34,729 bases of DNA, taken from the NCBI GenBank assembly GCA_030615045.1, contig JAUWZY010000001.1, positions 1-34,729 of the forward strand. The letters are read 5' to 3'. The notes under the pieces are model-generated. The model saw nothing but the letters and a program-made list of their open reading frames with translations, was not told the origin of the DNA and searched no databases. This stretch comes from Chloroflexota bacterium. Its GTDB lineage: Bacteria; Chloroflexota; Dehalococcoidia; SZUA-161; JAUWZY01. The translations under genes and the position numbers were made by a program. Of this stretch, positions 1-34,729 are shown one piece after another. Each line of letters starts with the position of its first letter. The stretch's first letter is position 1.

Positions 1-1028
1 GGCGAGATGGCGGTCATCTCAACGAAGGGATCAACTATTTTGAGAGGTAATAGTCCCTTAAGGATGTTCCTATAGCTCCGCTTAGCGTAGCGGTCGAAGT
101 CCCGTTGAAGCCGATGGCGCAGTTGCTTTTCGTCAAGGGCGGGTTTTAGGTCGATGGATACGCTGACCGGGCCATTCTCCAGTGCATCTACTATGGCCAA
201 GCTCATCAGCAATGTTATCGGCCCACCGATGCCAAAGTGGGTTATCATCATCTCCCCCATACGGCTTTCGATGATAGGCCAGGGTGGTTGTTTACCGCTT
301 ATACCGCGTCCCCAGTCGCTGGTCGGGGTCAGGGAAGGGTTGATCTCACCAGCGGGGCACTGATAGGCGGTCAGGCGCACATTGCGTAGACTGATGCCCT
401 GCATACTTTTAGCCCGCTGGACTTCATGGACGATCAGGGGAACCAAAGCCGGGCGCAATTTGGTGATGGTGTGGCCGAGGGCAGCGGCTAGCCGATAACC
501 ATCGCCAGTGGAGCCAGTTTCGGGGTACGAGGCGCCGCCGGTTGCTAGAACTACTGCTGTTGCCGAGAGCGTCCCCTTCTCCGTTTGTACACTATCCACT
601 CGACCCTTATCAACCTGTATCCCGGTTACTCTGGTGTCGGTGCGGAGCTGGACACCGTGGTCAGCCATGTAGCGCTCAAAGGCTTTAACTACATCGCGGG
701 CATCATCAGAGGCAGGGAAGACCCGCCCACCACGCTCAGTCTTGGTTTCCACGCCACAGCACCTCAAAAAGGCGAGCAAATCATCGCGAAAGAAGCGGTG
801 GAAAGCGCTATAGAGAAAACGGCCATCGGGGCAGTACATAGCGATAAAGCCATCAAGTTCTTTGGCGTTGGTCAGGTTGCAGCGTGTCTTGCCACTGACG
901 AGTATTTTGTTACCGGGGTGCTTGGTCTTTTCCAGCAGGAGGACGCTGGCAGCCAGCTCGGCAGCTCGGCCGGCGGCCATCATGCCGCTCGCCCCGGCAC
1001 CGACGACAATGACACGCTTAGTGGTCAC
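1..1028 (-). CDS. NAD(P)/FAD-dependent oxidoreductase, HI0933/BaiN-like flavoprotein (3' end runs off the window)
   Basis: Absent from the ORF track because no stop lies inside the window. The reverse complement from GTG at 1028 reads VTTKRVIVVGAGASGMMAAGRAAELAASVLLLEKTKHPGNKILVSGKTRCNLTN..., giving a GxGxxG fold followed by the SG-x-x-RCN-x-TN block typical of HI0933-like proteins. The frame stays open to position 1. The + ORFs 154..363, 585..1043 and 862..1155 are antisense shadows. Confidence 0.8.
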   Translation of the reverse strand, partial: MTTKRVIVVGAGASGMMAAGRAAELAASVLLLEKTKHPGNKILVSGKTRCNLTNAKELDGFIAMYCPDGRFLYSAFHRFFRDDLLAFLRCCGVETKTERGGRVFPASDDARDVVKAFERYMADHGVQLRTDTRVTGIQVDKGRVDSVQTEKGTLSATAVVLATGGASYPETGSTGDGYRLAAALGHTITKLRPALVPLIVHEVQRAKSMQGISLRNVRLTAYQCPAGEINPSLTPTSDWGRGISGKQPPWPIIESRMGEMMITHFGIGGPITLLMSLAIVDALENGPVSVSIDLKPALDEKQLRHRLQRDFDRYAKRSYRNILKGLLPLKIVDPFVEMTAIS

Positions 1029-2121
1029 GGGATACCTTTTTAGATATAAGCTCCTCCGTTCTCTCAGGGGCGGGGGAAAAAGGGTGGCCTTTCCGTTCAA
1101 AATCGGGGAGATAGTCTCCTGCTGCCCCCATTTCCTGCACCCACCCGTTTTCTAGTCCTAAGTTAGTTAGTAGCTGGAGAACCGTTTCATACTCATCAAC
1201 TGAGATCGTCCTGGAAAGCAGTGGTATTCGTAGCGCCCGGTGCATTGGTATGTATTGAGACATTATGCTAACCGTCATTGCGGGGGAAAGCTTCCGAGCA
1301 AGCCAGGTTAGTGATTCTTCACTGCCAGCCAAACCGTTGGGAAGAATAAGATGGCGCACGATCAATCCTTTTTGTGCCAAGCCAAATTCATCTACCACTA
1401 GGTCTCCAACCTGTCTATACATCTCCGTGATAGCCTGACGAGCCCGTGCTACATAATCCGAGGCGTCCGAGAATTTCTTAGCCCAGTTGTCAGAGGCATA
1501 TCTTAAATCAGGCAGGTAAATGCTTATCATACTGTCAAGCTCTTGTAGAGAAGCAACAGAATCATAGCCGCTAGTGTTGTAGACCAGTGGCACTCGAAGC
1601 CCCATAGGCACTGCTTCCAGAACTGCCCGAACAAGCTGGGGAACAAAGTGGGATGGCGAAACGAAATTGATATTGTGGCAGCCCAGTTCATTCTGAAGGT
1701 AGAGCATCCTTTCAGCCAAGGTGGGGCATTCCATCTCCTTTGATTTTTGCTTTTCCCAGTTCTGGCTTATCTGGTAGTTCTGGCAATAAGCGCATCTCAT
1801 ATTACAATTGCCAAAGAAAACTGCCCCTGACCCCCTGGTTTCTGAAATAGCCGGTTCCTCTCCTTGATGAATGCAGACGGCTGAGACTATGGGCAGACGC
1901 CCTGAATGGCAATAACCCAGTTCATTTTCTAACCGATTGCCCCGACATTCCCTGGGGCAAATATCACAGGAGGCCAACCGAGCTTCAAGTGCTTGCGCAC
2001 GACGCTCCAATTCCCCTGAGCGGTATAGGGCAATATAACCTGGTTCTATAGACCTCATAGTAGTCGTCAGTAGAAATGATCCAGCAATTGACACTTTAAG
2101 TAGCTGTCCCGTTTGTGTCAA
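1018..2121 (-). CDS. radical SAM protein, PflX-like (pyruvate formate-lyase activase homologue family)
   Basis: CNMRCAYCQNY is a CX3CX2C radical SAM cluster motif. The N-terminal YIALYRSGELERRAQALEARLASCDICPRECRGNRL...GYC block is typical of PflX/COG1313-type proteins. The track start at 2121 is TTG; the ATG at 2058 (MRSIEPGY) is an alternative start. Confidence 0.8.
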   Translation of the reverse strand: MTQTGQLLKVSIAGSFLLTTTMRSIEPGYIALYRSGELERRAQALEARLASCDICPRECRGNRLENELGYCHSGRLPIVSAVCIHQGEEPAISETRGSGAVFFGNCNMRCAYCQNYQISQNWEKQKSKEMECPTLAERMLYLQNELGCHNINFVSPSHFVPQLVRAVLEAVPMGLRVPLVYNTSGYDSVASLQELDSMISIYLPDLRYASDNWAKKFSDASDYVARARQAITEMYRQVGDLVVDEFGLAQKGLIVRHLILPNGLAGSEESLTWLARKLSPAMTVSIMSQYIPMHRALRIPLLSRTISVDEYETVLQLLTNLGLENGWVQEMGAAGDYLPDFERKGHPFSPAPERTEELISKKVSRDH

Positions 2122-2719
2122 GTCTCAGCACTATATTGAACCTTAAGCCATGTTGTGCAATAGGTAAGCTGACTGTCTTGGCCGAAATGAAGAAGTCACT
2201 TTTTGAGGAGGCACCAGCAGACCGCAATAGCAAACAAATAAACAATAGAACCAGTGGTACAGCCTATTTATGGTCACTGGCGGTGTCATATAGTAGCTTG
2301 ATAATTACTGATAATAGTCTCACAGATATCTGATAATCTAATAGATAAATAGAGTAATAGAGTAGCTTACGACTCCAAGCGGGTTTGCATGTTCGTGTTC
2401 CCCCAAATTGCTTCCCCAAGAGCCAAATTCCTTCTCAAAAGTTCTGCTGTTTGGGCATGATGAACTACCTGTGTAGGTGGAAGAAGCTACAAATACCAGA
2501 TAGTCGATTCCGTGTAGTGCGCGTGAGCTGATTTAGGCAAACGCGAACACCGCCTTGAAAGTCAAATCTGGAGTTCTATCTATTGAATGACTCGGGGAGC
2601 CAGTTTCATCGTTGGCCGGGCTTTCCGGCCCATGCCCTGATCGACGCGCTGGTGGATAACGTTTTGCCTGCCATCGATAACATGATCGAAGAAGAGGCAA
2701 TTCGCCAGCCCTGCCAACC

Positions 2720-3619
2720 TCAACTCCTGCTGTTATCCCTCGGCTCTTTGGGATAGGCGAAGACCATCCGTGCTGCTGCCCTCTGCAGCACCCTGGTGAC
2801 CACGACATCGATCTCAGCGTTGAGGTACCTTCGCCCCGCGTCGACTACGACTACGGTGCCATCGTCGAGGAAGCCAACCCCCTGTCCTGCCTCCTTACCC
2901 TCTTGAATGATGCGCAGCCTCATCTCATCGCCGGCGAGGACCACAGGTCTTATTGCGTTAGCCAGCTCATTAACGTTGAGCACGCGGATTCCCTGAAGTC
3001 CAGCCGCCCGGCTCAGGTTGAGGTCGTTGGTGACAATGGGGCAGCGGAGGCTTTTAGCCAACTGCACCAGCTTAGCATCAACCTCGGGGATGTTCTCGAA
3101 ATCGGTGTCCAGGACTTGAACTGGCACATCCGAGTCCGTTAGCATCCTGACCAGGATGCTAACGCCCCGGTGCCCCCGGTTACGCCGCATCGGGTCCGGC
3201 GAATCGGCGATATGCTGCAGCTCATTGAGCACAAACCTGGGAATGAGCAAGGTCTCGCGGATAAAGCCCGTCTGGCTGATATCGGCGATGCGGCCATCAA
3301 TAATGACATTAGTATCCAAGATGATGCGCCCATCATCACGGTGCGTGTCGCTTGGCGGAGCCGAGGTGGACAGCTGAAGGACATCGCGATTCCTCCCAAT
3401 CCAGCGCCAGAAAGAGGCGATGGCAGCCGGAGTAAACGCAAAGCCCACGGTGGCGCTGAGAAGCGCCACAGACATGCTCCACAGAAGCTCTCCACCTGGG
3501 GCCCAGTTGGCGATGAATAAGCCCAGCGCCCATCCGATAAAGCCCAGGACCACGGTGCCAATAAGCCGAATCACAATGCTAGCAGACATAAGCCCTGATA
3601 AGCCTCTCAGTCTTGACAA
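2720..3619 (-). CDS. membrane-anchored PIN/TRAM domain protein (YacL-like predicted RNase)
   Basis: The N-terminus is hydrophobic (IVIRLIGTVVLGFIGWALGLFIANW..., ...LLSATVGFAFTPAAIASFW). A PIN domain follows (IILDTNVIIDGRIADI...PRFVLNELQHIADS...IVTNDLNL), then a C-terminal TRAM-like beta domain (MRLRIIQEGKEAGQGVGFLDDGTVVVVD...VVVTRVLQ). The TTG start at 3619 lies 5 nt after GGAGGT; the ATG at 3589 is an alternative. Confidence 0.85.
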   Translation of the reverse strand: MSRLRGLSGLMSASIVIRLIGTVVLGFIGWALGLFIANWAPGGELLWSMSVALLSATVGFAFTPAAIASFWRWIGRNRDVLQLSTSAPPSDTHRDDGRIILDTNVIIDGRIADISQTGFIRETLLIPRFVLNELQHIADSPDPMRRNRGHRGVSILVRMLTDSDVPVQVLDTDFENIPEVDAKLVQLAKSLRCPIVTNDLNLSRAAGLQGIRVLNVNELANAIRPVVLAGDEMRLRIIQEGKEAGQGVGFLDDGTVVVVDAGRRYLNAEIDVVVTRVLQRAAARMVFAYPKEPRDNSRS

Positions 3620-3646
3620 CCGCCACCTCCCCCGGCTTTTCTCAGC

Positions 3647-3689
3647 TCAAACAAAATACCCCTCGGCCAGGTTAGTCCGAAGGGTATCT
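3647..3689 (-). terminator. intrinsic terminator, putative expression platform of riboswitch 1
   Basis: The minus-sense RNA is GAUACCCUUCGG-ACUAACCUGG-CCGAGGGGUAU followed by UUUGUUUG (with the stem's terminal U, a UUUUGUUUG tract). It lies between the aptamer and the PIN/TRAM start codon. Confidence 0.6.
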
Positions 3690-3699
3690 TCGTGATCTT

Positions 3700-3800
3700 T
3701 CGTGGTGGCAACCTAGCCGTCATAGCCTTGTAGAGGCCTTAGACCCTTGGCTTTGCGTCCCCTGATTTCTCAGGGTTTGCCCTTTTCACCGTCTACTATT
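3700..3800 (-). promoter_or_regulatory. c-di-GMP-I (GEMM-I) riboswitch aptamer, copy 1
   Basis: The minus-sense RNA is GGUGAAAAGGGCAAACCCUGAGAAAUCAGGGGACGCAAAGCCAAGGGUCUAAGGCCUCUACAAGGCUAUGACGGCUAGGUUGCC. It carries the hallmark blocks GGGCAAACC, a hairpin capped by a GAAA tetraloop (CUGA-GAAA-UCAG), GGGACGCAAAGCC and a CUAA-containing second hairpin. The order and spacing match my recollection of the Vibrio cholerae Vc2 aptamer. Confidence 0.85.
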
Positions 3801-3815
3801 CAGTTTTTCAGCGCT

Positions 3816-3845
3816 ATTATAACCCCGCTCTCCCCAAAAAGTCAA
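3816..3845 (-). promoter_or_regulatory. sigma70-type promoter driving riboswitch 1 and the PIN/TRAM gene
   Basis: The minus sense reads TTGACT (3845-3840), an 18-nt spacer, then TATAAT (3821-3816), about 20 nt upstream of the aptamer. Confidence 0.6.
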
Positions 3846-4021
3846 GCCCGCACTTTTTTTGAGATTGTTTAGCAACTCGTCCAACCGCAGTTTATCAATA
3901 GCGATGTTCCTCCTCTTCTTGCCCAGACCCGGGCAAGACTGCTTGAAGTCACAAAAATCCAAGGGAACAGCTATAGCCAGATAGCCTTGAAGCCACTAAG
4001 AAGGGAGCAGACGCTGCCCAT

Positions 4022-5113
4022 CTAATCTCGCTGCAGGGGGGTATCGGCTTTGCCGGTTGCGCTTTTCCAGATCTGGTTGCCGCCAGCTCGCTTAGCCCGA
4101 AACATAGCCTCATCTGCTGCTTGCAGGAGTTGTTCTTGGGTTACCGCGTCCTCGGGGTACGAAGCGATTCCAATACTGACTGTAGCCTATACCTCGCCGT
4201 GTATCGGCGCCAATTTCGCTATCGACTGTGCAACCCGCTTGGCAGCCTGGTAAGCGCCCTCAGCGGATGCAGCGGGCAGAAGGACTACAAACTCATCTCC
4301 GCCATACCTAGCCACTATGTCTGACACTCGGATCCCCGAGCTGATACTTCGTCCCAATGCCTGCAATAGCTTATCCCCGGCTCGATGGCCAAATCGATCG
4401 TTCACTTCTTTCAGGTCATCAACATCGATCATGAGAATCGAGAGTGGGTCTCCACTTCTGTGGGCCCGTGCCAGCTCTCGAGCCATCTGTTCCCTGAGGA
4501 AGCGAATGTTGTGAAGCCGTGTCAGGTCATCGATGAGAGAAAGCTCCTTTGCCCGGTCATAGAGGCAGGCGTTTTCAATGGCCAGTCCAGCAAGGCTGGC
4601 AAAAGCCACAAGGAACTCAACATCCTCGGTGGTGAAACCTGCGAGCTCTCCTGTCCTATCAACGCCAATGACTCCGATTACTTCCTCCCGAACATGAATA
4701 GGGACATCGATGAAGCATTTTGTGCCCAGCGCGGCGAGGCCCTCTCTGGAATCACGGCAGCGGGGATCGTTCCAGGGGTCGTCCACGACGATCGGCCTTT
4801 TCTCAAACACAGCGCAGAGCGCCGGATTTTGGATACCGGGATCCAGCGAGATCACGTTCATCACAACCTCGGGTGGCACGTTCTCGCCAAACCAGGCCAT
4901 GCCTCGGAGCACGCCAGCTTCCCTGTCCACCAGCCCAAGCCAGCCCCGGTCCCAGGCCAGGCGCTCTTGCAAGGACTTCATAATGCAATCTATCCTCTCC
5001 TCAAGGGATGCCAGAGCGAGAAGCTTCCGCGCAGTCTGGAATAGTACCTGTAGTTCATGAGTGTGCTCCACCACTTCTACAAACAAGCTCTCTACCTCGC
5101 CTATGCCAATCAC
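4022..5113 (-). pseudogene. GAF-GGDEF diguanylate cyclase interrupted by an in-frame TAG at 4187-4189
   Basis: The track ORF 4187..5113 starts with GTG. It has an N-terminal GAF-like region, an RVSD I-site-like RxxD motif five residues before RYGGDEFVVLL, and MIDVDDLKEVNDRFGHRAGD. It stops at ...PIHGEV-TAG. The same frame continues ATVSIGIASYPEDAVTQEQLLQAADEAMFRAKRAGGNQIW... to a TAG at 4022-4024. That stretch is the conserved C-terminal third of a GGDEF domain. Confidence 0.8.
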
Positions 5114-5127
5114 CTTCAGCCCATCCC

Positions 5128-5214
5128 CTACAGGATCATCAGGATGAGGCCTTTGCCCCCGATGAGGAGTGCAGTAACCATAAGAGCTAATATCCTCTCC
5201 TTCTTGCTAACCAT
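5128..5214 (-). CDS. possible 28-aa hydrophobic micro-protein upstream of the GGDEF gene
   Basis: ATG at 5214 is preceded by AAGGGAG. The product is MVSKKERILALMVTALLIGGKGLILMIL, with a stop 14 nt before the GGDEF GTG start. It is too short for the ORF track and I cannot assess homology. Confidence 0.25.
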   Translation of the reverse strand: MVSKKERILALMVTALLIGGKGLILMIL

Positions 5215-5353
5215 GCCATACACTCCCTTTTTCTTTTTTCTATCTCCAGCTTAGGGAAGCCGGCTCACATCCATGTCAAAAAGAGACCCCAAATCCTCAA
5301 AAAGAAATCACAGGCGGGCACCACCCCTTACGCCCCGAAACCGGAAACGGGGG

Positions 5354-5392
5354 AAAATAAAAAGTGAGCCTTCCGGATAGGGAAGGCTCACT
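5354..5392 (-). terminator. intrinsic terminator after the HK-REC-OmpR operon
   Basis: A perfect 12-bp stem AGUGAGCCUUCC/GGAAGGCUCACU with a 6-nt loop is followed on the minus strand by UUUUUAUUUU, about 50 nt after the regulator stop at 5441. Confidence 0.75.
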
Positions 5393-5440
5393 TAATGTAT
5401 TGGTGCCTCTCGACGCAGGGTGGTTACTATGTGATCATAG

Positions 5441-6169
5441 CTACTTCGCGATACTGTATCCGATGCCGGGTCTGGTTATGATGTATTTAGGGTTTTTGGC
5501 GTCATCCCCCAGCTTCTTCCTTAGCCTTGCCATATTGACCTGGACGATATGGTTTGCGCCGCAGTACTCCTCACCCCAAACCCTGCTCAGGATGTCATCG
5601 GGGGTTACCACCCGCCCTGCGTTGCGCGCCAAGTAGGAGAGCATCTTGTATTCTATAGCGGTCAGGTTTATCTCTCGCCCGGCCACAGTTACCACGTGGC
5701 GGGCAAAGTCAACCGCCAAATCCGCCGACTGAAAGGCTGGTTGTGGTCTTTCCTCCCACAGCTTGGTGCGGCGCAGCACCGCCCCCACACGGGCTGCCAA
5801 CTCCTTGGCAGAGAAGGGCTTGGGCACATAATCGTCAGCACCAGCGTTCAGTCCCTCGACTACCTCCTCTTCGTCACCCCTGGCAGTGACCATAATTATA
5901 GGTATCTGCGAGAACTCGCGAATGCGCTGACACACGGTATATCCATCAATGACGGGCATCACGATGTCCAGCAGCACCAGGTCTGGGGTTTCCTCATCAA
6001 ATACGTCAAGAGCAGCCTCACCGTTGCTGGCCGTGAGCACACGGTAACCCTCCAGATCCAGAATACGCTGCATCATGCGCAGCATGCGTACATCGTCATC
6101 AACCACCAGTATGGACGCTTTCCTTGATGGCATCCTGGTATCTCCGCTGGTACAGAATACGGTCGACAA
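5441..6169 (-). CDS. OmpR-family response regulator (REC + winged-helix DNA binding)
   Basis: ILVVDDDVRMLRMM...DLVLLDIVMPVIDG...ADDYVPKPFSAKEL forms the receiver domain. INLTAIEYKMLSYLARNAGRVVTPDDILSRVWGEEY...VQVNMARLRKKL...IITRPGIGY forms the Trans_reg_C domain. The likely true start is the ATG at 6133 (MPSRKASILVV); the track start at 6169 is TTG. Confidence 0.9.
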   Translation of the reverse strand: MSTVFCTSGDTRMPSRKASILVVDDDVRMLRMMQRILDLEGYRVLTASNGEAALDVFDEETPDLVLLDIVMPVIDGYTVCQRIREFSQIPIIMVTARGDEEEVVEGLNAGADDYVPKPFSAKELAARVGAVLRRTKLWEERPQPAFQSADLAVDFARHVVTVAGREINLTAIEYKMLSYLARNAGRVVTPDDILSRVWGEEYCGANHIVQVNMARLRKKLGDDAKNPKYIITRPGIGYSIAK

Positions 6170-6527
6170 CTCCCTTCAGGCTAGCTGCATTCAGGGGCTT
6201 GACGAGGTAGTCGGCAGCACCCATGCTGAGTGCCTTGTTTCGCTGCGATACCCCAGCTGAGGCGGTGAACATAATCACCGGAATCGCTGAGAGTGCTGGT
6301 TCAGTTTTCATCTGTTGCAACACCGCCCAGCCGTCATCTCCGGGCAGGCGCAAATCCAGCAGCACGAGAGCCATCGGGCTTTCTCTTGCCAATCTCAGCC
6401 CTTTGTCACCATCCTCAGCTTGAAGAACGCAGTAGCCCTCTAGCTGGAGCACCCGGGAGGCGAAGTGGCGGACGTCAGCCTCATCCTCTATAATAAGGAT
6501 CGTCTTTGTTTCATGTCTCCTTGCCAT
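6099..6527 (-). CDS. stand-alone CheY-like receiver protein
   Basis: ILIIEDEADVRHF...ALVLLDLRLPGDDGW...PVIMFTA...GAADYLVKPL shows the receiver acidic pocket, phospho-acceptor Asp, Thr and Lys. There is no output domain. It overlaps the start of the next gene. Confidence 0.85.
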   Translation of the reverse strand: MARRHETKTILIIEDEADVRHFASRVLQLEGYCVLQAEDGDKGLRLARESPMALVLLDLRLPGDDGWAVLQQMKTEPALSAIPVIMFTASAGVSQRNKALSMGAADYLVKPLNAASLKGVVDRILYQRRYQDAIKESVHTGG

Positions 6528-6545
6528 AGTTCCAGCCCTATTTGT

Positions 6546-7355
6546 CTATAGCGGCAAGGTGAAGGAACACTTGCTTCCCTTCCCTTCCTCGCTTTCCATC
6601 CAGATGCGGCCACCATGTGCTTGCACCAGCCCCTTGGAGATGGACAGCCCCAGTCCTAAACCTTCCTCTTGGGGCAGCCTTTTCTCAATCCGATACATCC
6701 AATCAAACACTCTCTCCAGGTCCCCAGCAGGTATGCCTATTCCCTGGTCAGCGACGCTGATATGCAACTCCGAGCCCCCCCGGTGTGCCTGTACCACCAC
6801 GCTGCTTCCCTCTTTGGAATACTTGCAGGCGTTGTCGATCAGGTTATCCAGTACCTGCCTAATGCGCTTAGCATCAATGTTCACCCTCGGTAATCCCTTC
6901 CTCATGTTCAACACTATCTGGTGCCTGGGTGCCGTCAACTTAGCCTCAGCCACCGCCTCTCGGATCAGTTTTGAGATGCTGATGGGCTGTTTTTCCAGCT
7001 TCAGCAGCCCTGCATTAAGCTGGGACATATCTAGCAGATGGTCTACAAGCTCGGTGAGCCTATCAGTTGCTCTGTCTATGGATTGCAGGTGCTCCTGTTT
7101 CTCCTCACACCTCAGCCTCCGGTCGTAGTCCAGCAGCATGGTAGTATACCCCTTGATGGCTGCCAGTGGAGTGCGCAACTCGTGCGAAACTGTGGAAAGG
7201 AGATCGCTCTTAAGCCTGTCTAGCTCCTCGTATTCAACCACTTTCCTCTCAAGCTGCTGGCGCTCGGCTTCTACCTTTTCCAATTCAGCAATTCGTTGGC
7301 ATAGTTCTGCCAATTCATTTGTGATCCGCTTTTTTGTCTTAGCTTCGTCTTTCAC
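6546..7355 (-). CDS. cytoplasmic histidine kinase lacking a recognisable sensor domain (coiled coil + HisKA + HATPase_c)
   Basis: The H-box is STVSHELRTPLAAIKGY. The N, G1 and G2 blocks are VLDNLIDNACKY, VADQGIGIP and GLGLGLSISKGLVQAHGG. The first ~50 aa form a charged heptad-like helix (ELAELCQRIAELEKVEAERQQLERKVVEYEELDRLK). There are no TM segments. The start is GTG at 7355. Confidence 0.9.
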   Translation of the reverse strand: MKDEAKTKKRITNELAELCQRIAELEKVEAERQQLERKVVEYEELDRLKSDLLSTVSHELRTPLAAIKGYTTMLLDYDRRLRCEEKQEHLQSIDRATDRLTELVDHLLDMSQLNAGLLKLEKQPISISKLIREAVAEAKLTAPRHQIVLNMRKGLPRVNIDAKRIRQVLDNLIDNACKYSKEGSSVVVQAHRGGSELHISVADQGIGIPAGDLERVFDWMYRIEKRLPQEEGLGLGLSISKGLVQAHGGRIWMESEEGKGSKCSFTLPL

Positions 7356-7435
7356 CTTCTACCCCCCCCCGAAACAGGCACCAATTTCACCTGAGAGCCA
7401 GAGGGGCGAACCGCCGATTCGCGCTATGACATCAA

Positions 7436-7477
7436 GGAAATAAAAACGCGCTTCCCCGGGCCTCCCAGGAAAGCACG
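7436..7477 (-). terminator. intrinsic terminator, putative expression platform of riboswitch 2
   Basis: The minus-sense RNA is CGUGCUUUCC-UGGGAGGCCC-GGGAAGCGCG (10-bp stem with two G-U pairs) followed by UUUUUAUUU. It lies between the aptamer and the kinase start. Confidence 0.55.
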
Positions 7478-7487
7478 TCCCCTGTGC

Positions 7488-7586
7488 TTGCTTCGCCTTC
7501 GGCAGCCCGGCTGTCATAGATTGCTAACCCTTAGACCCGAGGCTTTGCGTCACCGCCTTTCAGCGGTTTTGCCCTTTCGGTGCGTA
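7488..7586 (-). promoter_or_regulatory. c-di-GMP-I (GEMM-I) riboswitch aptamer, copy 2
   Basis: The minus-sense RNA is CGCACCGAAAGGGCAAAACCGCUGAAAGGCGGUGACGCAAAGCCUCGGGUCUAAGGGUUAGCAAUCUAUGACAGCCGGGCUGCCGAAGGCG. It shows the same conserved blocks as copy 1: GGGCAAAACC, a GAAA-capped hairpin CCGCU-GAAA-GGCGG, GACGCAAAGCC and GGGUCUAAGG...CUAUGAC. Stem sequences co-vary between the two copies. Confidence 0.85.
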
Positions 7587-7627
7587 TTCAATTGTTGCTG
7601 GGTCAGATCACCCAACTCAGCGGGCGT

Positions 7628-7657
7628 ATTTTAACATATGTAGTTACTGTTTGTCAA
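7628..7657 (-). promoter_or_regulatory. sigma70-type promoter driving riboswitch 2 and the HK operon
   Basis: The minus sense reads TTGACA (7657-7652), an 18-nt spacer, then TAAAAT (7633-7628). Confidence 0.55.
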
Positions 7658-7863
7658 CCCGGGCCGGCGTTCCTGCATTTACTCACGTTCGGAAGCACCC
7701 CTTCCTCCTCCTTCCAGGGGAGGCGGCGCTATGACCACCTCCAATTTTATCTCCGCCATGGACTGACTTTGCCAAGTGCGAAGCATTTGACCAAACCGGG
7801 TGAGGCGCAAGCCCGCGTTAGATGAAGTCACAGCTTATTTTTGGGGCAAGGAAACCACTTCGA

Positions 7864-8298
7864 TTATTTCTCAGCTCTTTCCGGGAAAAGTCTTCTGAAC
7901 TCTTTATACATACACCTGTCTTGAATAAAGACGATGCCCATCTCCTCAGCGAGTTCTCGGGCTTCTTCATTTTCAATACCTTCCTGAAGCCAGATCACCG
8001 CTATATCCCCTCTCTCTTTCTTCCTTGCCAGGGCGTCTTTAACGACATCGACCACATCAGCGGAAGGGCGGAAAACCTCTACGATGTCAATTCTTTCCTC
8101 GATTTCCTTCAGACCGGGATAGCTTTTTCGACCGATAATCTTATCCGCATAGGGATTTACAGGAATGATGTTGTAGCCCTTTGATAGCAGATAGGCAGGC
8201 ACCGAGTGAGCAGGTTCCTCGGGATTCCTAGACATCCCGTATACAGCAATATTTCGATATTTTTGAAAGATTTCCCGAATGAGCTCATCTTTTGCCAT
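7864..8298 (-). CDS. CoA-binding domain protein (YccU/YneT-like)
   Basis: MAKDELIREIFQKYRNIAVYGMSRNPEEPAHSVPAYLLSKGYNIIPVNPYADKIIGRKSYPGLKEIEERIDIVEVFRP is the classic CoA_binding_2 layout. The track ORF extends to a TTG at 8364, but the family N-terminus matches the ATG at 8298. Confidence 0.8.
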   Translation of the reverse strand: MAKDELIREIFQKYRNIAVYGMSRNPEEPAHSVPAYLLSKGYNIIPVNPYADKIIGRKSYPGLKEIEERIDIVEVFRPSADVVDVVKDALARKKERGDIAVIWLQEGIENEEARELAEEMGIVFIQDRCMYKEFRRLFPERAEK

Positions 8299-8399
8299 AA
8301 TCTGAACCCCATGCCTTCTGGCATGGCTACCTGCCGCCGTTTTGCCCGACAGCGGTACAGACAAACTTTGACTTCGCCCGATCCGCTATTGCAGGTGGA

Positions 8400-8428
8400 A
8401 TTGTAGCATCTACTACAATGACCGTCAA
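8400..8428 (-). promoter_or_regulatory. candidate promoter for the CoA-binding protein gene
   Basis: The minus sense reads TTGACG (8428-8423), a 17-nt spacer, then TACAAT (8405-8400). Confidence 0.5.
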
Positions 8429-8531
8429 ACGCAGTGCGCTGGGCTGACGATCAATCACGGGCATGGAAACTCTCGGCGGAAATTTCTATCTTCCGGGCTG
8501 CGATTTTCATCAAGAATCTTCCACTTACCTC

Positions 8532-8561
8532 TTGACAGGCCCGCTTGCCATTGGCTATAAT
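8532..8561 (+). promoter_or_regulatory. candidate promoter for hisF
   Basis: TTGACA (8532-8537), an 18-nt spacer, then TATAAT (8556-8561). Confidence 0.6.
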
Positions 8562-8615
8562 AGCAAACGGCAACCTATTGCCATTAGGTGGCAATTTTTT
8601 CAGGAGGTCTGTTAT

Positions 8616-9386
8616 ATGGAAAAGGTGAGGATCATACCTTGTTTAGATGTAAAGGACGGCAGGGTAGTCAAAGGAATAAGGTTTGTCGACCTGAGGGACG
8701 CAGCTGACCCTGTAGAGGCAGCGGCTGCCTACTGCCAGCAGGGCGCTGACGAGCTGGTTTTCTTGGATATCGCCGCCACCGTGGAAGGGCGAGGAACCAG
8801 GATCGAATGGGTAAAAAGGGTGCGCGAGGTGGCTACCATCCCCTTTGCTGTAGGAGGTGGGATCAGAGATATTGGCGATATGAAAGCCCTGTTCGACATA
8901 GGCTGCGATAAGATATCGATTAACACTGCCGCTGTGAGGAATCCCAACCTGATCAAACAGGCGGTCGAGCAATTCGGCGGGGAACGAATTGTGGTTGCTA
9001 TCGATGGGAGGAAGAACCCGGTCGGCGGCGGTCTGCCCAGGCTGGAGGTCGTGGTCAAAAGTGGTGAAGAGGCCACAGGGATGGATATCGTCGCCTGGGC
9101 GAGGAAGGCAGAGGAACTGGGGGCAGGCGAGATCCTGCTCACCAGCAAGGATGCCGATGGCACAAAGGAGGGCTATGACCTGGAGATGACCAAGGCAGTA
9201 GCGGAAGCAGTTAGCATCCCGATTATCGCCTCCGGGGGAGCAGGGAGGCTGGAGCACCTCTATGAAGCTGTCGTTTTGGGCAAAGCATCTGCCGTCCTTG
9301 CTGCCTCTGTTTTCCACTTCGGGGAGATCTCCATCCCTCAAGCAAAAAGATACCTGAAGGAGAAGGGGATACCAGTGACAACTTAG
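8616..9386 (+). CDS. hisF: imidazole glycerol phosphate synthase cyclase subunit HisF
   Basis: MEKVRIIPCLDVKDGRVVKGIRFVDLRDAADPVE...DELVFLDI...IPFAVGGGIR...ISINTAAV...VVAIDG...GAGEILLTSKDADGTKEGYDL...IPIIASGGAG is the canonical HisF barrel. ATG at 8616 lies 8 nt after CAGGAGG. The track ORF start at 8463 is an upstream extension. Confidence 0.9.
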   Translation: MEKVRIIPCLDVKDGRVVKGIRFVDLRDAADPVEAAAAYCQQGADELVFLDIAATVEGRGTRIEWVKRVREVATIPFAVGGGIRDIGDMKALFDIGCDKISINTAAVRNPNLIKQAVEQFGGERIVVAIDGRKNPVGGGLPRLEVVVKSGEEATGMDIVAWARKAEELGAGEILLTSKDADGTKEGYDLEMTKAVAEAVSIPIIASGGAGRLEHLYEAVVLGKASAVLAASVFHFGEISIPQAKRYLKEKGIPVTT

Positions 9387-9389
9387 GCC

Positions 9390-10397
9390 ATGGGGATAGA
9401 GATGATAGGATATGAACGATACGAAGTGGAGAGAAAAGTAATAGCAATCCTCAAGATACTAAGCGAGTCCCGCGAGCCTCTGGGAGCTAAGGTGATTGCC
9501 CAGCGACTGAAGGATTACGGCGTTGACCTTCGGGAGAGAGCAGTAAGGTACCACCTAAAGATCACGGACGAAAGGGGTCTCACCCAGCTCATAGGAAGAG
9601 ACGGGAGGTTGATCACTGAGTCAGGGATAGAAGAGCTGAAGAGTGCTCTGGTTGGTGACAAGGTTGGCTTTGTTATCAGCAAGATCGAGCTGCTGGCCTT
9701 CCAGACCTCCTTCGACTGGAAAACGCGCAGCGGTCATGTCCCGGTCAATGTTTCCCTTTTCCCCAAAGAACAATTCGACAAGGCTCGCAAGGCAATGAGC
9801 GATGCTTTCAAAGCAGGAATCTGTGTCAGCGATTCAGTAGCTATAGCTCGTGAAGGGGAAAGGTTAGCCGGAGTAACCGTGCCTGAAGGTAAGATCGGCT
9901 TTGCCACCGTATGTAGCATCATAATCAACGGGGCTCTGCTTAAAGCAGGCATCCCCATGGATTCGAAATTCGGTGGCCTGCTCCAAATAAGGAATGAGAA
10001 ACCTTTGCGATTTGTCGAACTCATCGAGTATGCCGGCTCTTCGCTCGATCCCTCGCAGGTATTCATCACCAGTAGAATGACCAGTGTAGGGGAAGCAGCC
10101 AGAAAAGGCGAAGGGAAGGTAGTGGCCAACTTTCGGCAGATACCGGCTTTATGCAGGCCTGTTGCCGAAAAAGTGGTCTCCGCATTAAGAGAAGCCGGGC
10201 TTGGCGGGCTGCTTATGATGGGAGACACAAGCCAGTCGGTGTGCGAAATCCCGGTGGAATTGAATAAGGTGGGCATTATACTCTTGGGCGGCCTCAACCC
10301 AGTGGCTGCCGCTGTAGAAGTCGGCATAGATGTGGAAAACAGGGCTATGAGCGGCGTCCTGGATTACCGGGACCTGGTAGGCTTCTGGCAGCTATAA
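9390..10397 (+). CDS. NrpR-like regulator (N-terminal winged helix + DUF128/NRD domain)
   Basis: ERKVIAILKILSESREPLGAKVIAQRLKDYGVDLRERAVRYHLKITDERGLTQLIGRDGRLITESGIEEL is the wHTH arrangement I recall for NrpR/COG1693 repressors of nif and glnA. One DUF128-like domain follows (VGFVISKIELLAFQTSFD...). This is a recollection-based family call. Confidence 0.65.
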   Translation: MGIEMIGYERYEVERKVIAILKILSESREPLGAKVIAQRLKDYGVDLRERAVRYHLKITDERGLTQLIGRDGRLITESGIEELKSALVGDKVGFVISKIELLAFQTSFDWKTRSGHVPVNVSLFPKEQFDKARKAMSDAFKAGICVSDSVAIAREGERLAGVTVPEGKIGFATVCSIIINGALLKAGIPMDSKFGGLLQIRNEKPLRFVELIEYAGSSLDPSQVFITSRMTSVGEAARKGEGKVVANFRQIPALCRPVAEKVVSALREAGLGGLLMMGDTSQSVCEIPVELNKVGIILLGGLNPVAAAVEVGIDVENRAMSGVLDYRDLVGFWQL

Positions 10398-10418
10398 AAG
10401 GATATAAGGAGGTGACCG

Positions 10419-11987
10419 ATGTCTTTGAGCAAGCCAAATACAAGTGCGGCAACGGTAACCACAACCAGGGTAGCGCCCTCGCCTACCTCTGGGCTATGCG
10501 TCACCTGTGTAGACGGCTGCCCAGGCTATTGCGAGGTGGGCAGGTCTGCTCTTCGAGGAAGGGAGATTATCTATCCTCAGCCCTTCGGGCAGGTCATCGC
10601 CGGGGCGGAGAAGGACTATCCCGTCGATTTCTCTCACTTCAATATCCAGGGAACCTGTGTGGGGGCAGTTGGCATCGAGGCAGACCCGGATAAAGCCGTC
10701 TTTCCTGCTGTCGATCTCTCGACCGAGATCGGCGCCACGGGGAGGAAGATCAGAATGAAGGTCCCCCTCTTCACCGGAACTCTGGGCTCGACTGAAATAG
10801 CCAGGGTGAATTGGGAAGGCACCGCTATCGGCGTAGCCATATGTGGAGCCGTGCTCGTCTGCGGGGAGAATGTCTGTGCCATGGATCCCAACGCCGAGTT
10901 TGAACAGGGAAGGGTTGTGAGATCCCCCGAGCTCGAAAGAAGGGTAAAGATATACCAGGACTGGTACCAAGGCTATGGGACAATCATTGTCCAGGCAAAC
11001 GTGGAGGATACTCGCCTCGGTGTCCCCGAATATGCGATAGAGAGACTTGGGGTTGAGGATATCGAAATAAAGTGGGGCCAAGGCGCCAAATCCATCGGTG
11101 GGGAGGTCAAGCTGCCGACCCTGGAGAGGGCCCTGGAACTCAAGCGAAGGGGATACTTGGTTATTCCTGACCCTGAAAATCCTGTAGTTCAAGAGGCTTA
11201 TAAGGTAGGGGGAATAACAGAATTCGAGAGGCACTCCCGCCTGGGAATGGTGGATGAGGATTCTTTCCTGAAGGAGGTGGAGAGGCTGAGGAGACTAGGC
11301 GCCAAGTATGTGACCCTGAAAACTGGAGCCTACCGAGCGCCTGATTTGGCTCGGGCGGTTAAATTCGCCTCCGAAGCCCAAATAGACCTCCTCACTGTGG
11401 ACGGCGCTGGCGGCGGCACGGCAATGAGCCCGTGGCGCATGATGAATGAATGGGGCATCCCCACGGTATACCTGGAAAGCCTACTTTATAGATTCCTCAC
11501 CAGGCTTGAAGCAAAAGGGGCATTTATCCCCAGCTGTGCTATTGCTGGTGGGCTCGCCCTCGAGGACCAGATTTTCAAAGCTATAGCCCTGGGAGCGCCC
11601 TTTGTAAAGGCGGTATGTATGGGGCGGGCGACCCTTACTGCGGCTATGGTGGGAAAGACACAGGGGCAGTTTTTGGAAGAGACCTATGGCCGAGGTAGTA
11701 GAGAGTACCAGGATGCCCTGCTTCGCACCTTCGTCGCAGCAGCACAGCTCAGGGAAGACTATGGAGAAGACTTCGAGAGGATACCGCCAGCGGCAGTAGC
11801 CGTCTATACTTATTACGACAGGCTGGCCACGGGCCTGAGACAACTGATGGCTGGGGCTCGTAAGTTTGCCCTCGATTTCATGGATAGAAATGACCTGATG
11901 GCGCTGACACGAGAGGCGGCGGATGTCTCGGGTATCCCTTATGTGATGGAGGCGGATATGGAGGAGGTGGAGAGGATTTTAGGGTGA
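10419..11987 (+). CDS. glutamate synthase-related FMN-binding protein (GltB domain-2 type, archaeal-like)
   Basis: The N-terminus has a Cys cluster (CVTCVDGCPGYCEVG). A TIM-barrel region follows with IEIKWGQGAKSIGGEVKL..., LLTVDGAGGGTAMSPW and AIAGGL...KAIALGAPFV.., typical of GltS FMN domains. There is a strong SD (AAGGAGGTG) before ATG 10419. Confidence 0.8.
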   Translation: MSLSKPNTSAATVTTTRVAPSPTSGLCVTCVDGCPGYCEVGRSALRGREIIYPQPFGQVIAGAEKDYPVDFSHFNIQGTCVGAVGIEADPDKAVFPAVDLSTEIGATGRKIRMKVPLFTGTLGSTEIARVNWEGTAIGVAICGAVLVCGENVCAMDPNAEFEQGRVVRSPELERRVKIYQDWYQGYGTIIVQANVEDTRLGVPEYAIERLGVEDIEIKWGQGAKSIGGEVKLPTLERALELKRRGYLVIPDPENPVVQEAYKVGGITEFERHSRLGMVDEDSFLKEVERLRRLGAKYVTLKTGAYRAPDLARAVKFASEAQIDLLTVDGAGGGTAMSPWRMMNEWGIPTVYLESLLYRFLTRLEAKGAFIPSCAIAGGLALEDQIFKAIALGAPFVKAVCMGRATLTAAMVGKTQGQFLEETYGRGSREYQDALLRTFVAAAQLREDYGEDFERIPPAAVAVYTYYDRLATGLRQLMAGARKFALDFMDRNDLMALTREAADVSGIPYVMEADMEEVERILG

Positions 11988-11998
11988 AGGAGGGGAAG

Positions 11999-12208
11999 AT
12001 GCTCAGAACTATCTGTTTGCAGAACTGTCCTTGTCCCTTCTGTATCTCAGCATGCCCTTCAGGTGCTCTGGCGGTGAAAGATAATCAGGTTGTGGTGGAA
12101 TCAGACAGGTGCCACGGATGTGGCGTGTGCCGCTATATGTGTATGACCTGGAGCAGAGACCATTCGATGAGGGCGAAGAGCGCAGCCTGGCTTGCAGGAA
12201 GAATGTAA
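11999..12208 (+). CDS. small 4Fe-4S ferredoxin-domain protein
   Basis: CPCPFCISACP and CHGCGVCRYMC are the cluster motifs. ATG 11999 lies 5 nt after AAGGAGG. The track start GTG 11984 overlaps the stop of the upstream gene and is an alternative start. Confidence 0.7.
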   Translation: MLRTICLQNCPCPFCISACPSGALAVKDNQVVVESDRCHGCGVCRYMCMTWSRDHSMRAKSAAWLAGRM

Positions 12209-12606
12209 ACTGTGCCCTAAGATAAACGAGCATTGTGGATGGAACAGGGGTGGCTTTATCTACTGGGCCGCTCCACGGCGAAGTGCCATGGCGCTGAAAT
12301 CACCATGGGCTACGAGGGGATGAGGATAGTCCTTTAAGGAGGTTCGAGTCCGGCCCGGGATGCGGAGTTGGCTCGAATGTGAAATTGCCCTGCCGAGTTG
12401 ATGTAGCGAATTATTAGATTTAGCCCTATCAGGGGCAGCGAACCACAAAAGTAGATTGAATGAGCTATATTTAGGTATAGGAAATGTAACAGTGGTAAAA
12501 GCTGTTGTCATTTAGTAAAATTAGGCAGTAGCTCATATACCTAATGTCGGTACGGTGGTGAACAAGATGACATTACAATCTACTGGGCTGAAGGGAGAGG
12601 AAAGCC

Positions 12607-13791
12607 ATGTTGAGTCATGTGGAAATTAAGAATTACAAGAGTCTCGCTTCCACTGTGGTCAATCTTGATAGTTTCACAGTGCTGGTAGGACCCAACGGGG
12701 CAGGTAAGAGCAACTTTGTAGACGCGCTACGCTTCGTCAACCAATGTCTCGTTTCCTCTATTACTCTGCCAATTCAGGATCGTGGTGGAATCGGTGCTGT
12801 GCGGCGACGCTCCAGGGGTCATCCCAGACATTTTGGCTTTCACTTAGGAATAGAGCTTCCCTCAGGGCTGTTCGCAGATTTCTCCTTTGAGATCGCTGCC
12901 CTGCCTAAAGGAGCCTTCGAGGTCAAACAGGAAAGATGCATCGTGCAATCTGCGCTGGGCAAAAGGGACCAGTATGAAGTAGAGGGCGGGAAGTTCAAGC
13001 GAGGAGTGGAGGGGATTAGGGCCAAGATCGAACCAGATCGTCTGGCCCTAACCGTGGTCTCTGCAGCAGAAGAGTTTCGCCCCGTATACGATTATTTGAG
13101 TGGCATGCGGTTCTATTCGTTGGCGCCAGATAAGATTCGTGAATTACAGGGAGCCGATCCGGGTGAGGTATTGGAGCGTAATGGCAGTAATGCCGCAGCA
13201 GTCCTGAGAGAGATCAGAAAGGAGAAGCCAGATAACTACGACCGACTTTGCCGGCTACTATCAAAGGTCGTTCCTGGCACCAAAAGTGCCGAGTATGTTT
13301 CAGTCGGGCAAAAGGAAACTATCCTCTTCAAACAGGAGGTAGAGGGGGATAGCGCGCTATGGGCCTTCGATTCATTGAGTATGTCAGATGGTACACTTCG
13401 AGTGTTAGGTATACTGCTGGCGGTATATCAGGTGTCACCCCCGACTCTAATCGCAATTGAGGAGCCTGAAGCCACCATTCACCCTGCGGCATTAGATGTG
13501 TTAGTGGATATACTCAAAGACGGCACACATCGAGCACAAATCCTGCTTACCACCCACAGCCCTGACATCTTGGATAATAAAAGCATCAAAGACAGTGAGA
13601 TTCTTGTCGTGGAGTCCATCAAGGGGAAAACCACTATAGCCCCGATGGATGGGAAGTCCCGTGATATGGTGCGTCAGCACCTATACACGGCTGGAGAGCT
13701 ACTCCGTTCCGGAGAATTGGAGCCTGATAGAGAAAAAGCCATGGAGTTGGGGGAGCAACTAAATCTATTTGGTCCAGTAAATTACTCATGA
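12607..13791 (+). CDS. ABC/SMC-like ATPase (AAA_15/AAA_21 type, OLD/PARIS-AriA/Septu-PtuA-like)
   Basis: The N-terminal strand-loop reads VEIKNYKSL...LVGPNGAGKSNFVDAL, with Walker A at nt 12688-12711. An ABC-signature-like LSMSDGTLRVLG, Walker B/D-loop LIAIEEPEATIHP and H-loop LLTTHSPDIL follow. SD GGGAGAGGAAAG precedes the ATG. Confidence 0.85.
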   Translation: MLSHVEIKNYKSLASTVVNLDSFTVLVGPNGAGKSNFVDALRFVNQCLVSSITLPIQDRGGIGAVRRRSRGHPRHFGFHLGIELPSGLFADFSFEIAALPKGAFEVKQERCIVQSALGKRDQYEVEGGKFKRGVEGIRAKIEPDRLALTVVSAAEEFRPVYDYLSGMRFYSLAPDKIRELQGADPGEVLERNGSNAAAVLREIRKEKPDNYDRLCRLLSKVVPGTKSAEYVSVGQKETILFKQEVEGDSALWAFDSLSMSDGTLRVLGILLAVYQVSPPTLIAIEEPEATIHPAALDVLVDILKDGTHRAQILLTTHSPDILDNKSIKDSEILVVESIKGKTTIAPMDGKSRDMVRQHLYTAGELLRSGELEPDREKAMELGEQLNLFGPVNYS

Positions 13792-14381
13792 CAGATTCAA
13801 TTGTGCCAATTGTCGAGGGACAGTCTGAGGTGGATTCAGTGCCGGTGCTAATGCGTCGCCTCCGAGACGAGTGGGGCAAATACCAACTGGAAATTGGAAA
13901 ACCGGTTCGGGTCAAACGCTACCAAGTCATTAAGGAGGGCGAGTTGGAAAGACGAGTTATGATGGCAATGCAACGCCCAAACTGTCGGGCTGTCATAGTA
14001 ATCCTCGATGCGGACGATGATTGTCCAAAGGATTTTGCGCCGAAGTTGTTAGAGCGGGCCAAACAAGCAGCACAAAATACACTTGTATCGGTTGTCTTGC
14101 CGAAGTCGGAGATGGAATCTTGGTTTGTGGGCAGCATCGAATCTCTGCGTGGCGTGTGTGGTATCTTAGACACAGCGTGTTCACCATCCGATCCTGAAGC
14201 CATACGCGATGCGAAGGGATTTCTAACTAGAGCGATGGAGGGGAGTCACCACTACCTTGAGGTAGATGACCAGCCTGCCTTTGCAGAGAAATTTGATCTA
14301 ACCCAGGCTCTTAGCAATTGTCGTTCGTTTAAGAAATTCTATAATGATTTCCGCAGAATCGTATGCTTGCTCACTCCATAG
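13788..14381 (+). CDS. small Toprim-like protein resembling the DUF4276 family
   Basis: The start overlaps the ATPase stop (ATGA). IVEGQSE (Glu codon at 13815-13817), VIVILDADDDCP (14007-14021) and KSEMESWF give the E...DxD acidic pattern of Toprim folds, in the order I recall for DUF4276. This is a family call from memory. Confidence 0.7.
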   Translation: MTDSIVPIVEGQSEVDSVPVLMRRLRDEWGKYQLEIGKPVRVKRYQVIKEGELERRVMMAMQRPNCRAVIVILDADDDCPKDFAPKLLERAKQAAQNTLVSVVLPKSEMESWFVGSIESLRGVCGILDTACSPSDPEAIRDAKGFLTRAMEGSHHYLEVDDQPAFAEKFDLTQALSNCRSFKKFYNDFRRIVCLLTP

Positions 14382-14482
14382 TGGTGGAACGCTTAAGCGG
14401 ATTCCCCTTCGCTTTGACAAGGTGGATTTCACCCTATCCCACAAGAGCGCGCTTTGTGCCGTTGGCTCGGGGAGCCAATCCA

Positions 14483-16756
14483 CTACTGGCTCAAAAGCCC
14501 CTCAAGTATCATCTGGGCTGCTTTTTTGTCCAGGGGCTCGTTGTTGTTGCCGCACTTAGGCGACTGAATGCAGCTGGGGCAGCCCTCCTCACAGGGGCAT
14601 TCCAAGAGCACTCTCAGCGTCTCCTGCCAAAGCCTGCCGATAAGCTCGAAGCCTTTCTCCACGATGCCGACTCCTCCCGGATAGGCATCATAGATGAAAA
14701 CCTCGGCTTTCCCGGTATCGGGGTGCAATGGGGTGGAAACGCCGCCAATATCGTTTCTATCGCAGAGGGCAAATAGCGGCAGCATGGCAATCGTGGCATG
14801 CTCTACGGCATGGAGCCCGCCAGCAAGGTCCAGCCCAGCCTGTGCCAGCTGAGTCTCAACCGGAGGCGGGATATTGAACCAGAGCGCCACCGTATTGAAG
14901 GATTGCGCGGGCAGGTCCAGGGGCTCCTCTGCGATAACCTCCTCGGTGAACACCCGCTTCTTCCTGAAGCCAATTACCCTGTTGGTCACTTCCACCTCTC
15001 CCAGATGAACCCGGCCTTGGCCAAAGGCCTTCTCTTGGCTTACCTTTAGCATCCTGAGGTCGGTGACGTCCTTGGCTTGGGTATAGTAGGTGGCGTCCGT
15101 GGGCCGGCAATAGGCGGTGTGAGCTATAAGGTCTAACTCGGTGACCAGATAGGACTCACCTTGATGGATATAGATAGCGCCGGGGTGAATTTGAGACAAA
15201 GCAACTGCCGATCCCACCGTCTCCAAGAGACAACCTGTGCTGACATCAACCAAGCCATAGCTCTCAGCTGAGGTGGTGCGAATATTTATATCCTGTGCCG
15301 GATAGATAACGCTTGGCGCTGGATACCACCGAGGGTTACGATGGCGCAAAAAGCCCTCTCCTTCCAGTTCCGCCATTGCCTGCTCCAGGTCGCCGGCAAA
15401 GAATTCCTGGTCGCCGTCGGTCAACGGCAGCTCCCAGGAGGCGCAGAGGAGATGGGGCTTGAGGATATATTGATTTCTGGGGTCGATCAAAGCATGCTCA
15501 TAGCTCTTGGCGAAGAAGACCTCGGGGTGGCGCATAAAATATTGGTCTAAGGGGCTATCCAAACCAATGAGAAAGCTCAACGAGTCCTCCCTCCCCCGGC
15601 CACTCCTCCCCGCCTGCTGCCAGGTGCTGGCGATGCTCCCCGGATATCCAGAGAGCACGGTGGCATCGAGGTCGCCAATATCAATCCCCAGCTCCAAGGC
15701 GGTGGTGGCCACCGCAGCCAAAAGCCGACCCTCAAAGAGCTCGCGCTCGATCTGGCGCCGTTCCTCGGGGAGATAGCCAGCACGATAGGGCTTTACCCGC
15801 TCCCCAAGATCTGGACTCTCGGCGAGTTGCTCCCGCATATAGAGATAGATGAGCTCGGTGAGGCGTCGCGTCCTGGCGAAAGCCAGGCTCCTGATCCCAT
15901 TACGCATCAACTCGGTTAATAGCAGGGTGGTTTCGCTGTTGGCGCTGCGCCGAACGGACTTGGCTTCATCGATAAGCGGCGGATTCCAAAAGACAAAGTC
16001 CTTCCCGCCGTGGGGGGAACCGTCCTCGGTGATGGGCTGAAACGGGACGCCGCATAGCCTCTCGGCATGCTCTTTGGGATTGGCGATAGTGGCCGAGCAG
16101 CAAATGAATCGGGGCTGGCTGCCATAGTGCGCGCAAAGGCGCTTCAGGCGGCGCAGCACATTGGCGACATGAGAGCCGAAAACGCCACGATACACATGGG
16201 CCTCGTCAATGACTACGTACTTCAGCTGAGTTAGCAGTCGCCACCAAGAGCGATGATTGGGCAGGATGCCGAGATGAACCATGTCTGGATTTGAGAGCAC
16301 GATGTTTGCTGACCTCTTTATCTCGGAGCGCTGCCAGCTTGGCGTATCGCCATCGAAGGTGGCATGCTTTACCCCGAGCCCAGAGGTCAGCTCTTTTAGG
16401 CTTCGCAGTTGGTCTTGAGCTAAAGCTTTGGTTGGGAACAGATAGAGGGCTCGGCTCCCCTTATCCGTCAGCATGGCATTCAGCACCACCAGGTTGTAGC
16501 AAAGCGTTTTGCCACTGGCGGCAGGGGTAGCAATGACGACATTCTCCCCAGAGCGAGCAGCATTTATGGCCGCCGCTTGATGGCGATAAAGGGGGAGCAG
16601 ATGGAACCTGTCAAGGATAGACTCAAGTGCCGGGTGAAGCGGCTGGGCTAACTGGCCATAGCTGGCTTCGCTTGAGGTTAAATGCTCATGATGGACGATT
16701 TGGTCTCGATAGGAGGGAAGGCTTCTCAGGTGATCGAGGAAAGCTGAGGTGTTCAT
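14483..16756 (-). CDS. DEAD/DEAH-box helicase with C-terminal DUF1998 zinc module (MrfA/YprA-like)
   Basis: Motif I is ATPAASGKTLCY, motif II VVIDEAHVYRG, motif III CCSAT and motif VI QQAGRSGRG. The C-terminal four-Cys module is CPCEEGCPSCIQSPKCGNNNEPLDK. Confidence 0.9.
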   Translation of the reverse strand: MNTSAFLDHLRSLPSYRDQIVHHEHLTSSEASYGQLAQPLHPALESILDRFHLLPLYRHQAAAINAARSGENVVIATPAASGKTLCYNLVVLNAMLTDKGSRALYLFPTKALAQDQLRSLKELTSGLGVKHATFDGDTPSWQRSEIKRSANIVLSNPDMVHLGILPNHRSWWRLLTQLKYVVIDEAHVYRGVFGSHVANVLRRLKRLCAHYGSQPRFICCSATIANPKEHAERLCGVPFQPITEDGSPHGGKDFVFWNPPLIDEAKSVRRSANSETTLLLTELMRNGIRSLAFARTRRLTELIYLYMREQLAESPDLGERVKPYRAGYLPEERRQIERELFEGRLLAAVATTALELGIDIGDLDATVLSGYPGSIASTWQQAGRSGRGREDSLSFLIGLDSPLDQYFMRHPEVFFAKSYEHALIDPRNQYILKPHLLCASWELPLTDGDQEFFAGDLEQAMAELEGEGFLRHRNPRWYPAPSVIYPAQDINIRTTSAESYGLVDVSTGCLLETVGSAVALSQIHPGAIYIHQGESYLVTELDLIAHTAYCRPTDATYYTQAKDVTDLRMLKVSQEKAFGQGRVHLGEVEVTNRVIGFRKKRVFTEEVIAEEPLDLPAQSFNTVALWFNIPPPVETQLAQAGLDLAGGLHAVEHATIAMLPLFALCDRNDIGGVSTPLHPDTGKAEVFIYDAYPGGVGIVEKGFELIGRLWQETLRVLLECPCEEGCPSCIQSPKCGNNNEPLDKKAAQMILEGLLSQ

Positions 16757-17046
16757 AAGGCATTCAGGAATTCGACCTCATAGTCTAAGATCTCGGCGTC
16801 GCCTCGGATGCTGCTGATAAACTCCGCCACCTTGGAGAGGATCTGGTCGGCGTGGCGCCTGTCAGTGCTTAGACAAACAATACCCAAGGTAGCCAACTGC
16901 CAGAGGTCTTGATCCTCAACCTCGGCGATGGAGACATTAAATCTGTTCCCGACCTGGGTGGTGATAGATTTCAGCACCCTTCGCTTGCCCTTCAGGGAAT
17001 CATTCTCGGGTAAACGAAGCCTTACCTTTAGGACACCGATACTCAT
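16753..17046 (-). CDS. DUF503 (YlxP-like) protein
   Basis: GVLKVRLRLPENDSLKGKRRVLKSITTQVGNRFNVSIAEVEDQDLWQLATLGIVCLSTDRRHADQILSKV matches the DUF503 pattern as I recall it. Its stop overlaps the helicase start (ATGA at 16753-16756). Confidence 0.8.
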   Translation of the reverse strand: MSIGVLKVRLRLPENDSLKGKRRVLKSITTQVGNRFNVSIAEVEDQDLWQLATLGIVCLSTDRRHADQILSKVAEFISSIRGDAEILDYEVEFLNAL

Positions 17047-17085
17047 CTGACCCCAAAAGGGCTCAAGGTGCTAACCGGCAGAACG

Positions 17086-17382
17086 CTATTCGCCCTCAGT
17101 TCTCATCTTGGCGAAGCAATCGCTGCAATAAACCGGCCGGTCCCCTCTGGGTTGAAATGGGACCTCGCACTCCTTGCCGCAGTTAGCGCAGACCGCGGGA
17201 TACATCTCGCGGCGCGATCCTGAGTAGCTAAAGCGAGATTGCCTCCTGGTAGCACGACAGTTTGGGCAGCGGCTGGGCTCATTCCTCAGCCCGCGCGATT
17301 GGTAGAATTCCTGCTCACCGGCGGTGAACTCGAACTCCGCTCCGCAGTCACGGCAGATCAAGGTCTTGTCCGCAAATGCCAT
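17086..17382 (-). CDS. double zinc-ribbon protein (zf-trcl-like + CxxC-x17-CxxC)
   Basis: The sequence is CRDCGAEFEFTAGEQEFYQSRGLRNEPSRCPNCR followed by CANCGKECEVPFQPRGDRPVYCSDCF. ATG 17382 lies 7 nt after AAGGAGG. The track ORF start at 17424 is a GTG extension. Confidence 0.75.
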   Translation of the reverse strand: MAFADKTLICRDCGAEFEFTAGEQEFYQSRGLRNEPSRCPNCRATRRQSRFSYSGSRREMYPAVCANCGKECEVPFQPRGDRPVYCSDCFAKMRTEGE

Positions 17383-17563
17383 TGCCGATCCTCCTTCTGA
17401 TCCGTTTGGCCACCTCTTCTTCACTGCTGCTTGCGGCTCAAGACCTTGGTTGAGGCCTCTGGCGCCAGGAGGGAAGCTGGAAAGGATTTCCCAAGCAAAC
17501 CACCTTGTTCAAGGCGCGAACTACTAAAGACAGCACTGAATTGGGTAGCGCATTAATACTATA

Positions 17564-17592
17564 GTATACAGCACCAGCAACAAAAGCGCAAC
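17564..17592 (-). promoter_or_regulatory. weak candidate promoter for the zinc-ribbon/DUF503/helicase genes
   Basis: The minus sense reads TTGCGC (17592-17587), a 17-nt spacer, then TATACT (17569-17564). This would leave a leader of about 175 nt. Confidence 0.35.
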
Positions 17593-17616
17593 AATAACTT
17601 ATTCTCGATCTCTTTT

Positions 17617-20256
17617 CTATGTTAGCTCTGCCAGTCGCTGTTGCAATCTGCTGAGCTTATCCCAATGTTTACTTAACTTCTCTTGTTCCCTGGCGATGAC
17701 ATGGGCTGGGGCCTTAGTCAGGAACTCGCCCTGGCCCAGCTTCCTCTCAAGGCGGGCGATCTCAGCGTGACTCTCCTCGATTTCCCTGGCCAAGCGTTCC
17801 CTTTCCGCTTCGATGTCGATCATCCCGGCCAGGGGCAGGAAGACCTCAGCCCGTTTAAGTACCAATATCTTGGCTTTATCCGGTCTCGGCCTTTCTTCAT
17901 CGGCTCCGAAAATGGTCAACGGCCGCGCCCGGGCCAGGGTGCCGATGGCCGGAGCTAACGCTTCCACAGCAGGCTTATTATCGGCGATGATGATAGCCTC
18001 GATGAATCTCGAGGGCTCGACCTTGGCCTCAACCCGGGCGTTTCTGATACTGCGTATCAGCTCCTGAACCAGCTCCATTTCCTCCTCAGCCTCAGGGTCA
18101 AAGGCCGTTTCATCGACACTGGGATAGGGAGCGATGGTGATCGATTCCACGCTCTGGGGCAGATACCGGGCCAGCCTTTGCCAGAGCTCCTCGGTGATAA
18201 AGGGCATGAAGGGATGGAGAAGGCGCAAAGATGTCTCCAGCACATGAACCAAGACGGGGACCGGCGATAACCCCTCTCGACTGAGGCGGACCTTTGCCAG
18301 CTCGATATACCAATCACAATACTCGCTCCAAATAAAATCGTGGATCTGGCTCAAGGCCTCGCCAAGCATGAAGTTCTGCAGAAGTCGGCTTACATTGGCG
18401 ATGAGCCGGTTGAGTCGGCTCAGGATCCAGCGGTCTTCAGCGGGCAGGGGATATGGTGGCGCTTTCGCCCCCCCATCCAAGTTGCTGATGACGAATTGGG
18501 CAGTGTTCCAAAGCTTATTGGCGAAGTTACGACCGCCTTCCAGCTTTTGCGGCATCAGCCTGATATCATTCCCCGGGGCATTTCCGGCAGTTAGGGCGAA
18601 GCGCAGGGCATCAGTGCCATAAACATTCATCACATCCGCGGGGTCAATCACGTTCCCCCGGGTCTTGCTCATCTTCTCCCCCTTCTCATCCCGAATGAGC
18701 CCGTGGAGATAGACCTTGTGGAACGGGACCTCTCCGGTGTTCTCCAATCCCATCATGACCATCCTGGCCACCCAGAAGAACAGGATGTCATATCCTGTTT
18801 CCATCACCGACGTGGGGTAAAAGTATGCCAGGTCCTCTGTTTGCTCCGGCCAGCCCAGGGTGGAGTGAGGCCAAAGCGCTGAGCTGAACCAGGTATCGAG
18901 GACATCGGGGTCTTGAACGATATCTGTTGAGCCACAGTGAGCACAGCTCTCCGGATCGTCCACAGCGACGGTGAGCCCGCCGCAGTGCTGGCAATGCCAC
19001 GCTGGGATGCGATGCCCCCACCAGAGCTGGCGGCTAATGCACCAATCGCGGATGTTTTCCAGCCAGTTAAGGTAAACCTTGGTGAAGCGCTCGGGCACGA
19101 TCTCGACGCTGCCATCTAAAACAGCCTTTATCGCCCTCTCGGCGAGCGGCGCCACCTCGACAAACCACTGCTTAGAGACCAAGGGCTCGACCACAGTGCG
19201 GCACCGATGGCAATGGCCCACAGCATGAGCATAGGGCTCGATCTTCTCTAAAAGCCCCTCTTTATTCAGGTCGGCAAGCAAAGCCTCACGGCAGGCGAAG
19301 CGATCCAGCCCGGCATAGGGACCGGCATTCTGATTCATAGTGGCATCCAAATTCATTATGTTGATCAAAGGCAAGCCCTGCCTCTGTGCGATCTCGAAGT
19401 CCACCGGGTCATGCCCTGGGGTGATCTTCACCACCCCGGTGCCGAACGCGGGATCGACTAGCCCATCGCTGATCACGGGAATGGCACGCCCCAGAATGGG
19501 AAGGAGCACCTTTCTCCCGAGCAAAACCTGAAATCGCTCATCATCGGGGTTGACCGCAACTGCGGTATCGCCGAGGAGGGTTTCAGGACGAGTGGTAGCT
19601 ACGGTGACGACCCCATCCCCTGTTTGCAGTGGGTAATGGATATAGTAAAGATGGCCTCGAATCTCCGCGTGCTCAACCTCAAGGTCAGAAAGGGCGGTGG
19701 CGCAGCGGGGGCACCAATTAATGAGCCGCTCGCTGCGATAGATCAAGCCTCTTTGGTATAACTTGACAAAGGTGACGCGCACAGCGCGACTGGGCCCGGG
19801 ATCCAAAGTGAAACGCTCCCGAGACCAGTCGCAGGAGGCACCAAGCTTTCGGTGCTGCTGGGCAATGATGTCGCGATATTTACCGGTCCACTGCCACATC
19901 TGCTCCAAGAACCTCTCCCGCCCCAGGTCATGGCGGGAGAGCCCCCGGGCAGCCAAAGCTTGCTCCACCGTGTTCTGCGCTGCGATTCCGGCGTGGTCGA
20001 CCCCAGGGAGCCACAAAGCGGCCTCGCCCTCCATTCGGTGCCAGCGAATCAAGATATCCTCCAAGGTTGCGGTAAGAGCATGCCCGAGATGAAGCTCGCC
20101 GGTGATATTGGGCGGCGGCATAATGATGACGAAGGGCTTCTTATCGGGGTCGATCTCGGGGGTGAAGTAACTCCGTTCCAGCCAGAATCGATACCACTTG
20201 TCCTCTACTTGCTTTGGGTCATAAGCTTTGGGGATTTCACCCAGCTTTGGCCCCAT
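17617..20256 (-). CDS. valS: valine--tRNA ligase
   Basis: It has the class I HIGH motif (PPPNITGELHLGHAL), KMSKS (KMSKTRGN), an editing-domain block and a C-terminal coiled coil, at 879 aa. Confidence 0.97.
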   Translation of the reverse strand: MGPKLGEIPKAYDPKQVEDKWYRFWLERSYFTPEIDPDKKPFVIIMPPPNITGELHLGHALTATLEDILIRWHRMEGEAALWLPGVDHAGIAAQNTVEQALAARGLSRHDLGRERFLEQMWQWTGKYRDIIAQQHRKLGASCDWSRERFTLDPGPSRAVRVTFVKLYQRGLIYRSERLINWCPRCATALSDLEVEHAEIRGHLYYIHYPLQTGDGVVTVATTRPETLLGDTAVAVNPDDERFQVLLGRKVLLPILGRAIPVISDGLVDPAFGTGVVKITPGHDPVDFEIAQRQGLPLINIMNLDATMNQNAGPYAGLDRFACREALLADLNKEGLLEKIEPYAHAVGHCHRCRTVVEPLVSKQWFVEVAPLAERAIKAVLDGSVEIVPERFTKVYLNWLENIRDWCISRQLWWGHRIPAWHCQHCGGLTVAVDDPESCAHCGSTDIVQDPDVLDTWFSSALWPHSTLGWPEQTEDLAYFYPTSVMETGYDILFFWVARMVMMGLENTGEVPFHKVYLHGLIRDEKGEKMSKTRGNVIDPADVMNVYGTDALRFALTAGNAPGNDIRLMPQKLEGGRNFANKLWNTAQFVISNLDGGAKAPPYPLPAEDRWILSRLNRLIANVSRLLQNFMLGEALSQIHDFIWSEYCDWYIELAKVRLSREGLSPVPVLVHVLETSLRLLHPFMPFITEELWQRLARYLPQSVESITIAPYPSVDETAFDPEAEEEMELVQELIRSIRNARVEAKVEPSRFIEAIIIADNKPAVEALAPAIGTLARARPLTIFGADEERPRPDKAKILVLKRAEVFLPLAGMIDIEAERERLAREIEESHAEIARLERKLGQGEFLTKAPAHVIAREQEKLSKHWDKLSRLQQRLAELT

Positions 20257-20303
20257 GGCTATCCCTTCCGTGGATATGAGAGAGGGTCGGCTGTGAAGCT
20301 GGC

Positions 20304-23300
20304 TCAGTCCTCAACAGGCTTTGCTGGCTCGAGAGCAGGGGGCTCTTCCTCAGCGGCAAGATGGCAGCGGGCAGGGATCAGCTTGCCGATGATAACATTC
20401 TCCTTAAGCCCAAATAGCTTATCGACGCTTCCGGTCACCGCAGCTTCAGTGAGCACCCTGGTTGTCTCTTGGAACGAGGCTGCTGCCAGAAAACTATCAG
20501 TGTTCAGCGAGGCTCTGGTTATGCCCAAAAGGGCGGGATGAGCTGTCGCTGGCTCGCCTCCCTCAACCAACACCTTGGCATTGAGATCCTCATAATCGAA
20601 ACTATCGATCAGCTCCCCGGGCAGGAGTTCAGTATCGCCTGTAGAATCGATGCGCACCTTACACAGCATCTGGTGGACGATGGTCTCGATATGCTTGTCG
20701 TGGATGTTAACCCCCTGGGAGCGATAGACCTTTTGCACCTCGTCCACTAAGTATCGCTGCACCGCCTCCCGACCCATGATGCGCAGGATCTCCTGTGGAT
20801 TAAGCGGGCCCTCGCTGAGTTGCTCCCCCGCTTTGACCTCAGTCCCATTCTCCACCAGGAGGGCTGCCATGGGGGATGCCAGGTATTCCCGCTCTTCCTT
20901 CTCTTCATACAAGATCGAAACCTGGCTATCCTTAATCTCCACCTTACCTCCGATCCTGGCCAGGATAGGAGGCGAACTGGCTGCAGTTGGCTCAGCCAGA
21001 ATAGCAGTGGCATCGACCCATTGCTCATCGCCAACTACTATTTGATACCCCTGGGGTAAGGGATAATCATCGCGGTAGACCCCGGAGCTTACGATCTTAA
21101 TCCTCTTCCCCTCCCTTGTTTCCGTTACCTCCACCACCCCATCGATCTCAGAGACGATGCCCTGCCCCTTGGGGATCCGGGCTTCAAAGAGCTCCTCAAC
21201 CCAAGGCAGCCCACTGGTGATATCCACCCCAGCCACGCCACCGGTATGGAAGGTGCGTATGGTCAGCTGAGTCCCGGGCTCACCAATGCTCTGGGCAGCG
21301 ATGACATCCACTGCCTCCCCTACAGCGATCAATTGCCTTCGTGCCAGGTCTCGACCATAGCATAGACGACACACGCCGCGCCGCGACTGACAGCTTAATG
21401 GAGACCTTACATAAACATCAGTGATGCCAGCGTGGGCGATCTGCTGCGCTTTATCTTCGTCGATCTCCTCGTTTCGATTCACGATTACCTTGCCACTTTG
21501 AGGGTCAACTACTGGGCTCGCCGCAAGCCGACCTACTATACGCTCAGGGAGGGAAAGCAACAGGCTTTTATCCCTTGGTTCTGAGACCCAGATGCCGCCC
21601 ATGGTGCCACAGTCCTCCTCCCGGATGATGACCTCCTGAGTCACATCGACGAGACGCCTGGTGAGGTAGCCGCTATCCGATGTCCTCAGGGCGGTATCAG
21701 CCAGCCCTTTCCTGGCGCCATGGGTGGAGATGAAGTACTCCAATACCGAAAGCCCCTCTCTGAAATTGGACCTGATGGGCAGGTCGATGATCCTGCCCGA
21801 GGGGTCGCTCATTAAGCCACGCATCCCGGCCATTTGCCTGATCTGGGCGATGTTTCCTTTAGCATCGGAGTAGGCCATTATGTATACCGGGCCATAAGGG
21901 TCAAGCGACTGCTCGAGGCTGCTGGAAAGCTCCTCAGTGGCCTTGGTCCAAACGGCCACCGTGCTCTGATAGCGCTCGTCATCAGTGATCAGACCTCGCT
22001 GGAATTGCTTCCCCACCTCGGCTAATCTCTCCTCGGCCTGTTCCAACAGCCGGGCCTTACTATGGGGCACCTCCAGGTCGCAAAGCGCCATGGTAATACC
22101 TGACTTGGTGGCATAGTGGTAGCCCAGGCTCTTGATTTCATCCAGTACCGAAGCTGTGACTTCGCTGCCGAAACGGGAATGACACTCAGCGACAATCTGT
22201 TTCAATATCTTCTTATCCATTAGCTGGTTGCGGAAGCCGAGCTCCTTGGGCAGAACCTCGTTGAAGATAATGCGGCCAACGCTGGTCTTGAGGTATTTGC
22301 CACTTTCTTCATCCCGGACCTCGATCTCAGCTCCAATCTCGATGAGGCCTAAATAGTAGGCCAACTTGGCATCAGCGAAATCGGAGAATATCCTCCCCTC
22401 GCCCTTGGCTCCCGCTTTGATCACGGTCAGGTAGTAGCAGCCAAGGATGATGTCCAGTGTTGGGGTCACCACGGGCTCGCCCGAGCTGGGCAGGAGCATA
22501 TTTTTGGTGCTGAGCATCACCTGCTTTGCTTCCTCCACAGCTGCCTTGGACAGGGGGAGATGAACCGCCATCTGATCGCCATCGAAGTCAGCATTAAAGG
22601 CAGCGCAGACTAAGGGATGAACCTGAATGGCGGCGCCATCGATGAGCACCGGGTAGAAAGCCTGGAGGCTGAGTCGATGCAATGTTGGCGCTCGGTTGAG
22701 CAGGACGGGGTGATCTTTTACCAGCTCCTCCAGGATATCCCAGACCTCTGGTTTGCCCCGCTCCACAATTCTCTTGGCGCTCCTGATGTTATGCGCCAGA
22801 CCCCGAGCCACCAGACGGCGCATGATGAAAGGTTTGAACAGCTCCAGAGCCATGCGCTTAGGCAGCCCACATTGATGCAGCTTGAGCTCGGGGCCGACCA
22901 CGATCACGGAACGGCCGCTATAGTCCACCCTCTTGCCCAGGAGGTTCTGCCGAAAGCGGCCTTGTTTCCCTCTGAGCATATCGGAAAGCGACTTTAGCTT
23001 GTGACCGCTGCTGGTGGCTATGGGGCGACCGCGTCGCTCGTTATCAATGAGGGAGTCGACGGCTTCTTGAAGCATGCGCTTCTCGTTGCGAATGATGACC
23101 TCCGGGGCTCCCAGCTCCAGGAGCCGACGCAGGCGATTATTGCGATTGATCACCCGCCGATAGAGGTCGTTAAGGTCGCTGGTGGCAAATCGCCCGCCGT
23201 CGAGCTGAACCATGGGACGTAACTCCGGCGGTAACACAGGAAGCACGGTGAGGATCATCCATTCCGGCTTGTTCCCGCTCTTGCGCAGAGCCTCAACGAC

Positions 23301-24068
23301 ACGGAGCCTCTTAATAGCCTTTTTCCTTCGCTGCCCCGAGCTGGAGGCAGCTTCTTGATAAAGCTCTTGGCGCAGTTTCTCCAGATCGAACCCACTGAGG
23401 ATCTCCAGGAGCGCTTCTGCGCCCATCCCCGCGCTGTAGAGATGCCCCCATCTCCCGTGCAGCTCATGGTGATCCTCTATAGAGAGCAGCTTCATGTGGC
23501 CAAGTTCTGTCAGTTCATTAATCCTGGCCTTGAGTTCCTCCTCGAGCTTATGCTTTTGCTCATTGGCAGCGCCGGGCTCCTCAAGCTGAGCCAGCTCGCG
23601 GGCCGCCTCTTCCTTCAGCTGCTGCATCGCCTTTCTGCGCCCCTGTTCATCGACATGGGTAATGATGAACTTGGCGAAGTAGATCACCTGCTCCAAATTC
23701 CGCGGCGAGAGGTCGATGAGCAGCCCTAACCTCGAGGGCATTACTTTGACAAACCAAATATGAGCTACCGGGGCTGCTAATTCGATATGCCCGATGCGCT
23801 CCCGACGCACCTTGGCTCGTGCCACCTCAACGCCACATTTATCGCAGATAATGCCCTTATACTGCGCTTTCTTATACTTGCCACAGGCACATTCGAAGTC
23901 CTTTGTCGGACCGAAGATCCGCTCGCAGAACAGGCCATCCTTCTCCGGCTTCAAAGTGCGATAGTTGATGGTCTCAGGCTTAGTCACCTCACCATAAGAC
24001 CAGCTTCTGATCTGCTCCGGGGATGCCAGTGAGAGCCGAACTGTGCTGAAGTTGTTGAGCTCTAACAT
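20304..24068 (-). CDS. rpoC: DNA-directed RNA polymerase subunit beta'
   Basis: It has the zinc finger CACGKY...CDKCGVE, the catalytic [12 protein letters not shown] motif and trigger-loop and bridge-helix regions. Its ATG directly abuts the rpoB stop (TAAATG). Confidence 0.98.
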
Positions 24069-27000
24069 TTATTCACTCTCCCCTAACTCCGGTCCGGTCA
24101 AATTTATCCCCAGCCTTGGTACCTCGGGCTCCCGCAACAGCGATACCCTTCCCTCCTCCTCACTGAGGATCTCAACCGCCAGCCCCAAACTCTGGAGCTC
24201 CTTGACCAAAACCCTAAACGATTCCGGAATCCCCATCTCCAGCAAATCCTCGCCCTTGACTATAGCCTCGTAGGTTTTGACCCGGCCCACCACGTTATCA
24301 GACTTGACGGTCAGTATTTCCTGCAGGTTATAGGCAGCACCATAGGCCTCTAAGGCCCAGACCTCCATTTCACCAAACCTCTGCCCGCCAAATTGCGCCT
24401 TGCCCCCCAAGGGCTGTTGGGTTATCAAGGAATAAGGGCCGGTGGACCTGGCATGGATCTTGTCCTCAACCAGGTGCACCAGCTTCATGATATACATATA
24501 GCCTACGGTGACCTCCTGTTCGAAGGGCTCGCCGCTACGCCCATCATAAAGCATCACCTTGCCGAAGATCGGCGCAGCACGTCTCTGCTCATGATAAAGC
24601 TTGCTTGTCGCTTGCTCTACCTGCTCATCGCTTAAAGTAGAGGCATCTATCCCCTGTTCCCCAAGCCAGAGGCGGAGACAGGCCATTCTGGGCTCACCTT
24701 TATTGCCGTCGTCGAATATCCGCTCCCCATCGTAGCCCCGCTCAGCGAGCCAGGCTTTGGCCCGCTCTATTTGTACTATCTCCCTCCCGTCCTCGCGGCT
24801 TATGGCCCCGGAGCGCTGCGCGAACCAGGCTCGAGCCAAGGCGTCCTCGATGGAGATATCGTCGGCGCCATCGAACACCGGGGACAGCACCTCGAAGTTC
24901 AGGGTCCGGGCTGCCCAGCCGAGATGGATCTCAAGGAGCTGGCCAACGTTCATCCGGGAGGGGACACCGAGAGGGCTGAGGATGACATCCACAGGTCGGC
25001 CATCGGGGAGGAAAGGCATGTCCTCAGCGGGCAGGATCTTAGCGATGACCCCCTTATTGCCATGGCGACCAGCCAGCTTGTCACCTTCACAGATCCTTCG
25101 CTTCTGGGCCACGAAGACCCAGACTACCTGGTTGACCCCTGGTGGCAGCTGGCTACGATCCTCCCGGGAGAAGACCTTGACATCTATCACCTTACCTTGC
25201 TCGCCGTAAGGCATGCGCAGCGAGGTATCTTTTACATCACGAGCCTTCTCCCCGAATATGGCACGAAGCAGCTTCTCCTCAGCGGTGAGCCCCCTTTCCC
25301 CCTTGGGGGTGATCTTGCCCACCAAGATGTCACCCGAGGCAACCGCGGCCCCGACGCGAATAATGCCCTCCTCATCGAGATTGCGCAGGCTCTCCTCGCC
25401 GACATTGGGTATATCCCTCGTCATCTCCTCAGGACCCAACTTCGTCTCCCTGGCTTCGATCTCATACCTCTCGATGTGGATCGAGGTCAGCCTATCATCT
25501 CGGACCATGCTCTCTGAGATGACGATTGCATCCTCAAAGTTATATCCCTCCCAGCTGAGGAAGGCGCAGAGGACATTTTGCCCCAAAGCCAGCTCCCCAC
25601 GGTCTGTAGCGAAGCTATCAGCCATAACCTGCCCCTGCTGCACCCGGTCTCCCTTATCCACCACCGGATGCTGATCGAGACATGTCCCCTGGTTTGAGCG
25701 GGTAAACTTGGTCAAGCGATAGCTGCGTTCCTCACCGCTATCCTCACGGACTACGATCCTGTTGGCGGTGACCGAGGTCACCTCTCCTGGAGACGCAGCG
25801 AAGACTACCCGACCACTGTCACGAGCGACCTCCCGCTCCATGCCGGTGGCGATCAGTGGCGCTTGGGGCCGCAGCAGTGGTGTCGCTTGGCGCTGCATAT
25901 TGGAACCCATCAGCGCTCTGTTGGCATCATCGTGCTCCAAGAAAGGGATTAGCGATGTGGTCACGCTCACTATTTGCTTTGGCGATATATCTATAAAGTC
26001 GATGTTCTCGGGGTTCTCCATGAGGAACCTGCTGCCATGCCTGACCTCGACCTTGCTGTCGAGGAAATGACCATGCTGGTCAAGGCGGGCATTAGCCTGA
26101 GCGACGACGTATTCCTCCTCCTCATCCGCGGGAAGATATTGCACCTCATTGGAGACGAAAGGCATGATCCCGATCATCCTCGGCGGGAGCTCAGCCAGCT
26201 GTTGTGCCAGCTCAGGTGTGATCATCGTGCCCGCCTCGACCAGTTCCTTGCCCTTGCTGTCGAGCACGGGCTCCCTGACTATCCTGGCGATGAGTTCCGG
26301 GGAGGTGTTCTCCAGCTCTTTTATCACCCTGCGATAGGGGCTCTCGATAAAGCTGAGCTCATTGACCTGGGCATAGGTTGCCAGCGAGGTGATGAGCCCG
26401 ATATTAGGACCCTCGGGGGTCTCAATGGGACAGATGCGACCATAATGGGAGTGGTGAACATCGCGGACCTCAAAACCGGCACGCTCCCGAGAAAGCCCCC
26501 CAGGTCCTAATGCCGAAAGCCGCCGCTTATGGGTCAGCTCTGCCAAAGGGTTGGTCTGATCCATGAATTGGGAAAGCTGGGAGCTGCCGAAGAACTCCTT
26601 CACCGCGGCAACCAAAGGGCGGTTATTGACCAGAGCACTCGGGGTTGCTGATTCGGGGGGGAGCAAGCTCATCCGCTCTTTTGCCATCCGTTCCATGCGC
26701 AGCAGCCCAACCCTGAGCTGGTTCTGCAACAGCTCCCCCACCGCTCGCACCCTGCGGTTACCCAGATGATCGATATCATCAGGGGCCTCGCTGCCATTGT
26801 TGACCATGATAATATGGCGCACAATGGCTACCGCGTCTTCCTTGGTCAGGGTGCGCTGCTTCAGGGGGAGGTTCAACCCAAGCCGTTTGTTAAGCTTATA
26901 ACGCCCTGTCTTGCCCAGGTCATAGCGGCGAGGGTTGAAGAACAAAGCGTTTATCAATCCATGGGCATTATCGAGGTTTGCGGATTCGCCAGGGCGCAGC

Positions 27001-27743
27001 CTGCGGTAGAAATCAATAAGTGCCTCTTCCTCGCTCCTAACCATAGGTTCATGTTCTATGGTGCGTTTGAGATAAGGGTGCTCGGGATCGGTGTCGACAT
27101 CGGAAAAGAGCTCCACTAACTCCTGCTCCGTGCCATAGCCGATTGCTCGAAGCAGAGTGGTCACCGAGAGCTTGCGCCTGCGGTCAACTTTGACCCAAAG
27201 CAGGTCCCGGTTTGAGGTCTCAAACTCAAGCCAAGCCCCTCGATTCGGGATTAGCTTGGCGAAGCAAAGTTGCTCCCCAGTGGCCGGATCCTCCTGCGGG
27301 GTAAAGTAAACGCCAGGGGAGCGGATCAATTGGCTTACCACCACCCGCTCCGCCCCATTGATAATGAAGGTGCCCCTCTCCGTCATCACCGGGAAATCGC
27401 CCATGAAAACCACTTGTTCCTTGATCTCCCCGATTTCCTTTATCAGCAACCGCACCTTGAGCCTTAGCGATGCGGCATAGGTCAGATCGAGCTCCCGGCA
27501 TTCCTGCTCCGAGTACTTCGGCTCATCAAACTCATGGTCAAGGAGATGGAGCTCGAATCGGTTGCCGGTGTAGTCTTTGATCGGGGAAAACTCGGCAAAG
27601 AGTTCCTTCAGCCCCTCCTCTCGAAGCCAGCGATGGGAGTCTTGCTGGATCTGGATTAGGTTCGGGATTGCCAACACATCTGGTATCTGAGCATAGGACT
27701 TCCTAACCCGTGAGGGACTGGGACTCACTATACCTAAGGTCAT
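24069..27743 (-). CDS. rpoB: DNA-directed RNA polymerase subunit beta
   Basis: It contains the [25 protein letters not shown] (rifampicin cluster region), GRHGNKGV and [20 protein letters not shown] blocks. ATG 27743 lies 5 nt after GAGGTGG. The track start at 27770 is a TTG nine codons upstream. Confidence 0.97.
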
Positions 27744-27839
27744 TGTGCCCACCTCTTCAAAAGATGACAAGCCGAAGACATAGAAATAGTGTAAATGGAG
27801 TCAGAAATGGAGTTACGGAGGAATCATCGACAAATAAAT

Positions 27840-27868
27840 AGTATAGCACGCTTTTCTCTTTTTGTCAA
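27840..27868 (-). promoter_or_regulatory. candidate promoter for rpoB-rpoC-valS
   Basis: The minus sense reads TTGACA (27868-27863), a 17-nt spacer, then TATACT (27845-27840). Confidence 0.6.
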
Positions 27869-27894
27869 TACCCCGGTAATGGGGTTCAGCGCTG

Positions 27895-28155
27895 CTATCT
27901 GTCCTCTATCCCTCGTTCCTTTATATAGTCGATCGCGTCTTGCAGCGTTTTTATCTTCTCGGCATCTTCATCAGGTATCTCTAAAATCCGTTCCTTATCG
28001 CTGAATTCCTCTTCCAATGCCATGACCAATTCCACCAAGTCAAGGGAGTCAGCGTTTAGGTCGTCGGCGAACGAGGCCTGAGGTGTGACCTCAGAATCTT
28101 CGACGCCGAGCTGCTCGACAACAATCTTTTTCACCCGCTCGAACACTGTAATCAT
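27895..28155 (-). CDS. acpP: acyl carrier protein
   Basis: [23 protein letters not shown] carries the DSLD phosphopantetheine attachment motif. The protein is 86 aa. Confidence 0.95.
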
Positions 28156-28186
28156 CTTCCCCCCTAGGCAAACTTGAGACCGATTC

Positions 28187-28215
28187 TAACACAAAAATCA
28201 TAACCAGTTCCAGTC
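28187..28215 (-). promoter_or_regulatory. candidate promoter for acpP
   Basis: The minus sense reads TTGACA (28215-28210), a 17-nt spacer, then TATGAT (28192-28187). Confidence 0.55.
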
Positions 28216-28292
28216 CCATTGTCAAGAGCACAAACTGCTATATTATCTGCCTATTAACCATAATTGCTACCTCGATTGCAGTCCTAAATCAT

Positions 28293-28718
28293 CTAAGTCC
28301 GAAATTCTGCTGGCAGTGCCGCTGAGCTTACCGCCCCCAGAACACCATTGACGAACCTGGGGGAGCTATCACTGCCAAAGGCCTTGGCCAGCTCTACCGC
28401 TTCATTAATGGCAACCTTTATCAACCCCTTACCAGAGGTGGAGAGCTCAAAGATGGCGAGCCTCAGGATGTTCCTATCGATTATTGAAAGCTGTGCCACC
28501 GGGAAATTCGAGGCATAGGTTTGGATGATGGCATCAAGCTTTGCCCTATTATCCAGAACCCCGTTCACCAGCCCCTGAGCGAAGGTCGCTGCCTCCCCAG
28601 ACAGGGGCTTATCCTCCATCAGCCGGGCCAGAGTCGATGCCGGCTCATGTCCCACACAATCGACCTCATATAATGTTTGTAAAGCTAAGGCCCTAGCCTT
28701 GCGCCGCATAACAGCCAT
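28293..28718 (-). CDS. nusB: transcription antitermination factor NusB
   Basis: RKARALALQTLYEVD...IDRNILRLAIFEL...VAINEAVELAKAFGSDSSPRFVNGVLG is the NusB fold signature. Confidence 0.9.
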   Translation of the reverse strand: MAVMRRKARALALQTLYEVDCVGHEPASTLARLMEDKPLSGEAATFAQGLVNGVLDNRAKLDAIIQTYASNFPVAQLSIIDRNILRLAIFELSTSGKGLIKVAINEAVELAKAFGSDSSPRFVNGVLGAVSSAALPAEFRT

Positions 28719-28790
28719 CCATTAATAATCGCTGCCCAGCAAGTGGATGTTCCCCACCCGCACGTTGTTTAACCCTGTTTCCTTTGCCAC

Positions 28791-29864
28791 CTACAAGCAT
28801 TCCTGGGCATGCCTCCTTGAGGTAGTGGGAAGGTCGCCCATGAAGAAATGGGGATAAAAGGCAAGAAGGGCATAGGGAATTTCAGGATTCAGGGAGGCAA
28901 TGAAGGTGGCAATCTTCGCCACCTCCTCCGTTTCCACATATCCAGGGATGAGAAGGGTGCTGGCCACCAGCAATGGGGGCTGAGGTCTCCTCTCGATATA
29001 CTGAGCTAAGAGGCGGAAGTTTTGCAACGTCCTTTTATTGCTCACCCCACAGAGGGCCAGGTGCAACTCCTCGCTCCAGGCCTTGAGGTCGAACTTGATG
29101 CAGCCCCCGGACTTTAGCGAAAGTTCAGCCATCTGCCGTAATAGATTGGGATGCATCGAGCCATTCGTCTCCCAACAGATACGGAGGATTCTGTCCTTGG
29201 CCTGGTTCAAAGCCAGCCGAGATGCCAGGATAGCATGCGGGAGTTGAGGTGTTGGGTCGCCTCCGAAGTAGCAGATGCAGGATGTCTTCTCATCCACCTG
29301 GTCGGCAAGTTCTTGGGCACTGGCCTTGGGCGCAGCGGTTGCGGAAAGGCGATAGTGCCAATTCTGGCAAAAGAGGCAATCGAAGGAGCAGGCCTGATAG
29401 AAAACAGCGAGGTTGTTATAGCCGAACTCCGGACCATTGCGATAGGCCAACCGGGGATATCCGGCGCCGGTGCCTCCAGGACAGACCCAATCGGCGACGC
29501 AATTGGTAGGCAGAGGGTCATGATACCAAGAGACATTGCCTCTTTGCCCCACGGCGCCGCTGAGCTTGCCGCCGATGTTGATCCTGAGCCCACAATAGCT
29601 CCTGCCGGCCTCGGGGATGCTGCATTCATTGAGGCAAATGCGACAGCTCAGCCCTTTTTCCCCCTTCGGCGGCTCTTTGGGCAGGCCAAACCCCTCTCTC
29701 TCATCATGATGAACCTGTTCCACAGCTTGGTGAAGCTCAGCAAAGTGGTTCTTTATGCACTCAGCGCACAGCCCCAAGCTCTGAGAGATAAGAACCGATT
29801 CCTTCCCGCAGCAACGGCATTTGACGATGGTCTTGGTCGCTGATTTAGTTCTTATTATCCCCAT
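28791..29864 (-). CDS. radical SAM protein, PflA/AmmeMemoRadiSam-type activase-like, with N-terminal zinc ribbon
   Basis: CSFDCLFCQNW is a CX3CX2C motif. Upstream lies CRICLNECSIPEAGRSYCGLRIN, the Cys-rich block seen in AmrS/PflA-like enzymes. An extra CRCCGK...CAECIK ribbon is present. ATG 29864 sits 2 nt after the fabD stop. The track start at 29912 overlaps fabD. Confidence 0.8.
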   Translation of the reverse strand: MGIIRTKSATKTIVKCRCCGKESVLISQSLGLCAECIKNHFAELHQAVEQVHHDEREGFGLPKEPPKGEKGLSCRICLNECSIPEAGRSYCGLRINIGGKLSGAVGQRGNVSWYHDPLPTNCVADWVCPGGTGAGYPRLAYRNGPEFGYNNLAVFYQACSFDCLFCQNWHYRLSATAAPKASAQELADQVDEKTSCICYFGGDPTPQLPHAILASRLALNQAKDRILRICWETNGSMHPNLLRQMAELSLKSGGCIKFDLKAWSEELHLALCGVSNKRTLQNFRLLAQYIERRPQPPLLVASTLLIPGYVETEEVAKIATFIASLNPEIPYALLAFYPHFFMGDLPTTSRRHAQECL

Positions 29865-29866
29865 GG

Positions 29867-31144
29867 CTAACAGGTGAGGTGCAAGGCAGCAGCCACTCTC
29901 TGAGATCGGCAAAGCTGGTTATAACTATCACAGGCCTTATCAGTAGCTGCCACTACTAACTCGATGCCTTGAGATTCAAGGTATTGTCTGGTCTCAGCCG
30001 GGATCTGCACCAGTCCATACGCCCCGGTTCCAACGATCAATGCCTGCGGCCTCTCGGAGACGATTTCATCGAGATCCTCAGGGCAAAGCTCATGTCCTTG
30101 CCTCCGCCACCAATCCTTGACGCCTTGGCGCAGAATGAGGACGTCGTTGGAGTATTCCTTCCCATCGATGACAACGTGACCGAAGCGGTAGGACTCGATC
30201 ATCAACCCATCCCCTGCCCAAAAGCTCAGCGCTCTAATGGAGGACATATCGCTGATGTTGACGGTCTGCGCCCCCTTATCGATCCTCTTAATAAGCCCAG
30301 AAAGCACGCTCCCGGGGCCGATCTCGATGAATGTGGAAACCCCGTGGTCAATCATATATTGTACCGAATGTCGCCAACGAACACAATGACGGAGCTGGTG
30401 CGCCAGCTCCTCCTTGATCTCCTGAGCAGTAGTCGCCGGCTGAGCGGTGGTGTTGACCACAATGGGGATCTCGGGGTCACGGAAGTGGAGCTCGGAGATG
30501 ATGCGAGCCAGCTCATCCGCAGCCGACTTCATAAGCTGGGAATGGAAGGCGCCGCTAACCTCGAGGGGGACTACCCGTGCCCCTTGGCTCCGGGCCAGTT
30601 CCATAGCCTGATTCAGAGCCTCCACTGCCCCGCTGATCACGATCTGATTCGGGGAGTTGATGTTGGCGATCTCTACCCCAACCTCCTGGCAAAGCTTAGC
30701 CAGGGATGGTTCATCAAGCCCGATGATCGCCGCCATACCGCCGGGTTGCCTTGCCCCCGCCTGATGCATCAACCGCCCCCGCTCTTGAACAAGGCGGATG
30801 CAATCGCTGAATTCGAGAACCCCAGCGGCTACTAACGCAGTATACTCGCCGAGGCTATGCCCAGCCACCAATGAGGGCTGAAACCCACTATGAAGCTCAG
30901 AAACAGCCCTGAGGCAAGCGATGCTGGTTGCCATTATCGCCGGTTGGGCATGGATGGTTTGACAAAGCTCCTCTTCTGGACCCTGAAAACAGAGCTGAGA
31001 TAGAGGGAAATCGAGAGCTCGGTCGCATTCCTCGAAGACCTCCCGGGCTGCGGGGGAATCCTGATACAGGTCCAGCCCCATGCCCAGTTTTTGCGACCCC
31101 TGGCCGGGAAAGACGAAAGCGATGTCACCCATGGCTCCCTCCAT
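29867..31144 (-). CDS. fabD: malonyl CoA-ACP transacylase (FabD) fused to a C-terminal MTH938-like (DUF498) domain
   Basis: IAFVFPGQGSQKLGMG, GHSLGEYTALVAAG and SGAFHSQLM form the FabD catalytic blocks (aa 1 to about 300). The same frame then continues MIESYRFGHVVIDGKEYSNDVLILRQGVKDWWRRQGHELCPEDLDEIVSERPQALIVGTGAYG...VAAALHLTC, an MTH938-type pattern. ATG 31132 (5 nt after GGAGG) is a likely alternative start. Confidence 0.9.
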   Translation of the reverse strand: MEGAMGDIAFVFPGQGSQKLGMGLDLYQDSPAAREVFEECDRALDFPLSQLCFQGPEEELCQTIHAQPAIMATSIACLRAVSELHSGFQPSLVAGHSLGEYTALVAAGVLEFSDCIRLVQERGRLMHQAGARQPGGMAAIIGLDEPSLAKLCQEVGVEIANINSPNQIVISGAVEALNQAMELARSQGARVVPLEVSGAFHSQLMKSAADELARIISELHFRDPEIPIVVNTTAQPATTAQEIKEELAHQLRHCVRWRHSVQYMIDHGVSTFIEIGPGSVLSGLIKRIDKGAQTVNISDMSSIRALSFWAGDGLMIESYRFGHVVIDGKEYSNDVLILRQGVKDWWRRQGHELCPEDLDEIVSERPQALIVGTGAYGLVQIPAETRQYLESQGIELVVAATDKACDSYNQLCRSQRVAAALHLTC

Positions 31145-31345
31145 CTATCGCCCTTTCCCCTTCTTGCTCTCTATCGGCAGCACTTCCCGTCCTCGATAGC
31201 TCCCGCAGTTGGGGCAGACACGATGGGATGGCTTGAGAGCATGACATTGCGGGCAGGGAACCAACTGAGGAAACGAGAATTGACGATGGGAACGTCTTTT
31301 CCCACGGCGAGCTTGTGATGTCTTCCTTTTGGGCAAAGCGGCCAC
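31145..31345 (-). CDS. rpmF: 50S ribosomal protein L32
   Basis: MAALPKRKTSQARRGKRRSH...CPQCHALKPSHRVCPNCGSYRG. Confidence 0.95.
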   Translation of the reverse strand: MAALPKRKTSQARRGKRRSHRQFSFPQLVPCPQCHALKPSHRVCPNCGSYRGREVLPIESKKGKGR

Positions 31346-31350
31346 GGCAG

Positions 31351-31869
31351 CTACTTCTCGCTCTCCTCCCCCTCGGGGTGCCAGCTTTGAAGCTGAGCCC
31401 AGGGGGAGCTAACAGTTTCCCTATTACAGTTGCAAGGGCCATAATTGAGATTGTGGCCACAATCGGGGCACAGCCCAGCACAATCATCTTTACAAATTGG
31501 CTTCATCGGTAGTGCCAAAAGCGTATGCTGGCGGATAGCCTCACTCAGGTCGAGCACATGGCTTTCATCGATAACAAAGCCCTCGGCACCCTCAGGCAGA
31601 GACAGAGAAAGGCCACTGATCGTATCCGTGGTGGGGAAGTATTCCTCCTCTATGTCCAAAGTCAGTGGGCATTCAAACTCTTCAAGGCAGCGGCTACATA
31701 TACATTTAACCGTCGTTTGCAGCCTCGCTGTGACCAAGATGCTTCGGTTTGTGCGCAGCAATCGCACCTCACCCTCAATGGGCAGATCTCGGTCGTTGAT
31801 TTCACTGATCTGATAGCGCCGAACTTGCCCTATGGGTTGTTTAAGTTGCTGAGCGACGTTGATCCTCAT
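31351..31869 (-). CDS. yceD: DUF177 protein (YceD-like, large-subunit rRNA accumulation)
   Basis: It has CSRCLEEF...DLSEAIRQHTLLALPMKPICKDDCAGLCPDCGHNLN and sits in the conserved position directly upstream of rpmF. Confidence 0.85.
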   Translation of the reverse strand: MRINVAQQLKQPIGQVRRYQISEINDRDLPIEGEVRLLRTNRSILVTARLQTTVKCICSRCLEEFECPLTLDIEEEYFPTTDTISGLSLSLPEGAEGFVIDESHVLDLSEAIRQHTLLALPMKPICKDDCAGLCPDCGHNLNYGPCNCNRETVSSPWAQLQSWHPEGEESEK

Positions 31870-31897
31870 GGCTGACTGGGGTCACAAATCAGTTCTC

Positions 31898-31927
31898 ATT
31901 ATAAGGAGTGAGGTAAGCTGTTGTCAA
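31898..31927 (-). promoter_or_regulatory. candidate promoter for the yceD-rpmF-fabD operon
   Basis: The minus sense reads TTGACA (31927-31922), an 18-nt spacer, then TATAAT (31903-31898). Confidence 0.6.
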
Positions 31928-31933
31928 GCCTCC

Positions 31934-31962
31934 TTGTATCAATAGGAAATAAGAGCTATAAT
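31934..31962 (+). promoter_or_regulatory. candidate promoter for dnaJ
   Basis: TTGTAT (31934-31939), a 17-nt spacer, then TATAAT (31957-31962). It is divergent from and adjacent to the yceD promoter. Confidence 0.5.
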
Positions 31963-31983
31963 GAAAAGTTAGGGTTTAAGGCC

Positions 31984-33108
31984 ATGGCTATTAAACGCGA
32001 TTACTATGAGGTCCTGGGCGTGGCTCGAGATGCCTCTCAGGAGGAGCTCAAGAGAGCTTATCGCAAGTTGGCCTTTCAGTACCACCCCGACCACAACAAA
32101 GATAAGGACGCCGAGGAGAAGTTCAAGGAGATCAATGAGGCTTATGAGGTGCTGAGCAACCCGGAACAGCGGGCTACCTATGACCGCTTTGGTACTGCTG
32201 GCATTCCTCACTTCGGCCGTGGCTTTGAGGGCTTTGACTTCGGCGACCTGGGTAGCATCTTTGACGCTTTCTTCGGCGGCGGAGTGCGGGCGCGCCGCAC
32301 CGCGCCACAGCAGGGCGCCGACCTGCACTACAATCTCGCCATCTCCTTTGAGGAAGCGATCTTCGGCTGTGAGAAGGAGCTGGAGGTGGTGCGCACCGAG
32401 AGCTGTTCGCTTTGTCATGGGACCGGCTCCGAGCCAGGAAGCCAACCAATAAGATGTCCCAACTGCAATGGCAGTGGAGAAATACGCCGCGCCCAGCGCA
32501 GTTTCTTTGGCCAGTTCATCAATGTGACCCTCTGCAATCGCTGCCATGGTGAAGGGCGGATTATCAGCAAGCCCTGTCCCCAATGCAAAGGAACGGGCAA
32601 GGAACGGCGCAGACGCAATATCGTGATAACCATCCCGCCCGGCGTCGATGATGGCATCACCATCAGGCTGAGTGGAGAGGGGAATTCAGGCTCCCGAGGC
32701 GGCGCCCCGGGAAACCTCTACGTAATTTTGTCAATGCAGGAACACGAGCTCTTCAAACGAGAGGGCAATGATATCCTCTACGTCCTGGCGCTAAATTTTG
32801 CCCAGGCTGCTTTGGGTGATGAGATCCAGGTGCCCACAGTCGATGGCCACTTCTTGCTCAAGATCCCGGCAGGGACTCAGTCAGGCAGTTTATTCCGCAT
32901 TAAGGGGAAAGGCGCTCCTCATTTCCGGGGACATAGTCGCGGCGATCAAATAGTCAGGGTCCATGTGGTCACCCCACAGTCCTTAGATAAAGATCAGAAA
33001 AAGCTCTTCCAAGAGCTGGCTAAGACGCTTGGCCCGGCGTCTCTGCCCAAGGACGAAGCGGAGAGGGGCTTTTTCGAGAGGTTCAAAGACGTCTTCGGCA
33101 AGGTCTAA
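31984..33108 (+). CDS. dnaJ: molecular chaperone DnaJ
   Basis: It has a J domain (DYYEVLGV...YHPDHN), a G/F region and four CxxCxGxG repeats ([32 protein letters not shown]). The family N-terminus matches ATG 31984. The track start at 31921 is a TTG extension. Confidence 0.95.
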
Positions 33109-34232
33109 AGGGCTTGGATCATCCCGGACCTGACCTCGAACTTGGCAGCTCGAGCTAAGAAAGCGGGCTCAAAGCGGTCGGCATCGCTGGCTGTGATCAC
33201 CACTTGCTGATAGCCCAGGGCGGCTTGGAGTAAATGATGGCGACGCTGGGCATCGAGCTCGGAGAGGACATCATCCAGAAGCAGAACCGGCGAGTCGCCA
33301 GCCCTTGCTGCTATGAATTTGGCCTCGGCCAGCTTTAAGGACAGGGCTATAGTTCGATTTTGCCCCCGAGAACCATAAATGTTCATGTCTCTTTCATTGA
33401 CCAGGAAGCGGAGGTCATCACGGTGCGGGCCGATCAAGGTCATCCCCTGAGCCACCTCTTTATCTCGGGCGGCGGATAGCGCTTCCTGAAATGCCTCTTT
33501 GTCGACGCTGCTTTGATAGATCATTTTCAGCCTCTCTTGTCCCTCAGTTAGCTGATCATGGATCGGCCGAGCCAGCTCATCAAGCGCAGCCACCGTTTGC
33601 TGGCGCAGGGCTATGAGATAAGAGCCCGCTTCCACTAATTCCCGGTCCCAAAAATCAAGCTCCTCGGGGCGAGCTCGGTGCTCAGCTATCAGGCGCAGGA
33701 GATAATTTCGCCGCTGCAGAACCCTATGGTATCGCTGTAACGCTCTGAGATAGCGGTGGTCGGCTTGGGAATTGGTGATGTCAAGATAGCGGCGACGCAA
33801 TGCCGGTTCGCCATCAACGAGGTCGATGTCTTTGGGACTGAACAAGACCACGTTGATTAGCCCAATGAGGTCCATGGCGCGGCGGTCGACGCCATTTACT
33901 CGAATCCGCTTCTGGACATAACTAGCTCCCGCTTCTGCAGCGACGATTTTGCCCCTCAGGGCGATCTCCACCCGCAGGCTCCCGCTAGCCCTCTGCGCCT
34001 GGACCTCAAGGCGAGCAACTGGGTCCTTTTCTCTTAACGCAGACCAGTTTATCAGCTCTACGTCACTGGCAGTACGAGGTGATTTAGTCGTGGCCAAAAG
34101 GTAGATGGCCTCAAGAAGGTTGCTCTTGCCCTGAGCATTGCCCCCCAGAAGTATCAGTATGTCTGGTGGCAGGTGAAGTTCGAGGCGGATGTAATTGCGA
34201 AAGTTTGCCAGACTTAGATGCTGAATCCGTAT
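33105..34232 (-). CDS. recF: DNA replication/repair protein RecF, apparently initiating at a non-canonical codon
   Basis: The track ORF begins at TTG 34097, but the same frame is open upstream and encodes (I)[50 protein letters not shown]. That stretch is the RecF N-terminal strand plus Walker A. An in-frame TGA lies 18 codons upstream of the ATA at 34232-34230, and no ATG, GTG or TTG lies between them. The ATA sits 6 nt after GGAGG. The C-terminal [11 protein letters not shown] Walker B is present. Confidence 0.85.
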
Positions 34233-34265
34233 CTTTCGCCTCCAGCAAGGGATAGCCTTAACCGG

Positions 34266-34294
34266 ATTATAACTTTCTCGCCCTCACTTGTAAA
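34266..34294 (-). promoter_or_regulatory. candidate promoter for recF
   Basis: The minus sense reads TTTACA (34294-34289), a 17-nt spacer, then TATAAT (34271-34266). Confidence 0.5.
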
Positions 34295-34300
34295 AGGGTA

Positions 34301-34328
34301 TTGACAGACGGGATGGCATGCGTTATAC
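34301..34328 (+). promoter_or_regulatory. candidate promoter for the Fur-family gene
   Basis: TTGACA (34301-34306), a 16-nt spacer, then TATACT (34323-34328). Confidence 0.55.
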
Positions 34329-34361
34329 TCTTATTGCAAATGAAAACCATTTTCAATAAGA
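34327..34361. promoter_or_regulatory. AT-rich 15-5-15 palindrome, candidate Fur-family operator
   Basis: CTCTTATTGCAAATG-AAAAC-CATTTTCAATAAGAG has 14 of 15 arm positions complementary. It overlaps the -10 element and the predicted transcription start. Confidence 0.45.
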
Positions 34362-34405
34362 GCGGATTGGAGCAAGCGGCAAATCAAGAGGGTATCGGGG
34401 AGCGG

Positions 34406-34729
34406 ATGACGTGGCAGCGAAGGCTCCTTTTAGAACTCATCTCCCAAGCTGGAGGGCATCTGGATGCCGATGAACTCTTCCGCCGGGCTAAGGAGCGTGA
34501 GCCCAGGATAAGCCTGTCCACGGTATATCGCAACCTGCGGCTGTTTAAGAAGCTTGGCTTAGTAGAGGAACGCCACCTCAGCGAAAACCATCACCACTAT
34601 GAGGTCAAAAGCCCTACTGAACACTACCACCTGGTCTGCCTTGGCTGTGGTCAGGTTATCGAGTTTAAGAGCCCGCTGTTGCGGCGGATAAAGAACCAGA
34701 TAAGGAGGGACAATCAATTTGAGGTCACC
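34406..34729 (+). CDS. Fur-family metalloregulator (3' end runs off the window)
   Basis: The translation is MTWQRRLLLELISQAGGHLDADELFRRAKEREPRISLSTVYRNLRLFKKLGLVEERHLSENHHHYEVKSPTEHYHLVCLGCGQVIEF... It shows the Fur wHTH (STVYRNL), a His-rich metal site and a CxxC. An in-frame TTG at 34367 is a possible earlier start. The gene is absent from the ORF track because no stop lies in the window. Confidence 0.85.
   Translation, partial: MTWQRRLLLELISQAGGHLDADELFRRAKEREPRISLSTVYRNLRLFKKLGLVEERHLSENHHHYEVKSPTEHYHLVCLGCGQVIEFKSPLLRRIKNQIRRDNQFEVT

Follow-up and report, generated by a model that had tools for sequence, protein, structure and literature searches.

The window, a stretch of 34,729 nt that makes up the whole of the metagenome-assembled contig JAUWZY010000001.1 (assembly GCA_030615045.1), comes from an uncultivated member of the Chloroflexota (Dehalococcoidia). 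Within 5 kb of its minus strand lie two independent transcription units, each composed of a strong promoter, a GEMM-I aptamer, an intrinsic terminator and then the gene or genes (Table 1). Unit 1 encodes a minimal histidine kinase, a stand-alone receiver and an OmpR-type regulator, and unit 2 encodes a shortened paralog of YacL; a GAF-GGDEF cyclase gene sits between the two. Covariance, Pfam and promoter/terminator calls agree with the gene order and parts list given in a preliminary description of this DNA, including the placement of promoters and terminators and the strong terminator after the OmpR gene. Likewise, a domain search of the window's long ORFs found neither EAL nor HD-GYP, as that description had stated.

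Table 1. Features of the two riboswitch-led units and the intervening cyclase gene (window positions)
Feature	Position	Strand	Basis or remark
Promoter, unit 1 (TTGACA, 18-nt spacer, TAAAAT, with TG)	7628–7657	-	11/12 consensus matches
Riboswitch 2 (GEMM-I, c-di-GMP-I aptamer)	7498–7583	-	RF01051, 86.2 bits
Intrinsic terminator, riboswitch 2 leader	7433–7482	-	19 pairs and T run; no overlap with aptamer
Minimal histidine kinase, 269 aa (coiled-coil leader, DHp/HisKA, HATPase_c)	6546–7355	-	Pfam HisKA and HATPase_c
Stand-alone receiver, CheY-like, 142 aa	6099–6527	-	Pfam REC
OmpR-family response regulator, 230 aa from ATG at 6133	5441–6133	-	Pfam REC and Trans_reg_C; overlaps end of receiver gene
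Intrinsic terminator closing unit 1	5362–5393	-	13 pairs and T run; also in L173
Micro-ORF (predicted), 28 codons, hydrophobic, just upstream of cyclase gene	5128–5214	-	ORF list
GAF-GGDEF diguanylate cyclase gene with nonsense codon	4022–5113	-	Pfam GAF and GGDEF for 4187–5113
In-frame TAG, codon 309 of 363, inside GGDEF domain	4187–4189	-	CAG>TAG
Promoter, unit 2 (TTGACT, 18-nt spacer, TATAAT)	3816–3845	-	11/12 consensus matches
Riboswitch 1 (GEMM-I, c-di-GMP-I aptamer)	3704–3791	-	RF01051, 80.3 bits
Intrinsic terminator, riboswitch 1 leader	3648–3688 (about)	-	Folding: 11-bp stem, 10-nt loop, U tract; no overlap with aptamer
YacL-family PIN/TRAM paralog, two TM helices	2720–3619	-	Pfam PIN

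In the Rfam covariance scan that the preliminary description had proposed, both aptamers match RF01051 over the full model (1–87), well above its gathering score of 35 bits. Each alignment shows a GAAA tetraloop in hairpin 1 and a UCUAAG...UAUGA receptor in hairpin 2; a GNRA tetraloop with its receptor is a described feature of GEMM RNAs (PMC1950547). Both aptamers are placed in a 5′ UTR, with a promoter upstream and a terminator and ORF downstream. The equivalents of G20, A47 and C92 (Vc2 numbering) are canonical, with GGG, GCAAAGCC and CC invariant in an alignment to Vc2. The contact-base rule and the G20-to-A switch for c-GAMP specificity have been described previously (PMC6140456). Assignment to the c-GAMP class (GEMM-Ib) was rejected, position 20 being G in both copies and not the defining A, as was assignment to the c-di-GMP-I-GGC variant (RF03167), position 47 being A and not G (consensus GACGCGAA, compared with GACGCAAA in riboswitch 2 of the window and in the copy of the relative L173). 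With the base that defines c-GAMP recognition missing from both copies, c-di-GMP is the likely ligand, as had been supposed, and the aptamers are likely c-di-GMP-specific. Riboswitch 1 is conserved in L082, L083, L171, L173 and L174. Riboswitch 2 is conserved in L173 and is ~80 % identical in the more distant L081; for these two copies of riboswitch 2, RF03167 outscored RF01051.

The unit 1 promoter site is also present in L173, and the terminator of the riboswitch 2 leader there carries single changes that keep its pairing (C-G to U-G, U-G to U-A). For riboswitch 1, the terminator arms and an AACCUGG loop are invariant across five leaders and the linker is variable. Aptamer and terminator are 15–20 nt apart in both leaders. 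Whether RNA polymerase halts at the leader terminator would depend on c-di-GMP binding during transcription. As the leader terminators do not overlap their aptamers, OFF switches, in which ligand favours termination, are somewhat preferred here over ON switches; the ON design, in which the terminator overlaps the P2 3′ strand, has been described for 78 of 322 GEMM instances (PMC1950547). The best complementarity between aptamer and platform in riboswitch 1 spans 11 nt and is marginal, being reached by 90 of 2000 shuffles, and the same test gave no significant complementarity for riboswitch 2 or for L081. Counter to the OFF direction, riboswitch 1 of L173 lies upstream of a polysaccharide cluster, which would be turned on under the usual c-di-GMP paradigm.

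Only 48 residues lie ahead of the HisKA domain of the kinase. No TM or hydrophobic segment is present in the protein (maximum 19-residue hydropathy 0.63), and the domain search recognised no sensor module, such as PAS, GAF or HAMP, ahead of the DHp, which bears out the earlier view of a sensor-less kinase. The H box (SHELRTPL), N box (DNLIDNACKY), G1 (DQGIGI) and G2 (GLGLGL) motifs are all kept. In comparison with L173, the 269 aa correspond to the first ~32 codons of kinase 1, a divergent patch of ~8 codons and the last 229 codons of kinase 2, and 3.1 kb of the L173 operon is absent from the window at this fusion. Two independent short kinases, P0373 and P0380, are nevertheless co-linear with the fused protein and have the same leader and linker length, and the dN/dS of the catalytic part of the fusion is 0.25, similar to that of housekeeping genes. 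Intact catalytic motifs, purifying selection and a linker length shared with independent short kinases indicate that the kinase is probably active, although it may be inactive despite those motifs. The receivers retain the phospho-acceptor Asp (LLDL, LLDI) and the KP Lys, with a winged-helix domain as the output (Pfam, NCBIfam), and a receiver following the kinase is conserved in L084, L086, L087, L089, L093, L096, L097, L173 and L178. Kinase output would probably be set largely by the amount of the protein, and hence partly by the riboswitch. The preliminary description had gone further and treated c-di-GMP as the only input to the kinase; against this, 14 contigs have a kinase of the same short design, with the same receiver and OmpR partners, that follows a plain promoter and no GEMM-I.

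Past the TAG in the cyclase gene, 54 further GGDEF codons continue in frame. The ORF ends at position 112 of 161 of the GGDEF profile, the NCBI annotation is 308 aa long, and with the TAG masked the full model matches over 3–164 of 168. Codon 309 is CAG in L082, L083 and L081, Gln occupies the position in 9 of 11 orthologs, and intact orthologs of 360–364 aa exist. Since TAG is also the commonest true stop in the window, ending 10 of its 20 long ORFs, the copy is best regarded as a nonsense allele. It contains the GGDEF motif and, five residues ahead of it, the I-site-like RxxD motif noted earlier (RVSD); it does not contain the complete GGDEF domain of an active diguanylate cyclase. The nucleotide had been presumed to be made by this adjacent cyclase, yet with the gene cut short the c-di-GMP of the window strain must come from cyclases encoded elsewhere. 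In the relatives the ortholog is under purifying selection (dN/dS 0.24) and always adjoins riboswitch 1, and the low ratio implies that the stop is very recent. The micro-ORF has a homologue in L082 and is called in L173 and L174.

Because the contig is metagenome-assembled, a consensus or sequencing error could account for the TAG. More broadly, the TAG and the missing 3.1 kb could both stem from the assembly, through repeat collapse, a strain chimera or a base error; the window is the whole of a contig from a metagenome-assembled genome, several haplotypes co-occur in related samples, and a single-base error is possible when the case is judged from sequence alone. However, the junction partners in L173 share only ~10 nt (GAGCGCAAGC) and the window has a unique patch of ~24 nt at its kinase junction, so there is no repeat of k-mer length to mislead an assembler. 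The flanks are also co-linear with those of relatives at 94–96 % identity over 20 kb, and the fused kinase follows the natural short kinases along its length. An artefactual origin is considered very unlikely.

The YacL paralog likely starts at the ATG at 3589, which would give 289 aa. Its PIN domain matches 3ix7 at E 1e-28 with 43 % identity, its predicted fold agrees with the same structure (TM 0.86), and the acidic residues D102, E133, D181 and D199 are invariant in the alignment. A 61-aa in-frame deletion removes TM helices 3 and 4 of the four-helix YacL family, and the YCF81_N model has no match in the protein. Pfam TRAM likewise gives no match even at E 10; its threshold is passed by two homologs in the alignment, P0226 and P0237, and the predicted five-strand C-terminal domain matches the TRAM protein 1yez (TM 0.75, rmsd 2.2) and MiaB. 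Thus, of the ‘membrane PIN/TRAM protein’ first proposed, the PIN domain and membrane anchor stand, whereas the TRAM domain lies below Pfam thresholds and is suggested only by homologs and predicted fold, and two of the four helices are gone. The canonical yacL-ispD-ispF context is found only for relatives of 353 aa. The window gene lies elsewhere and, from these comparisons, is taken to be a relocated paralog of YacL, a membrane PIN/TRAM protein with a housekeeping role. Its dN/dS of 0.61 points to relaxed constraint (Fisher p = 0.003 against housekeeping genes).

Expansion and loss around the riboswitches are evident between strains. In L173 and L174, riboswitch 2 is followed by genes for a PAS-PAS kinase (548 aa), a REC-REC protein (250), a REC-PAS kinase (506), a REC protein (143) and an OmpR regulator (230), after which come an intact cyclase gene, riboswitch 1, a 63-aa remnant to which the YacL paralog has shrunk, and the polysaccharide cluster. 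The same riboswitch 2 that precedes the minimal kinase in the window therefore leads a five-gene multi-PAS phosphorelay in L173, a relative 94 % identical. In L082 and L083, which like L173 fall in the range of 94–96 % identity, hisF is followed by 230 nt, the cyclase gene, riboswitch 1 and the YacL paralog, and both the kinase operon and riboswitch 2 are absent. L171 carries riboswitch 1 and the YacL paralog. Three different sequences follow a shared breakpoint at window position 2593. Across these genomes, the pairings of riboswitch and gene are evidently recent and changeable and do not form a conserved module.

Comparative genomics, suggested earlier as a check on whether HK-REC-OmpR or PIN/TRAM genes recur behind GEMM-I, gave a divided answer: they do in close relatives, with altered pairings, and do not near 80 YacL orthologs or 80 kinase relatives. 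Over the 1.7 Mb scanned (1.2 Mb around the YacL orthologs and 0.5 Mb around the kinase relatives), no GEMM-I was found with a covariance model of our own, which was built from five sequences, could let a divergent GEMM-I escape, and matched the Rfam verdict at every locus scanned by both.

The preliminary description had read the region as a compact and self-contained feedback circuit, in which the adjacent cyclase feeds two riboswitches that are the sole input to a two-component system and a membrane RNase. All parts do lie on one strand within 5 kb, the kinase is without a recognisable sensor, the cyclase ortholog remains intact beside riboswitch 1 in relatives, and in L081 the cyclase ortholog is the last gene of an operon led by a homologous riboswitch. 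In the window, however, the cyclase is truncated and a strong terminator separates its gene from the OmpR gene. Additionally, riboswitch 2 leads a multi-sensor operon in L173 and that operon is missing in L082 and L083, what follows riboswitch 1 is the YacL paralog in some strains and its remnant with the polysaccharide cluster in others, and short kinases of the same design sit behind plain promoters. Such a dedicated circuit is regarded as improbable.

Another reading is that the island is being lost and that the riboswitches now control relics, namely a fusion kinase that is crippled, a cyclase turned pseudogene and a YacL duplicate that is degenerating and has no function left. The nonsense codon, the 61-aa deletion, relaxed constraint and remnants of the YacL paralog, the deletion of the entire kinase operon in L082 and L083, and the divergent sequences past the 2593 breakpoint are in line with decay. 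Yet the kinase fusion is in frame, with the linker length of P0373 and P0380 and housekeeping-like constraint on its catalytic part, the PIN acidic residues are unchanged, neither leader is damaged and each has a strong promoter, and the cyclase stop appears to be very recent. Decay is an unlikely explanation overall, if a less improbable one than the dedicated circuit.

The aptamers resemble known RF01051 riboswitches, such as Vc2 of Vibrio cholerae and Cd1 of Clostridioides difficile, in the two-hairpin fold, the GAAA tetraloop and receptor, the G20/A47/C92 set, and a 5′ UTR position with an intrinsic terminator next; they differ in the host phylum, Chloroflexota, and in terminators that do not overlap the P2 3′ strand. 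The overall fold is also common to the c-GAMP (GEMM-Ib) and RF03167 RNAs, but the defining substitutions of those classes are missing here (G20 not A, A47 not G). The kinase, with DHp and catalytic domains after a coiled coil only, is similar to abundance-dependent cytoplasmic kinases, for which expression level is a plausible control point; in the threshold model for KinA of Bacillus subtilis, the output of a cytoplasmic histidine kinase free of sensor domains reportedly depends on its abundance. It differs from these in being under a second-messenger riboswitch and in having a 94 %-identical relative with PAS and REC modules in the operon. The unit 2 product shares with YacL/Ycf81 (COG4956; TTHA0540 PIN structure, PDB 3ix7) a PIN domain with four acidic residues, a conserved C-terminal beta domain predicted to have a TRAM-like fold and an N-terminal membrane anchor, and differs in lacking TM helices 3 and 4, in lying outside yacL-ispD-ispF, in its relaxed constraint and in being riboswitch-led. 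The arrangement had been called non-standard; however, histidine kinase, PAS, GGDEF, HD-GYP and cheY genes have been listed as GEMM-associated since 2007 (PMC1950547). A YacL-type gene under GEMM control was not found in the literature searched.

The explanation given slightly better than an even chance is that the region represents the form which a c-di-GMP-responsive signalling island takes in one strain, with two riboswitch-led units, a ligand supplied from elsewhere and changeable pairings. One c-di-GMP-gated leader would set the amounts of kinase, receiver and OmpR regulator, and the other that of the shortened YacL paralog. Since the cyclase carries a stop codon and the same switches stand before other genes in close relatives, the window holds a strain-specific variant and not a new self-contained circuit. 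The riboswitches are ordinary, the signalling island around them is plastic and the control is of a known kind; no novel type of regulatory system comes to light here. A bolder proposal, held to be as improbable as the dedicated circuit, is that recombination put a constitutively active minimal kinase behind a riboswitch, so that RNA became the pathway's only sensor and the level of the second messenger is turned into transcription that depends on phosphorylation. The other riboswitch would control a specialised paralog of the membrane PIN/TRAM RNase and so tie RNA turnover to c-di-GMP, and the strain series would be a natural record of sensor domains giving way to an RNA sensor.

If the riboswitches work as proposed for this signalling island, they would provide confirmed-looking c-di-GMP sensing in a poorly studied, uncultivated lineage of Chloroflexota. 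They would also offer the first hint of how a YacL-type PIN/TRAM protein is regulated, in a widespread family without established function; in Bacillus subtilis, yacL closely follows disA, the gene for the c-di-AMP cyclase (PMC6755099). Additionally, the near-identical strains, running from multi-PAS phosphorelay to minimal kinase to no operon, would form a natural series in which the rewiring of riboswitch-led operons and the role of a sensor-less kinase could be followed.

Scanning the whole window against Rfam returned exactly two matches, both to the c-di-GMP-I (GEMM-I) family RF01051, on the minus strand, spanning the full model and scoring well above its gathering score of 35. Each aptamer lies between a promoter-like site and an intrinsic terminator, as the preliminary description had proposed from the same two regions. 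The terminator of riboswitch 1 was found by folding, as the terminator scan does not accommodate a loop of its length. Most of the gene calls of that description were likewise confirmed by Pfam and NCBIfam; an interruption of the cyclase gene had been overlooked. The riboswitch 2 transcript opens with a 5′ stem-loop (UUGGGUG...CCCAGC, window 7584-7621), which is kept in the related contig L173 except for a 1-base deletion and may be a transcript-stabilising hairpin.

Positions of the two riboswitch-headed units and the intervening cyclase gene
Feature	Position in window	Strand	Basis
Promoter-like site before riboswitch 2	7657-7628	minus	11/12 consensus positions
Riboswitch 2 aptamer	7583-7498	minus	RF01051, 86.2 bits
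Intrinsic terminator after riboswitch 2	7482-7442	minus	terminator scan
Kinase (HisKA + HATPase_c)	6546-7355	minus	Pfam/NCBIfam
Lone receiver	6099-6527	minus	Pfam/NCBIfam
Receiver + OmpR-type winged helix	5441-6133	minus	Pfam/NCBIfam
Further strong terminator	5393-5362	minus	
GAF + GGDEF gene	4187-5113	minus	Pfam/NCBIfam
Promoter-like site before riboswitch 1	3845-3816	minus	11/12 consensus positions
Riboswitch 1 aptamer	3791-3704	minus	RF01051, 80.3 bits
Intrinsic terminator after riboswitch 1	~3688-3648	minus	folding
PIN-domain protein	2720-3619	minus	Pfam/NCBIfam

Alignment of the window aptamers with the Vibrio cholerae Vc2 aptamer shows the G20, A47 and C92 regions to be invariant. The c-GAMP riboswitches carry a change of G20 to A (PMC6140456). 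Copies of riboswitch 2 in L173 and in the more distant contig L081 score higher against RF03167, the c-di-GMP-I-GGC variant, than against RF01051. However, the alignment places an A where the variant consensus has a G (GACGCAAA vs GACGCGAA); thus, these copies are canonical, and the reading of riboswitch 2 as a GGC variant with another ligand is ruled out.

In the GEMM ON design (PMC1950547) the 5′ arm of the terminator overlaps hairpin 2 on its 3′ side, whereas terminator and aptamer do not overlap in either window leader. Minimum-energy folds of the full-length leaders hold both structures at once, so that thermodynamic prediction is uninformative as to switch direction and any anti-termination would have to be kinetic. 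In leader 1, hairpin 2 can pair through its 3′ strand (CGGCUAGGUUG) with the loop and 3′ arm of the terminator (UAACCUGGCCG); this 11 nt pairing becomes the minimum-energy fold once transcript length reaches 148 and is matched in length by only 90 of 2000 shuffles. Five leaders all keep the terminator-loop partner unchanged but differ in the neighbouring linker; the same search found no significant aptamer–terminator pairing in leader 2 or in the L081 leader. Local anti-terminator hairpins joining the linker to the 5′ arm of the terminator (leader 1, CGAAG/CUUCG; leader 2, AAGCAC/GUGCUU) are rejected, being broken in relatives. Translational control of the PIN gene through GCCACC/GGUGGC near the ribosome-binding site is also rejected, the partner being unconserved (GGGAGC in L171 and L173). 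With both terminators clear of the aptamers, the balance tips slightly towards both elements being OFF switches, although in L173 the presence of a polysaccharide cluster downstream of this first riboswitch speaks mildly against it.

The ligand had been presumed to come from the adjacent cyclase. A GAF-GGDEF gene is present, but its ORF is interrupted by an in-frame TAG. The Pfam GGDEF match ends at profile position 112 of 161, and the remainder of the domain continues in frame past the stop (...IHGEV-TAG-ATVSIGIASYPED...ADEAMFRAKRAGGN); with the TAG masked, positions 3-164 of the 168 in the GGDEF model are matched in one uninterrupted stretch. Intact orthologs are 360-364 aa long at 91-93 % identity, and in the public annotation of the window contig itself the product (P0362) is 308 aa. 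Glutamine occupies the TAG column in 9 of 11 cyclase orthologs, the codon in aligned DNA being CAG in L082, L083 and L081. Recoding of TAG as pyrrolysine or another residue is ruled out, since TAG ends 10 of the 20 long ORFs in the window, including the kinase and OmpR genes, and relatives carry CAG. The dN/dS of the gene is 0.24 against a relative; therefore, the stop is either very recent or a base error. In both cases the window sequence does not encode a complete cyclase, which leaves the suggested origin of the ligand defective here. As had been stated, no long ORF in the window contains an EAL or HD-GYP domain. Upstream of the cyclase is a hydrophobic micro-ORF of 28 codons (MVSKKERILALMVTALLIGGKGLILMIL; window 5128-5214) with an AGGGAG ribosome-binding site, which stops 12 nt ahead of the cyclase start; L082, L173 and L174 retain it in substituted form.

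The description of the kinase as lacking a transmembrane segment and a sensor module holds, as only 48 residues precede HisKA and the protein has no hydrophobic segment. By nucleotide alignment the gene consists of three pieces: the first ~32 codons correspond to the first kinase gene of L173 (MK.EAKTK...IAELEKVEAER), an 8-codon patch (QQLERKVV) matches neither L173 partner, and the last 229 codons, from EYEELDR on, correspond to the second L173 kinase. A total of 3.1 kb (L173 4780-7882) is absent from the window, either by deletion there or by insertion in L173. Collapse during assembly seems an unlikely origin of the junction, because the two L173 junction regions have only ~10 nt in common, the ERK.AE motif of a PAS linker. 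Purifying selection acts on the catalytic part, whose dN/dS of 0.25 is not different from housekeeping genes; relaxed selection on the kinase is therefore rejected.

Sixteen metagenomic kinase orthologs (57-79 % identity) are mostly 544-1003 aa long with PAS-like N-termini; about half have the same receiver and OmpR genes after them, and GEMM-I was found at none of the 16. Short kinases nevertheless recur independently: the 150 best representatives include two, P0373 (290 aa) and P0380 (270 aa), that align co-linearly with the full length of the window kinase and share its leader and linker, the latter three residues shorter than in PAS-containing forms. On 14 contigs P0373 is the first gene of a kinase-receiver-OmpR cassette that has a plain promoter and no riboswitch. 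The minimal architecture is therefore a natural and probably functional design, and it is not tied to c-di-GMP riboswitches. An exact database look-up of the window kinase gave no match; the deposited start codon probably differs.

The PIN protein of the second unit has two hydrophobic segments, and its PIN domain matches Thermus TTHA0540 (PDB 3ix7, E 1e-28), with the four PIN acidic residues invariant. Homologs are named ‘YacL’ or ‘PIN/TRAM domain-containing protein’ in databases. Pfam finds no TRAM match in the window protein; the aligned homologs P0226 and P0237 score above threshold. An AlphaFold model (mean pLDDT 72.5; 80-92 in the PIN and C-terminal domains) predicts a pair of long helices at the N-terminus, a PIN fold matching 3ix7 (TM 0.86) and, at the C-terminus, five strands in a domain that matches 1yez (TM 0.75) and MiaB. 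YacL family members are ~353 aa long with a four-helix YCF81_N membrane domain; 61 residues spanning helices 3 and 4 are missing from the window protein and from its 92 % ortholog. Full-length relatives (76-78 % identity) are in a housekeeping context (RNase Y, YmdB, PHP, YacL, IspD, IspF, CysS) and have no riboswitch there. Given the missing residues and this context, the window gene appears to be a relocated, shortened YacL paralog. Among 80 YacL loci taken from species representatives, not one had a GEMM-I within 10 kb. The paralog has a dN/dS of 0.61 (N:S 24:13; Fisher p = 0.003 vs housekeeping genes), indicating relaxed constraint, and is reduced to a remnant in L173 and L174. Of its possible starts, TTG at 3619 is unconserved and ATG at 3589 is conserved. 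Nothing specific on YacL function was found in the literature searched.

By an rpoB search the window corresponds to one complete contig of 34,729 nt (P0241, 100 % identity). MAGs of Dehalococcoidia and Chloroflexota, at 66-72 % identity, are its nearest named relatives in that search; closer still is a 283-kb contig whose RpoB is 96 % identical. Contigs of such relatives share 94-96 % of their nucleotides with the window where they align, and show the locus in at least three further versions. L173 and L174 have, in order, hisF, a CoA-binding gene, promoter, riboswitch 2 and terminator, followed by an operon for a PAS-PAS kinase (548 aa), REC-REC protein (250), REC-PAS kinase (506), receiver (143) and OmpR regulator (230), with a terminator. 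After the micro-ORF and a cyclase gene that is intact (363 aa) come riboswitch 1 and an in-frame PIN-gene remnant of 63 aa, with a GTVV microhomology at the remnant junction in L173. The polysaccharide-synthesis cluster, which may be a classic c-di-GMP output, lies ~420 nt past the remnant, riboswitch 1, remnant and cluster together occupying L173 11233-21092 (also in L174). It encodes five GT4 glycosyltransferases, a methyltransferase, a Polysacc_synt flippase and a UDP-glucose dehydrogenase.

L082 and L083 lack the CoA-binding gene, riboswitch 2 and the entire kinase operon. In them hisF is separated from the micro-ORF by a filler of ~230 nt with a kinase C-terminal remnant; an intact cyclase gene comes next, then riboswitch 1 and the PIN gene. 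Within this filler, L082 1260-1330 encodes GIGPRLVVTKTLVGGHGDAK*, which looks like the G2-box end of the first L173 kinase; the L082 haplotype thus arose by deletion. L171 has riboswitch 1 and the PIN gene, then a different downstream gene. In L081 (6425-11149; cyclase identity 71-73 %) a riboswitch ~80 % identical to riboswitch 2, with an altered tetraloop receptor (CUGUAG), lies between promoter and terminator ahead of an operon for a 94-aa ORF, a MEDS-domain protein, a 786-aa GAF/PAS kinase and, just 34 nt downstream, the cyclase ortholog, an order that would place a cyclase under direct riboswitch control. The step from cyclase gene to riboswitch 1 is the sole adjacency common to all versions. 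The ‘compact circuit’ is real as sequence, but the relatives do not conserve it as a module, and the cyclase proposed to supply its ligand is interrupted in the window. Window 2593 is a shared breakpoint at which L171 and L173/L174 lose their match, the sequence beyond being a GIY-YIG gene, the polysaccharide cluster or, in the window, a radical-SAM gene.

The window also holds rpoB, rpoC, valS, nusB, dnaJ and hisF, and is therefore chromosomal. An AAA_21/AAA_15 ATPase (394 aa) and a DUF4276 protein (197 aa) with overlapping stop and start (12607-14381) resemble an OLD/AbiE-like defence pair; the next gene encodes a DEAD helicase of MrfA-like type that carries an MZB zinc domain (14483-16756). 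Beside hisF, an NrpR-type nitrogen repressor (HTH_12 + NRD1_2) adjoins a glutamate-synthase-like protein (9390-11987); L082 lacks this region, its hisF joining sequence that matches window 12202-12288.

The window riboswitches belong to a well-known class and are ordinary examples of it. GEMM elements were linked to histidine-kinase, PAS, GGDEF, HD-GYP and cheY genes as early as 2007 (PMC1950547), which does not support the view of the arrangement as non-standard. The novelty here is modest. Nothing specific on GEMM-I in Chloroflexi was found in the literature searched, and 1.7 Mb of related DNA scanned had none; its presence in this lineage is new, as is a YacL-type paralog as the putative target of a riboswitch. 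Additionally, near-identical strains are found in which the same two riboswitches are joined to different gene sets.

Follow-up and report, generated by a model that had tools for sequence, protein, structure and literature searches.

A c-di-GMP-I riboswitch in the leader of a truncated yacL paralog in an uncultured Chloroflexota bacterium, with a predicted transcriptional OFF mechanism

A truncated paralog of the membrane protein YacL, encoded as a single-gene unit in an uncultured Chloroflexota bacterium, is likely to be controlled in cis by a standard c-di-GMP-I riboswitch that acts through transcription termination. Riboswitch and gene lie on the minus strand of the window, by which is meant the whole stretch of 34,729 nucleotides of DNA that was analysed. 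YacL is a widespread membrane PIN/TRAM protein, usually co-located with ispD and ispF, for which we know of no demonstrated function, and c-di-GMP-I riboswitches constitute a very large family. The RNA described here is ordinary for its class, and the new part is the gene that it controls.

The aptamer is 88 nt long and occupies positions 3791..3704 of the minus strand. A c-di-GMP-I riboswitch had been predicted here from the sequence, with a covariance-model search suggested as a check, and this search bears it out: RF01051 matches over its full length (model positions 1-87 of 87), scoring 80.3 bits where 35 is the gathering threshold, with an E-value of 1.9e-14. A second aptamer in the window (7583-7498) is likewise a full-length RF01051 match with 86.2 bits, and the aptamers of two sister contigs score 79.4 and 80.3 bits. 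The short P1 helix is formed by GGUG (3790-3787) and CACC (3707-3704), the first hairpin is capped by a GAAA tetraloop (3769-3766), and the second hairpin contains the tetraloop receptor CUAAG (3742-3738) / UAUG (3724-3721). GEMM RNAs are known to carry a GNRA tetraloop and, in the case of GAAA loops, a tetraloop receptor in the second hairpin (PMC1950547). Alignment of the two window aptamers on the Rfam structure reveals six compensatory pairs with 97% of cells paired, compared with only 14-44% when the partners are slid as a control. In both aptamers the equivalent of G20 in Vc2 numbering is presumably the G at model position 11 (3781 in the yacL leader), and we take the equivalent of C92 to be the first of the two C residues of a UGCC close to the 3' end (C3708 in the yacL leader). 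In Vc2 itself G20 and C92 recognise the two guanines of c-di-GMP, and an A at position 20 marks cGAMP binders (PMC6140456). At the level of sequence and covariance the RNA at 3791..3704 is confirmed, far beyond chance, as a genuine c-di-GMP-I (GEMM-I) riboswitch aptamer, and it would be expected to bind c-di-GMP.

Upstream of the aptamer lies a sigma-70-type promoter (3816..3845, minus strand) in which the -35 hexamer TTGACT (3845-3840) and the -10 hexamer TATAAT (3821-3816) are separated by 18 nt. It agrees with the consensus at 11 of 12 positions, where shuffles of the region yield an average of 0.3 such sites, and both hexamers are retained on one sister contig (L007), the -10 element reading TACAAT on the other (L171). 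Transcription would start near position 3809, about 7 nt past TATAAT. On the 3' side the aptamer is followed by a linker of 15 nt (3689..3703, minus strand), which is variable (5 of 15 sites among the three copies), and then by an intrinsic terminator (3649..3688, minus strand). The terminator consists of an 11-bp stem in which AUACCCUUCGG (5' arm, 3687-3677) pairs with CCGAGGGGUAU (3' arm, 3666-3656) across a loop at 3676-3667, and leads into the U tract UUUUGUUU (3656-3649). Folded on its own the hairpin reaches -20.3 kcal/mol; a simple terminator scanner missed it, the loop being above 8 nt in length. The minimum free energy (MFE) structure of the leader, at -54.7 kcal/mol, contains the folded aptamer and the terminator together. 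The remainder of the 5' UTR (3590..3648, minus strand) is poorly conserved, with 14 of 59 sites variable among the three copies, and includes a GGAGGU motif (3630-3625) and a TTG codon (3619); the U tract is separated from a same-strand ATG at 3589 by 59-60 nt. The original prediction had listed the same sequence elements without naming a strand. All of them are present, including TTGACT-18-TATAAT at 3845-3816 and the GC-rich hairpin with its U tract at 3687-3649, and the correction to be made is that they belong to the minus strand. The GGAGGU that it had put forward as the Shine-Dalgarno (SD) sequence exists as a motif but is altered in both sister copies, to GGAGGG in L007 and GGGGGU in L171.

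The gene downstream (3589..2720, minus strand) encodes a protein of 289 amino acids from ATG 3589, or 299 amino acids from TTG 3619; a look-up of identical sequences gave no entry for either form. The TTG is replaced by TTA in both sister copies, but ATG 3589 and its surroundings are retained and canonical YacL proteins align from this position, so that ATG 3589 is taken as the start. Homology searches with the protein return hundreds to thousands of YacL or PIN/TRAM domain-containing proteins, mostly from Chloroflexota, and its soluble part is 76-78% identical to that of the closest canonical Chloroflexota YacL. The PIN domain is recognised by PF01850 (E-value 1.3e-7), its four acidic residues D92, E123, D171 and D189 (289-residue numbering) are invariant in 26 sequences, and in the alignment no invariant column has been lost from either the PIN or the C-terminal part. 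The major departure lies at the N-terminus, where about 65 residues corresponding to membrane helices 3-4 are missing in comparison with nine canonical sequences of 350-360 residues; the paralog thus has two membrane helices compared to four in canonical YacL and lacks the full YCF81_N (PF27675) membrane domain. The protein encoded by the sister copy (P0001) has no PF27675 annotation either, which sets it apart from nearly all other matches. A search with the N-terminus and the deletion junction gave three weak matches and missed P0001 itself. The TRAM model PF01938 does not match the window protein even at E-values up to 10, and the aligned homolog P0106 has a TRAM match (E-value 3.4e-7) over the residues equivalent to the C-terminus of the paralog. 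An AlphaFold 2 (AF2) model (pLDDT 78) places a helical hairpin at residues 3-29 and 34-71, followed by a disordered linker, a PIN fold which superposes on Thermus thermophilus TTHA0540 (PDB 3ix7) with a TM score of 0.85-0.88, and a C-terminal beta-barrel at residues 222-280, for which Foldseek finds matches to the TRAM-containing enzyme MiaB. Judging from the model, the C-terminal barrel may be described as TRAM-like. Overall the protein agrees with the prediction of a YacL-like PIN/TRAM membrane protein, having a PIN match, YacL homologs, modelled membrane helices and a TRAM-like barrel; it is presumed to have RNase activity, and the physiological role considered below is likewise putative.

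By its sequence and gene order, the gene is a truncated, out-of-context YacL paralog and not the housekeeping yacL. Among the closest full-length relatives the locus reads recA-recX-rny-ymdB-PHP-yacL-ispD-ispF-cysS and is free of a riboswitch, and in Chloroflexota the canonical yacL follows a PHP-domain gene, with RNase Y and YmdB further upstream where the contig reaches (L001-L006). In the window, the paralog is instead flanked by a GAF-GGDEF gene and a radical-SAM gene. Two other short forms of YacL (P0105 and P0107) proved to be orthologs that reside in the canonical PHP-yacL-ispD-ispF context, and neither locus gives a match to R1, a covariance model built from three aptamers. The same model found no match at 80 loci from GTDB species and 80 metagenome loci encoding YacL relatives, and an Rfam scan of the 20 closest of these 160 loci was also negative. 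As a positive control, R1 assigned 67.5 bits to a divergent member of the GGC-variant type, which makes the negative scan meaningful. Taken together, the scans detected no c-di-GMP riboswitch at about 170 canonical yacL loci, and the riboswitch-linked paralog is found in one narrow lineage only. This bears on the suggestion, made in the original prediction, that a riboswitch in front of yacL is a notable coincidence given that yacL sits next to the c-di-AMP synthase gene disA in Bacillus. The gene order radA-disA-yacL of B. subtilis is indeed as stated (PMC6755099). The coincidence is nevertheless not a trait of the family, since DisA is absent from the called neighbours of those canonical Chloroflexota yacL loci for which gene calls are available and the scans of about 170 canonical loci detected no riboswitch. 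As the riboswitch is limited to one paralog in one lineage, no family-wide connection of YacL to cyclic dinucleotides is read from it.

The surroundings of the paralog include genes of c-di-GMP signalling. The GAF-GGDEF diguanylate cyclase gene lies directly upstream (3995..5113, minus strand). Its GGDEF motif is intact and an RxxD site is present, but the gene is interrupted by an in-frame TAG at 4189-4187. The corresponding residue is Gln in five close homologs and Lys in a more distant sixth. Recoding of this codon, including the insertion of pyrrolysine, was considered and rejected, given that 11 of 21 ORFs in the window end in TAG, more than in any other stop codon, and that the five close homologs have Gln; the simple reading is that of either a sequencing error or a nonsense change from CAG to TAG. 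A cyclase with a premature stop implies that the locus may be decaying, a point which is taken up below. Further upstream, a second c-di-GMP-I riboswitch (7434..7657, minus strand) comprises a promoter with TTGACA-18-TAAAAT (7657-7628), the aptamer at 7583-7498 already described and a 19-bp terminator (7482-7442) followed by a U tract. It heads a unit (7355-5441) that encodes a sensor-less histidine kinase, a stand-alone receiver and an OmpR-type regulator, and ends at a strong terminator (5393-5362). The segment 8474-5268, which contains a CoA-binding gene, the second riboswitch, the kinase and both regulators, is absent from L171 and from a further contig, L172, both of which have about 230 nt in its place. 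As far as these sequences go, the cassette with the second riboswitch is an indel among close relatives. The order of GGDEF gene, riboswitch and short yacL is retained in L171. Contig L173 carries a leader of the RF03167 GGC-variant type.

The leader of the paralog recurs on the two sister contigs with about 94% nucleotide identity. L007 contains the complete leader together with a gene for a protein of 289 residues, which is 92% identical to that of the window, and L171 covers the GGDEF gene, the leader and, of the paralog itself, the initial 27 codons. A riboswitch match on L172 (43 bits) was excluded from the comparison; it departs from the other copies in the middle of the aptamer, at a distance of 70 nt from the contig end, and likely represents an assembly join. 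Across the three copies the aptamer and terminator vary at only 3 of 128 sites, all of them in loops, compared with 21 of 98 sites in the 5' leader, linker and post-terminator spacer (Fisher p = 3.7e-6), a comparison which is based on 24 variable sites in copies that have diverged by about 5-6%. The aptamer alone accounts for two variable sites out of 88, both in the apical loop, and the terminator stems and U tract are invariant. At this low divergence the copies hold no true covariation for either the terminator or the antiterminator discussed below. The uneven distribution of substitutions nevertheless amounts to direct evidence, at the sequence level, that aptamer and terminator are both under selection in this lineage. 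The coding sequence presents a weaker picture. The comparison with L007 yields a dN/dS of 0.61 for the gene as a whole, the PIN-TRAM part taken alone having 0.39 and the membrane part 1.4. These values derive from 37 substitutions (13 synonymous and 24 non-synonymous) and suggest that the paralog evolves under weak purifying constraint.

These observations raise the question of whether the regulation is of any consequence. The aptamer could be intact while the unit is a decaying remnant, without selection on any function of the truncated YacL copy. This reading is unlikely, although it would account for the relaxed overall dN/dS and the value above one in the N-terminal part, for the loss of two membrane helices, for the nonsense codon in the neighbouring GGDEF gene at a position where the five close homologs have Gln, and for the confinement of the paralog to one narrow lineage. 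However, each of the two full copies has an open reading frame from start to stop, the four acidic residues of the PIN domain and the family-invariant columns have been retained, and the PIN-TRAM part taken separately is the more constrained portion of the protein with its dN/dS of 0.39. Moreover, an aptamer and terminator that are far better conserved than the spacers between them are not expected for a dead locus. A functional riboswitch that controls the paralog by transcription termination is the more probable reading.

How this control might operate can be predicted from the layout and the predicted folds of the leader. The aptamer and the terminator have no nucleotides in common, the terminator beginning 15 nt beyond the aptamer, and with both present in the MFE structure this is the layout of an OFF switch. 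The direction of switching is probably transcriptional OFF, a direction that had also been anticipated as probable in the original prediction and is now supported by both the terminator-type platform and the folding calculations. The likely antiterminator, according to these calculations, is a duplex of 10 bp between the 3' strand of the second aptamer hairpin, GGCUAGGUUG (3709..3718, minus strand), and UAACCUGGCC (3665..3674, minus strand), which corresponds to the terminator loop plus the top two nucleotides of the 3' arm. The pairing 3718-3709:3674-3665 is part of the MFE structure when the 3' end of the transcript lies 2-10 nt short of the U tract, both in the window and in L007, and the duplex has a predicted energy of -15.7 kcal/mol, which only 29 of 5000 shuffled loop segments attain. 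In antiterminator folds the linker sequence CGAAG (3692-3688) can in addition form a mini-hairpin with CUUCG (3682-3678) in the 5' arm of the terminator; among the sister copies A3689G (L171) retains the affected pair as G.U and C3692G (L007) breaks one pair. L007 and L171 share the one substitution that occurs in the terminator (U3674 to C), and it turns a G.U pair of the antiterminator into G-C.

Simultaneous formation of the antiterminator and the terminator would produce a pseudoknot with a connecting loop of zero length, and hence the two should exclude each other. This mutual exclusion would be steric in nature, seeing that the antiterminator takes only two nucleotides of the 3' arm. The MFE structure of the full-length leader corresponds to the terminated form even without ligand, so that the switch must be kinetically controlled, which is plausible by analogy with the Cd1 riboswitch of Clostridioides difficile. 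In that RNA, which has been dissected experimentally, the ligand-bound aptamer coexists with the terminator, and when ligand is scarce an antiterminator of transient stability arises (PMC9262584). It is proposed that at high c-di-GMP the ligand would lock the aptamer and with it the 3' strand of the second aptamer hairpin (3718-3709), and leave the hairpin 3687-3656 with its U tract free to form, whereupon transcription would stop before the gene. At low c-di-GMP the same strand would be free as the terminator loop emerges from RNA polymerase and could pair with UAACCUGGCC (3674-3665), aided by the CGAAG:CUUCG mini-hairpin; polymerase would then read through and the paralog would be made from ATG 3589. 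The folded aptamer plus terminator would represent the thermodynamic ground state, with which a kinetically favoured antiterminator competes.

The original prediction had envisaged a different antiterminator within the same OFF switch, in which AAGGGU (3748-3743), part of the 5' strand of the second hairpin, pairs in the free state with ACCCUU (3685-3680) in the left arm of the terminator. The two hexamers are indeed complementary, the pairing can be extended to 8 bp across a bulged C with a duplex energy of -9.3 kcal/mol, and in the second leader of the window the analogous 5' strand of the hairpin provides the best alternative pairing at some transcript lengths. It is nonetheless not the best competing structure. 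With the pairing forced, the window leader folds at -40.6 kcal/mol compared to -48.5 kcal/mol for the 3718-3709:3674-3665 antiterminator and -54.7 kcal/mol for the MFE structure, that is 8 and 14 kcal/mol worse, respectively; the corresponding values for L007 are -43.8, -54.8 and -63.0 kcal/mol. The AAGGGU pairing was never part of the MFE structure at any transcript length tested, and the 5' strand of the hairpin is already paired before the terminator arm is made. Regulation through this alternative hexamer pairing is therefore improbable.

A translational or an ON switch appears more improbable still. GCCACC (3709-3704) at the 3' end of the aptamer could, for instance, pair with GGUGGC (3627-3622) over the GGAGGU motif, and this pairing does appear in the MFE structure of long transcripts. 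Sequestration of the SD in this manner was rejected on the grounds that neither the SD-like motif nor the TTG is conserved in the sister copies: GGUGGC reads GGGAGC in L007, TTG is TTA in L007 and L171, and the surrounding UTR is the most variable part of the leader (14 of 59 sites). An aptamer and a terminator that do not overlap, with 15 nt between them, also represent the layout of an OFF and not of an ON switch (PMC9262584). That the aptamer senses another dinucleotide, either 3'3'-cGAMP or the unknown ligand of the GGC/UAU variants, is very improbable: GEMM-I relatives with altered specificity do exist (PMC6140456) and an RF03167 GGC-variant is present on the related contig L173, but the best-matching family is RF01051 and not a variant model, the presumed equivalent of G20 is G rather than A and that of C92 is C, and GGDEF genes adjoin the riboswitch.

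The predicted c-di-GMP-responsive OFF switch in front of the YacL paralog can be compared with known systems. In comparison with Vc2 and the RF01051 family in general, the aptamer shares the two-hairpin architecture, a short P1, a GAAA tetraloop with a receptor of the 11-nt type and the G and C at the ligand positions, as well as its 5' regulatory position before a membrane-related gene. No structural difference is apparent, and what differs is the host, an uncultured Chloroflexota, and the controlled gene, a YacL paralog. Like Cd1, an OFF switch in the flgB leader, it is predicted to employ the 3' part of the aptamer for antitermination and to favour termination when the ligand is bound. Unlike Cd1, which has a dedicated switching strand, the 3' strand of the aptamer is predicted here to pair directly with the loop and top of the terminator, and the regulated gene encodes a putative RNase instead of a flagellar operon. 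The second riboswitch and the RF03167 leader of L173 resemble the yacL leader in their promoter-aptamer-terminator layout and in being located in a c-di-GMP signalling neighbourhood, but both control signalling operons and their flanks cannot be aligned with the yacL leader. The encoded protein has in common with canonical YacL, including that of B. subtilis (YCF81_N, PIN and TRAM), the four acidic PIN residues, the predicted C-terminal TRAM-like barrel, which can be aligned over its entire length, and an N-terminal membrane anchor; it is set apart as a paralog without helices 3-4, with its own promoter and riboswitch, under weaker constraint and in a narrow lineage. No prior description of a c-di-GMP riboswitch associated with a PIN domain or YacL was found in the literature searched, in which YacL appears only under gene labels such as 'putative RNase' or 'stress response' (PMC4615653, PMC6755099).

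It is tempting to speculate, though this remains doubtful, that c-di-GMP directly gates a membrane-tethered PIN-TRAM ribonuclease, and that the recently duplicated short YacL serves as an RNase specific to low c-di-GMP within a small chromosomal c-di-GMP module. Such a module would comprise the riboswitch-controlled kinase with its two response regulators, the GAF-GGDEF cyclase and the riboswitch-controlled YacL paralog. The value of the finding is tempered by the routine nature of the RNA, by the confinement of the link to one narrow, uncultured lineage and by the weak purifying selection on the paralog. If the proposal is correct, RNA turnover would be an output of c-di-GMP signalling, and the riboswitch would offer, for the first time, a regulatory route to the function of YacL proteins, which form an uncharacterised family. 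The riboswitch-controlled copy gives a testable condition, low c-di-GMP, under which a YacL-type protein would be wanted, and the paralog with its two membrane helices may serve as a naturally simplified form of YacL for biochemical work.

The window carries a second c-di-GMP-I riboswitch on the reverse strand, which spans positions 7657-7434 from promoter to terminator and is a full-length match of 86.2 bits. It has its own promoter, TTGACA-18-TAAAAT with an extended -10 element, and a terminator of 19 bp. Like the riboswitch in front of the short YacL paralog it probably works as an OFF switch. The complementarity available for its antiterminator stands out less, with 276 of 5000 shuffles equalling it. 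The genes behind it encode a sensor-less histidine kinase, a stand-alone receiver and an OmpR-type regulator, in an operon that extends to 5441 (-) and is followed by a terminator at 5393-5362 (-).

The 3.2-kb segment 8474-5268, which comprises the second riboswitch with its kinase and two regulator genes as well as a CoA-binding gene, is missing from the sister contigs L171 and L172 (about 94-95% identity to the window), which have about 230 nt instead. A further segment, 12202-9441, containing an NrpR-like regulator and part of a glutamate-synthase-like gene, is also missing from them, and on sequence comparison both segments are indel polymorphisms between close relatives. A protein encoded at 9390-10397 (+ strand) combines NrpR regulatory domains with an N-terminal winged helix, and its gene adjoins a glutamate-synthase-domain gene. 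NrpR is the nitrogen repressor of methanogenic archaea, and a protein of this type in a bacterium is unusual enough to record. L172 also has a c-di-GMP-I match of 43 bits (1975-2086) that is identical to the window leader as far as GACGCAAAGC and from there changes to unrelated sequence, 70 nt from the contig end; at this break, in the conserved core of the riboswitch, two sequences were probably joined during assembly.

The GAF-GGDEF gene (5113-3995, - strand) is interrupted within its GGDEF domain by an in-frame TAG at 4189-4187 (-), beyond which the domain goes on in frame. At this site Gln is found in five close homologs (68-93% identical) and Lys in a sixth, and TAG is the most frequent normal stop in the window. 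This points either to a CAG-to-TAG nonsense mutation that has made the cyclase a pseudogene or to an error in the sequencing. L173, a related metagenome contig whose GGDEF protein is 75% identical, contains a c-di-GMP-I-GGC variant riboswitch (RF03167, 2437-2640), complete with promoter and terminator, which shares 80% nucleotide identity with the second riboswitch of the window. The operon behind it encodes a 94-aa protein, a MEDS protein, a GAF/PAS protein and the GAF-GGDEF homolog; in this contig the cyclase itself is located downstream of a riboswitch. In L176, another related contig, a NiCo riboswitch (1150-1237) lies upstream of a cation-efflux gene, which is an ordinary arrangement.

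At the canonical yacL loci of Chloroflexota (L001-L006 and L168-L170) the gene order recA-recX-rny(RNase Y)-ymdB-PHP-yacL-ispD-ispF-cysS-tRNAs-tuf is conserved, and the yacL-ispD-ispF stretch is identical in order in Bacillus. This string makes RNA-decay genes neighbours of canonical Chloroflexota yacL.

What the first reader, a model, noticed from the sequence alone, without database searches (positions are those of the whole stretch)
4022..4189. In-frame TAG splits the GGDEF domain of the only cyclase in the locus
The ORF ends ...AKLAPIHGEV-TAG (4187-4189). The same frame continues without interruption as ATVSIGIASYPEDAVTQEQLLQAADEAMFRAKRAGGNQIW for 54 more codons. That is exactly the conserved C-terminal part of a GGDEF domain (TvSiGiA ... 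AD.AmY.AK..GrN).

Several explanations are possible:
- The gene is a very recent nonsense pseudogene, since there is no further decay.
- The TAG is a sequencing or assembly error.
- The cyclase is expressed by stop-codon read-through or recoding.

A truncated product would probably be inactive. Other genes in the window (fabD, recF) terminate with TAG, so the codon is not globally reassigned. Loss or conditional expression of the cyclase beside two c-di-GMP riboswitches matters for how the circuit is interpreted.
Basis: seen in the sequence. Interest (0 to 1): 0.6.

Follow-up and report, generated by a model that had tools for sequence, protein, structure and literature searches.

The report
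Amber nonsense codon in GGDEF cyclase
One base change (CAG to TAG), seen only in this assembly, cuts short a conserved c-di-GMP-making enzyme gene of an uncultured sediment Chloroflexota bacterium; this is an ordinary recent gene knockout or a consensus error, not a recoding signal.

Summary
On the minus strand, a GAF-GGDEF gene (start 5113) meets an in-frame TAG at 4189-4187. The same frame then continues for 54 codons to the natural TAG at 4024-4022, and those codons encode the missing end of the GGDEF domain.

- **What relatives carry.** All seven related contigs, including a 21-kb syntenic one, have CAG (Gln) at this codon. Assembled contigs from all 16 public metagenome runs I laid on the site also carry it. 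The TAG is therefore a one-off C-to-T change in this assembly.
- **Age of the change.** There is no other damage. dN/dS against relatives is 0.25-0.39, the same as between intact copies, so the change is recent or artefactual.
- **TAG as a stop codon.** TAG ends 11 of the 21 other genes in the window, and this gene's own natural stop is also TAG. No RNA structure follows the premature TAG.
- **Effect on the protein.** The 308-aa product lacks a core strand, the last helix (with invariant D334 and K341) and the final strand. It is almost certainly inactive.

My estimate is a real nonsense allele about 0.65, a sequencing or consensus error about 0.28, and read-through or pyrrolysine under 0.05.

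The parts
4190..5113 (-). The 308 sense codons of the GAF-GGDEF diguanylate cyclase gene that precede the premature stop. GAF is about residues 36-181. The GGDEF domain starts at residue 193. The I-site is R262-V-S-D265 and the active-site motif is G271-G-D-E-F275.
   Evidence: ORF list and translation. Pfam GAF 64 bits and GGDEF 119 bits covering profile 2-112 of 161. The start position is shared with orthologues L084 and L003.
4187..4189 (-). Premature amber codon TAG at codon 309. The ancestral state is CAG (Gln); the change is C to T on the coding strand, which is G to A at + strand position 4189.
   Evidence: Sequence. CAG in L001, L002, L003 and L084-L087. G at 4189 in the contigs of 16 of 16 public runs. 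It is the only position in 4020-4420 where the window differs from every run.
4025..4186 (-). 54 in-frame codons that encode the rest of the GGDEF domain: strand 312-319, helix 326-342 with invariant D334 and K341, and strand 348-350. They are no longer translated if the TAG terminates.
   Evidence: Translation. Pfam profile positions 113-161 are recovered only with read-through. AlphaFold2 model secondary structure, mean pLDDT 87.7. Invariant columns.
4022..4024 (-). Natural stop codon of the gene, also TAG.
   Evidence: Orthologues L001 and L084 end at the same ...CGAGATTAG.
3704..3791 (-). c-di-GMP-I riboswitch just downstream of the cyclase gene, leading into the PIN-domain gene at 3619-2720. 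The cyclase-then-riboswitch order is conserved in relatives.
   Evidence: Rfam RF01051, 80.3 bits. The same element follows the intact cyclase gene in L084, L085, L001 and L003.

Best explanation
A single C-to-T transition changed the Gln309 codon (CAG) of a conserved GAF-GGDEF diguanylate cyclase gene into the amber stop TAG. This happened in the lineage, or the local population, from which this metagenome-assembled contig came. TAG is the organism's main stop codon, so release factor 1 should end translation there. The result is a 308-aa protein with an intact GAF sensor domain and the GGDEF motif, but without the last beta-alpha-beta unit of the catalytic domain. That unit includes the helix carrying the invariant Asp334 and Lys341. 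Such a fragment should be misfolded or catalytically dead, so the gene is a very young nonsense pseudogene, either fixed or still segregating. The cell would lose this local source of c-di-GMP. The two neighbouring c-di-GMP riboswitches would then depend on any other cyclases in the genome. Steps shown here: the TAG itself, the ancestral CAG, that the TAG is unique to this assembly, the absence of other decay, TAG's use as a terminator, and which structural elements are lost. Steps inferred: that the TAG exists in the source DNA rather than being a consensus error, that the fragment is inactive, and the effect on the riboswitches.
For: - **In-frame TAG inside the domain.** The frame continues intact for 54 codons.
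- **Relatives carry CAG.** All 7 related contigs, at 93-95% DNA identity and including a 21-kb syntenic contig, have CAG and full-length 360-364-aa products.
- **Public runs carry CAG.** In 16 of 16 runs, from sediment, marsh, hydrothermal-vent, groundwater and subsurface samples, every contig laid over the site reads G at 4189.
- **A single-step change.** CAG to TAG is one transition.
- **No other lesion.** The gene has 16 window-unique substitutions (7 synonymous, 9 non-synonymous including the stop) and no indels.
- **Normal selection until recently.** dN/dS between the window and relatives is 0.25-0.39, against 0.24-0.40 among intact copies.
- **The contig looks clean.** No other gene in the window is split by a stop, and rpoB, rpoC and valS are intact. 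This argues against an error-prone assembly.
- **The other oddity is real.** The ATA start of recF is shared by relatives in four runs, so it is a lineage trait and not an error.
- **The module varies in relatives.** L084 and L085 lack 686 bp of the riboswitch-controlled PIN gene. The window lacks 3.1 kb of the kinase operon, and an independent run carries the same junction.
- **TAG is a terminator.** It ends 11 of the 21 other genes.
- **Lost structure.** The model places strand 312-319, helix 326-342 and strand 348-350 after the stop. D334 and K341 are invariant in 32 homologues.
Against: - No read data from the sample that produced this contig could be found. The best public run holds only 0.44 of the locus's sampled words, and all runs are other strains at 95-99% identity. 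The TAG therefore rests on the assembly consensus alone.
- No public run or contig carries the TAG allele, as an error would also predict.
- The lack of any further decay fits an artefact as well as it fits a very recent mutation.
Confidence: 0.65

Rival explanations
1. The TAG is not in the organism's DNA. It would be a sequencing, polishing or consensus error, or a rare variant or damaged-base call that the assembler happened to pick. The real gene would read CAG and encode an intact 363-aa cyclase.
For: The TAG is a one-off: 16 of 16 runs and 7 of 7 related contigs read CAG. No run holds the words that span the TAG allele. The gene is otherwise perfect, with normal dN/dS. Cyclase followed by riboswitch is conserved and intact in all relatives. 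The change is a G:C to A:T transition, which is also the type produced by cytosine deamination damage.
Against: The contig shows no other sign of poor consensus quality. It has no frameshifts or split genes across 34.7 kb, including the long rpoB, rpoC and valS genes. The suspicious recF ATA start proved to be shared by relatives. From general knowledge, substitution errors in short-read consensus are far rarer than real lineage-specific substitutions, of which this gene alone has 15 others. Nonsense pseudogenes are common in uncultured Chloroflexota assemblies; earlier notes e1-928807 and e1-778602 describe two, which I did not check.
Confidence: 0.28
2. The amber codon is translated, so a full-length cyclase is still made. 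This could happen through a pyrrolysine system (pylTSBCD), through a tRNA with a CUA anticodon, or through leaky near-cognate reading by tRNA-Gln. The output might be conditional or low-level.
For: Pyl-encoding systems (pylSc/pylSn) have been reported in metagenomic Chloroflexi, including a Dehalococcoides-related lineage (PMC5424206). RpoB places this organism nearest to Dehalococcoidia. The downstream 54 codons are undamaged. From general knowledge, near-cognate misreading of UAG commonly inserts Gln, which would restore the wild-type protein in a small fraction of products.
Against: The TAG is not conserved in any orthologue; all have CAG, or Lys/Ala in distant ones. It is therefore not an evolved recoding site. 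TAG terminates 11 of the 21 other genes and this gene's own natural end. Two of those stops (kinase, hisF) are in frame with the next gene, so efficient read-through would create fusions. The RNA downstream of the TAG is no more structured than shuffled controls (z = +1.63). There is no tRNA gene in the window. GGDEF enzymes are not known pyrrolysine proteins (general knowledge).
Confidence: 0.04

Closest known systems
GGDEF-domain diguanylate cyclases with an N-terminal sensor domain, such as PleD (PDB 1W25/2V0N), DosC (4ZVE) and WspR (3BRE/3I5A)
   Same: The orthologue P0122 (93% identical to the window's read-through product) matches the GGDEF domains of DosC (E 8e-34) and PleD (E 7e-32) over residues 186-350. 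The window's product contains the GGDEF motif and an RxxD I-site five residues upstream, and the alignments show the conserved Asp/Lys of the C-terminal helix. Pfam finds GAF plus GGDEF in it.
   Different: As encoded under table 11, the window's copy stops at residue 308 and lacks the last about 50 residues of the domain. The sensor is a GAF domain, not receiver or globin domains. The clade has GGN where PleD has GRN after the conserved Lys; the PleD detail is from my own recollection.
Ordinary nonsense pseudogenes in bacterial genomes and metagenome-assembled genomes
   Same: A single in-frame stop lies inside a conserved domain, close relatives have intact orthologues, and the ancestral sense codon is one transition away.
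   Different: The gene shows no secondary decay at all, and the allele has not been seen in any independent data set, so an artefact cannot be excluded.
Pyrrolysine (UAG) recoding, as in the methylamine methyltransferases MtmB/MtbB/MttB
   Same: An in-frame UAG with an intact downstream frame, in a phylum where Pyl systems have been reported (PMC5424206).
   Different: True Pyl sites keep the TAG across orthologues; here every orthologue has CAG. The protein family is unrelated to known Pyl proteins. No downstream structure was found. The pyl genes could not be searched.

Membership tests
GGDEF diguanylate cyclase (Pfam PF00990) | Significant match to the GGDEF profile above the gathering threshold | tested here: met
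   119.3 bits against a cutoff of 23.8 for the truncated product; 155.7 bits with read-through.
GGDEF diguanylate cyclase (Pfam PF00990) | GG(D/E)EF active-site motif and the metal-binding Asp residues | tested here: met
   RYGGDEF at 269-275. D230 and D232 (MIDVDD) are invariant or nearly invariant across homologues.
GGDEF diguanylate cyclase (Pfam PF00990) | Complete catalytic domain, including the C-terminal strand-helix-strand with the conserved Asp and Lys (here D334, K341) | tested here: not met
   The table-11 product ends at residue 308 and covers profile positions 2-112 of 161 only. The lost elements are strand 312-319, helix 326-342 and strand 348-350.
Recent nonsense pseudogene | In-frame stop at a position where intact orthologues have a sense codon | tested here: met
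   TAG against CAG in 7 contigs and 16 runs.
Recent nonsense pseudogene | The allele is present in the reads of the source sample | not testable with these tools
   No run holding the source strain was found; the best word share was 0.44 and all runs are other strains.
Recent nonsense pseudogene | Relaxed selection or secondary lesions (expected only if the pseudogene is old) | tested here: not met
   No indels. dN/dS is 0.25-0.39 against 0.24-0.40 among intact copies. If real, the lesion is young.
Pyrrolysine or other programmed UAG recoding site | TAG conserved at the site among orthologues | tested here: not met
   Gln (CAG) in close orthologues; Gln, Lys or Ala in distant ones.
Pyrrolysine or other programmed UAG recoding site | pylT, pylS and pylBCD, or a CUA-anticodon tRNA, in the genome | not testable with these tools
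There is no tRNA in the window.
Pyrrolysine or other programmed UAG recoding site | Stimulatory RNA structure downstream of the UAG (supportive, not strictly defining) | tested here: not met
   MFE -31.4 kcal/mol against a shuffle mean of -37.6; z = +1.63.

The most novel reading that the evidence does not exclude
The organism, an uncultured sediment Dehalococcoidia-like Chloroflexota bacterium, carries a regulated pyrrolysine or amber-suppressor system. The newly arisen amber codon in its riboswitch-linked cyclase would then be partly read through. c-di-GMP synthesis at this locus would depend on the suppressor's activity. This would be a chance, newly formed link between genetic-code expansion and second-messenger signalling.
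Probability: 0.03. Interest if true: 0.6.

Novelty: already known. Interest (0 to 1): 0.12.

Why it matters
This matters mainly for annotation and for reading the neighbouring c-di-GMP module. The cyclase that sits between the two c-di-GMP riboswitches should be annotated as disrupted in this assembly, not as a 308-aa enzyme. The "circuit" here should not be assumed to make its own ligand. In all sampled relatives the same cyclase is intact and is followed by the same riboswitch. The relatives differ in other parts of the module, so the module varies between strains. The case is also a reminder that an intact frame after an amber codon does not indicate recoding.

Tried and rejected
- **Finding the source reads.** Three run searches gave a best share of 0.44, and no run holds the TAG-spanning words. 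Exact-pattern scans of genome contigs (TAG allele only) and metagenome contigs (either allele) found nothing. An exact-protein look-up of the 308-aa product gave no contig.
- **Signs of decay.** G199R and V260G first looked like decay. They are shared with the intact orthologue P0122 and so are clade polymorphisms.
- **A second consensus error.** I tested whether recF's ATA start was another G:C to A:T error. Relatives in four runs share it, so it is not.
- **A damage or error signature.** I looked for an excess of window-unique G:C to A:T changes in the gene. The numbers are too small to tell: 9 of 16.
- **Methylation hotspot.** The mutated C lies in GTAC. GTAC is only mildly under-represented (0.60 of the Markov expectation), like several other palindromes, so this is not informative.
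- **Tandem stops after TAG-terminated genes.** No clear pattern.
- **Downstream RNA structure.** None.
- **Close orthologues in genome contigs.** Only hits at 36% identity or less.

Full report
**Observation**

The gene lies on the minus strand. A GAF-GGDEF ORF starts at a GTG at 5113 and runs for 308 codons, ending ...AKLAPIHGEV. It then meets TAG at 4189-4187. The same frame continues for 54 codons (ATVSIGIASYPEDAVTQEQLLQAADEAMFRAKRAGGNQIWKSATGKADTPLQRD) to a second TAG at 4024-4022.

Pfam finds a GAF domain (residues 36-181) and a GGDEF domain. In the 308-aa product the GGDEF match covers only profile positions 2-112 of 161 (119 bits). With the TAG read through it covers 2-161 of 161 (156 bits).

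**What relatives have at this codon**

A protein search found full-length orthologues of 360-364 aa at 93% identity and a graded series down to about 50%. In the alignment, position 309 is Gln in the close orthologues and Gln, Lys or Ala in the distant ones.

I fetched seven contigs that encode the three closest orthologues: L001-L003 and L084-L087. L084 is a 21-kb syntenic locus with the order hisF, NrpR-like gene, GltS-like gene, kinase/regulator operon, micro-ORF, cyclase. All seven read GTA/GTG-CAG-GCT where the window reads GTA-TAG-GCT.

I then laid Logan contigs from 16 public metagenome runs on the site. The runs come from sediment, marsh, hydrothermal-vent, groundwater and subsurface samples in many studies. 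Every contig over the site reads G at + strand 4189, which is CAG on the coding strand, and several runs hold more than one haplotype. Position 4189 is the only position in 4020-4420 where the window differs from all of them.

None of these runs holds the window's own strain. Identities are 95-99% and the best word share is 0.44. No run holds the 31-mers that span the TAG allele. The TAG is therefore a derived one-off, produced from CAG by one C-to-T transition.

**Age and state of the lesion**

The window's copy has 16 substitutions not seen in L001 or L084. Seven are synonymous and nine are non-synonymous, counting the stop. There are no indels.

Two changes first looked damaging, G199R in the DxLTGLxN motif and V260G. 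Both are shared with the intact orthologue P0122, which occurs on five contigs, so they are clade polymorphisms.

Nei-Gojobori dN/dS between the window and its relatives is 0.25-0.39. Among the intact relatives it is 0.24-0.40. The gene was therefore under normal purifying selection for essentially all of its roughly 5% divergence. The stop is either very young or not real.

**Is TAG a stop codon in this organism?**

Of 22 confident genes in the window, 12 end in TAG when the premature TAG is taken as this gene's stop. That leaves 11 of the 21 other genes. They include valS, hisF, nusB, recF, yceD, the fabD fusion, the histidine kinase and the OmpR-type regulator. The cyclase's own natural stop is also TAG.

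A six-frame scan found no other gene split by a single stop. The RNA after the TAG folds no better than shuffled controls (z = +1.63). The window has no tRNA gene. Genome-wide reassignment or efficient constitutive suppression is therefore very unlikely.

A regulated pyrrolysine system is not excluded by taxonomy. RpoB places the organism nearest to Dehalococcoidia MAGs, at only 66% identity. Mukai et al. 2017 reported pylSc/pylSn genes in metagenomic Chloroflexi, including a Dehalococcoides-related lineage (PMC5424206). Even if such a system were present, the non-conserved TAG would be an accident being suppressed, not an evolved recoding site.

**Consequence for the protein**

An AlphaFold2 model of the read-through sequence, built on a 32-sequence alignment, has mean pLDDT 87.7. 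It places three elements after residue 309: strand 312-319 (TVSIGIAS), helix 326-342 and strand 348-350.

D334 and K341 in that helix, and G315 in the strand, are invariant in 32 homologues. The orthologue P0122 aligns over this region with the solved GGDEF domains of DosC and PleD. From my own knowledge of PleD, the Lys in this helix contacts the GTP phosphates.

A product ending at residue 308 keeps the GAF domain, the RxxD I-site (R262-D265) and the GGDEF motif (271-275). It lacks a core strand and the final helix, so it should be unfolded or inactive. This last step is inference.

**Real mutation or artefact?**

I could not get the source reads, so this stays open.

In favour of a real allele:
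- The contig is otherwise clean, with no frameshifts and intact rpoB, rpoC and valS.
- The other suspicious feature, recF's ATA start, is shared by relatives in four runs and is a lineage trait.
- The c-di-GMP module varies between close relatives. L084 and L085 lack 686 bp of the riboswitch-controlled PIN gene.
- The window lacks 3.1 kb of the kinase operon, which leaves a short fused kinase. An independent run (X2) carries the same junction, while X1, X7 and X9 diverge there.

In favour of an artefact:
- The allele is seen nowhere else.
- The gene shows no other decay.
- The change is a G:C to A:T transition, which is also what cytosine deamination damage produces.

I put a real nonsense allele (fixed or segregating) at about 0.65, an error at about 0.28, and suppression or recoding at about 0.04.

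**Context and verdict**

In all four related loci tested with Rfam (L084, L085, L001, L003), the intact cyclase gene is followed by the same c-di-GMP-I riboswitch. The pairing is therefore conserved, and the window is the exception.

This is an ordinary event: a nonsense-mutated, or mis-called, signalling gene in a MAG. It matters for annotation and for not over-reading the local "circuit". It is not new biology. Earlier notes from this scan describe comparable amber-interrupted genes in other Chloroflexota MAGs that were judged ordinary; I did not check those.

Noticed in passing
window, whole (22 genes): TAG is the commonest stop codon. It ends 12 of 22 confident genes, against 5 TAA and 5 TGA, when the premature TAG is counted as the cyclase's stop. 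In most bacteria TAG is the rarest stop.
   Followed up: partly
window 34230-34232 (minus strand): recF seems to start at ATA, 5 nt after a GGAGG, with no ATG, GTG or TTG upstream of its P-loop. Contigs from four public runs (X1, X2, X7, X9) show no difference at these bases. It is therefore a conserved lineage trait and not an assembly error.
   Followed up: partly
window 7235-7256 vs L084 4770-7881: Relative to the syntenic relative L084, the window lacks 3.1 kb. The missing part covers most of a PAS kinase, a receiver gene and the N-terminal half of a hybrid kinase. The window's 269-aa 'sensor-less' kinase is therefore a fusion of the first about 33 codons of one gene with the HisKA-HATPase end of another. 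A contig in run X2 spans the same junction, while contigs in X1, X7 and X9 diverge there, so both forms exist in nature.
   Followed up: partly
L084 11460-11472 and L085 vs window 2862-3547: Relatives L084 and L085 lack 686 bp of the riboswitch-controlled PIN-domain gene, leaving a 63-aa ORF, while their cyclase is intact. Different members of the same c-di-GMP module are damaged in different lineages.
   Followed up: partly
L084 4444-4529 vs window 7498-7583: The riboswitch ahead of the kinase operon scores best as the c-di-GMP-I-GGC variant (RF03167, 76 bits) in relative L084. In the window it scores best as the standard c-di-GMP-I (RF01051, 86 bits). The surrounding DNA (window 7256-7762) is about 87% identical between the two.
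   Followed up: no
window 6546-6548 and 9384-9386: The TAG stops of the histidine kinase and of hisF are in frame with the next gene (receiver, 148 codons; NrpR-like, 336 codons). Any amber read-through would produce fusion proteins.
   Followed up: no
L084 9891-9986, L085 1847-1942 (window about 5128-5214): A 31-codon ORF just upstream of the cyclase is called as a gene in the relatives' contigs.
   Followed up: no

Follow-up and report, generated by a model that had tools for sequence, protein, structure and literature searches.

Expression platforms in which a bound aptamer and a terminator coexist are usually read as OFF switches. Cd1 of Clostridioides difficile, located in the flgB leader, was reportedly found by Sudarsan et al. 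in 2008 to be a c-di-GMP-I OFF switch that works through premature termination. The type example of the c-di-GMP-I family (RF01051) is Vc2 of Vibrio cholerae (PDB 3IRW/3MXH). The roles of its ligand contacts are taken here from two sources (PMC6140456 and PMC7288161): G20 recognizes one guanine of c-di-GMP (G-alpha) by its Hoogsteen edge, C92 forms a Watson-Crick pair with the other (G-beta) (PMC6140456), and A47 intercalates. The listed c-di-GMP contacts include G19, G21, C46 and A47-G50 (PMC7288161). Members of the GEMM-Ib group, which sense cGAMP, carry an A at position 20 (PMC6140456). In a frequent GEMM design for ON switches, the 5′ arm of the terminator overlaps the last helix of the aptamer (Weinberg 2007, PMC1950547).

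The locus considered here lies in a window of 34,729 nucleotides, which is the whole stretch of DNA analyzed (contig JAUWZY010000001.1). A preliminary description, made from the sequence letters, had proposed a c-di-GMP-I riboswitch at positions 7436-7657, with its own TTGACA-18-TAAAAT promoter and with a hairpin and UUUUUAUUU before the start of a histidine kinase. The element was borne out on the minus strand, where both the promoter and the hairpin with its U tract are present, and the interval given is bounded exactly by the −35 hexamer and the end of the U tract. The aptamer, designated copy 2, is a regular c-di-GMP-I member; it adds to a well-known RNA family and is no new element type.

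Anatomy of the leader and the operon

The whole window was compared with all 4227 Rfam families using cmscan. Exactly two matches were obtained, both to c-di-GMP-I (RF01051), and there was no match to c-di-GMP-II (RF01786). Copy 2 lies at 7583..7498 on the minus strand and aligns with model positions 1-87 of 87 (86.2 bits, E=6.8e-16). Because this score is 2.5 times the curated gathering score of 35 bits, there can be hardly any doubt that the element at 7657..7436 on the minus strand is a c-di-GMP-I riboswitch. Scored against our own covariance model (R1), copy 2 reached 90.1 bits, and its alignment to RF01051 contains no non-canonical pairs. Features of the leader are given below; L196, L197 and L198 are metagenome contigs from other assemblies that carry the orthologous leader, and L199 is a contig with a paralogous one.

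7666..7699, minus strand: conserved block upstream of the −35 (GGTGCTTCCGAACGTGAGTAAATGCAGGAACGCC), kept in L196 and in the paralogous leader of L199
7628..7657, minus strand: sigma-70-type promoter with a TG extended −10 (promoter scan, 11/12 matches)
7597..7621, minus strand: 5′ leader hairpin GCUG..UGGGU-GAUCUG-ACCCA..CAGC, present in every fold, where the transcript is predicted to begin
7498..7583, minus strand: c-di-GMP-I aptamer, copy 2 (RF01051, model R1, covariation counts)
7533..7551, minus strand: candidate switching sequence inside the aptamer (GACGCAAAGCCUCGGGUCU), from RNAduplex complementarity to the terminator loop and 3′ arm
7483..7497, minus strand: linker between aptamer and terminator (GGCGAAGCAAGCACA), of which GCGAAGCA is conserved in 4/4 homologous leaders including L199
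7438..7479, minus strand: intrinsic terminator (terminator scan, long G+C-rich hairpin 7482..7442; folds; substitutions in relatives)

The first hairpin of copy 2 reads GC / AAAA / ACCGCU-GAAA-GGCGGU / GAC / GC and is followed by the AAA linker. This layout of two base pairs, an AAA(A) internal loop, six base pairs and a GAAA tetraloop is that of the family definition (PMC1950547), with one A more in the internal loop. The second hairpin carries UCUAAG...UAUGA at the tetraloop-receptor positions (consensus CUAAg...uAuG), which is the 11-nt receptor motif save one flanking pair, as is found in members with a GAAA tetraloop. Like other members of the family, the leader combines a 5′ regulatory position with an expression platform. 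For the P1 closing helix, three registers were drawn by eye and yielded at most 2+2 or 3-4 pairs; the two substitutions that L196 and L198 carry in the presumed P1 strands are non-compensatory in every register tried. The 3′ strand of P1 is probably held by the linker at 7483..7497 (minus strand). The second aptamer of the window (copy 1, listed below) has a clear GGUG/CACC helix as its P1.

The promoter consists of the −35 hexamer TTGACA (7657..7652), an 18-nt spacer, TG at 7636..7635 and the −10 hexamer TAAAAT (7633..7628), and it is situated 45 nt upstream of the aptamer, with a predicted transcription start near 7621. Promoter-like matches are not rare (5 found versus 2.9 expected in 4.7 kb); in L196 and L198 the −35 and the spacing are identical to those of the window, and the conserved promoter reads TTGACA-18-TACAAT. 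Further upstream, the conserved block contains two GAACG repeats 20 nt apart, as read from the sequence, and could be a regulator site. The terminator, which starts 18 nt past the aptamer, has no nucleotides in common with it. Its arms (7479..7464 and 7460..7445) form 16 bp around the loop AGG, and the U tract UUUUUAUUU occupies 7446..7438. The kinase start codon is found 82 nt past the U tract.

Genes and signals downstream of the leader, and those around copy 1, are as follows:

6546..7355, minus strand: histidine kinase, 269 aa, HisKA and HATPase_c domains, N-terminal coiled-coil-like segment (ORF list, Pfam)
6099..6527, minus strand: receiver-only response regulator, 142 aa (Pfam Response_reg)
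5441..6169, minus strand: OmpR-type response regulator, last gene of the operon (Pfam Response_reg and Trans_reg_C)
5362..5393, minus strand: strong intrinsic terminator closing the operon, 13 pairs followed by TTTATTTT (terminator scan)
5113..4025, minus strand: GAF-GGDEF gene, the next gene after the operon on this strand (Pfam)
3845..3816, minus strand: promoter of copy 1, TTGACT-18-TATAAT (promoter scan)
3791..3704, minus strand: c-di-GMP-I aptamer, copy 1 (RF01051, 80.3 bits)
3619..2720, minus strand: PIN-domain gene downstream of copy 1 (Pfam)

The order along the minus strand is thus promoter, aptamer, terminator, HisKA/HATPase kinase, receiver-only regulator, OmpR-type regulator and strong terminator. 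The kinase has no sensor or transmembrane domain. Its start is GTG 7355, with a G9 run upstream at 7370..7362, and is backed by full-length homologues of the short form. For the OmpR-type regulator, the real start is probably ATG 6133; orthologues of this protein are 230-232 aa in length. The kinase-regulator-regulator order also occurs in L066 and L070. A TAG at 4189..4187 may be either a true nonsense allele or a fault of the assembly. The rest of the window is ordinary chromosome and includes rpoB, rpoC, valS, dnaJ and a gene for an NrpR-like regulator.

Probable terminator control and the proposed direction of the switch

We consider it reasonably probable that this c-di-GMP-I leader acts by transcription attenuation, with ligand favoring termination and the kinase operon being OFF at high c-di-GMP. 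Transcription from the sigma-70-type promoter would yield an RNA with a short 5′ hairpin followed by the class-I c-di-GMP aptamer. Binding of c-di-GMP at the three-helix junction (the equivalents of G20, A47 and C92) would lock the aptamer, the terminator hairpin would form, and RNA polymerase would stop at the U tract, leaving the operon OFF. When no ligand is bound, the aptamer core (GACGC...CCUCGGGUCU) would pair with the loop and 3′ arm of the terminator and thereby permit some read-through. To judge from the sequence, control through the terminator is quite likely; on the direction of the switch, the modeled folds tip only slightly toward transcriptional OFF.

The OFF direction was chosen because aptamer and terminator fold together and because the aptamer core is complementary to the 3′ arm of the terminator. 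When the aptamer was enforced, the fold kept the full terminator at −74.1 kcal/mol, compared with −76.3 kcal/mol for the minimum free energy (MFE) structure. Using RNAduplex, the pairing of the copy 2 core GACGC..CCUCGGGUCU (7551..7533) with the terminator loop and 3′ arm (AGGCCCGGGG..GCGUU) was calculated at −25.9 kcal/mol, versus −19.6 ± 2.4 kcal/mol for shuffled targets (p about 0.013). In copy 1, whose platform is unrelated in sequence, the arrangement is clearer, with −24.3 versus −16.0 ± 2.7 kcal/mol for GGCUAGGUU with AACCUGGCC (p about 0.003). At 146-150 nt of transcript, with the 3′ arm still incomplete, the MFE structure of copy 1 is the antiterminator fold, by a margin of 7-10 kcal/mol. 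The antiterminator and aptamer folds of copy 2 are level at one length, 170 nt (−62.5 versus −61.9 kcal/mol), and after the 3′ arm has emerged the antiterminator is the less favorable by 4-6 kcal/mol; any effect would therefore have to be kinetic. Among relatives, the complementarity was assessed in the leaders of L196, where it is kept (p about 0.05), and of the paralogous L199, from which it is absent (p about 0.82). A G-to-A change in the 3′ arm of the orthologues improves the terminator and breaks one antiterminator pair.

The opposite polarity, in which bound c-di-GMP prevents termination and the operon is ON at high c-di-GMP, is in our view fairly unlikely. It would require a route such as a long P1 or a tertiary contact that captures part of the linker and of the terminator 5′ arm. 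There is precedent in the family, as terminators compete with the last helix in 78/322 GEMM representatives, many of which are predicted to be ON switches (PMC1950547), but the terminator of copy 2 lies beyond the aptamer with no overlap and persists in full when the aptamer is enforced. A 4-bp GCAC/GUGC match between the 5′ flank and the terminator 5′ arm would also favor ON, yet it is lost in L196 and L198 (GCAG/GUGU). The thermodynamic weakness of the OFF antiterminator in copy 2, and its absence from L199, speak for ON as well. Against it, upstream sequence complementary to the 5′ arm was no better than shuffled sequence, so that an antiterminator acting through this arm was rejected for every leader (p 0.5-0.96); in copy 2 no such complementarity was found beyond chance (p about 0.94). 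Separately, the small linker hairpin AAGCAC/GUGCUU was considered as an antiterminator seed and set aside, as it is unconserved in L196 and L198.

It is improbable that the aptamer acts at some other step (translation initiation, mRNA stability or Rho) with the hairpin and U tract serving as a constitutive attenuator. In favor of this reading are the 82 nt between U tract and start codon, the pairing of the G-rich ribosome-binding region with CCCCUCUGG in all folds, and a terminator that is thermodynamically favored in both aptamer states. However, free and aptamer-enforced ensembles show almost equal pairing of the ribosome-binding region in the predictions, and translational control was rejected on this basis. 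The G9 run is absent from the orthologues, which argues against a translational step, and the terminator with its U tract is the best-conserved part of the platform, even in L199, where homology stops right after it.

Ligand, covariation and history of the leader

Copy 2 has a G at model position 11 (equivalent to G20), an A after GACGC (A47) and a C at model position 83 (C92). Position 11 was assigned from the contact list in PMC7288161, which makes G20 the unpaired G immediately preceding the G-C pair on the 5′ side; that C92 corresponds to position 83 is what we infer. These equivalents and the GACGC-AAA-G junction also occur in copy 1 and in all orthologues. Because G20, the junction and C92 are all represented, c-di-GMP is the expected ligand of copy 2, and its binding is predicted in preference to that of cGAMP.

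A role in sensing 3′3′-cGAMP (as in GEMM-Ib) or another dinucleotide is highly improbable. The fold is identical for the two ligands and some natural members are bispecific (PMC6140456), but the A of GEMM-Ib at the Vc2 G20 equivalent is replaced by G, and the C92 position is occupied by C, in both window copies and all orthologues. Wild-type Vc2, with its G20, binds c-di-GMP in the picomolar range and cGAMP only at ∼10 µM (PMC6140456). The GAF-GGDEF gene that adjoins the kinase operon likewise argues against cGAMP.

The preliminary description had further claimed that the two copies share invariant blocks, that their helices differ in sequence while remaining complementary, and that this compensatory pattern is not that of a recent DNA duplication; it had named covariation with relatives as the test. 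The blocks GGGCAAA(A)CC, GACGCAAAGCC, GGGUCUAAGG and CUAUGAC are all present in the Rfam alignments of both copies, and the same alignments contain the helices CCGCU-GAAA-GGCGG in copy 2 and CCCUGA-GAAA-UCAGGG in copy 1. Of the 22 model pairs, the two copies have 13 in common, and there are one-sided differences (G-C/G-U) at 2 and two-sided differences at 7. Six of the latter are canonical in both copies; the remaining one is C-G in copy 2, with A.A in its place in copy 1. Identical columns number 22/27 in the unpaired core and 28/44 in paired regions. Outside the aptamer, no alignment was found between the two leaders. Because the flanks fail to align and the helices differ by compensated changes, a recent duplication of copy 1 was ruled out as the origin of copy 2, and the two are to be regarded, on the sequence comparison, as long-separated functional copies.

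Two copies alone amount to an anecdote, and the test was therefore extended to relatives. These were retrieved from metagenomes with a pattern made from the blocks common to both copies, which fixes the conserved blocks; 120 loci yielded 73 unique aptamer stretches (68 after trimming). MAFFT, when applied to all 70 aptamers, misplaced the 3′ strand of the second hairpin where one nucleotide was missing, and 26 sequences that were in register were kept. Under the Rfam structure, 96.5% of the pair cells in this alignment were canonical, compared with 81.9% after shuffling of columns and 24-45% with slid partners, and 10 pairs had two-sided changes. A covariance model was built from the 26 sequences and used to realign 88 matches (86 distinct), an alignment thus fitted to the structure. 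In the 86 distinct sequences, 96.2% of pair cells were canonical (23-45% in slid controls), two-sided changes were present in 14/22 pairs (246 such cells), and 0/500 shuffles reached the observed value on any of five measures. Judged by pair counts against shuffled and slid controls, the base pairs are backed by covariation, as in the family at large, and on this test too the preliminary description was upheld. Genes downstream of the retrieved relatives encode, according to Pfam, a CheY-like receiver, a HAMP-GGDEF-EAL protein, a PocR-MCP chemoreceptor and an HD-GYP-like protein; others look, from their N-termini, like pilins and many surface proteins.

Control of the histidine kinase operon, also claimed beforehand, is backed by the position of the leader and by the presence of the same leader before the orthologous kinase in three other assemblies. 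The 90%-identity cluster that includes the kinase of the window has five further members. In the two contigs with sufficient upstream sequence, L196 and L198, the aptamer (85.9 bits) is in the identical place upstream of the kinase; in L197 it is also upstream of the kinase and is cut by the contig end. The aptamers of L196 and L198 differ from copy 2 at two unpaired positions. Because these close orthologues are nearly identical in the aptamer, they add conservation and no covariation. The terminator arms of L196 and L198 carry 4-5 substitutions, all of which keep pairing. All three contigs keep the terminator, with substitutions that preserve its pairing and with the U tract identical to that of the window; the first five U residues are invariant in all four leaders compared (window, L196, L198 and L199), the tract of L199 being UUUUUGUUUU. 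L196 also keeps the downstream order of kinase, regulators and GAF-GGDEF. Past the terminator and before the −35 block the assemblies diverge, while aptamer, promoter and terminator are kept.

In the species-level genome collection, the closest kinase relatives are from Dehalococcoidales/Dehalococcoidia MAGs (58-73% identity). Kinase orthologues in GTDB are of two kinds, long ones with PAS/GAF sensor regions and short ones resembling the kinase of the window. Of 64 kinase loci retrieved, 11 GTDB orthologue loci were examined and none had an Rfam match; no aptamer was found by Rfam scan in short-form kinase-regulator-regulator operons from metagenomes (63-71% identity). Kinase orthologues were dropped as a source for covariation, since their loci lacked any Rfam match. 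Because orthologues at 58-71% identity are without the leader, it was probably acquired within the lineage of the kinase's 90% cluster, and the relatives date the acquisition to between these two levels of identity. By this sequence comparison the riboswitch is a maintained feature of the operon in one shallow lineage. It is scarcely credible that copy 2 has no regulatory role, being an aptamer-like sequence in decay or arisen by chance, or else a recent duplicate of copy 1: more distant orthologous operons do work without a leader and whole-leader duplication is seen in the lineage (L199), but the full-length 86-bit match is free of non-canonical pairs, copies 1 and 2 share nothing outside the aptamer and differ mainly in compensated pairs, and independent assemblies keep aptamer, promoter and terminator where the surrounding sequence diverges.

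On contig L199, the 3′ part of a kinase gene of the same 90% cluster and the two regulator genes are present, and an aptamer (83.9 bits) follows downstream of the operon. This aptamer resembles copy 2 and is unlike copy 1. The gene after it begins MLINIIGSGVVGTATGKGL, which by eye resembles the N-terminal, NAD-binding part of a UDP-glucose/GDP-mannose dehydrogenase. Homology between the L199 and window leaders extends from ∼45 nt upstream of the −35 (window 7699) to just past the U tract, and the flanks are unrelated; on these grounds promoter, 5′ hairpin, aptamer and terminator appear to have moved as one unit. Pairing in the L199 terminator is kept, including one C-G to U-A double change, and its 5′ hairpin is longer, with different stem sequences and the GAUCUG loop retained. 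Such duplication does not account for copy 1 versus copy 2.

The module measures ∼265 nt and comprises the upstream conserved block, promoter, 5′ hairpin, c-di-GMP-I aptamer and terminator. It is a tentative idea, and one we hold possible rather than probable, that in one Dehalococcoidia lineage this module has been copied before unrelated transcription units, so that regulons grow by whole leaders, and that one copy gave a sensor-less kinase operon its c-di-GMP input. If so, cellular c-di-GMP would be an RNA-level regulatory input for an operon whose kinase has no sensor domain, a feedback loop between the operon riboswitch and the adjacent GAF-GGDEF cyclase would be possible, and riboswitch regulons would be seen to grow by duplication of whole leaders, beyond duplication of aptamers.

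Comparison with known systems

Knowledge of the mechanism of the family is unchanged by this locus, and genes of the receiver, GGDEF-EAL, MCP and HD-GYP-like types are already seen downstream of aptamer relatives. Some interest attaches to the host lineage, to the lineage-specific acquisition of the leader by a sensor-less two-component operon, to the nearby second riboswitch and GGDEF gene, and to the duplication of the module. The riboswitch is placed before a two-component phosphorelay in an uncultured Dehalococcoidia lineage in which second-messenger signaling has been little studied. Two c-di-GMP-I leaders and a GGDEF gene within about 5 kb make up a compact candidate c-di-GMP circuit, and the whole leader module has been seen reused before another gene. 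A literature search combining c-di-GMP, riboswitch and Dehalococcoidia returned no paper, and one for a riboswitch-controlled two-component system in Chloroflexi returned nothing relevant; coverage was incomplete in both, which makes this weak evidence of novelty.

Within the window, copy 1 is like copy 2 in several respects: its sigma-70-type promoter also has an 18-nt spacer, its terminator does not overlap the aptamer, and the aptamer is complementary to the loop and 3′ arm of that terminator. It is unlike copy 2 in the two-sided differences at 7/22 pairs, in its unrelated flanks and platform, and in its downstream gene, which encodes a PIN-domain protein. The GEMM-Ib cGAMP riboswitches of Geobacter (Gs1761, PDB 4YAZ) have the fold and overall consensus in common with copy 2, whereas the specificity position is A in the former and G in the latter. 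Predicted ON representatives of GEMM (PMC1950547) belong to the same aptamer family and likewise use control by an intrinsic terminator; their terminators overlap the last helix, whereas the terminator 5′ arm of copy 2 starts 18 nt downstream with nothing shared.

Of the described OFF switches, copy 2 may be set beside Cd1. As in Cd1, a separate terminator is able to coexist with the folded aptamer, and ligand is predicted to raise termination. Unlike Cd1, the direction in copy 2 is one that we infer, and the candidate antiterminator is weak and uses the 3′ arm of the terminator rather than the 5′ arm.

In the aptamer itself, copy 2 corresponds closely to Vc2. Both have the two-hairpin aptamer with a GAAA tetraloop, the AAA linker, the tetraloop receptor in the second hairpin, the G20/A47/C92 contacts (as equivalents in copy 2) and a location in the 5′ UTR. 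They differ in the first hairpin, which in the family and Vc2 has 2 bp, a 3-nt loop and 6 bp and in copy 2 has the loop AAAA, and in the closing pair of the receptor, which is U-A in copy 2 and C-G in Vc2. The host of copy 2 is a probable Dehalococcoidia (Chloroflexota) MAG, and the genes downstream form a two-component operon, compared with competence/adhesion genes for the known system.

A leader that behaves as a duplicated module

The leader of the kinase operon, which carries the c-di-GMP-I aptamer designated copy 2, was compared (window 7699..7436) with a paralogous, copy-2-like leader at positions 1890-2170 of L199, a metagenome contig on which it lies downstream of the orthologous operon. 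The L199 leader comprises an upstream block, a promoter, a 5' hairpin, an aptamer (83.9 bits) and a terminator, and the gene that follows it looks like a UDP-glucose/GDP-mannose dehydrogenase. Because homology between L199 and the window ends at either edge of the leader, the leader behaves like a module duplicated in one piece. Two of its parts in the window are as follows.

7666-7699, minus strand: conserved block upstream of the -35 element, kept in orthologous and paralogous leaders
7597-7621, minus strand: hairpin with a conserved GAUCUG loop, located where the transcript is predicted to begin

The block contains two GAACG repeats at a spacing of 20 nt and could be a regulator binding site, perhaps for the OmpR-type protein encoded in the same operon. 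The 5' hairpin is retained in the L199 paralogue, but with longer and different stems; a role in RNA stability is tentatively proposed for it.

Predicted pairing in the copy 1 leader

3653-3845, minus strand: leader containing copy 1, the other c-di-GMP-I aptamer of the window

In this leader, the 3' strand of the aptamer (GGCUAGGUU) can form a 9-bp pairing with the loop and 3' arm of the terminator (AACCUGGCC). In predicted folds, this pairing is the minimum-energy structure by 7-10 kcal/mol while the terminator is still incomplete. As modeled, an OFF-type platform is clearer in the copy 1 leader than in that of copy 2.

Variation in the operon and neighboring genes

7362-7370, minus strand: run of nine G residues just upstream of the kinase start (7353-7355)
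6099-6527, minus strand: receiver-only regulator of 142 aa, overlapping the start of the next gene
4187-4189, minus strand: in-frame TAG within the GAF-GGDEF gene (5113..4025)

At the site of the G run, close orthologues have seven bases fewer than the window, a homopolymer length difference that is possibly an assembly artefact. The kinase start codon is GTG in the window versus ATG in these orthologues. Nearest relatives of the kinase core include long forms with N-terminal PAS, GAF or receiver fusions, with core identities as high as 89% (loci L001 and L003; proteins P0002, P0004, P0014 and others), and thus sensor-less and sensor-bearing versions of one family coexist in these organisms. 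In the closest relatives, the metagenome contigs L196 (1435-1620) and L198 (1368-1553), the gene call for the receiver-only regulator is just 61 aa long, and in L199 (292-690) it is 132 aa. Given these lengths, this gene appears either to be degenerating or to vary within the lineage.

In the GAF-GGDEF gene, the TAG comes right after ...APIHGEV, and the unchanged frame beyond it encodes the remaining GGDEF domain (ATVSIGIASYPED...RAKRAGGNQ). The L196 orthologue has Gln at this position (IHGEVQATVSIGIA); the window assembly therefore carries a nonsense change, and should L196 use CAG for this Gln, the change would be CAG to TAG. Either the gene is a pseudogene, or the TAG reflects variation within the population or a mistake in the assembly.

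Elsewhere in the window, an NrpR-type regulator (9390-10397, plus strand), of a family best known from nitrogen control in archaea, is flanked by HisF-like and glutamate-synthase-like genes. Further along (12607-14381, plus strand) is a gene pair encoding an AAA_21 ATPase and a DUF4276 protein.

Multiple aptamers at other loci

Two to three c-di-GMP-I aptamers per locus were found at metagenome loci L103, L182, L134, L176, L089, L120, L194, L179, L145, L110 and L115, in some cases on one strand with a spacing of ∼200 nt. Such multi-aptamer loci resemble the tandem arrangements known from GEMM RNAs.

Follow-up and report, generated by a model that had tools for sequence, protein, structure and literature searches.

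Two overlapping genes in the window (the whole stretch of 34,729 nucleotides that was analysed) raise the question of what kind of system an ABC-type ATPase and a small, putatively Toprim-like protein form together. ABC-ATPase and Toprim pairs are recurrent in bacterial immunity, as in OLD, Gabija, PARIS and MADS. A first, sequence-only reading had proposed these two genes as a candidate defence pair resembling PARIS, and had described the pairing as without experimental characterisation. We found that gene 1 and gene 2 are HEC-01, an already catalogued candidate anti-phage system and one of the least understood of those with this composition. The locus is a further copy of that known candidate and reveals no new kind of system; what it adds is a stand-alone pair that selection maintains in the absence of a methylation partner and that travels as a block of about 2.2 kb with its own leader.

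Identity of the two genes

Both open reading frames and their ATGA overlap were found where the sequence-only reading had placed them (Table 1), and every motif it had quoted is present in the translations. The overlap implies translational coupling of the two genes. The junction between the two genes lies within -10 to +22 nt in 73 of 78 genome loci, and 33 of the 78 have a 4-nt NTGA overlap.

Table 1. Features of the HEC-01 locus and its junctions (positions in the window).
Feature	Position	Strand	Basis or remark
Relic of ABC-2 permease gene, last 10 codons (WHFAVERPSR) and stop	12256..12288	-	Aligned with L088
Imported block, about 2.2 kb, GC about 0.50	12289..14491	.	Replaces the ABC_tran + ABC2_membrane operon of the close relatives' site
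Relic of MBL-fold hydrolase gene, C-terminal 14 codons (AEITMGYEGMRIVL) and stop	12293..12337	+	Comparison with L089
Cassette-borne leader, probably promoter and 5'UTR	12378..12606	+	90-91% identical to the L089 and L091 leaders
Gene 1, ABC ATPase of AAA_21/AAA_15 type (HEC-01A), 394 aa	12607..13791	+	Pfam, PADLOC, motifs, AF2 model, Foldseek
ATGA stop/start overlap	13788..13791	+	No SD-like sequence upstream of gene 2 start
Gene 2, DUF4276 protein (HEC-01B), 197 aa	13788..14381	+	Pfam, PADLOC, conservation, AF2 model
Candidate catalytic residues of gene 2	E10, 13815-13817; E14; D74-D78, 14007-14021; E108/E110, 14109-14117; K143, 14214-14216	+	
3' spacer and right junction of imported block	14382..14491	.	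Convergent helicase end at 14483-14485

Gene 1 encodes an ABC-type ATPase, as had been claimed, with a full-length match to Pfam AAA_21 (5.5e-30) and a further match to AAA_15. Its motifs comprise the Walker A GPNGAGKS (G28-S35, nt 12688-12711), the Q-loop (Q181), the signature (S260-D-G-T263, in LSMSDGT), the Walker B/D-loop (E285-E-P-E288, in LIAIEEPE) and the H-loop (H317, in LLTTHSPD), and the motif residues are invariant among 35 homologues. The best Foldseek matches of its AF2 model (pLDDT 90.2) were PtuA and SMC heads, at E values of about 1e-14. Gene 2 is a DUF4276 protein, as the sequence-only reading had suggested, based on a Pfam match (PF14103) of 54.2 bits against a cut-off of 30.2 (2.9e-14, 1-190 of 192).

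In PADLOC the two proteins are both parts of one candidate defence system, in line with the original proposal: gene 1 matched HEC-01A (PDLC04178, E 3.8e-131; protein 2-388 on profile 9-394 of 399) and gene 2 matched HEC-01B (PDLC04196, E 2.6e-60; 1-192 on 1-192 of 197). Since the family matches of the two genes have E-values of 1e-14 to 1e-131, these assignments are not due to chance. The locus has the same two proteins as HEC-01 in the same order, ABC ATPase and then small TOPRIM-like protein, both with HMMs matched over their full length, and gene 2 directly follows gene 1 on the same strand.

HEC-01 (Hma-embedded candidate 01; PADLOC-DB v2) is an ABC ATPase plus TOPRIM system that was first identified within Hma systems and that, alone, gave no protection in E. 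coli (Payne et al., bioRxiv 10.1101/2024.01.29.577857). In a second study E. coli B carrying one HEC-01 cluster was protected from one or more of the phages T4, T5 and T7, with few details given (10.1101/2024.09.26.614923). The anti-phage record of HEC-01 therefore conflicts, with no effect in one study and protection in another. The view that the pairing had not been characterised experimentally is superseded by these two studies and by the genetic deletion of the related Mad3/Mad4 pair within MADS. Whereas the discovery context of HEC-01 was the Hma (helicase-methylase-ATPase) system, the present copy and its surrounding clade are stand-alone and lie in housekeeping contexts, and neither a methylase nor a helicase recurs among 141 immediate neighbours.

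Gene 2 as a Toprim-like protein

The sequence-only reading had assigned gene 2 a Toprim metal site. Of this claim, the residues stand: E10 and D74/D76 are conserved and are placed as Toprim metal ligands would be, although the fold and profile scores are weak. The motifs concerned are IVEGQSE, with E10, ILDADDD, with D74-D78, and EMESWF. An alignment of 34 closer homologues (A1; 51-85% identity) shows no variation at E10, D74, D77, E108, E110, W112 or F113, and at least 90% conservation of D76. In a broader alignment (A8: 129 representatives, 32-65% identity) D74 is invariant, while E10, E108, E110 and K143 are at least 90% conserved.

The AF2 model of gene 2 (pLDDT 93.4) has a Toprim-like core (residues ~1-105) and a C-terminal helical region, and its candidate catalytic residues come after strands 4-9, 66-72 and 99-103. 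Conservation and model together give gene 2 the Toprim feature of a conserved Glu after strand 1 and a DxD after strand 3. The gene 2 residues also have the same order and local spacings as the catalytic set of BpOLD, E400/E404, D455/D457, T506/E508 and K562 (PMC6755086). The top PDB fold match was the OLD C-terminal region (CTR) 6njv, aligned over the full length (E 3.7e-3, probability 0.98, TM 0.43), with the OLD CTR 6nk8 at TM 0.45; the top viral match was a RloB-like protein (E 1.2e-3, TM 0.51). None of the Foldseek matches reached E <= 1e-3, their TM scores were 0.43-0.51, and generic alpha/beta folds were interleaved among them.

The hhalign comparison of DUF4276 with P2 Old was not significant (probabilities of 0.1% and 0.7%, the second alignment being in the correct register); it used a single Old sequence because a search for homologues of the P2 Old C-terminal region gave only five fragments. 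Gene 2 had no Pfam match to any Toprim family, DUF4435 or RloB, no match to any AriB model in PADLOC and no PHROG family, and neither protein of the pair matched OLD-like_TOPRIM (PF20469) in Pfam. A PDB sequence search with DUF4276 profiles found no sequence relative; its sole "significant" match, a designed repeat protein, was an artefact aligned to the DDD stretch. The literature places both DUF4276 (Mad4) and RloB in the Toprim superfamily.

Acquisition of the cassette

The GC content is 0.498 over positions 12209-14482, compared with a window average of 0.546 and 0.56-0.57 in the flanking genes, in agreement with the lower-GC segment of about 2.2 kb noted from the sequence. This size is independently confirmed by a close relative (94-96% DNA identity), in which homology is lost between 12288 and 14499, a gap of 2,210 bp. 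The flanks are also as originally described: in the window annotation, HisF-like, NrpR, glutamate-synthase-like and Fer4-like genes lie upstream, and a convergent DEAD/MZB helicase of the MrfA/Hrq1 type lies downstream. The helicase differs from that of the relative in its last two codons only (LLSQ and stop, compared with LLQR and stop).

The exact slot of the pair is taken by an ABC-2 transporter (ABC_tran + ABC2_membrane) in three close relatives. The direction of the exchange is fixed by the gene relics at the left junction: the cassette replaced the transporter. The ABC2_membrane gene of L088 has the 3' end WRFAVEWPDR and stop, homology with L088 stops at 12288, and the ABC-2 permease gene is, as judged from its relic, the ancestral occupant of the site. 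The acquisition of the cassette is recent, and apart from this replacement of the transporter operon the core-genome site is conserved. The second relic corresponds to the end of the ORF that precedes the pair in L089; this ORF ends in AEITLGCEGLRLRV and stop and has a weak Lactamase_B_2 match. In the donor-type context an MBL-fold hydrolase gene thus lies ahead of the pair.

The AT-rich leader of 400 bp that had been reported exists, at 398 bp; however, its AT-richness is mild (GC 0.477) and it is a composite of the two gene relics followed by the conserved, cassette-borne leader. The most conserved core of the latter, 12476-12549, is recognisable in L094, L095 and L097, and an SD-like GGAGAGG lies 8 nt ahead of the gene 1 ATG. 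The leader has a JC distance of about 0.10, compared with a dS of 0.24 in the adjacent genes. It had no credible Rfam match, its fold z-score as a structured RNA was not significant (-1.30), and a sigma-70 scan found no plus-strand site in it. A tRNA or att remnant, suggested by GGTTCGAGTCC at 12341-12351, was rejected, as ARAGORN detected neither a tRNA nor a tmRNA in the window and Rfam gave nothing credible. Flanking repeats were limited to matches of 11-13 nt, which is about chance level, and no integrase or transposase is present.

Distribution and neighbours of the pair

Relatives of the pair were found in 388 of 185,579 species representatives (~0.2%), across many phyla. The pairing is obligate: the ATPase gene is directly upstream of the DUF4276 gene in 78 of 80 genome loci, and their adjacency is preserved in 129 of 134 loci (96%). 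The identities of gene 1 and gene 2 correlate across loci (r = 0.88) and the dN/dS of the pair is 0.09-0.27; the two genes co-diverge and are under purifying selection.

The flanks differ in each context examined and are mostly housekeeping genes. No third conserved gene was found, and no family occurs in more than three of 141 immediate neighbours. Enrichment among defence neighbours, a check that the sequence-only reading had suggested, was not seen in this set, in which defence genes were only scattered, though the contexts are variable rather than conserved. The PADLOC "mad3" matches among these neighbours are ordinary ABC-transporter ATPases. Carriage on phages and plasmids is near nil in the sequenced collections, with one phage record and three plasmid records.

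Comparison with other ATPase-Toprim systems

MADS Mad3-Mad4 is also composed of an AAA_15/21 ABC ATPase and a DUF4276 protein, and MADS3-4 is counted among the ATPase + TOPRIM systems in the PARIS Nature paper (PMC11464382). Deletions of mad3 and mad4 lower MADS defence, mad3 is genetically linked to the essentiality of the methyltransferase, and Mad6-8 are mandatory in the definition of MADS (10.1101/2023.03.30.534895). Although MAD3 is the best NCBIfam match of gene 1, its score of 129.4 bits is below the equivalog cut-off of 420. Mad1/2/5-8 are absent from the window annotation, and no methylation-based self-marking is apparent here.

The OLD nucleases (Class 1 P2 Old; Class 2 BpOLD/XccOLD, 6nk8/6njv) resemble the pair in having an ABC ATPase with a Toprim core and helical catalytic region, their acidic/lysine constellation is comparable to that of gene 2, and their CTR is its best PDB fold match. 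However, the ATPase and Toprim parts are fused in OLD Classes 1-3 and are two separate ORFs here, with the low TM scores and non-significant profile similarity given above. PADLOC Old and GajA matches are confined to short ATPase segments or ends of gene 1. [quoted passage not shown]

In the AbiL and RloA-RloB modules, too, the partner of the AAA_21 ATPase is small (~200 aa) and Toprim-like; the best viral fold match of gene 2 is the RloB-like protein, and gene 1 matched the PADLOC AbiLi model (9.6e-26). By sequence the RloB Pfam family was not matched, and the type I R-M context of RloAB is absent around the pair. The PtuA proteins of Septu and of retrons have the solved structures closest to gene 1, but their partner is an HNH nuclease (PtuB) rather than a Toprim-like protein. 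Gabija consists of a fused ATPase-Toprim GajA and a UvrD-like GajB, whereas the helicase here is convergent, of another type, and also found in relatives that lack the pair.

Proposed function and alternatives

We consider it probable that the two genes form a self-contained HEC-01 module, acquired horizontally, in which the ATPase regulates the gene 2 nuclease in defence; we infer the complex, the activity of the nuclease, its role in defence and its trigger. Built like the OLD C-terminal catalytic region, gene 2 would most likely be a metal-dependent nuclease, in which, by analogy, E10 and D74/D76 may hold metal A, E14 and E108/E110 may hold metal B, and K143 may assist catalysis. With OLD, Gabija, PARIS and Septu as analogues, the gene 1 ATPase would most likely act in a complex with this nuclease. 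It would suppress or direct the nuclease up to the point at which an invading phage or another mobile element is detected, and the nuclease would then cut nucleic acid (DNA or tRNA). PARIS is a plausible mechanistic template, with sequestration followed by trigger release and nuclease action.

It seems unlikely that the pair is instead a selfish module, of the addiction or abortive kind, or a system against plasmids or transformation, which would persist through control of its toxicity or by acting on incoming DNA generally rather than on phages in particular. Such a role would be consistent with AAA_21 being the Pfam "putative AbiEii toxin" family, with the AbiLi match, with the tight coupling of a pair that moves between genomes, and with the lack of a phage phenotype in the study that defined HEC-01. 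However, there is no antitoxin-like or regulator gene beside the pair among the 141 neighbours, phage protection was reported by the second study (10.1101/2024.09.26.614923), and the related ATPase-Toprim systems OLD, Gabija and PARIS are phage defences.

We regard as improbable the explanation that the two genes are an orphaned effector, accessory to methylation-based systems of the Hma or MADS Mad3-Mad4 type and inert without a methyltransferase and partner genes, even though HEC-01 was found inside Hma systems and was inactive alone, and MAD3, whose gene is linked to methyltransferase essentiality in MADS, is the closest NCBIfam model. The MAD3 score (129 bits against 420) argues against this, as do the stand-alone pair being kept in 96% of loci at a dN/dS of 0.09-0.27 and the finding that methyltransferase and other MADS or Hma genes are absent from the window and not recurrent in the 141 neighbours. 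A housekeeping DNA-repair or maintenance nuclease (RecF/SbcCD/OLD-like) partnered with neighbouring repair helicases is very improbable: the ATPase is like SMC/RecF heads and the pair adjoins the MrfA-type helicase here, Lhr and DinB in L005 and RuvC/RuvA in L001, but it occurs in so few species representatives, is absent at the same site in three close relatives, has no recurrent neighbour family and has a GC content below that of the host genes.

It is possible, though we lean slightly against it, that the stand-alone HEC-01 clade is an autonomous "minimal split OLD", with its own trigger and target distinct from those of PARIS, Gabija and MADS and with a mobile, selectively constrained control leader of ~230 bp. 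In such an arrangement the whole OLD catalytic C-terminal region (Toprim and helical domain) would be a separate 22-kDa protein, with a compact ABC ATPase as its controller. The near-identical genomes with and without the cassette fix its boundaries precisely, a help in deciding which fragment to clone.

Assignment of the Gene Pair to HEC-01

The two genes at 12607-14381 add a further pair to HEC-01, a candidate anti-phage system that was already known, and we consider their membership of this family near certain based on profile HMM searches of both proteins. For gene 1, the match to AAA_21 ran the full length of the profile (5.5e-30), and AAA_15 and SMC_N were also hit; gene 2 matched DUF4276 at 54.2 bits (profile positions 1-190 of 192; Pfam gathering score 30.2 bits). 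The PADLOC-DB profiles HEC-01A (PDLC04178, 3.8e-131) and HEC-01B (PDLC04196, 2.6e-60) aligned with genes 1 and 2, respectively, along their full length; the AriA, Old, GajA, AbiLi, NsnB and mad3 profiles gave partial or far weaker matches. The top NCBIfam match of the pair was MAD3, but its 129 bits fall below the cut-off of 420, which sets the pair apart from MADS Mad3. Gene 2 had no match in NCBIfam.

[quoted passage not shown] In a cold-seep study, E. coli B carrying one HEC-01 cluster was reported to be protected from one or more of T4, T5, and T7 (10.1101/2024.09.26.614923). The Menshen paper placed DUF4276 and RloB in the Toprim superfamily and equated DUF4276 with Mad4 (PMC12065111), and the PARIS paper counted MADS3-4 and AbiL among ATPase plus TOPRIM systems (PMC11464382). 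MADS defence is weakened by deletion of mad3 or mad4, and removal of mad5 is possible only jointly with mad2 or mad3. This pairing thus already has a catalogue entry and some experimental testing behind it. The sequence-only reading, which proposed a split OLD/PARIS-like defence pair, identified the parts correctly (an ABC-type ATPase and a DUF4276 protein) but overrated their novelty, as it knew of no experimental characterisation of a pairing that two studies had already tested against phages.

Conservation and Predicted Structures

Gene 1 encodes a compact ABC ATPase that lacks a coiled coil. Its Walker A, Q-loop, signature motif (S260-D-G-T), Walker B/D-loop (E285-E-P-E), and H-loop (H317) were invariant across 35 homologues, and the structures closest to its predicted model (pLDDT 90.2) were PtuA, of Septu and retron systems, and SMC heads (E ~1e-14).

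Among 34 homologues of gene 2 (51-85% identity), E10, D74, D77, E108, E110, W112, and F113 were invariant, and E14, D76, D78, and K143 were invariant or at least 90% conserved. In 129 cluster representatives (32-65% identity), G11 and D74 were invariant, with E10, E108, E110, W112, and K143 at least 90% conserved. The confident AlphaFold model (pLDDT 93.4, pTM 0.89) places E10 directly after strand 4-9, D74-x-D76 directly after strand 66-72, and E108/E110 after strand 99-103, followed by a helical region (110-195). The solved catalytic region of BpOLD comprises a 115-aa Toprim and a 90-aa helical domain, with catalytic residues E400/E404, D455/D457, T506/E508, and K562 (PMC6755086). As E10/E14, D74/D76, E108/E110, and K143 of gene 2 have the same order and local spacings, we infer that they map onto these residues.

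The Toprim-like character proposed for gene 2 was examined by fold search. Among PDB entries, the OLD C-terminal region ranked first (6njv, E 3.7e-3, prob 0.98, TM 0.43; 6nk8, TM 0.45), both alignments spanning the whole of gene 2, and in a viral library the top match was an RloB-like protein, at full length (E 1.2e-3, prob 1.00, TM 0.51). However, no PDB match reached E <= 1e-3, generic alpha/beta folds were mixed into the list, and sequence-level tests did not confirm the homology: there was no match to a Toprim Pfam family, no sequence relative was found in the PDB, and hhalign against P2 Old gave a probability of 0.1% with a shallow profile and 0.7% (E 0.076) with a deeper one. The deeper alignment did set VPIVEGQSE of gene 2 on VLLVEGKTE of Old in the correct register.

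Distribution and Genomic Contexts

A pattern scan found relatives in 388 of 185,579 species-representative genomes, from many phyla. Of the 80 loci kept, 78 had a gene 1 homologue immediately upstream in the same orientation; the junction was a 4-nt NTGA overlap in 33/78 and within -10 to +22 nt in 73/78. When genome and metagenome loci with a full gene 1 and sufficient room downstream were pooled, gene 2 adjoined gene 1 in 129/134; it was split in three of the remaining five and absent from two. Identity to the window copy was correlated between gene 1 and gene 2 (r = 0.88, n = 123), and dN/dS against the closest relatives was 0.09-0.27 for both. An exhaustive profile search returned 3,277 50%-identity clusters at E <= 1e-3; among the best 150 of these, almost every one was a stand-alone protein some 190-210 aa long.

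The pair was all but absent from sequenced plasmids (3 of 72,556 records, all large Streptomyces replicons) and phages (1 of 50,697). The sole phage record is MT835995.1, an unannotated human-gut bacteriophage contig with a DUF4276 relative at 22301-22852 (33% identity, E 1e-17), close to the contig end. Decayed pairs also occur: locus L018 (8643-10001) retains just 39 N-terminal ATPase codons, 1.2 kb upstream of gene 2; L036 (4775-5146) has only a C-terminal fragment of gene 2; and three metagenomic loci (L105, L141, L161) have split, frameshift-like gene 2 matches.

Individual contexts were each different and mostly housekeeping. In a census of 141 neighbouring ORFs (two genes per side, 43 loci), each of the 139 Pfam families occurred in at most three ORFs, and the scattered PADLOC matches included a single Type III methyltransferase, Type IV restriction enzymes, a single GmrSD-like HEC-06, and PDC-S27 twice. 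Matches to "mad3" were rejected as ordinary ABC-transporter ATPases. The enrichment in defence islands suggested as a check was thus not seen: across these neighbours the window clade has no conserved third gene, no Hma/MADS embedding, unlike HEC-01 at its discovery, and no clear defence-island signal.

The best-supported interpretation is that the pair would be an autonomous module of the HEC-01 family, in which a Toprim-like nuclease is regulated by the ATPase, probably directed against phages or against incoming DNA of other kinds. That it serves in defence is likely, though not proven; sequester-and-release as in PARIS is only one plausible mechanism.

Replacement of a Transporter by the Imported Block

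The ORFs, their ATGA overlap, and all the motifs of the sequence-only reading were recovered at its coordinates (Table), as was the lower-GC segment (0.498 across 12209-14482, against 0.546 window-wide and 0.56-0.57 in flanking genes). Annotation likewise agreed on a nitrogen-metabolism cluster on one side and a convergent helicase on the other; the flanking genes are core genes.

Table. Annotated features of the pair and its surroundings in the window.
Feature	Position	Strand	Details
Gene 1 ORF	12607-13791	+	394 aa
Gene 2 ORF	13788-14381	+	197 aa; ATGA overlap with gene 1
Upstream neighbours			HisF-like, NrpR, glutamate-synthase-like, small Fer4-like ORF
Downstream neighbours			Convergent DEAD/MZB (MrfA/Hrq1-type) helicase, then DUF503, zinc-finger protein, ValRS, RpoC, RpoB
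Fer4-like ORF	11984-12208	+	74 aa; overlaps stop of glutamate-synthase-like gene; weak below-cut-off Pfam matches
NrpR-family regulator	9390-10397	+	NRD1_2 2e-86 plus winged helix; beside glutamate-synthase-like and HisF-like genes
c-di-GMP-I riboswitch aptamer, complete	3704-3791	-	RF01051, 80.3 bits (gathering score 35)
c-di-GMP-I riboswitch aptamer, complete	7498-7583	-	RF01051, 86.2 bits (gathering score 35)

L088, a 283-kb metagenomic contig, has 94-96% DNA identity to window 7860-12288 and 14499-26753; between these, 1,475 bp with ABC_tran and ABC2_membrane genes stand in place of the 2,210 bp of the window. This transporter also follows the helicase in two further relatives, L171 and L172, and a fourth contig stops before this slot. 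At the left junction, window 12256-12288 (-) encodes WHFAVERPSR*, the permease end (WRFAVEWPDR* in L088). Because this end persists, the transporter was the ancestral occupant and was replaced by the imported block. Straight after the relic, 12293-12337 encodes AEITMGYEGMRIVL*, which matches the C-terminal end of an MBL-fold hydrolase; in L089, the closest relative carrying the pair (ATPase 91% identical), the gene for this hydrolase lies ahead of the pair. The donor of the block therefore had an L089-like arrangement. The right junction lies inside the final two helicase codons or just past them. The lack of an integrase, transposase, or significant flanking repeats at the block points to transfer by recombination, not by a dedicated mobile element. 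Relatives whose ATPases are 78-88% identical occupy another site, downstream of a class II tRNA synthetase.

Directly after the hydrolase relic, within the block, is a tRNA T-arm-like motif, GGTTCGAGTCC (12341-12351); ARAGORN and Rfam found no tRNA or tmRNA there. The segment holding it is common to L091, another compared locus, and deleted in L089.

The leader of gene 1 is about 91% identical to L091 (window 12308-12606) and about 90% to L089 (12378-12597). Its distance of about 0.10 is below the dS of 0.24 in adjoining genes, and the sequence comparison therefore indicates constraint. A core at 12476-12549 is still recognisable in more distant relatives. The leader matched no Rfam family, and fold prediction gave it no exceptional stability (z = -1.30); a putative promoter/operator role is the simplest reading.

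Other differences were seen around the locus. L088 has only a 38-aa gene called at the place of the Fer4-like ORF, and a second indel (window 7235-7245, L088 18681-21783) gives it ~3.1 kb of extra sequence with PAS sensor and response-regulator genes absent in the window. Past the transporter, L171/L172 (17279-19709) have an unknown 285-aa gene and a glutamate dehydrogenase opposite the glutamate-synthase-like and NrpR genes of L088 and the window (9390-11987); therefore, the nitrogen-metabolism side of the locus varies among close relatives too. The NrpR repressor family is known chiefly from archaea. Both riboswitch aptamers sit upstream of minus-strand genes.
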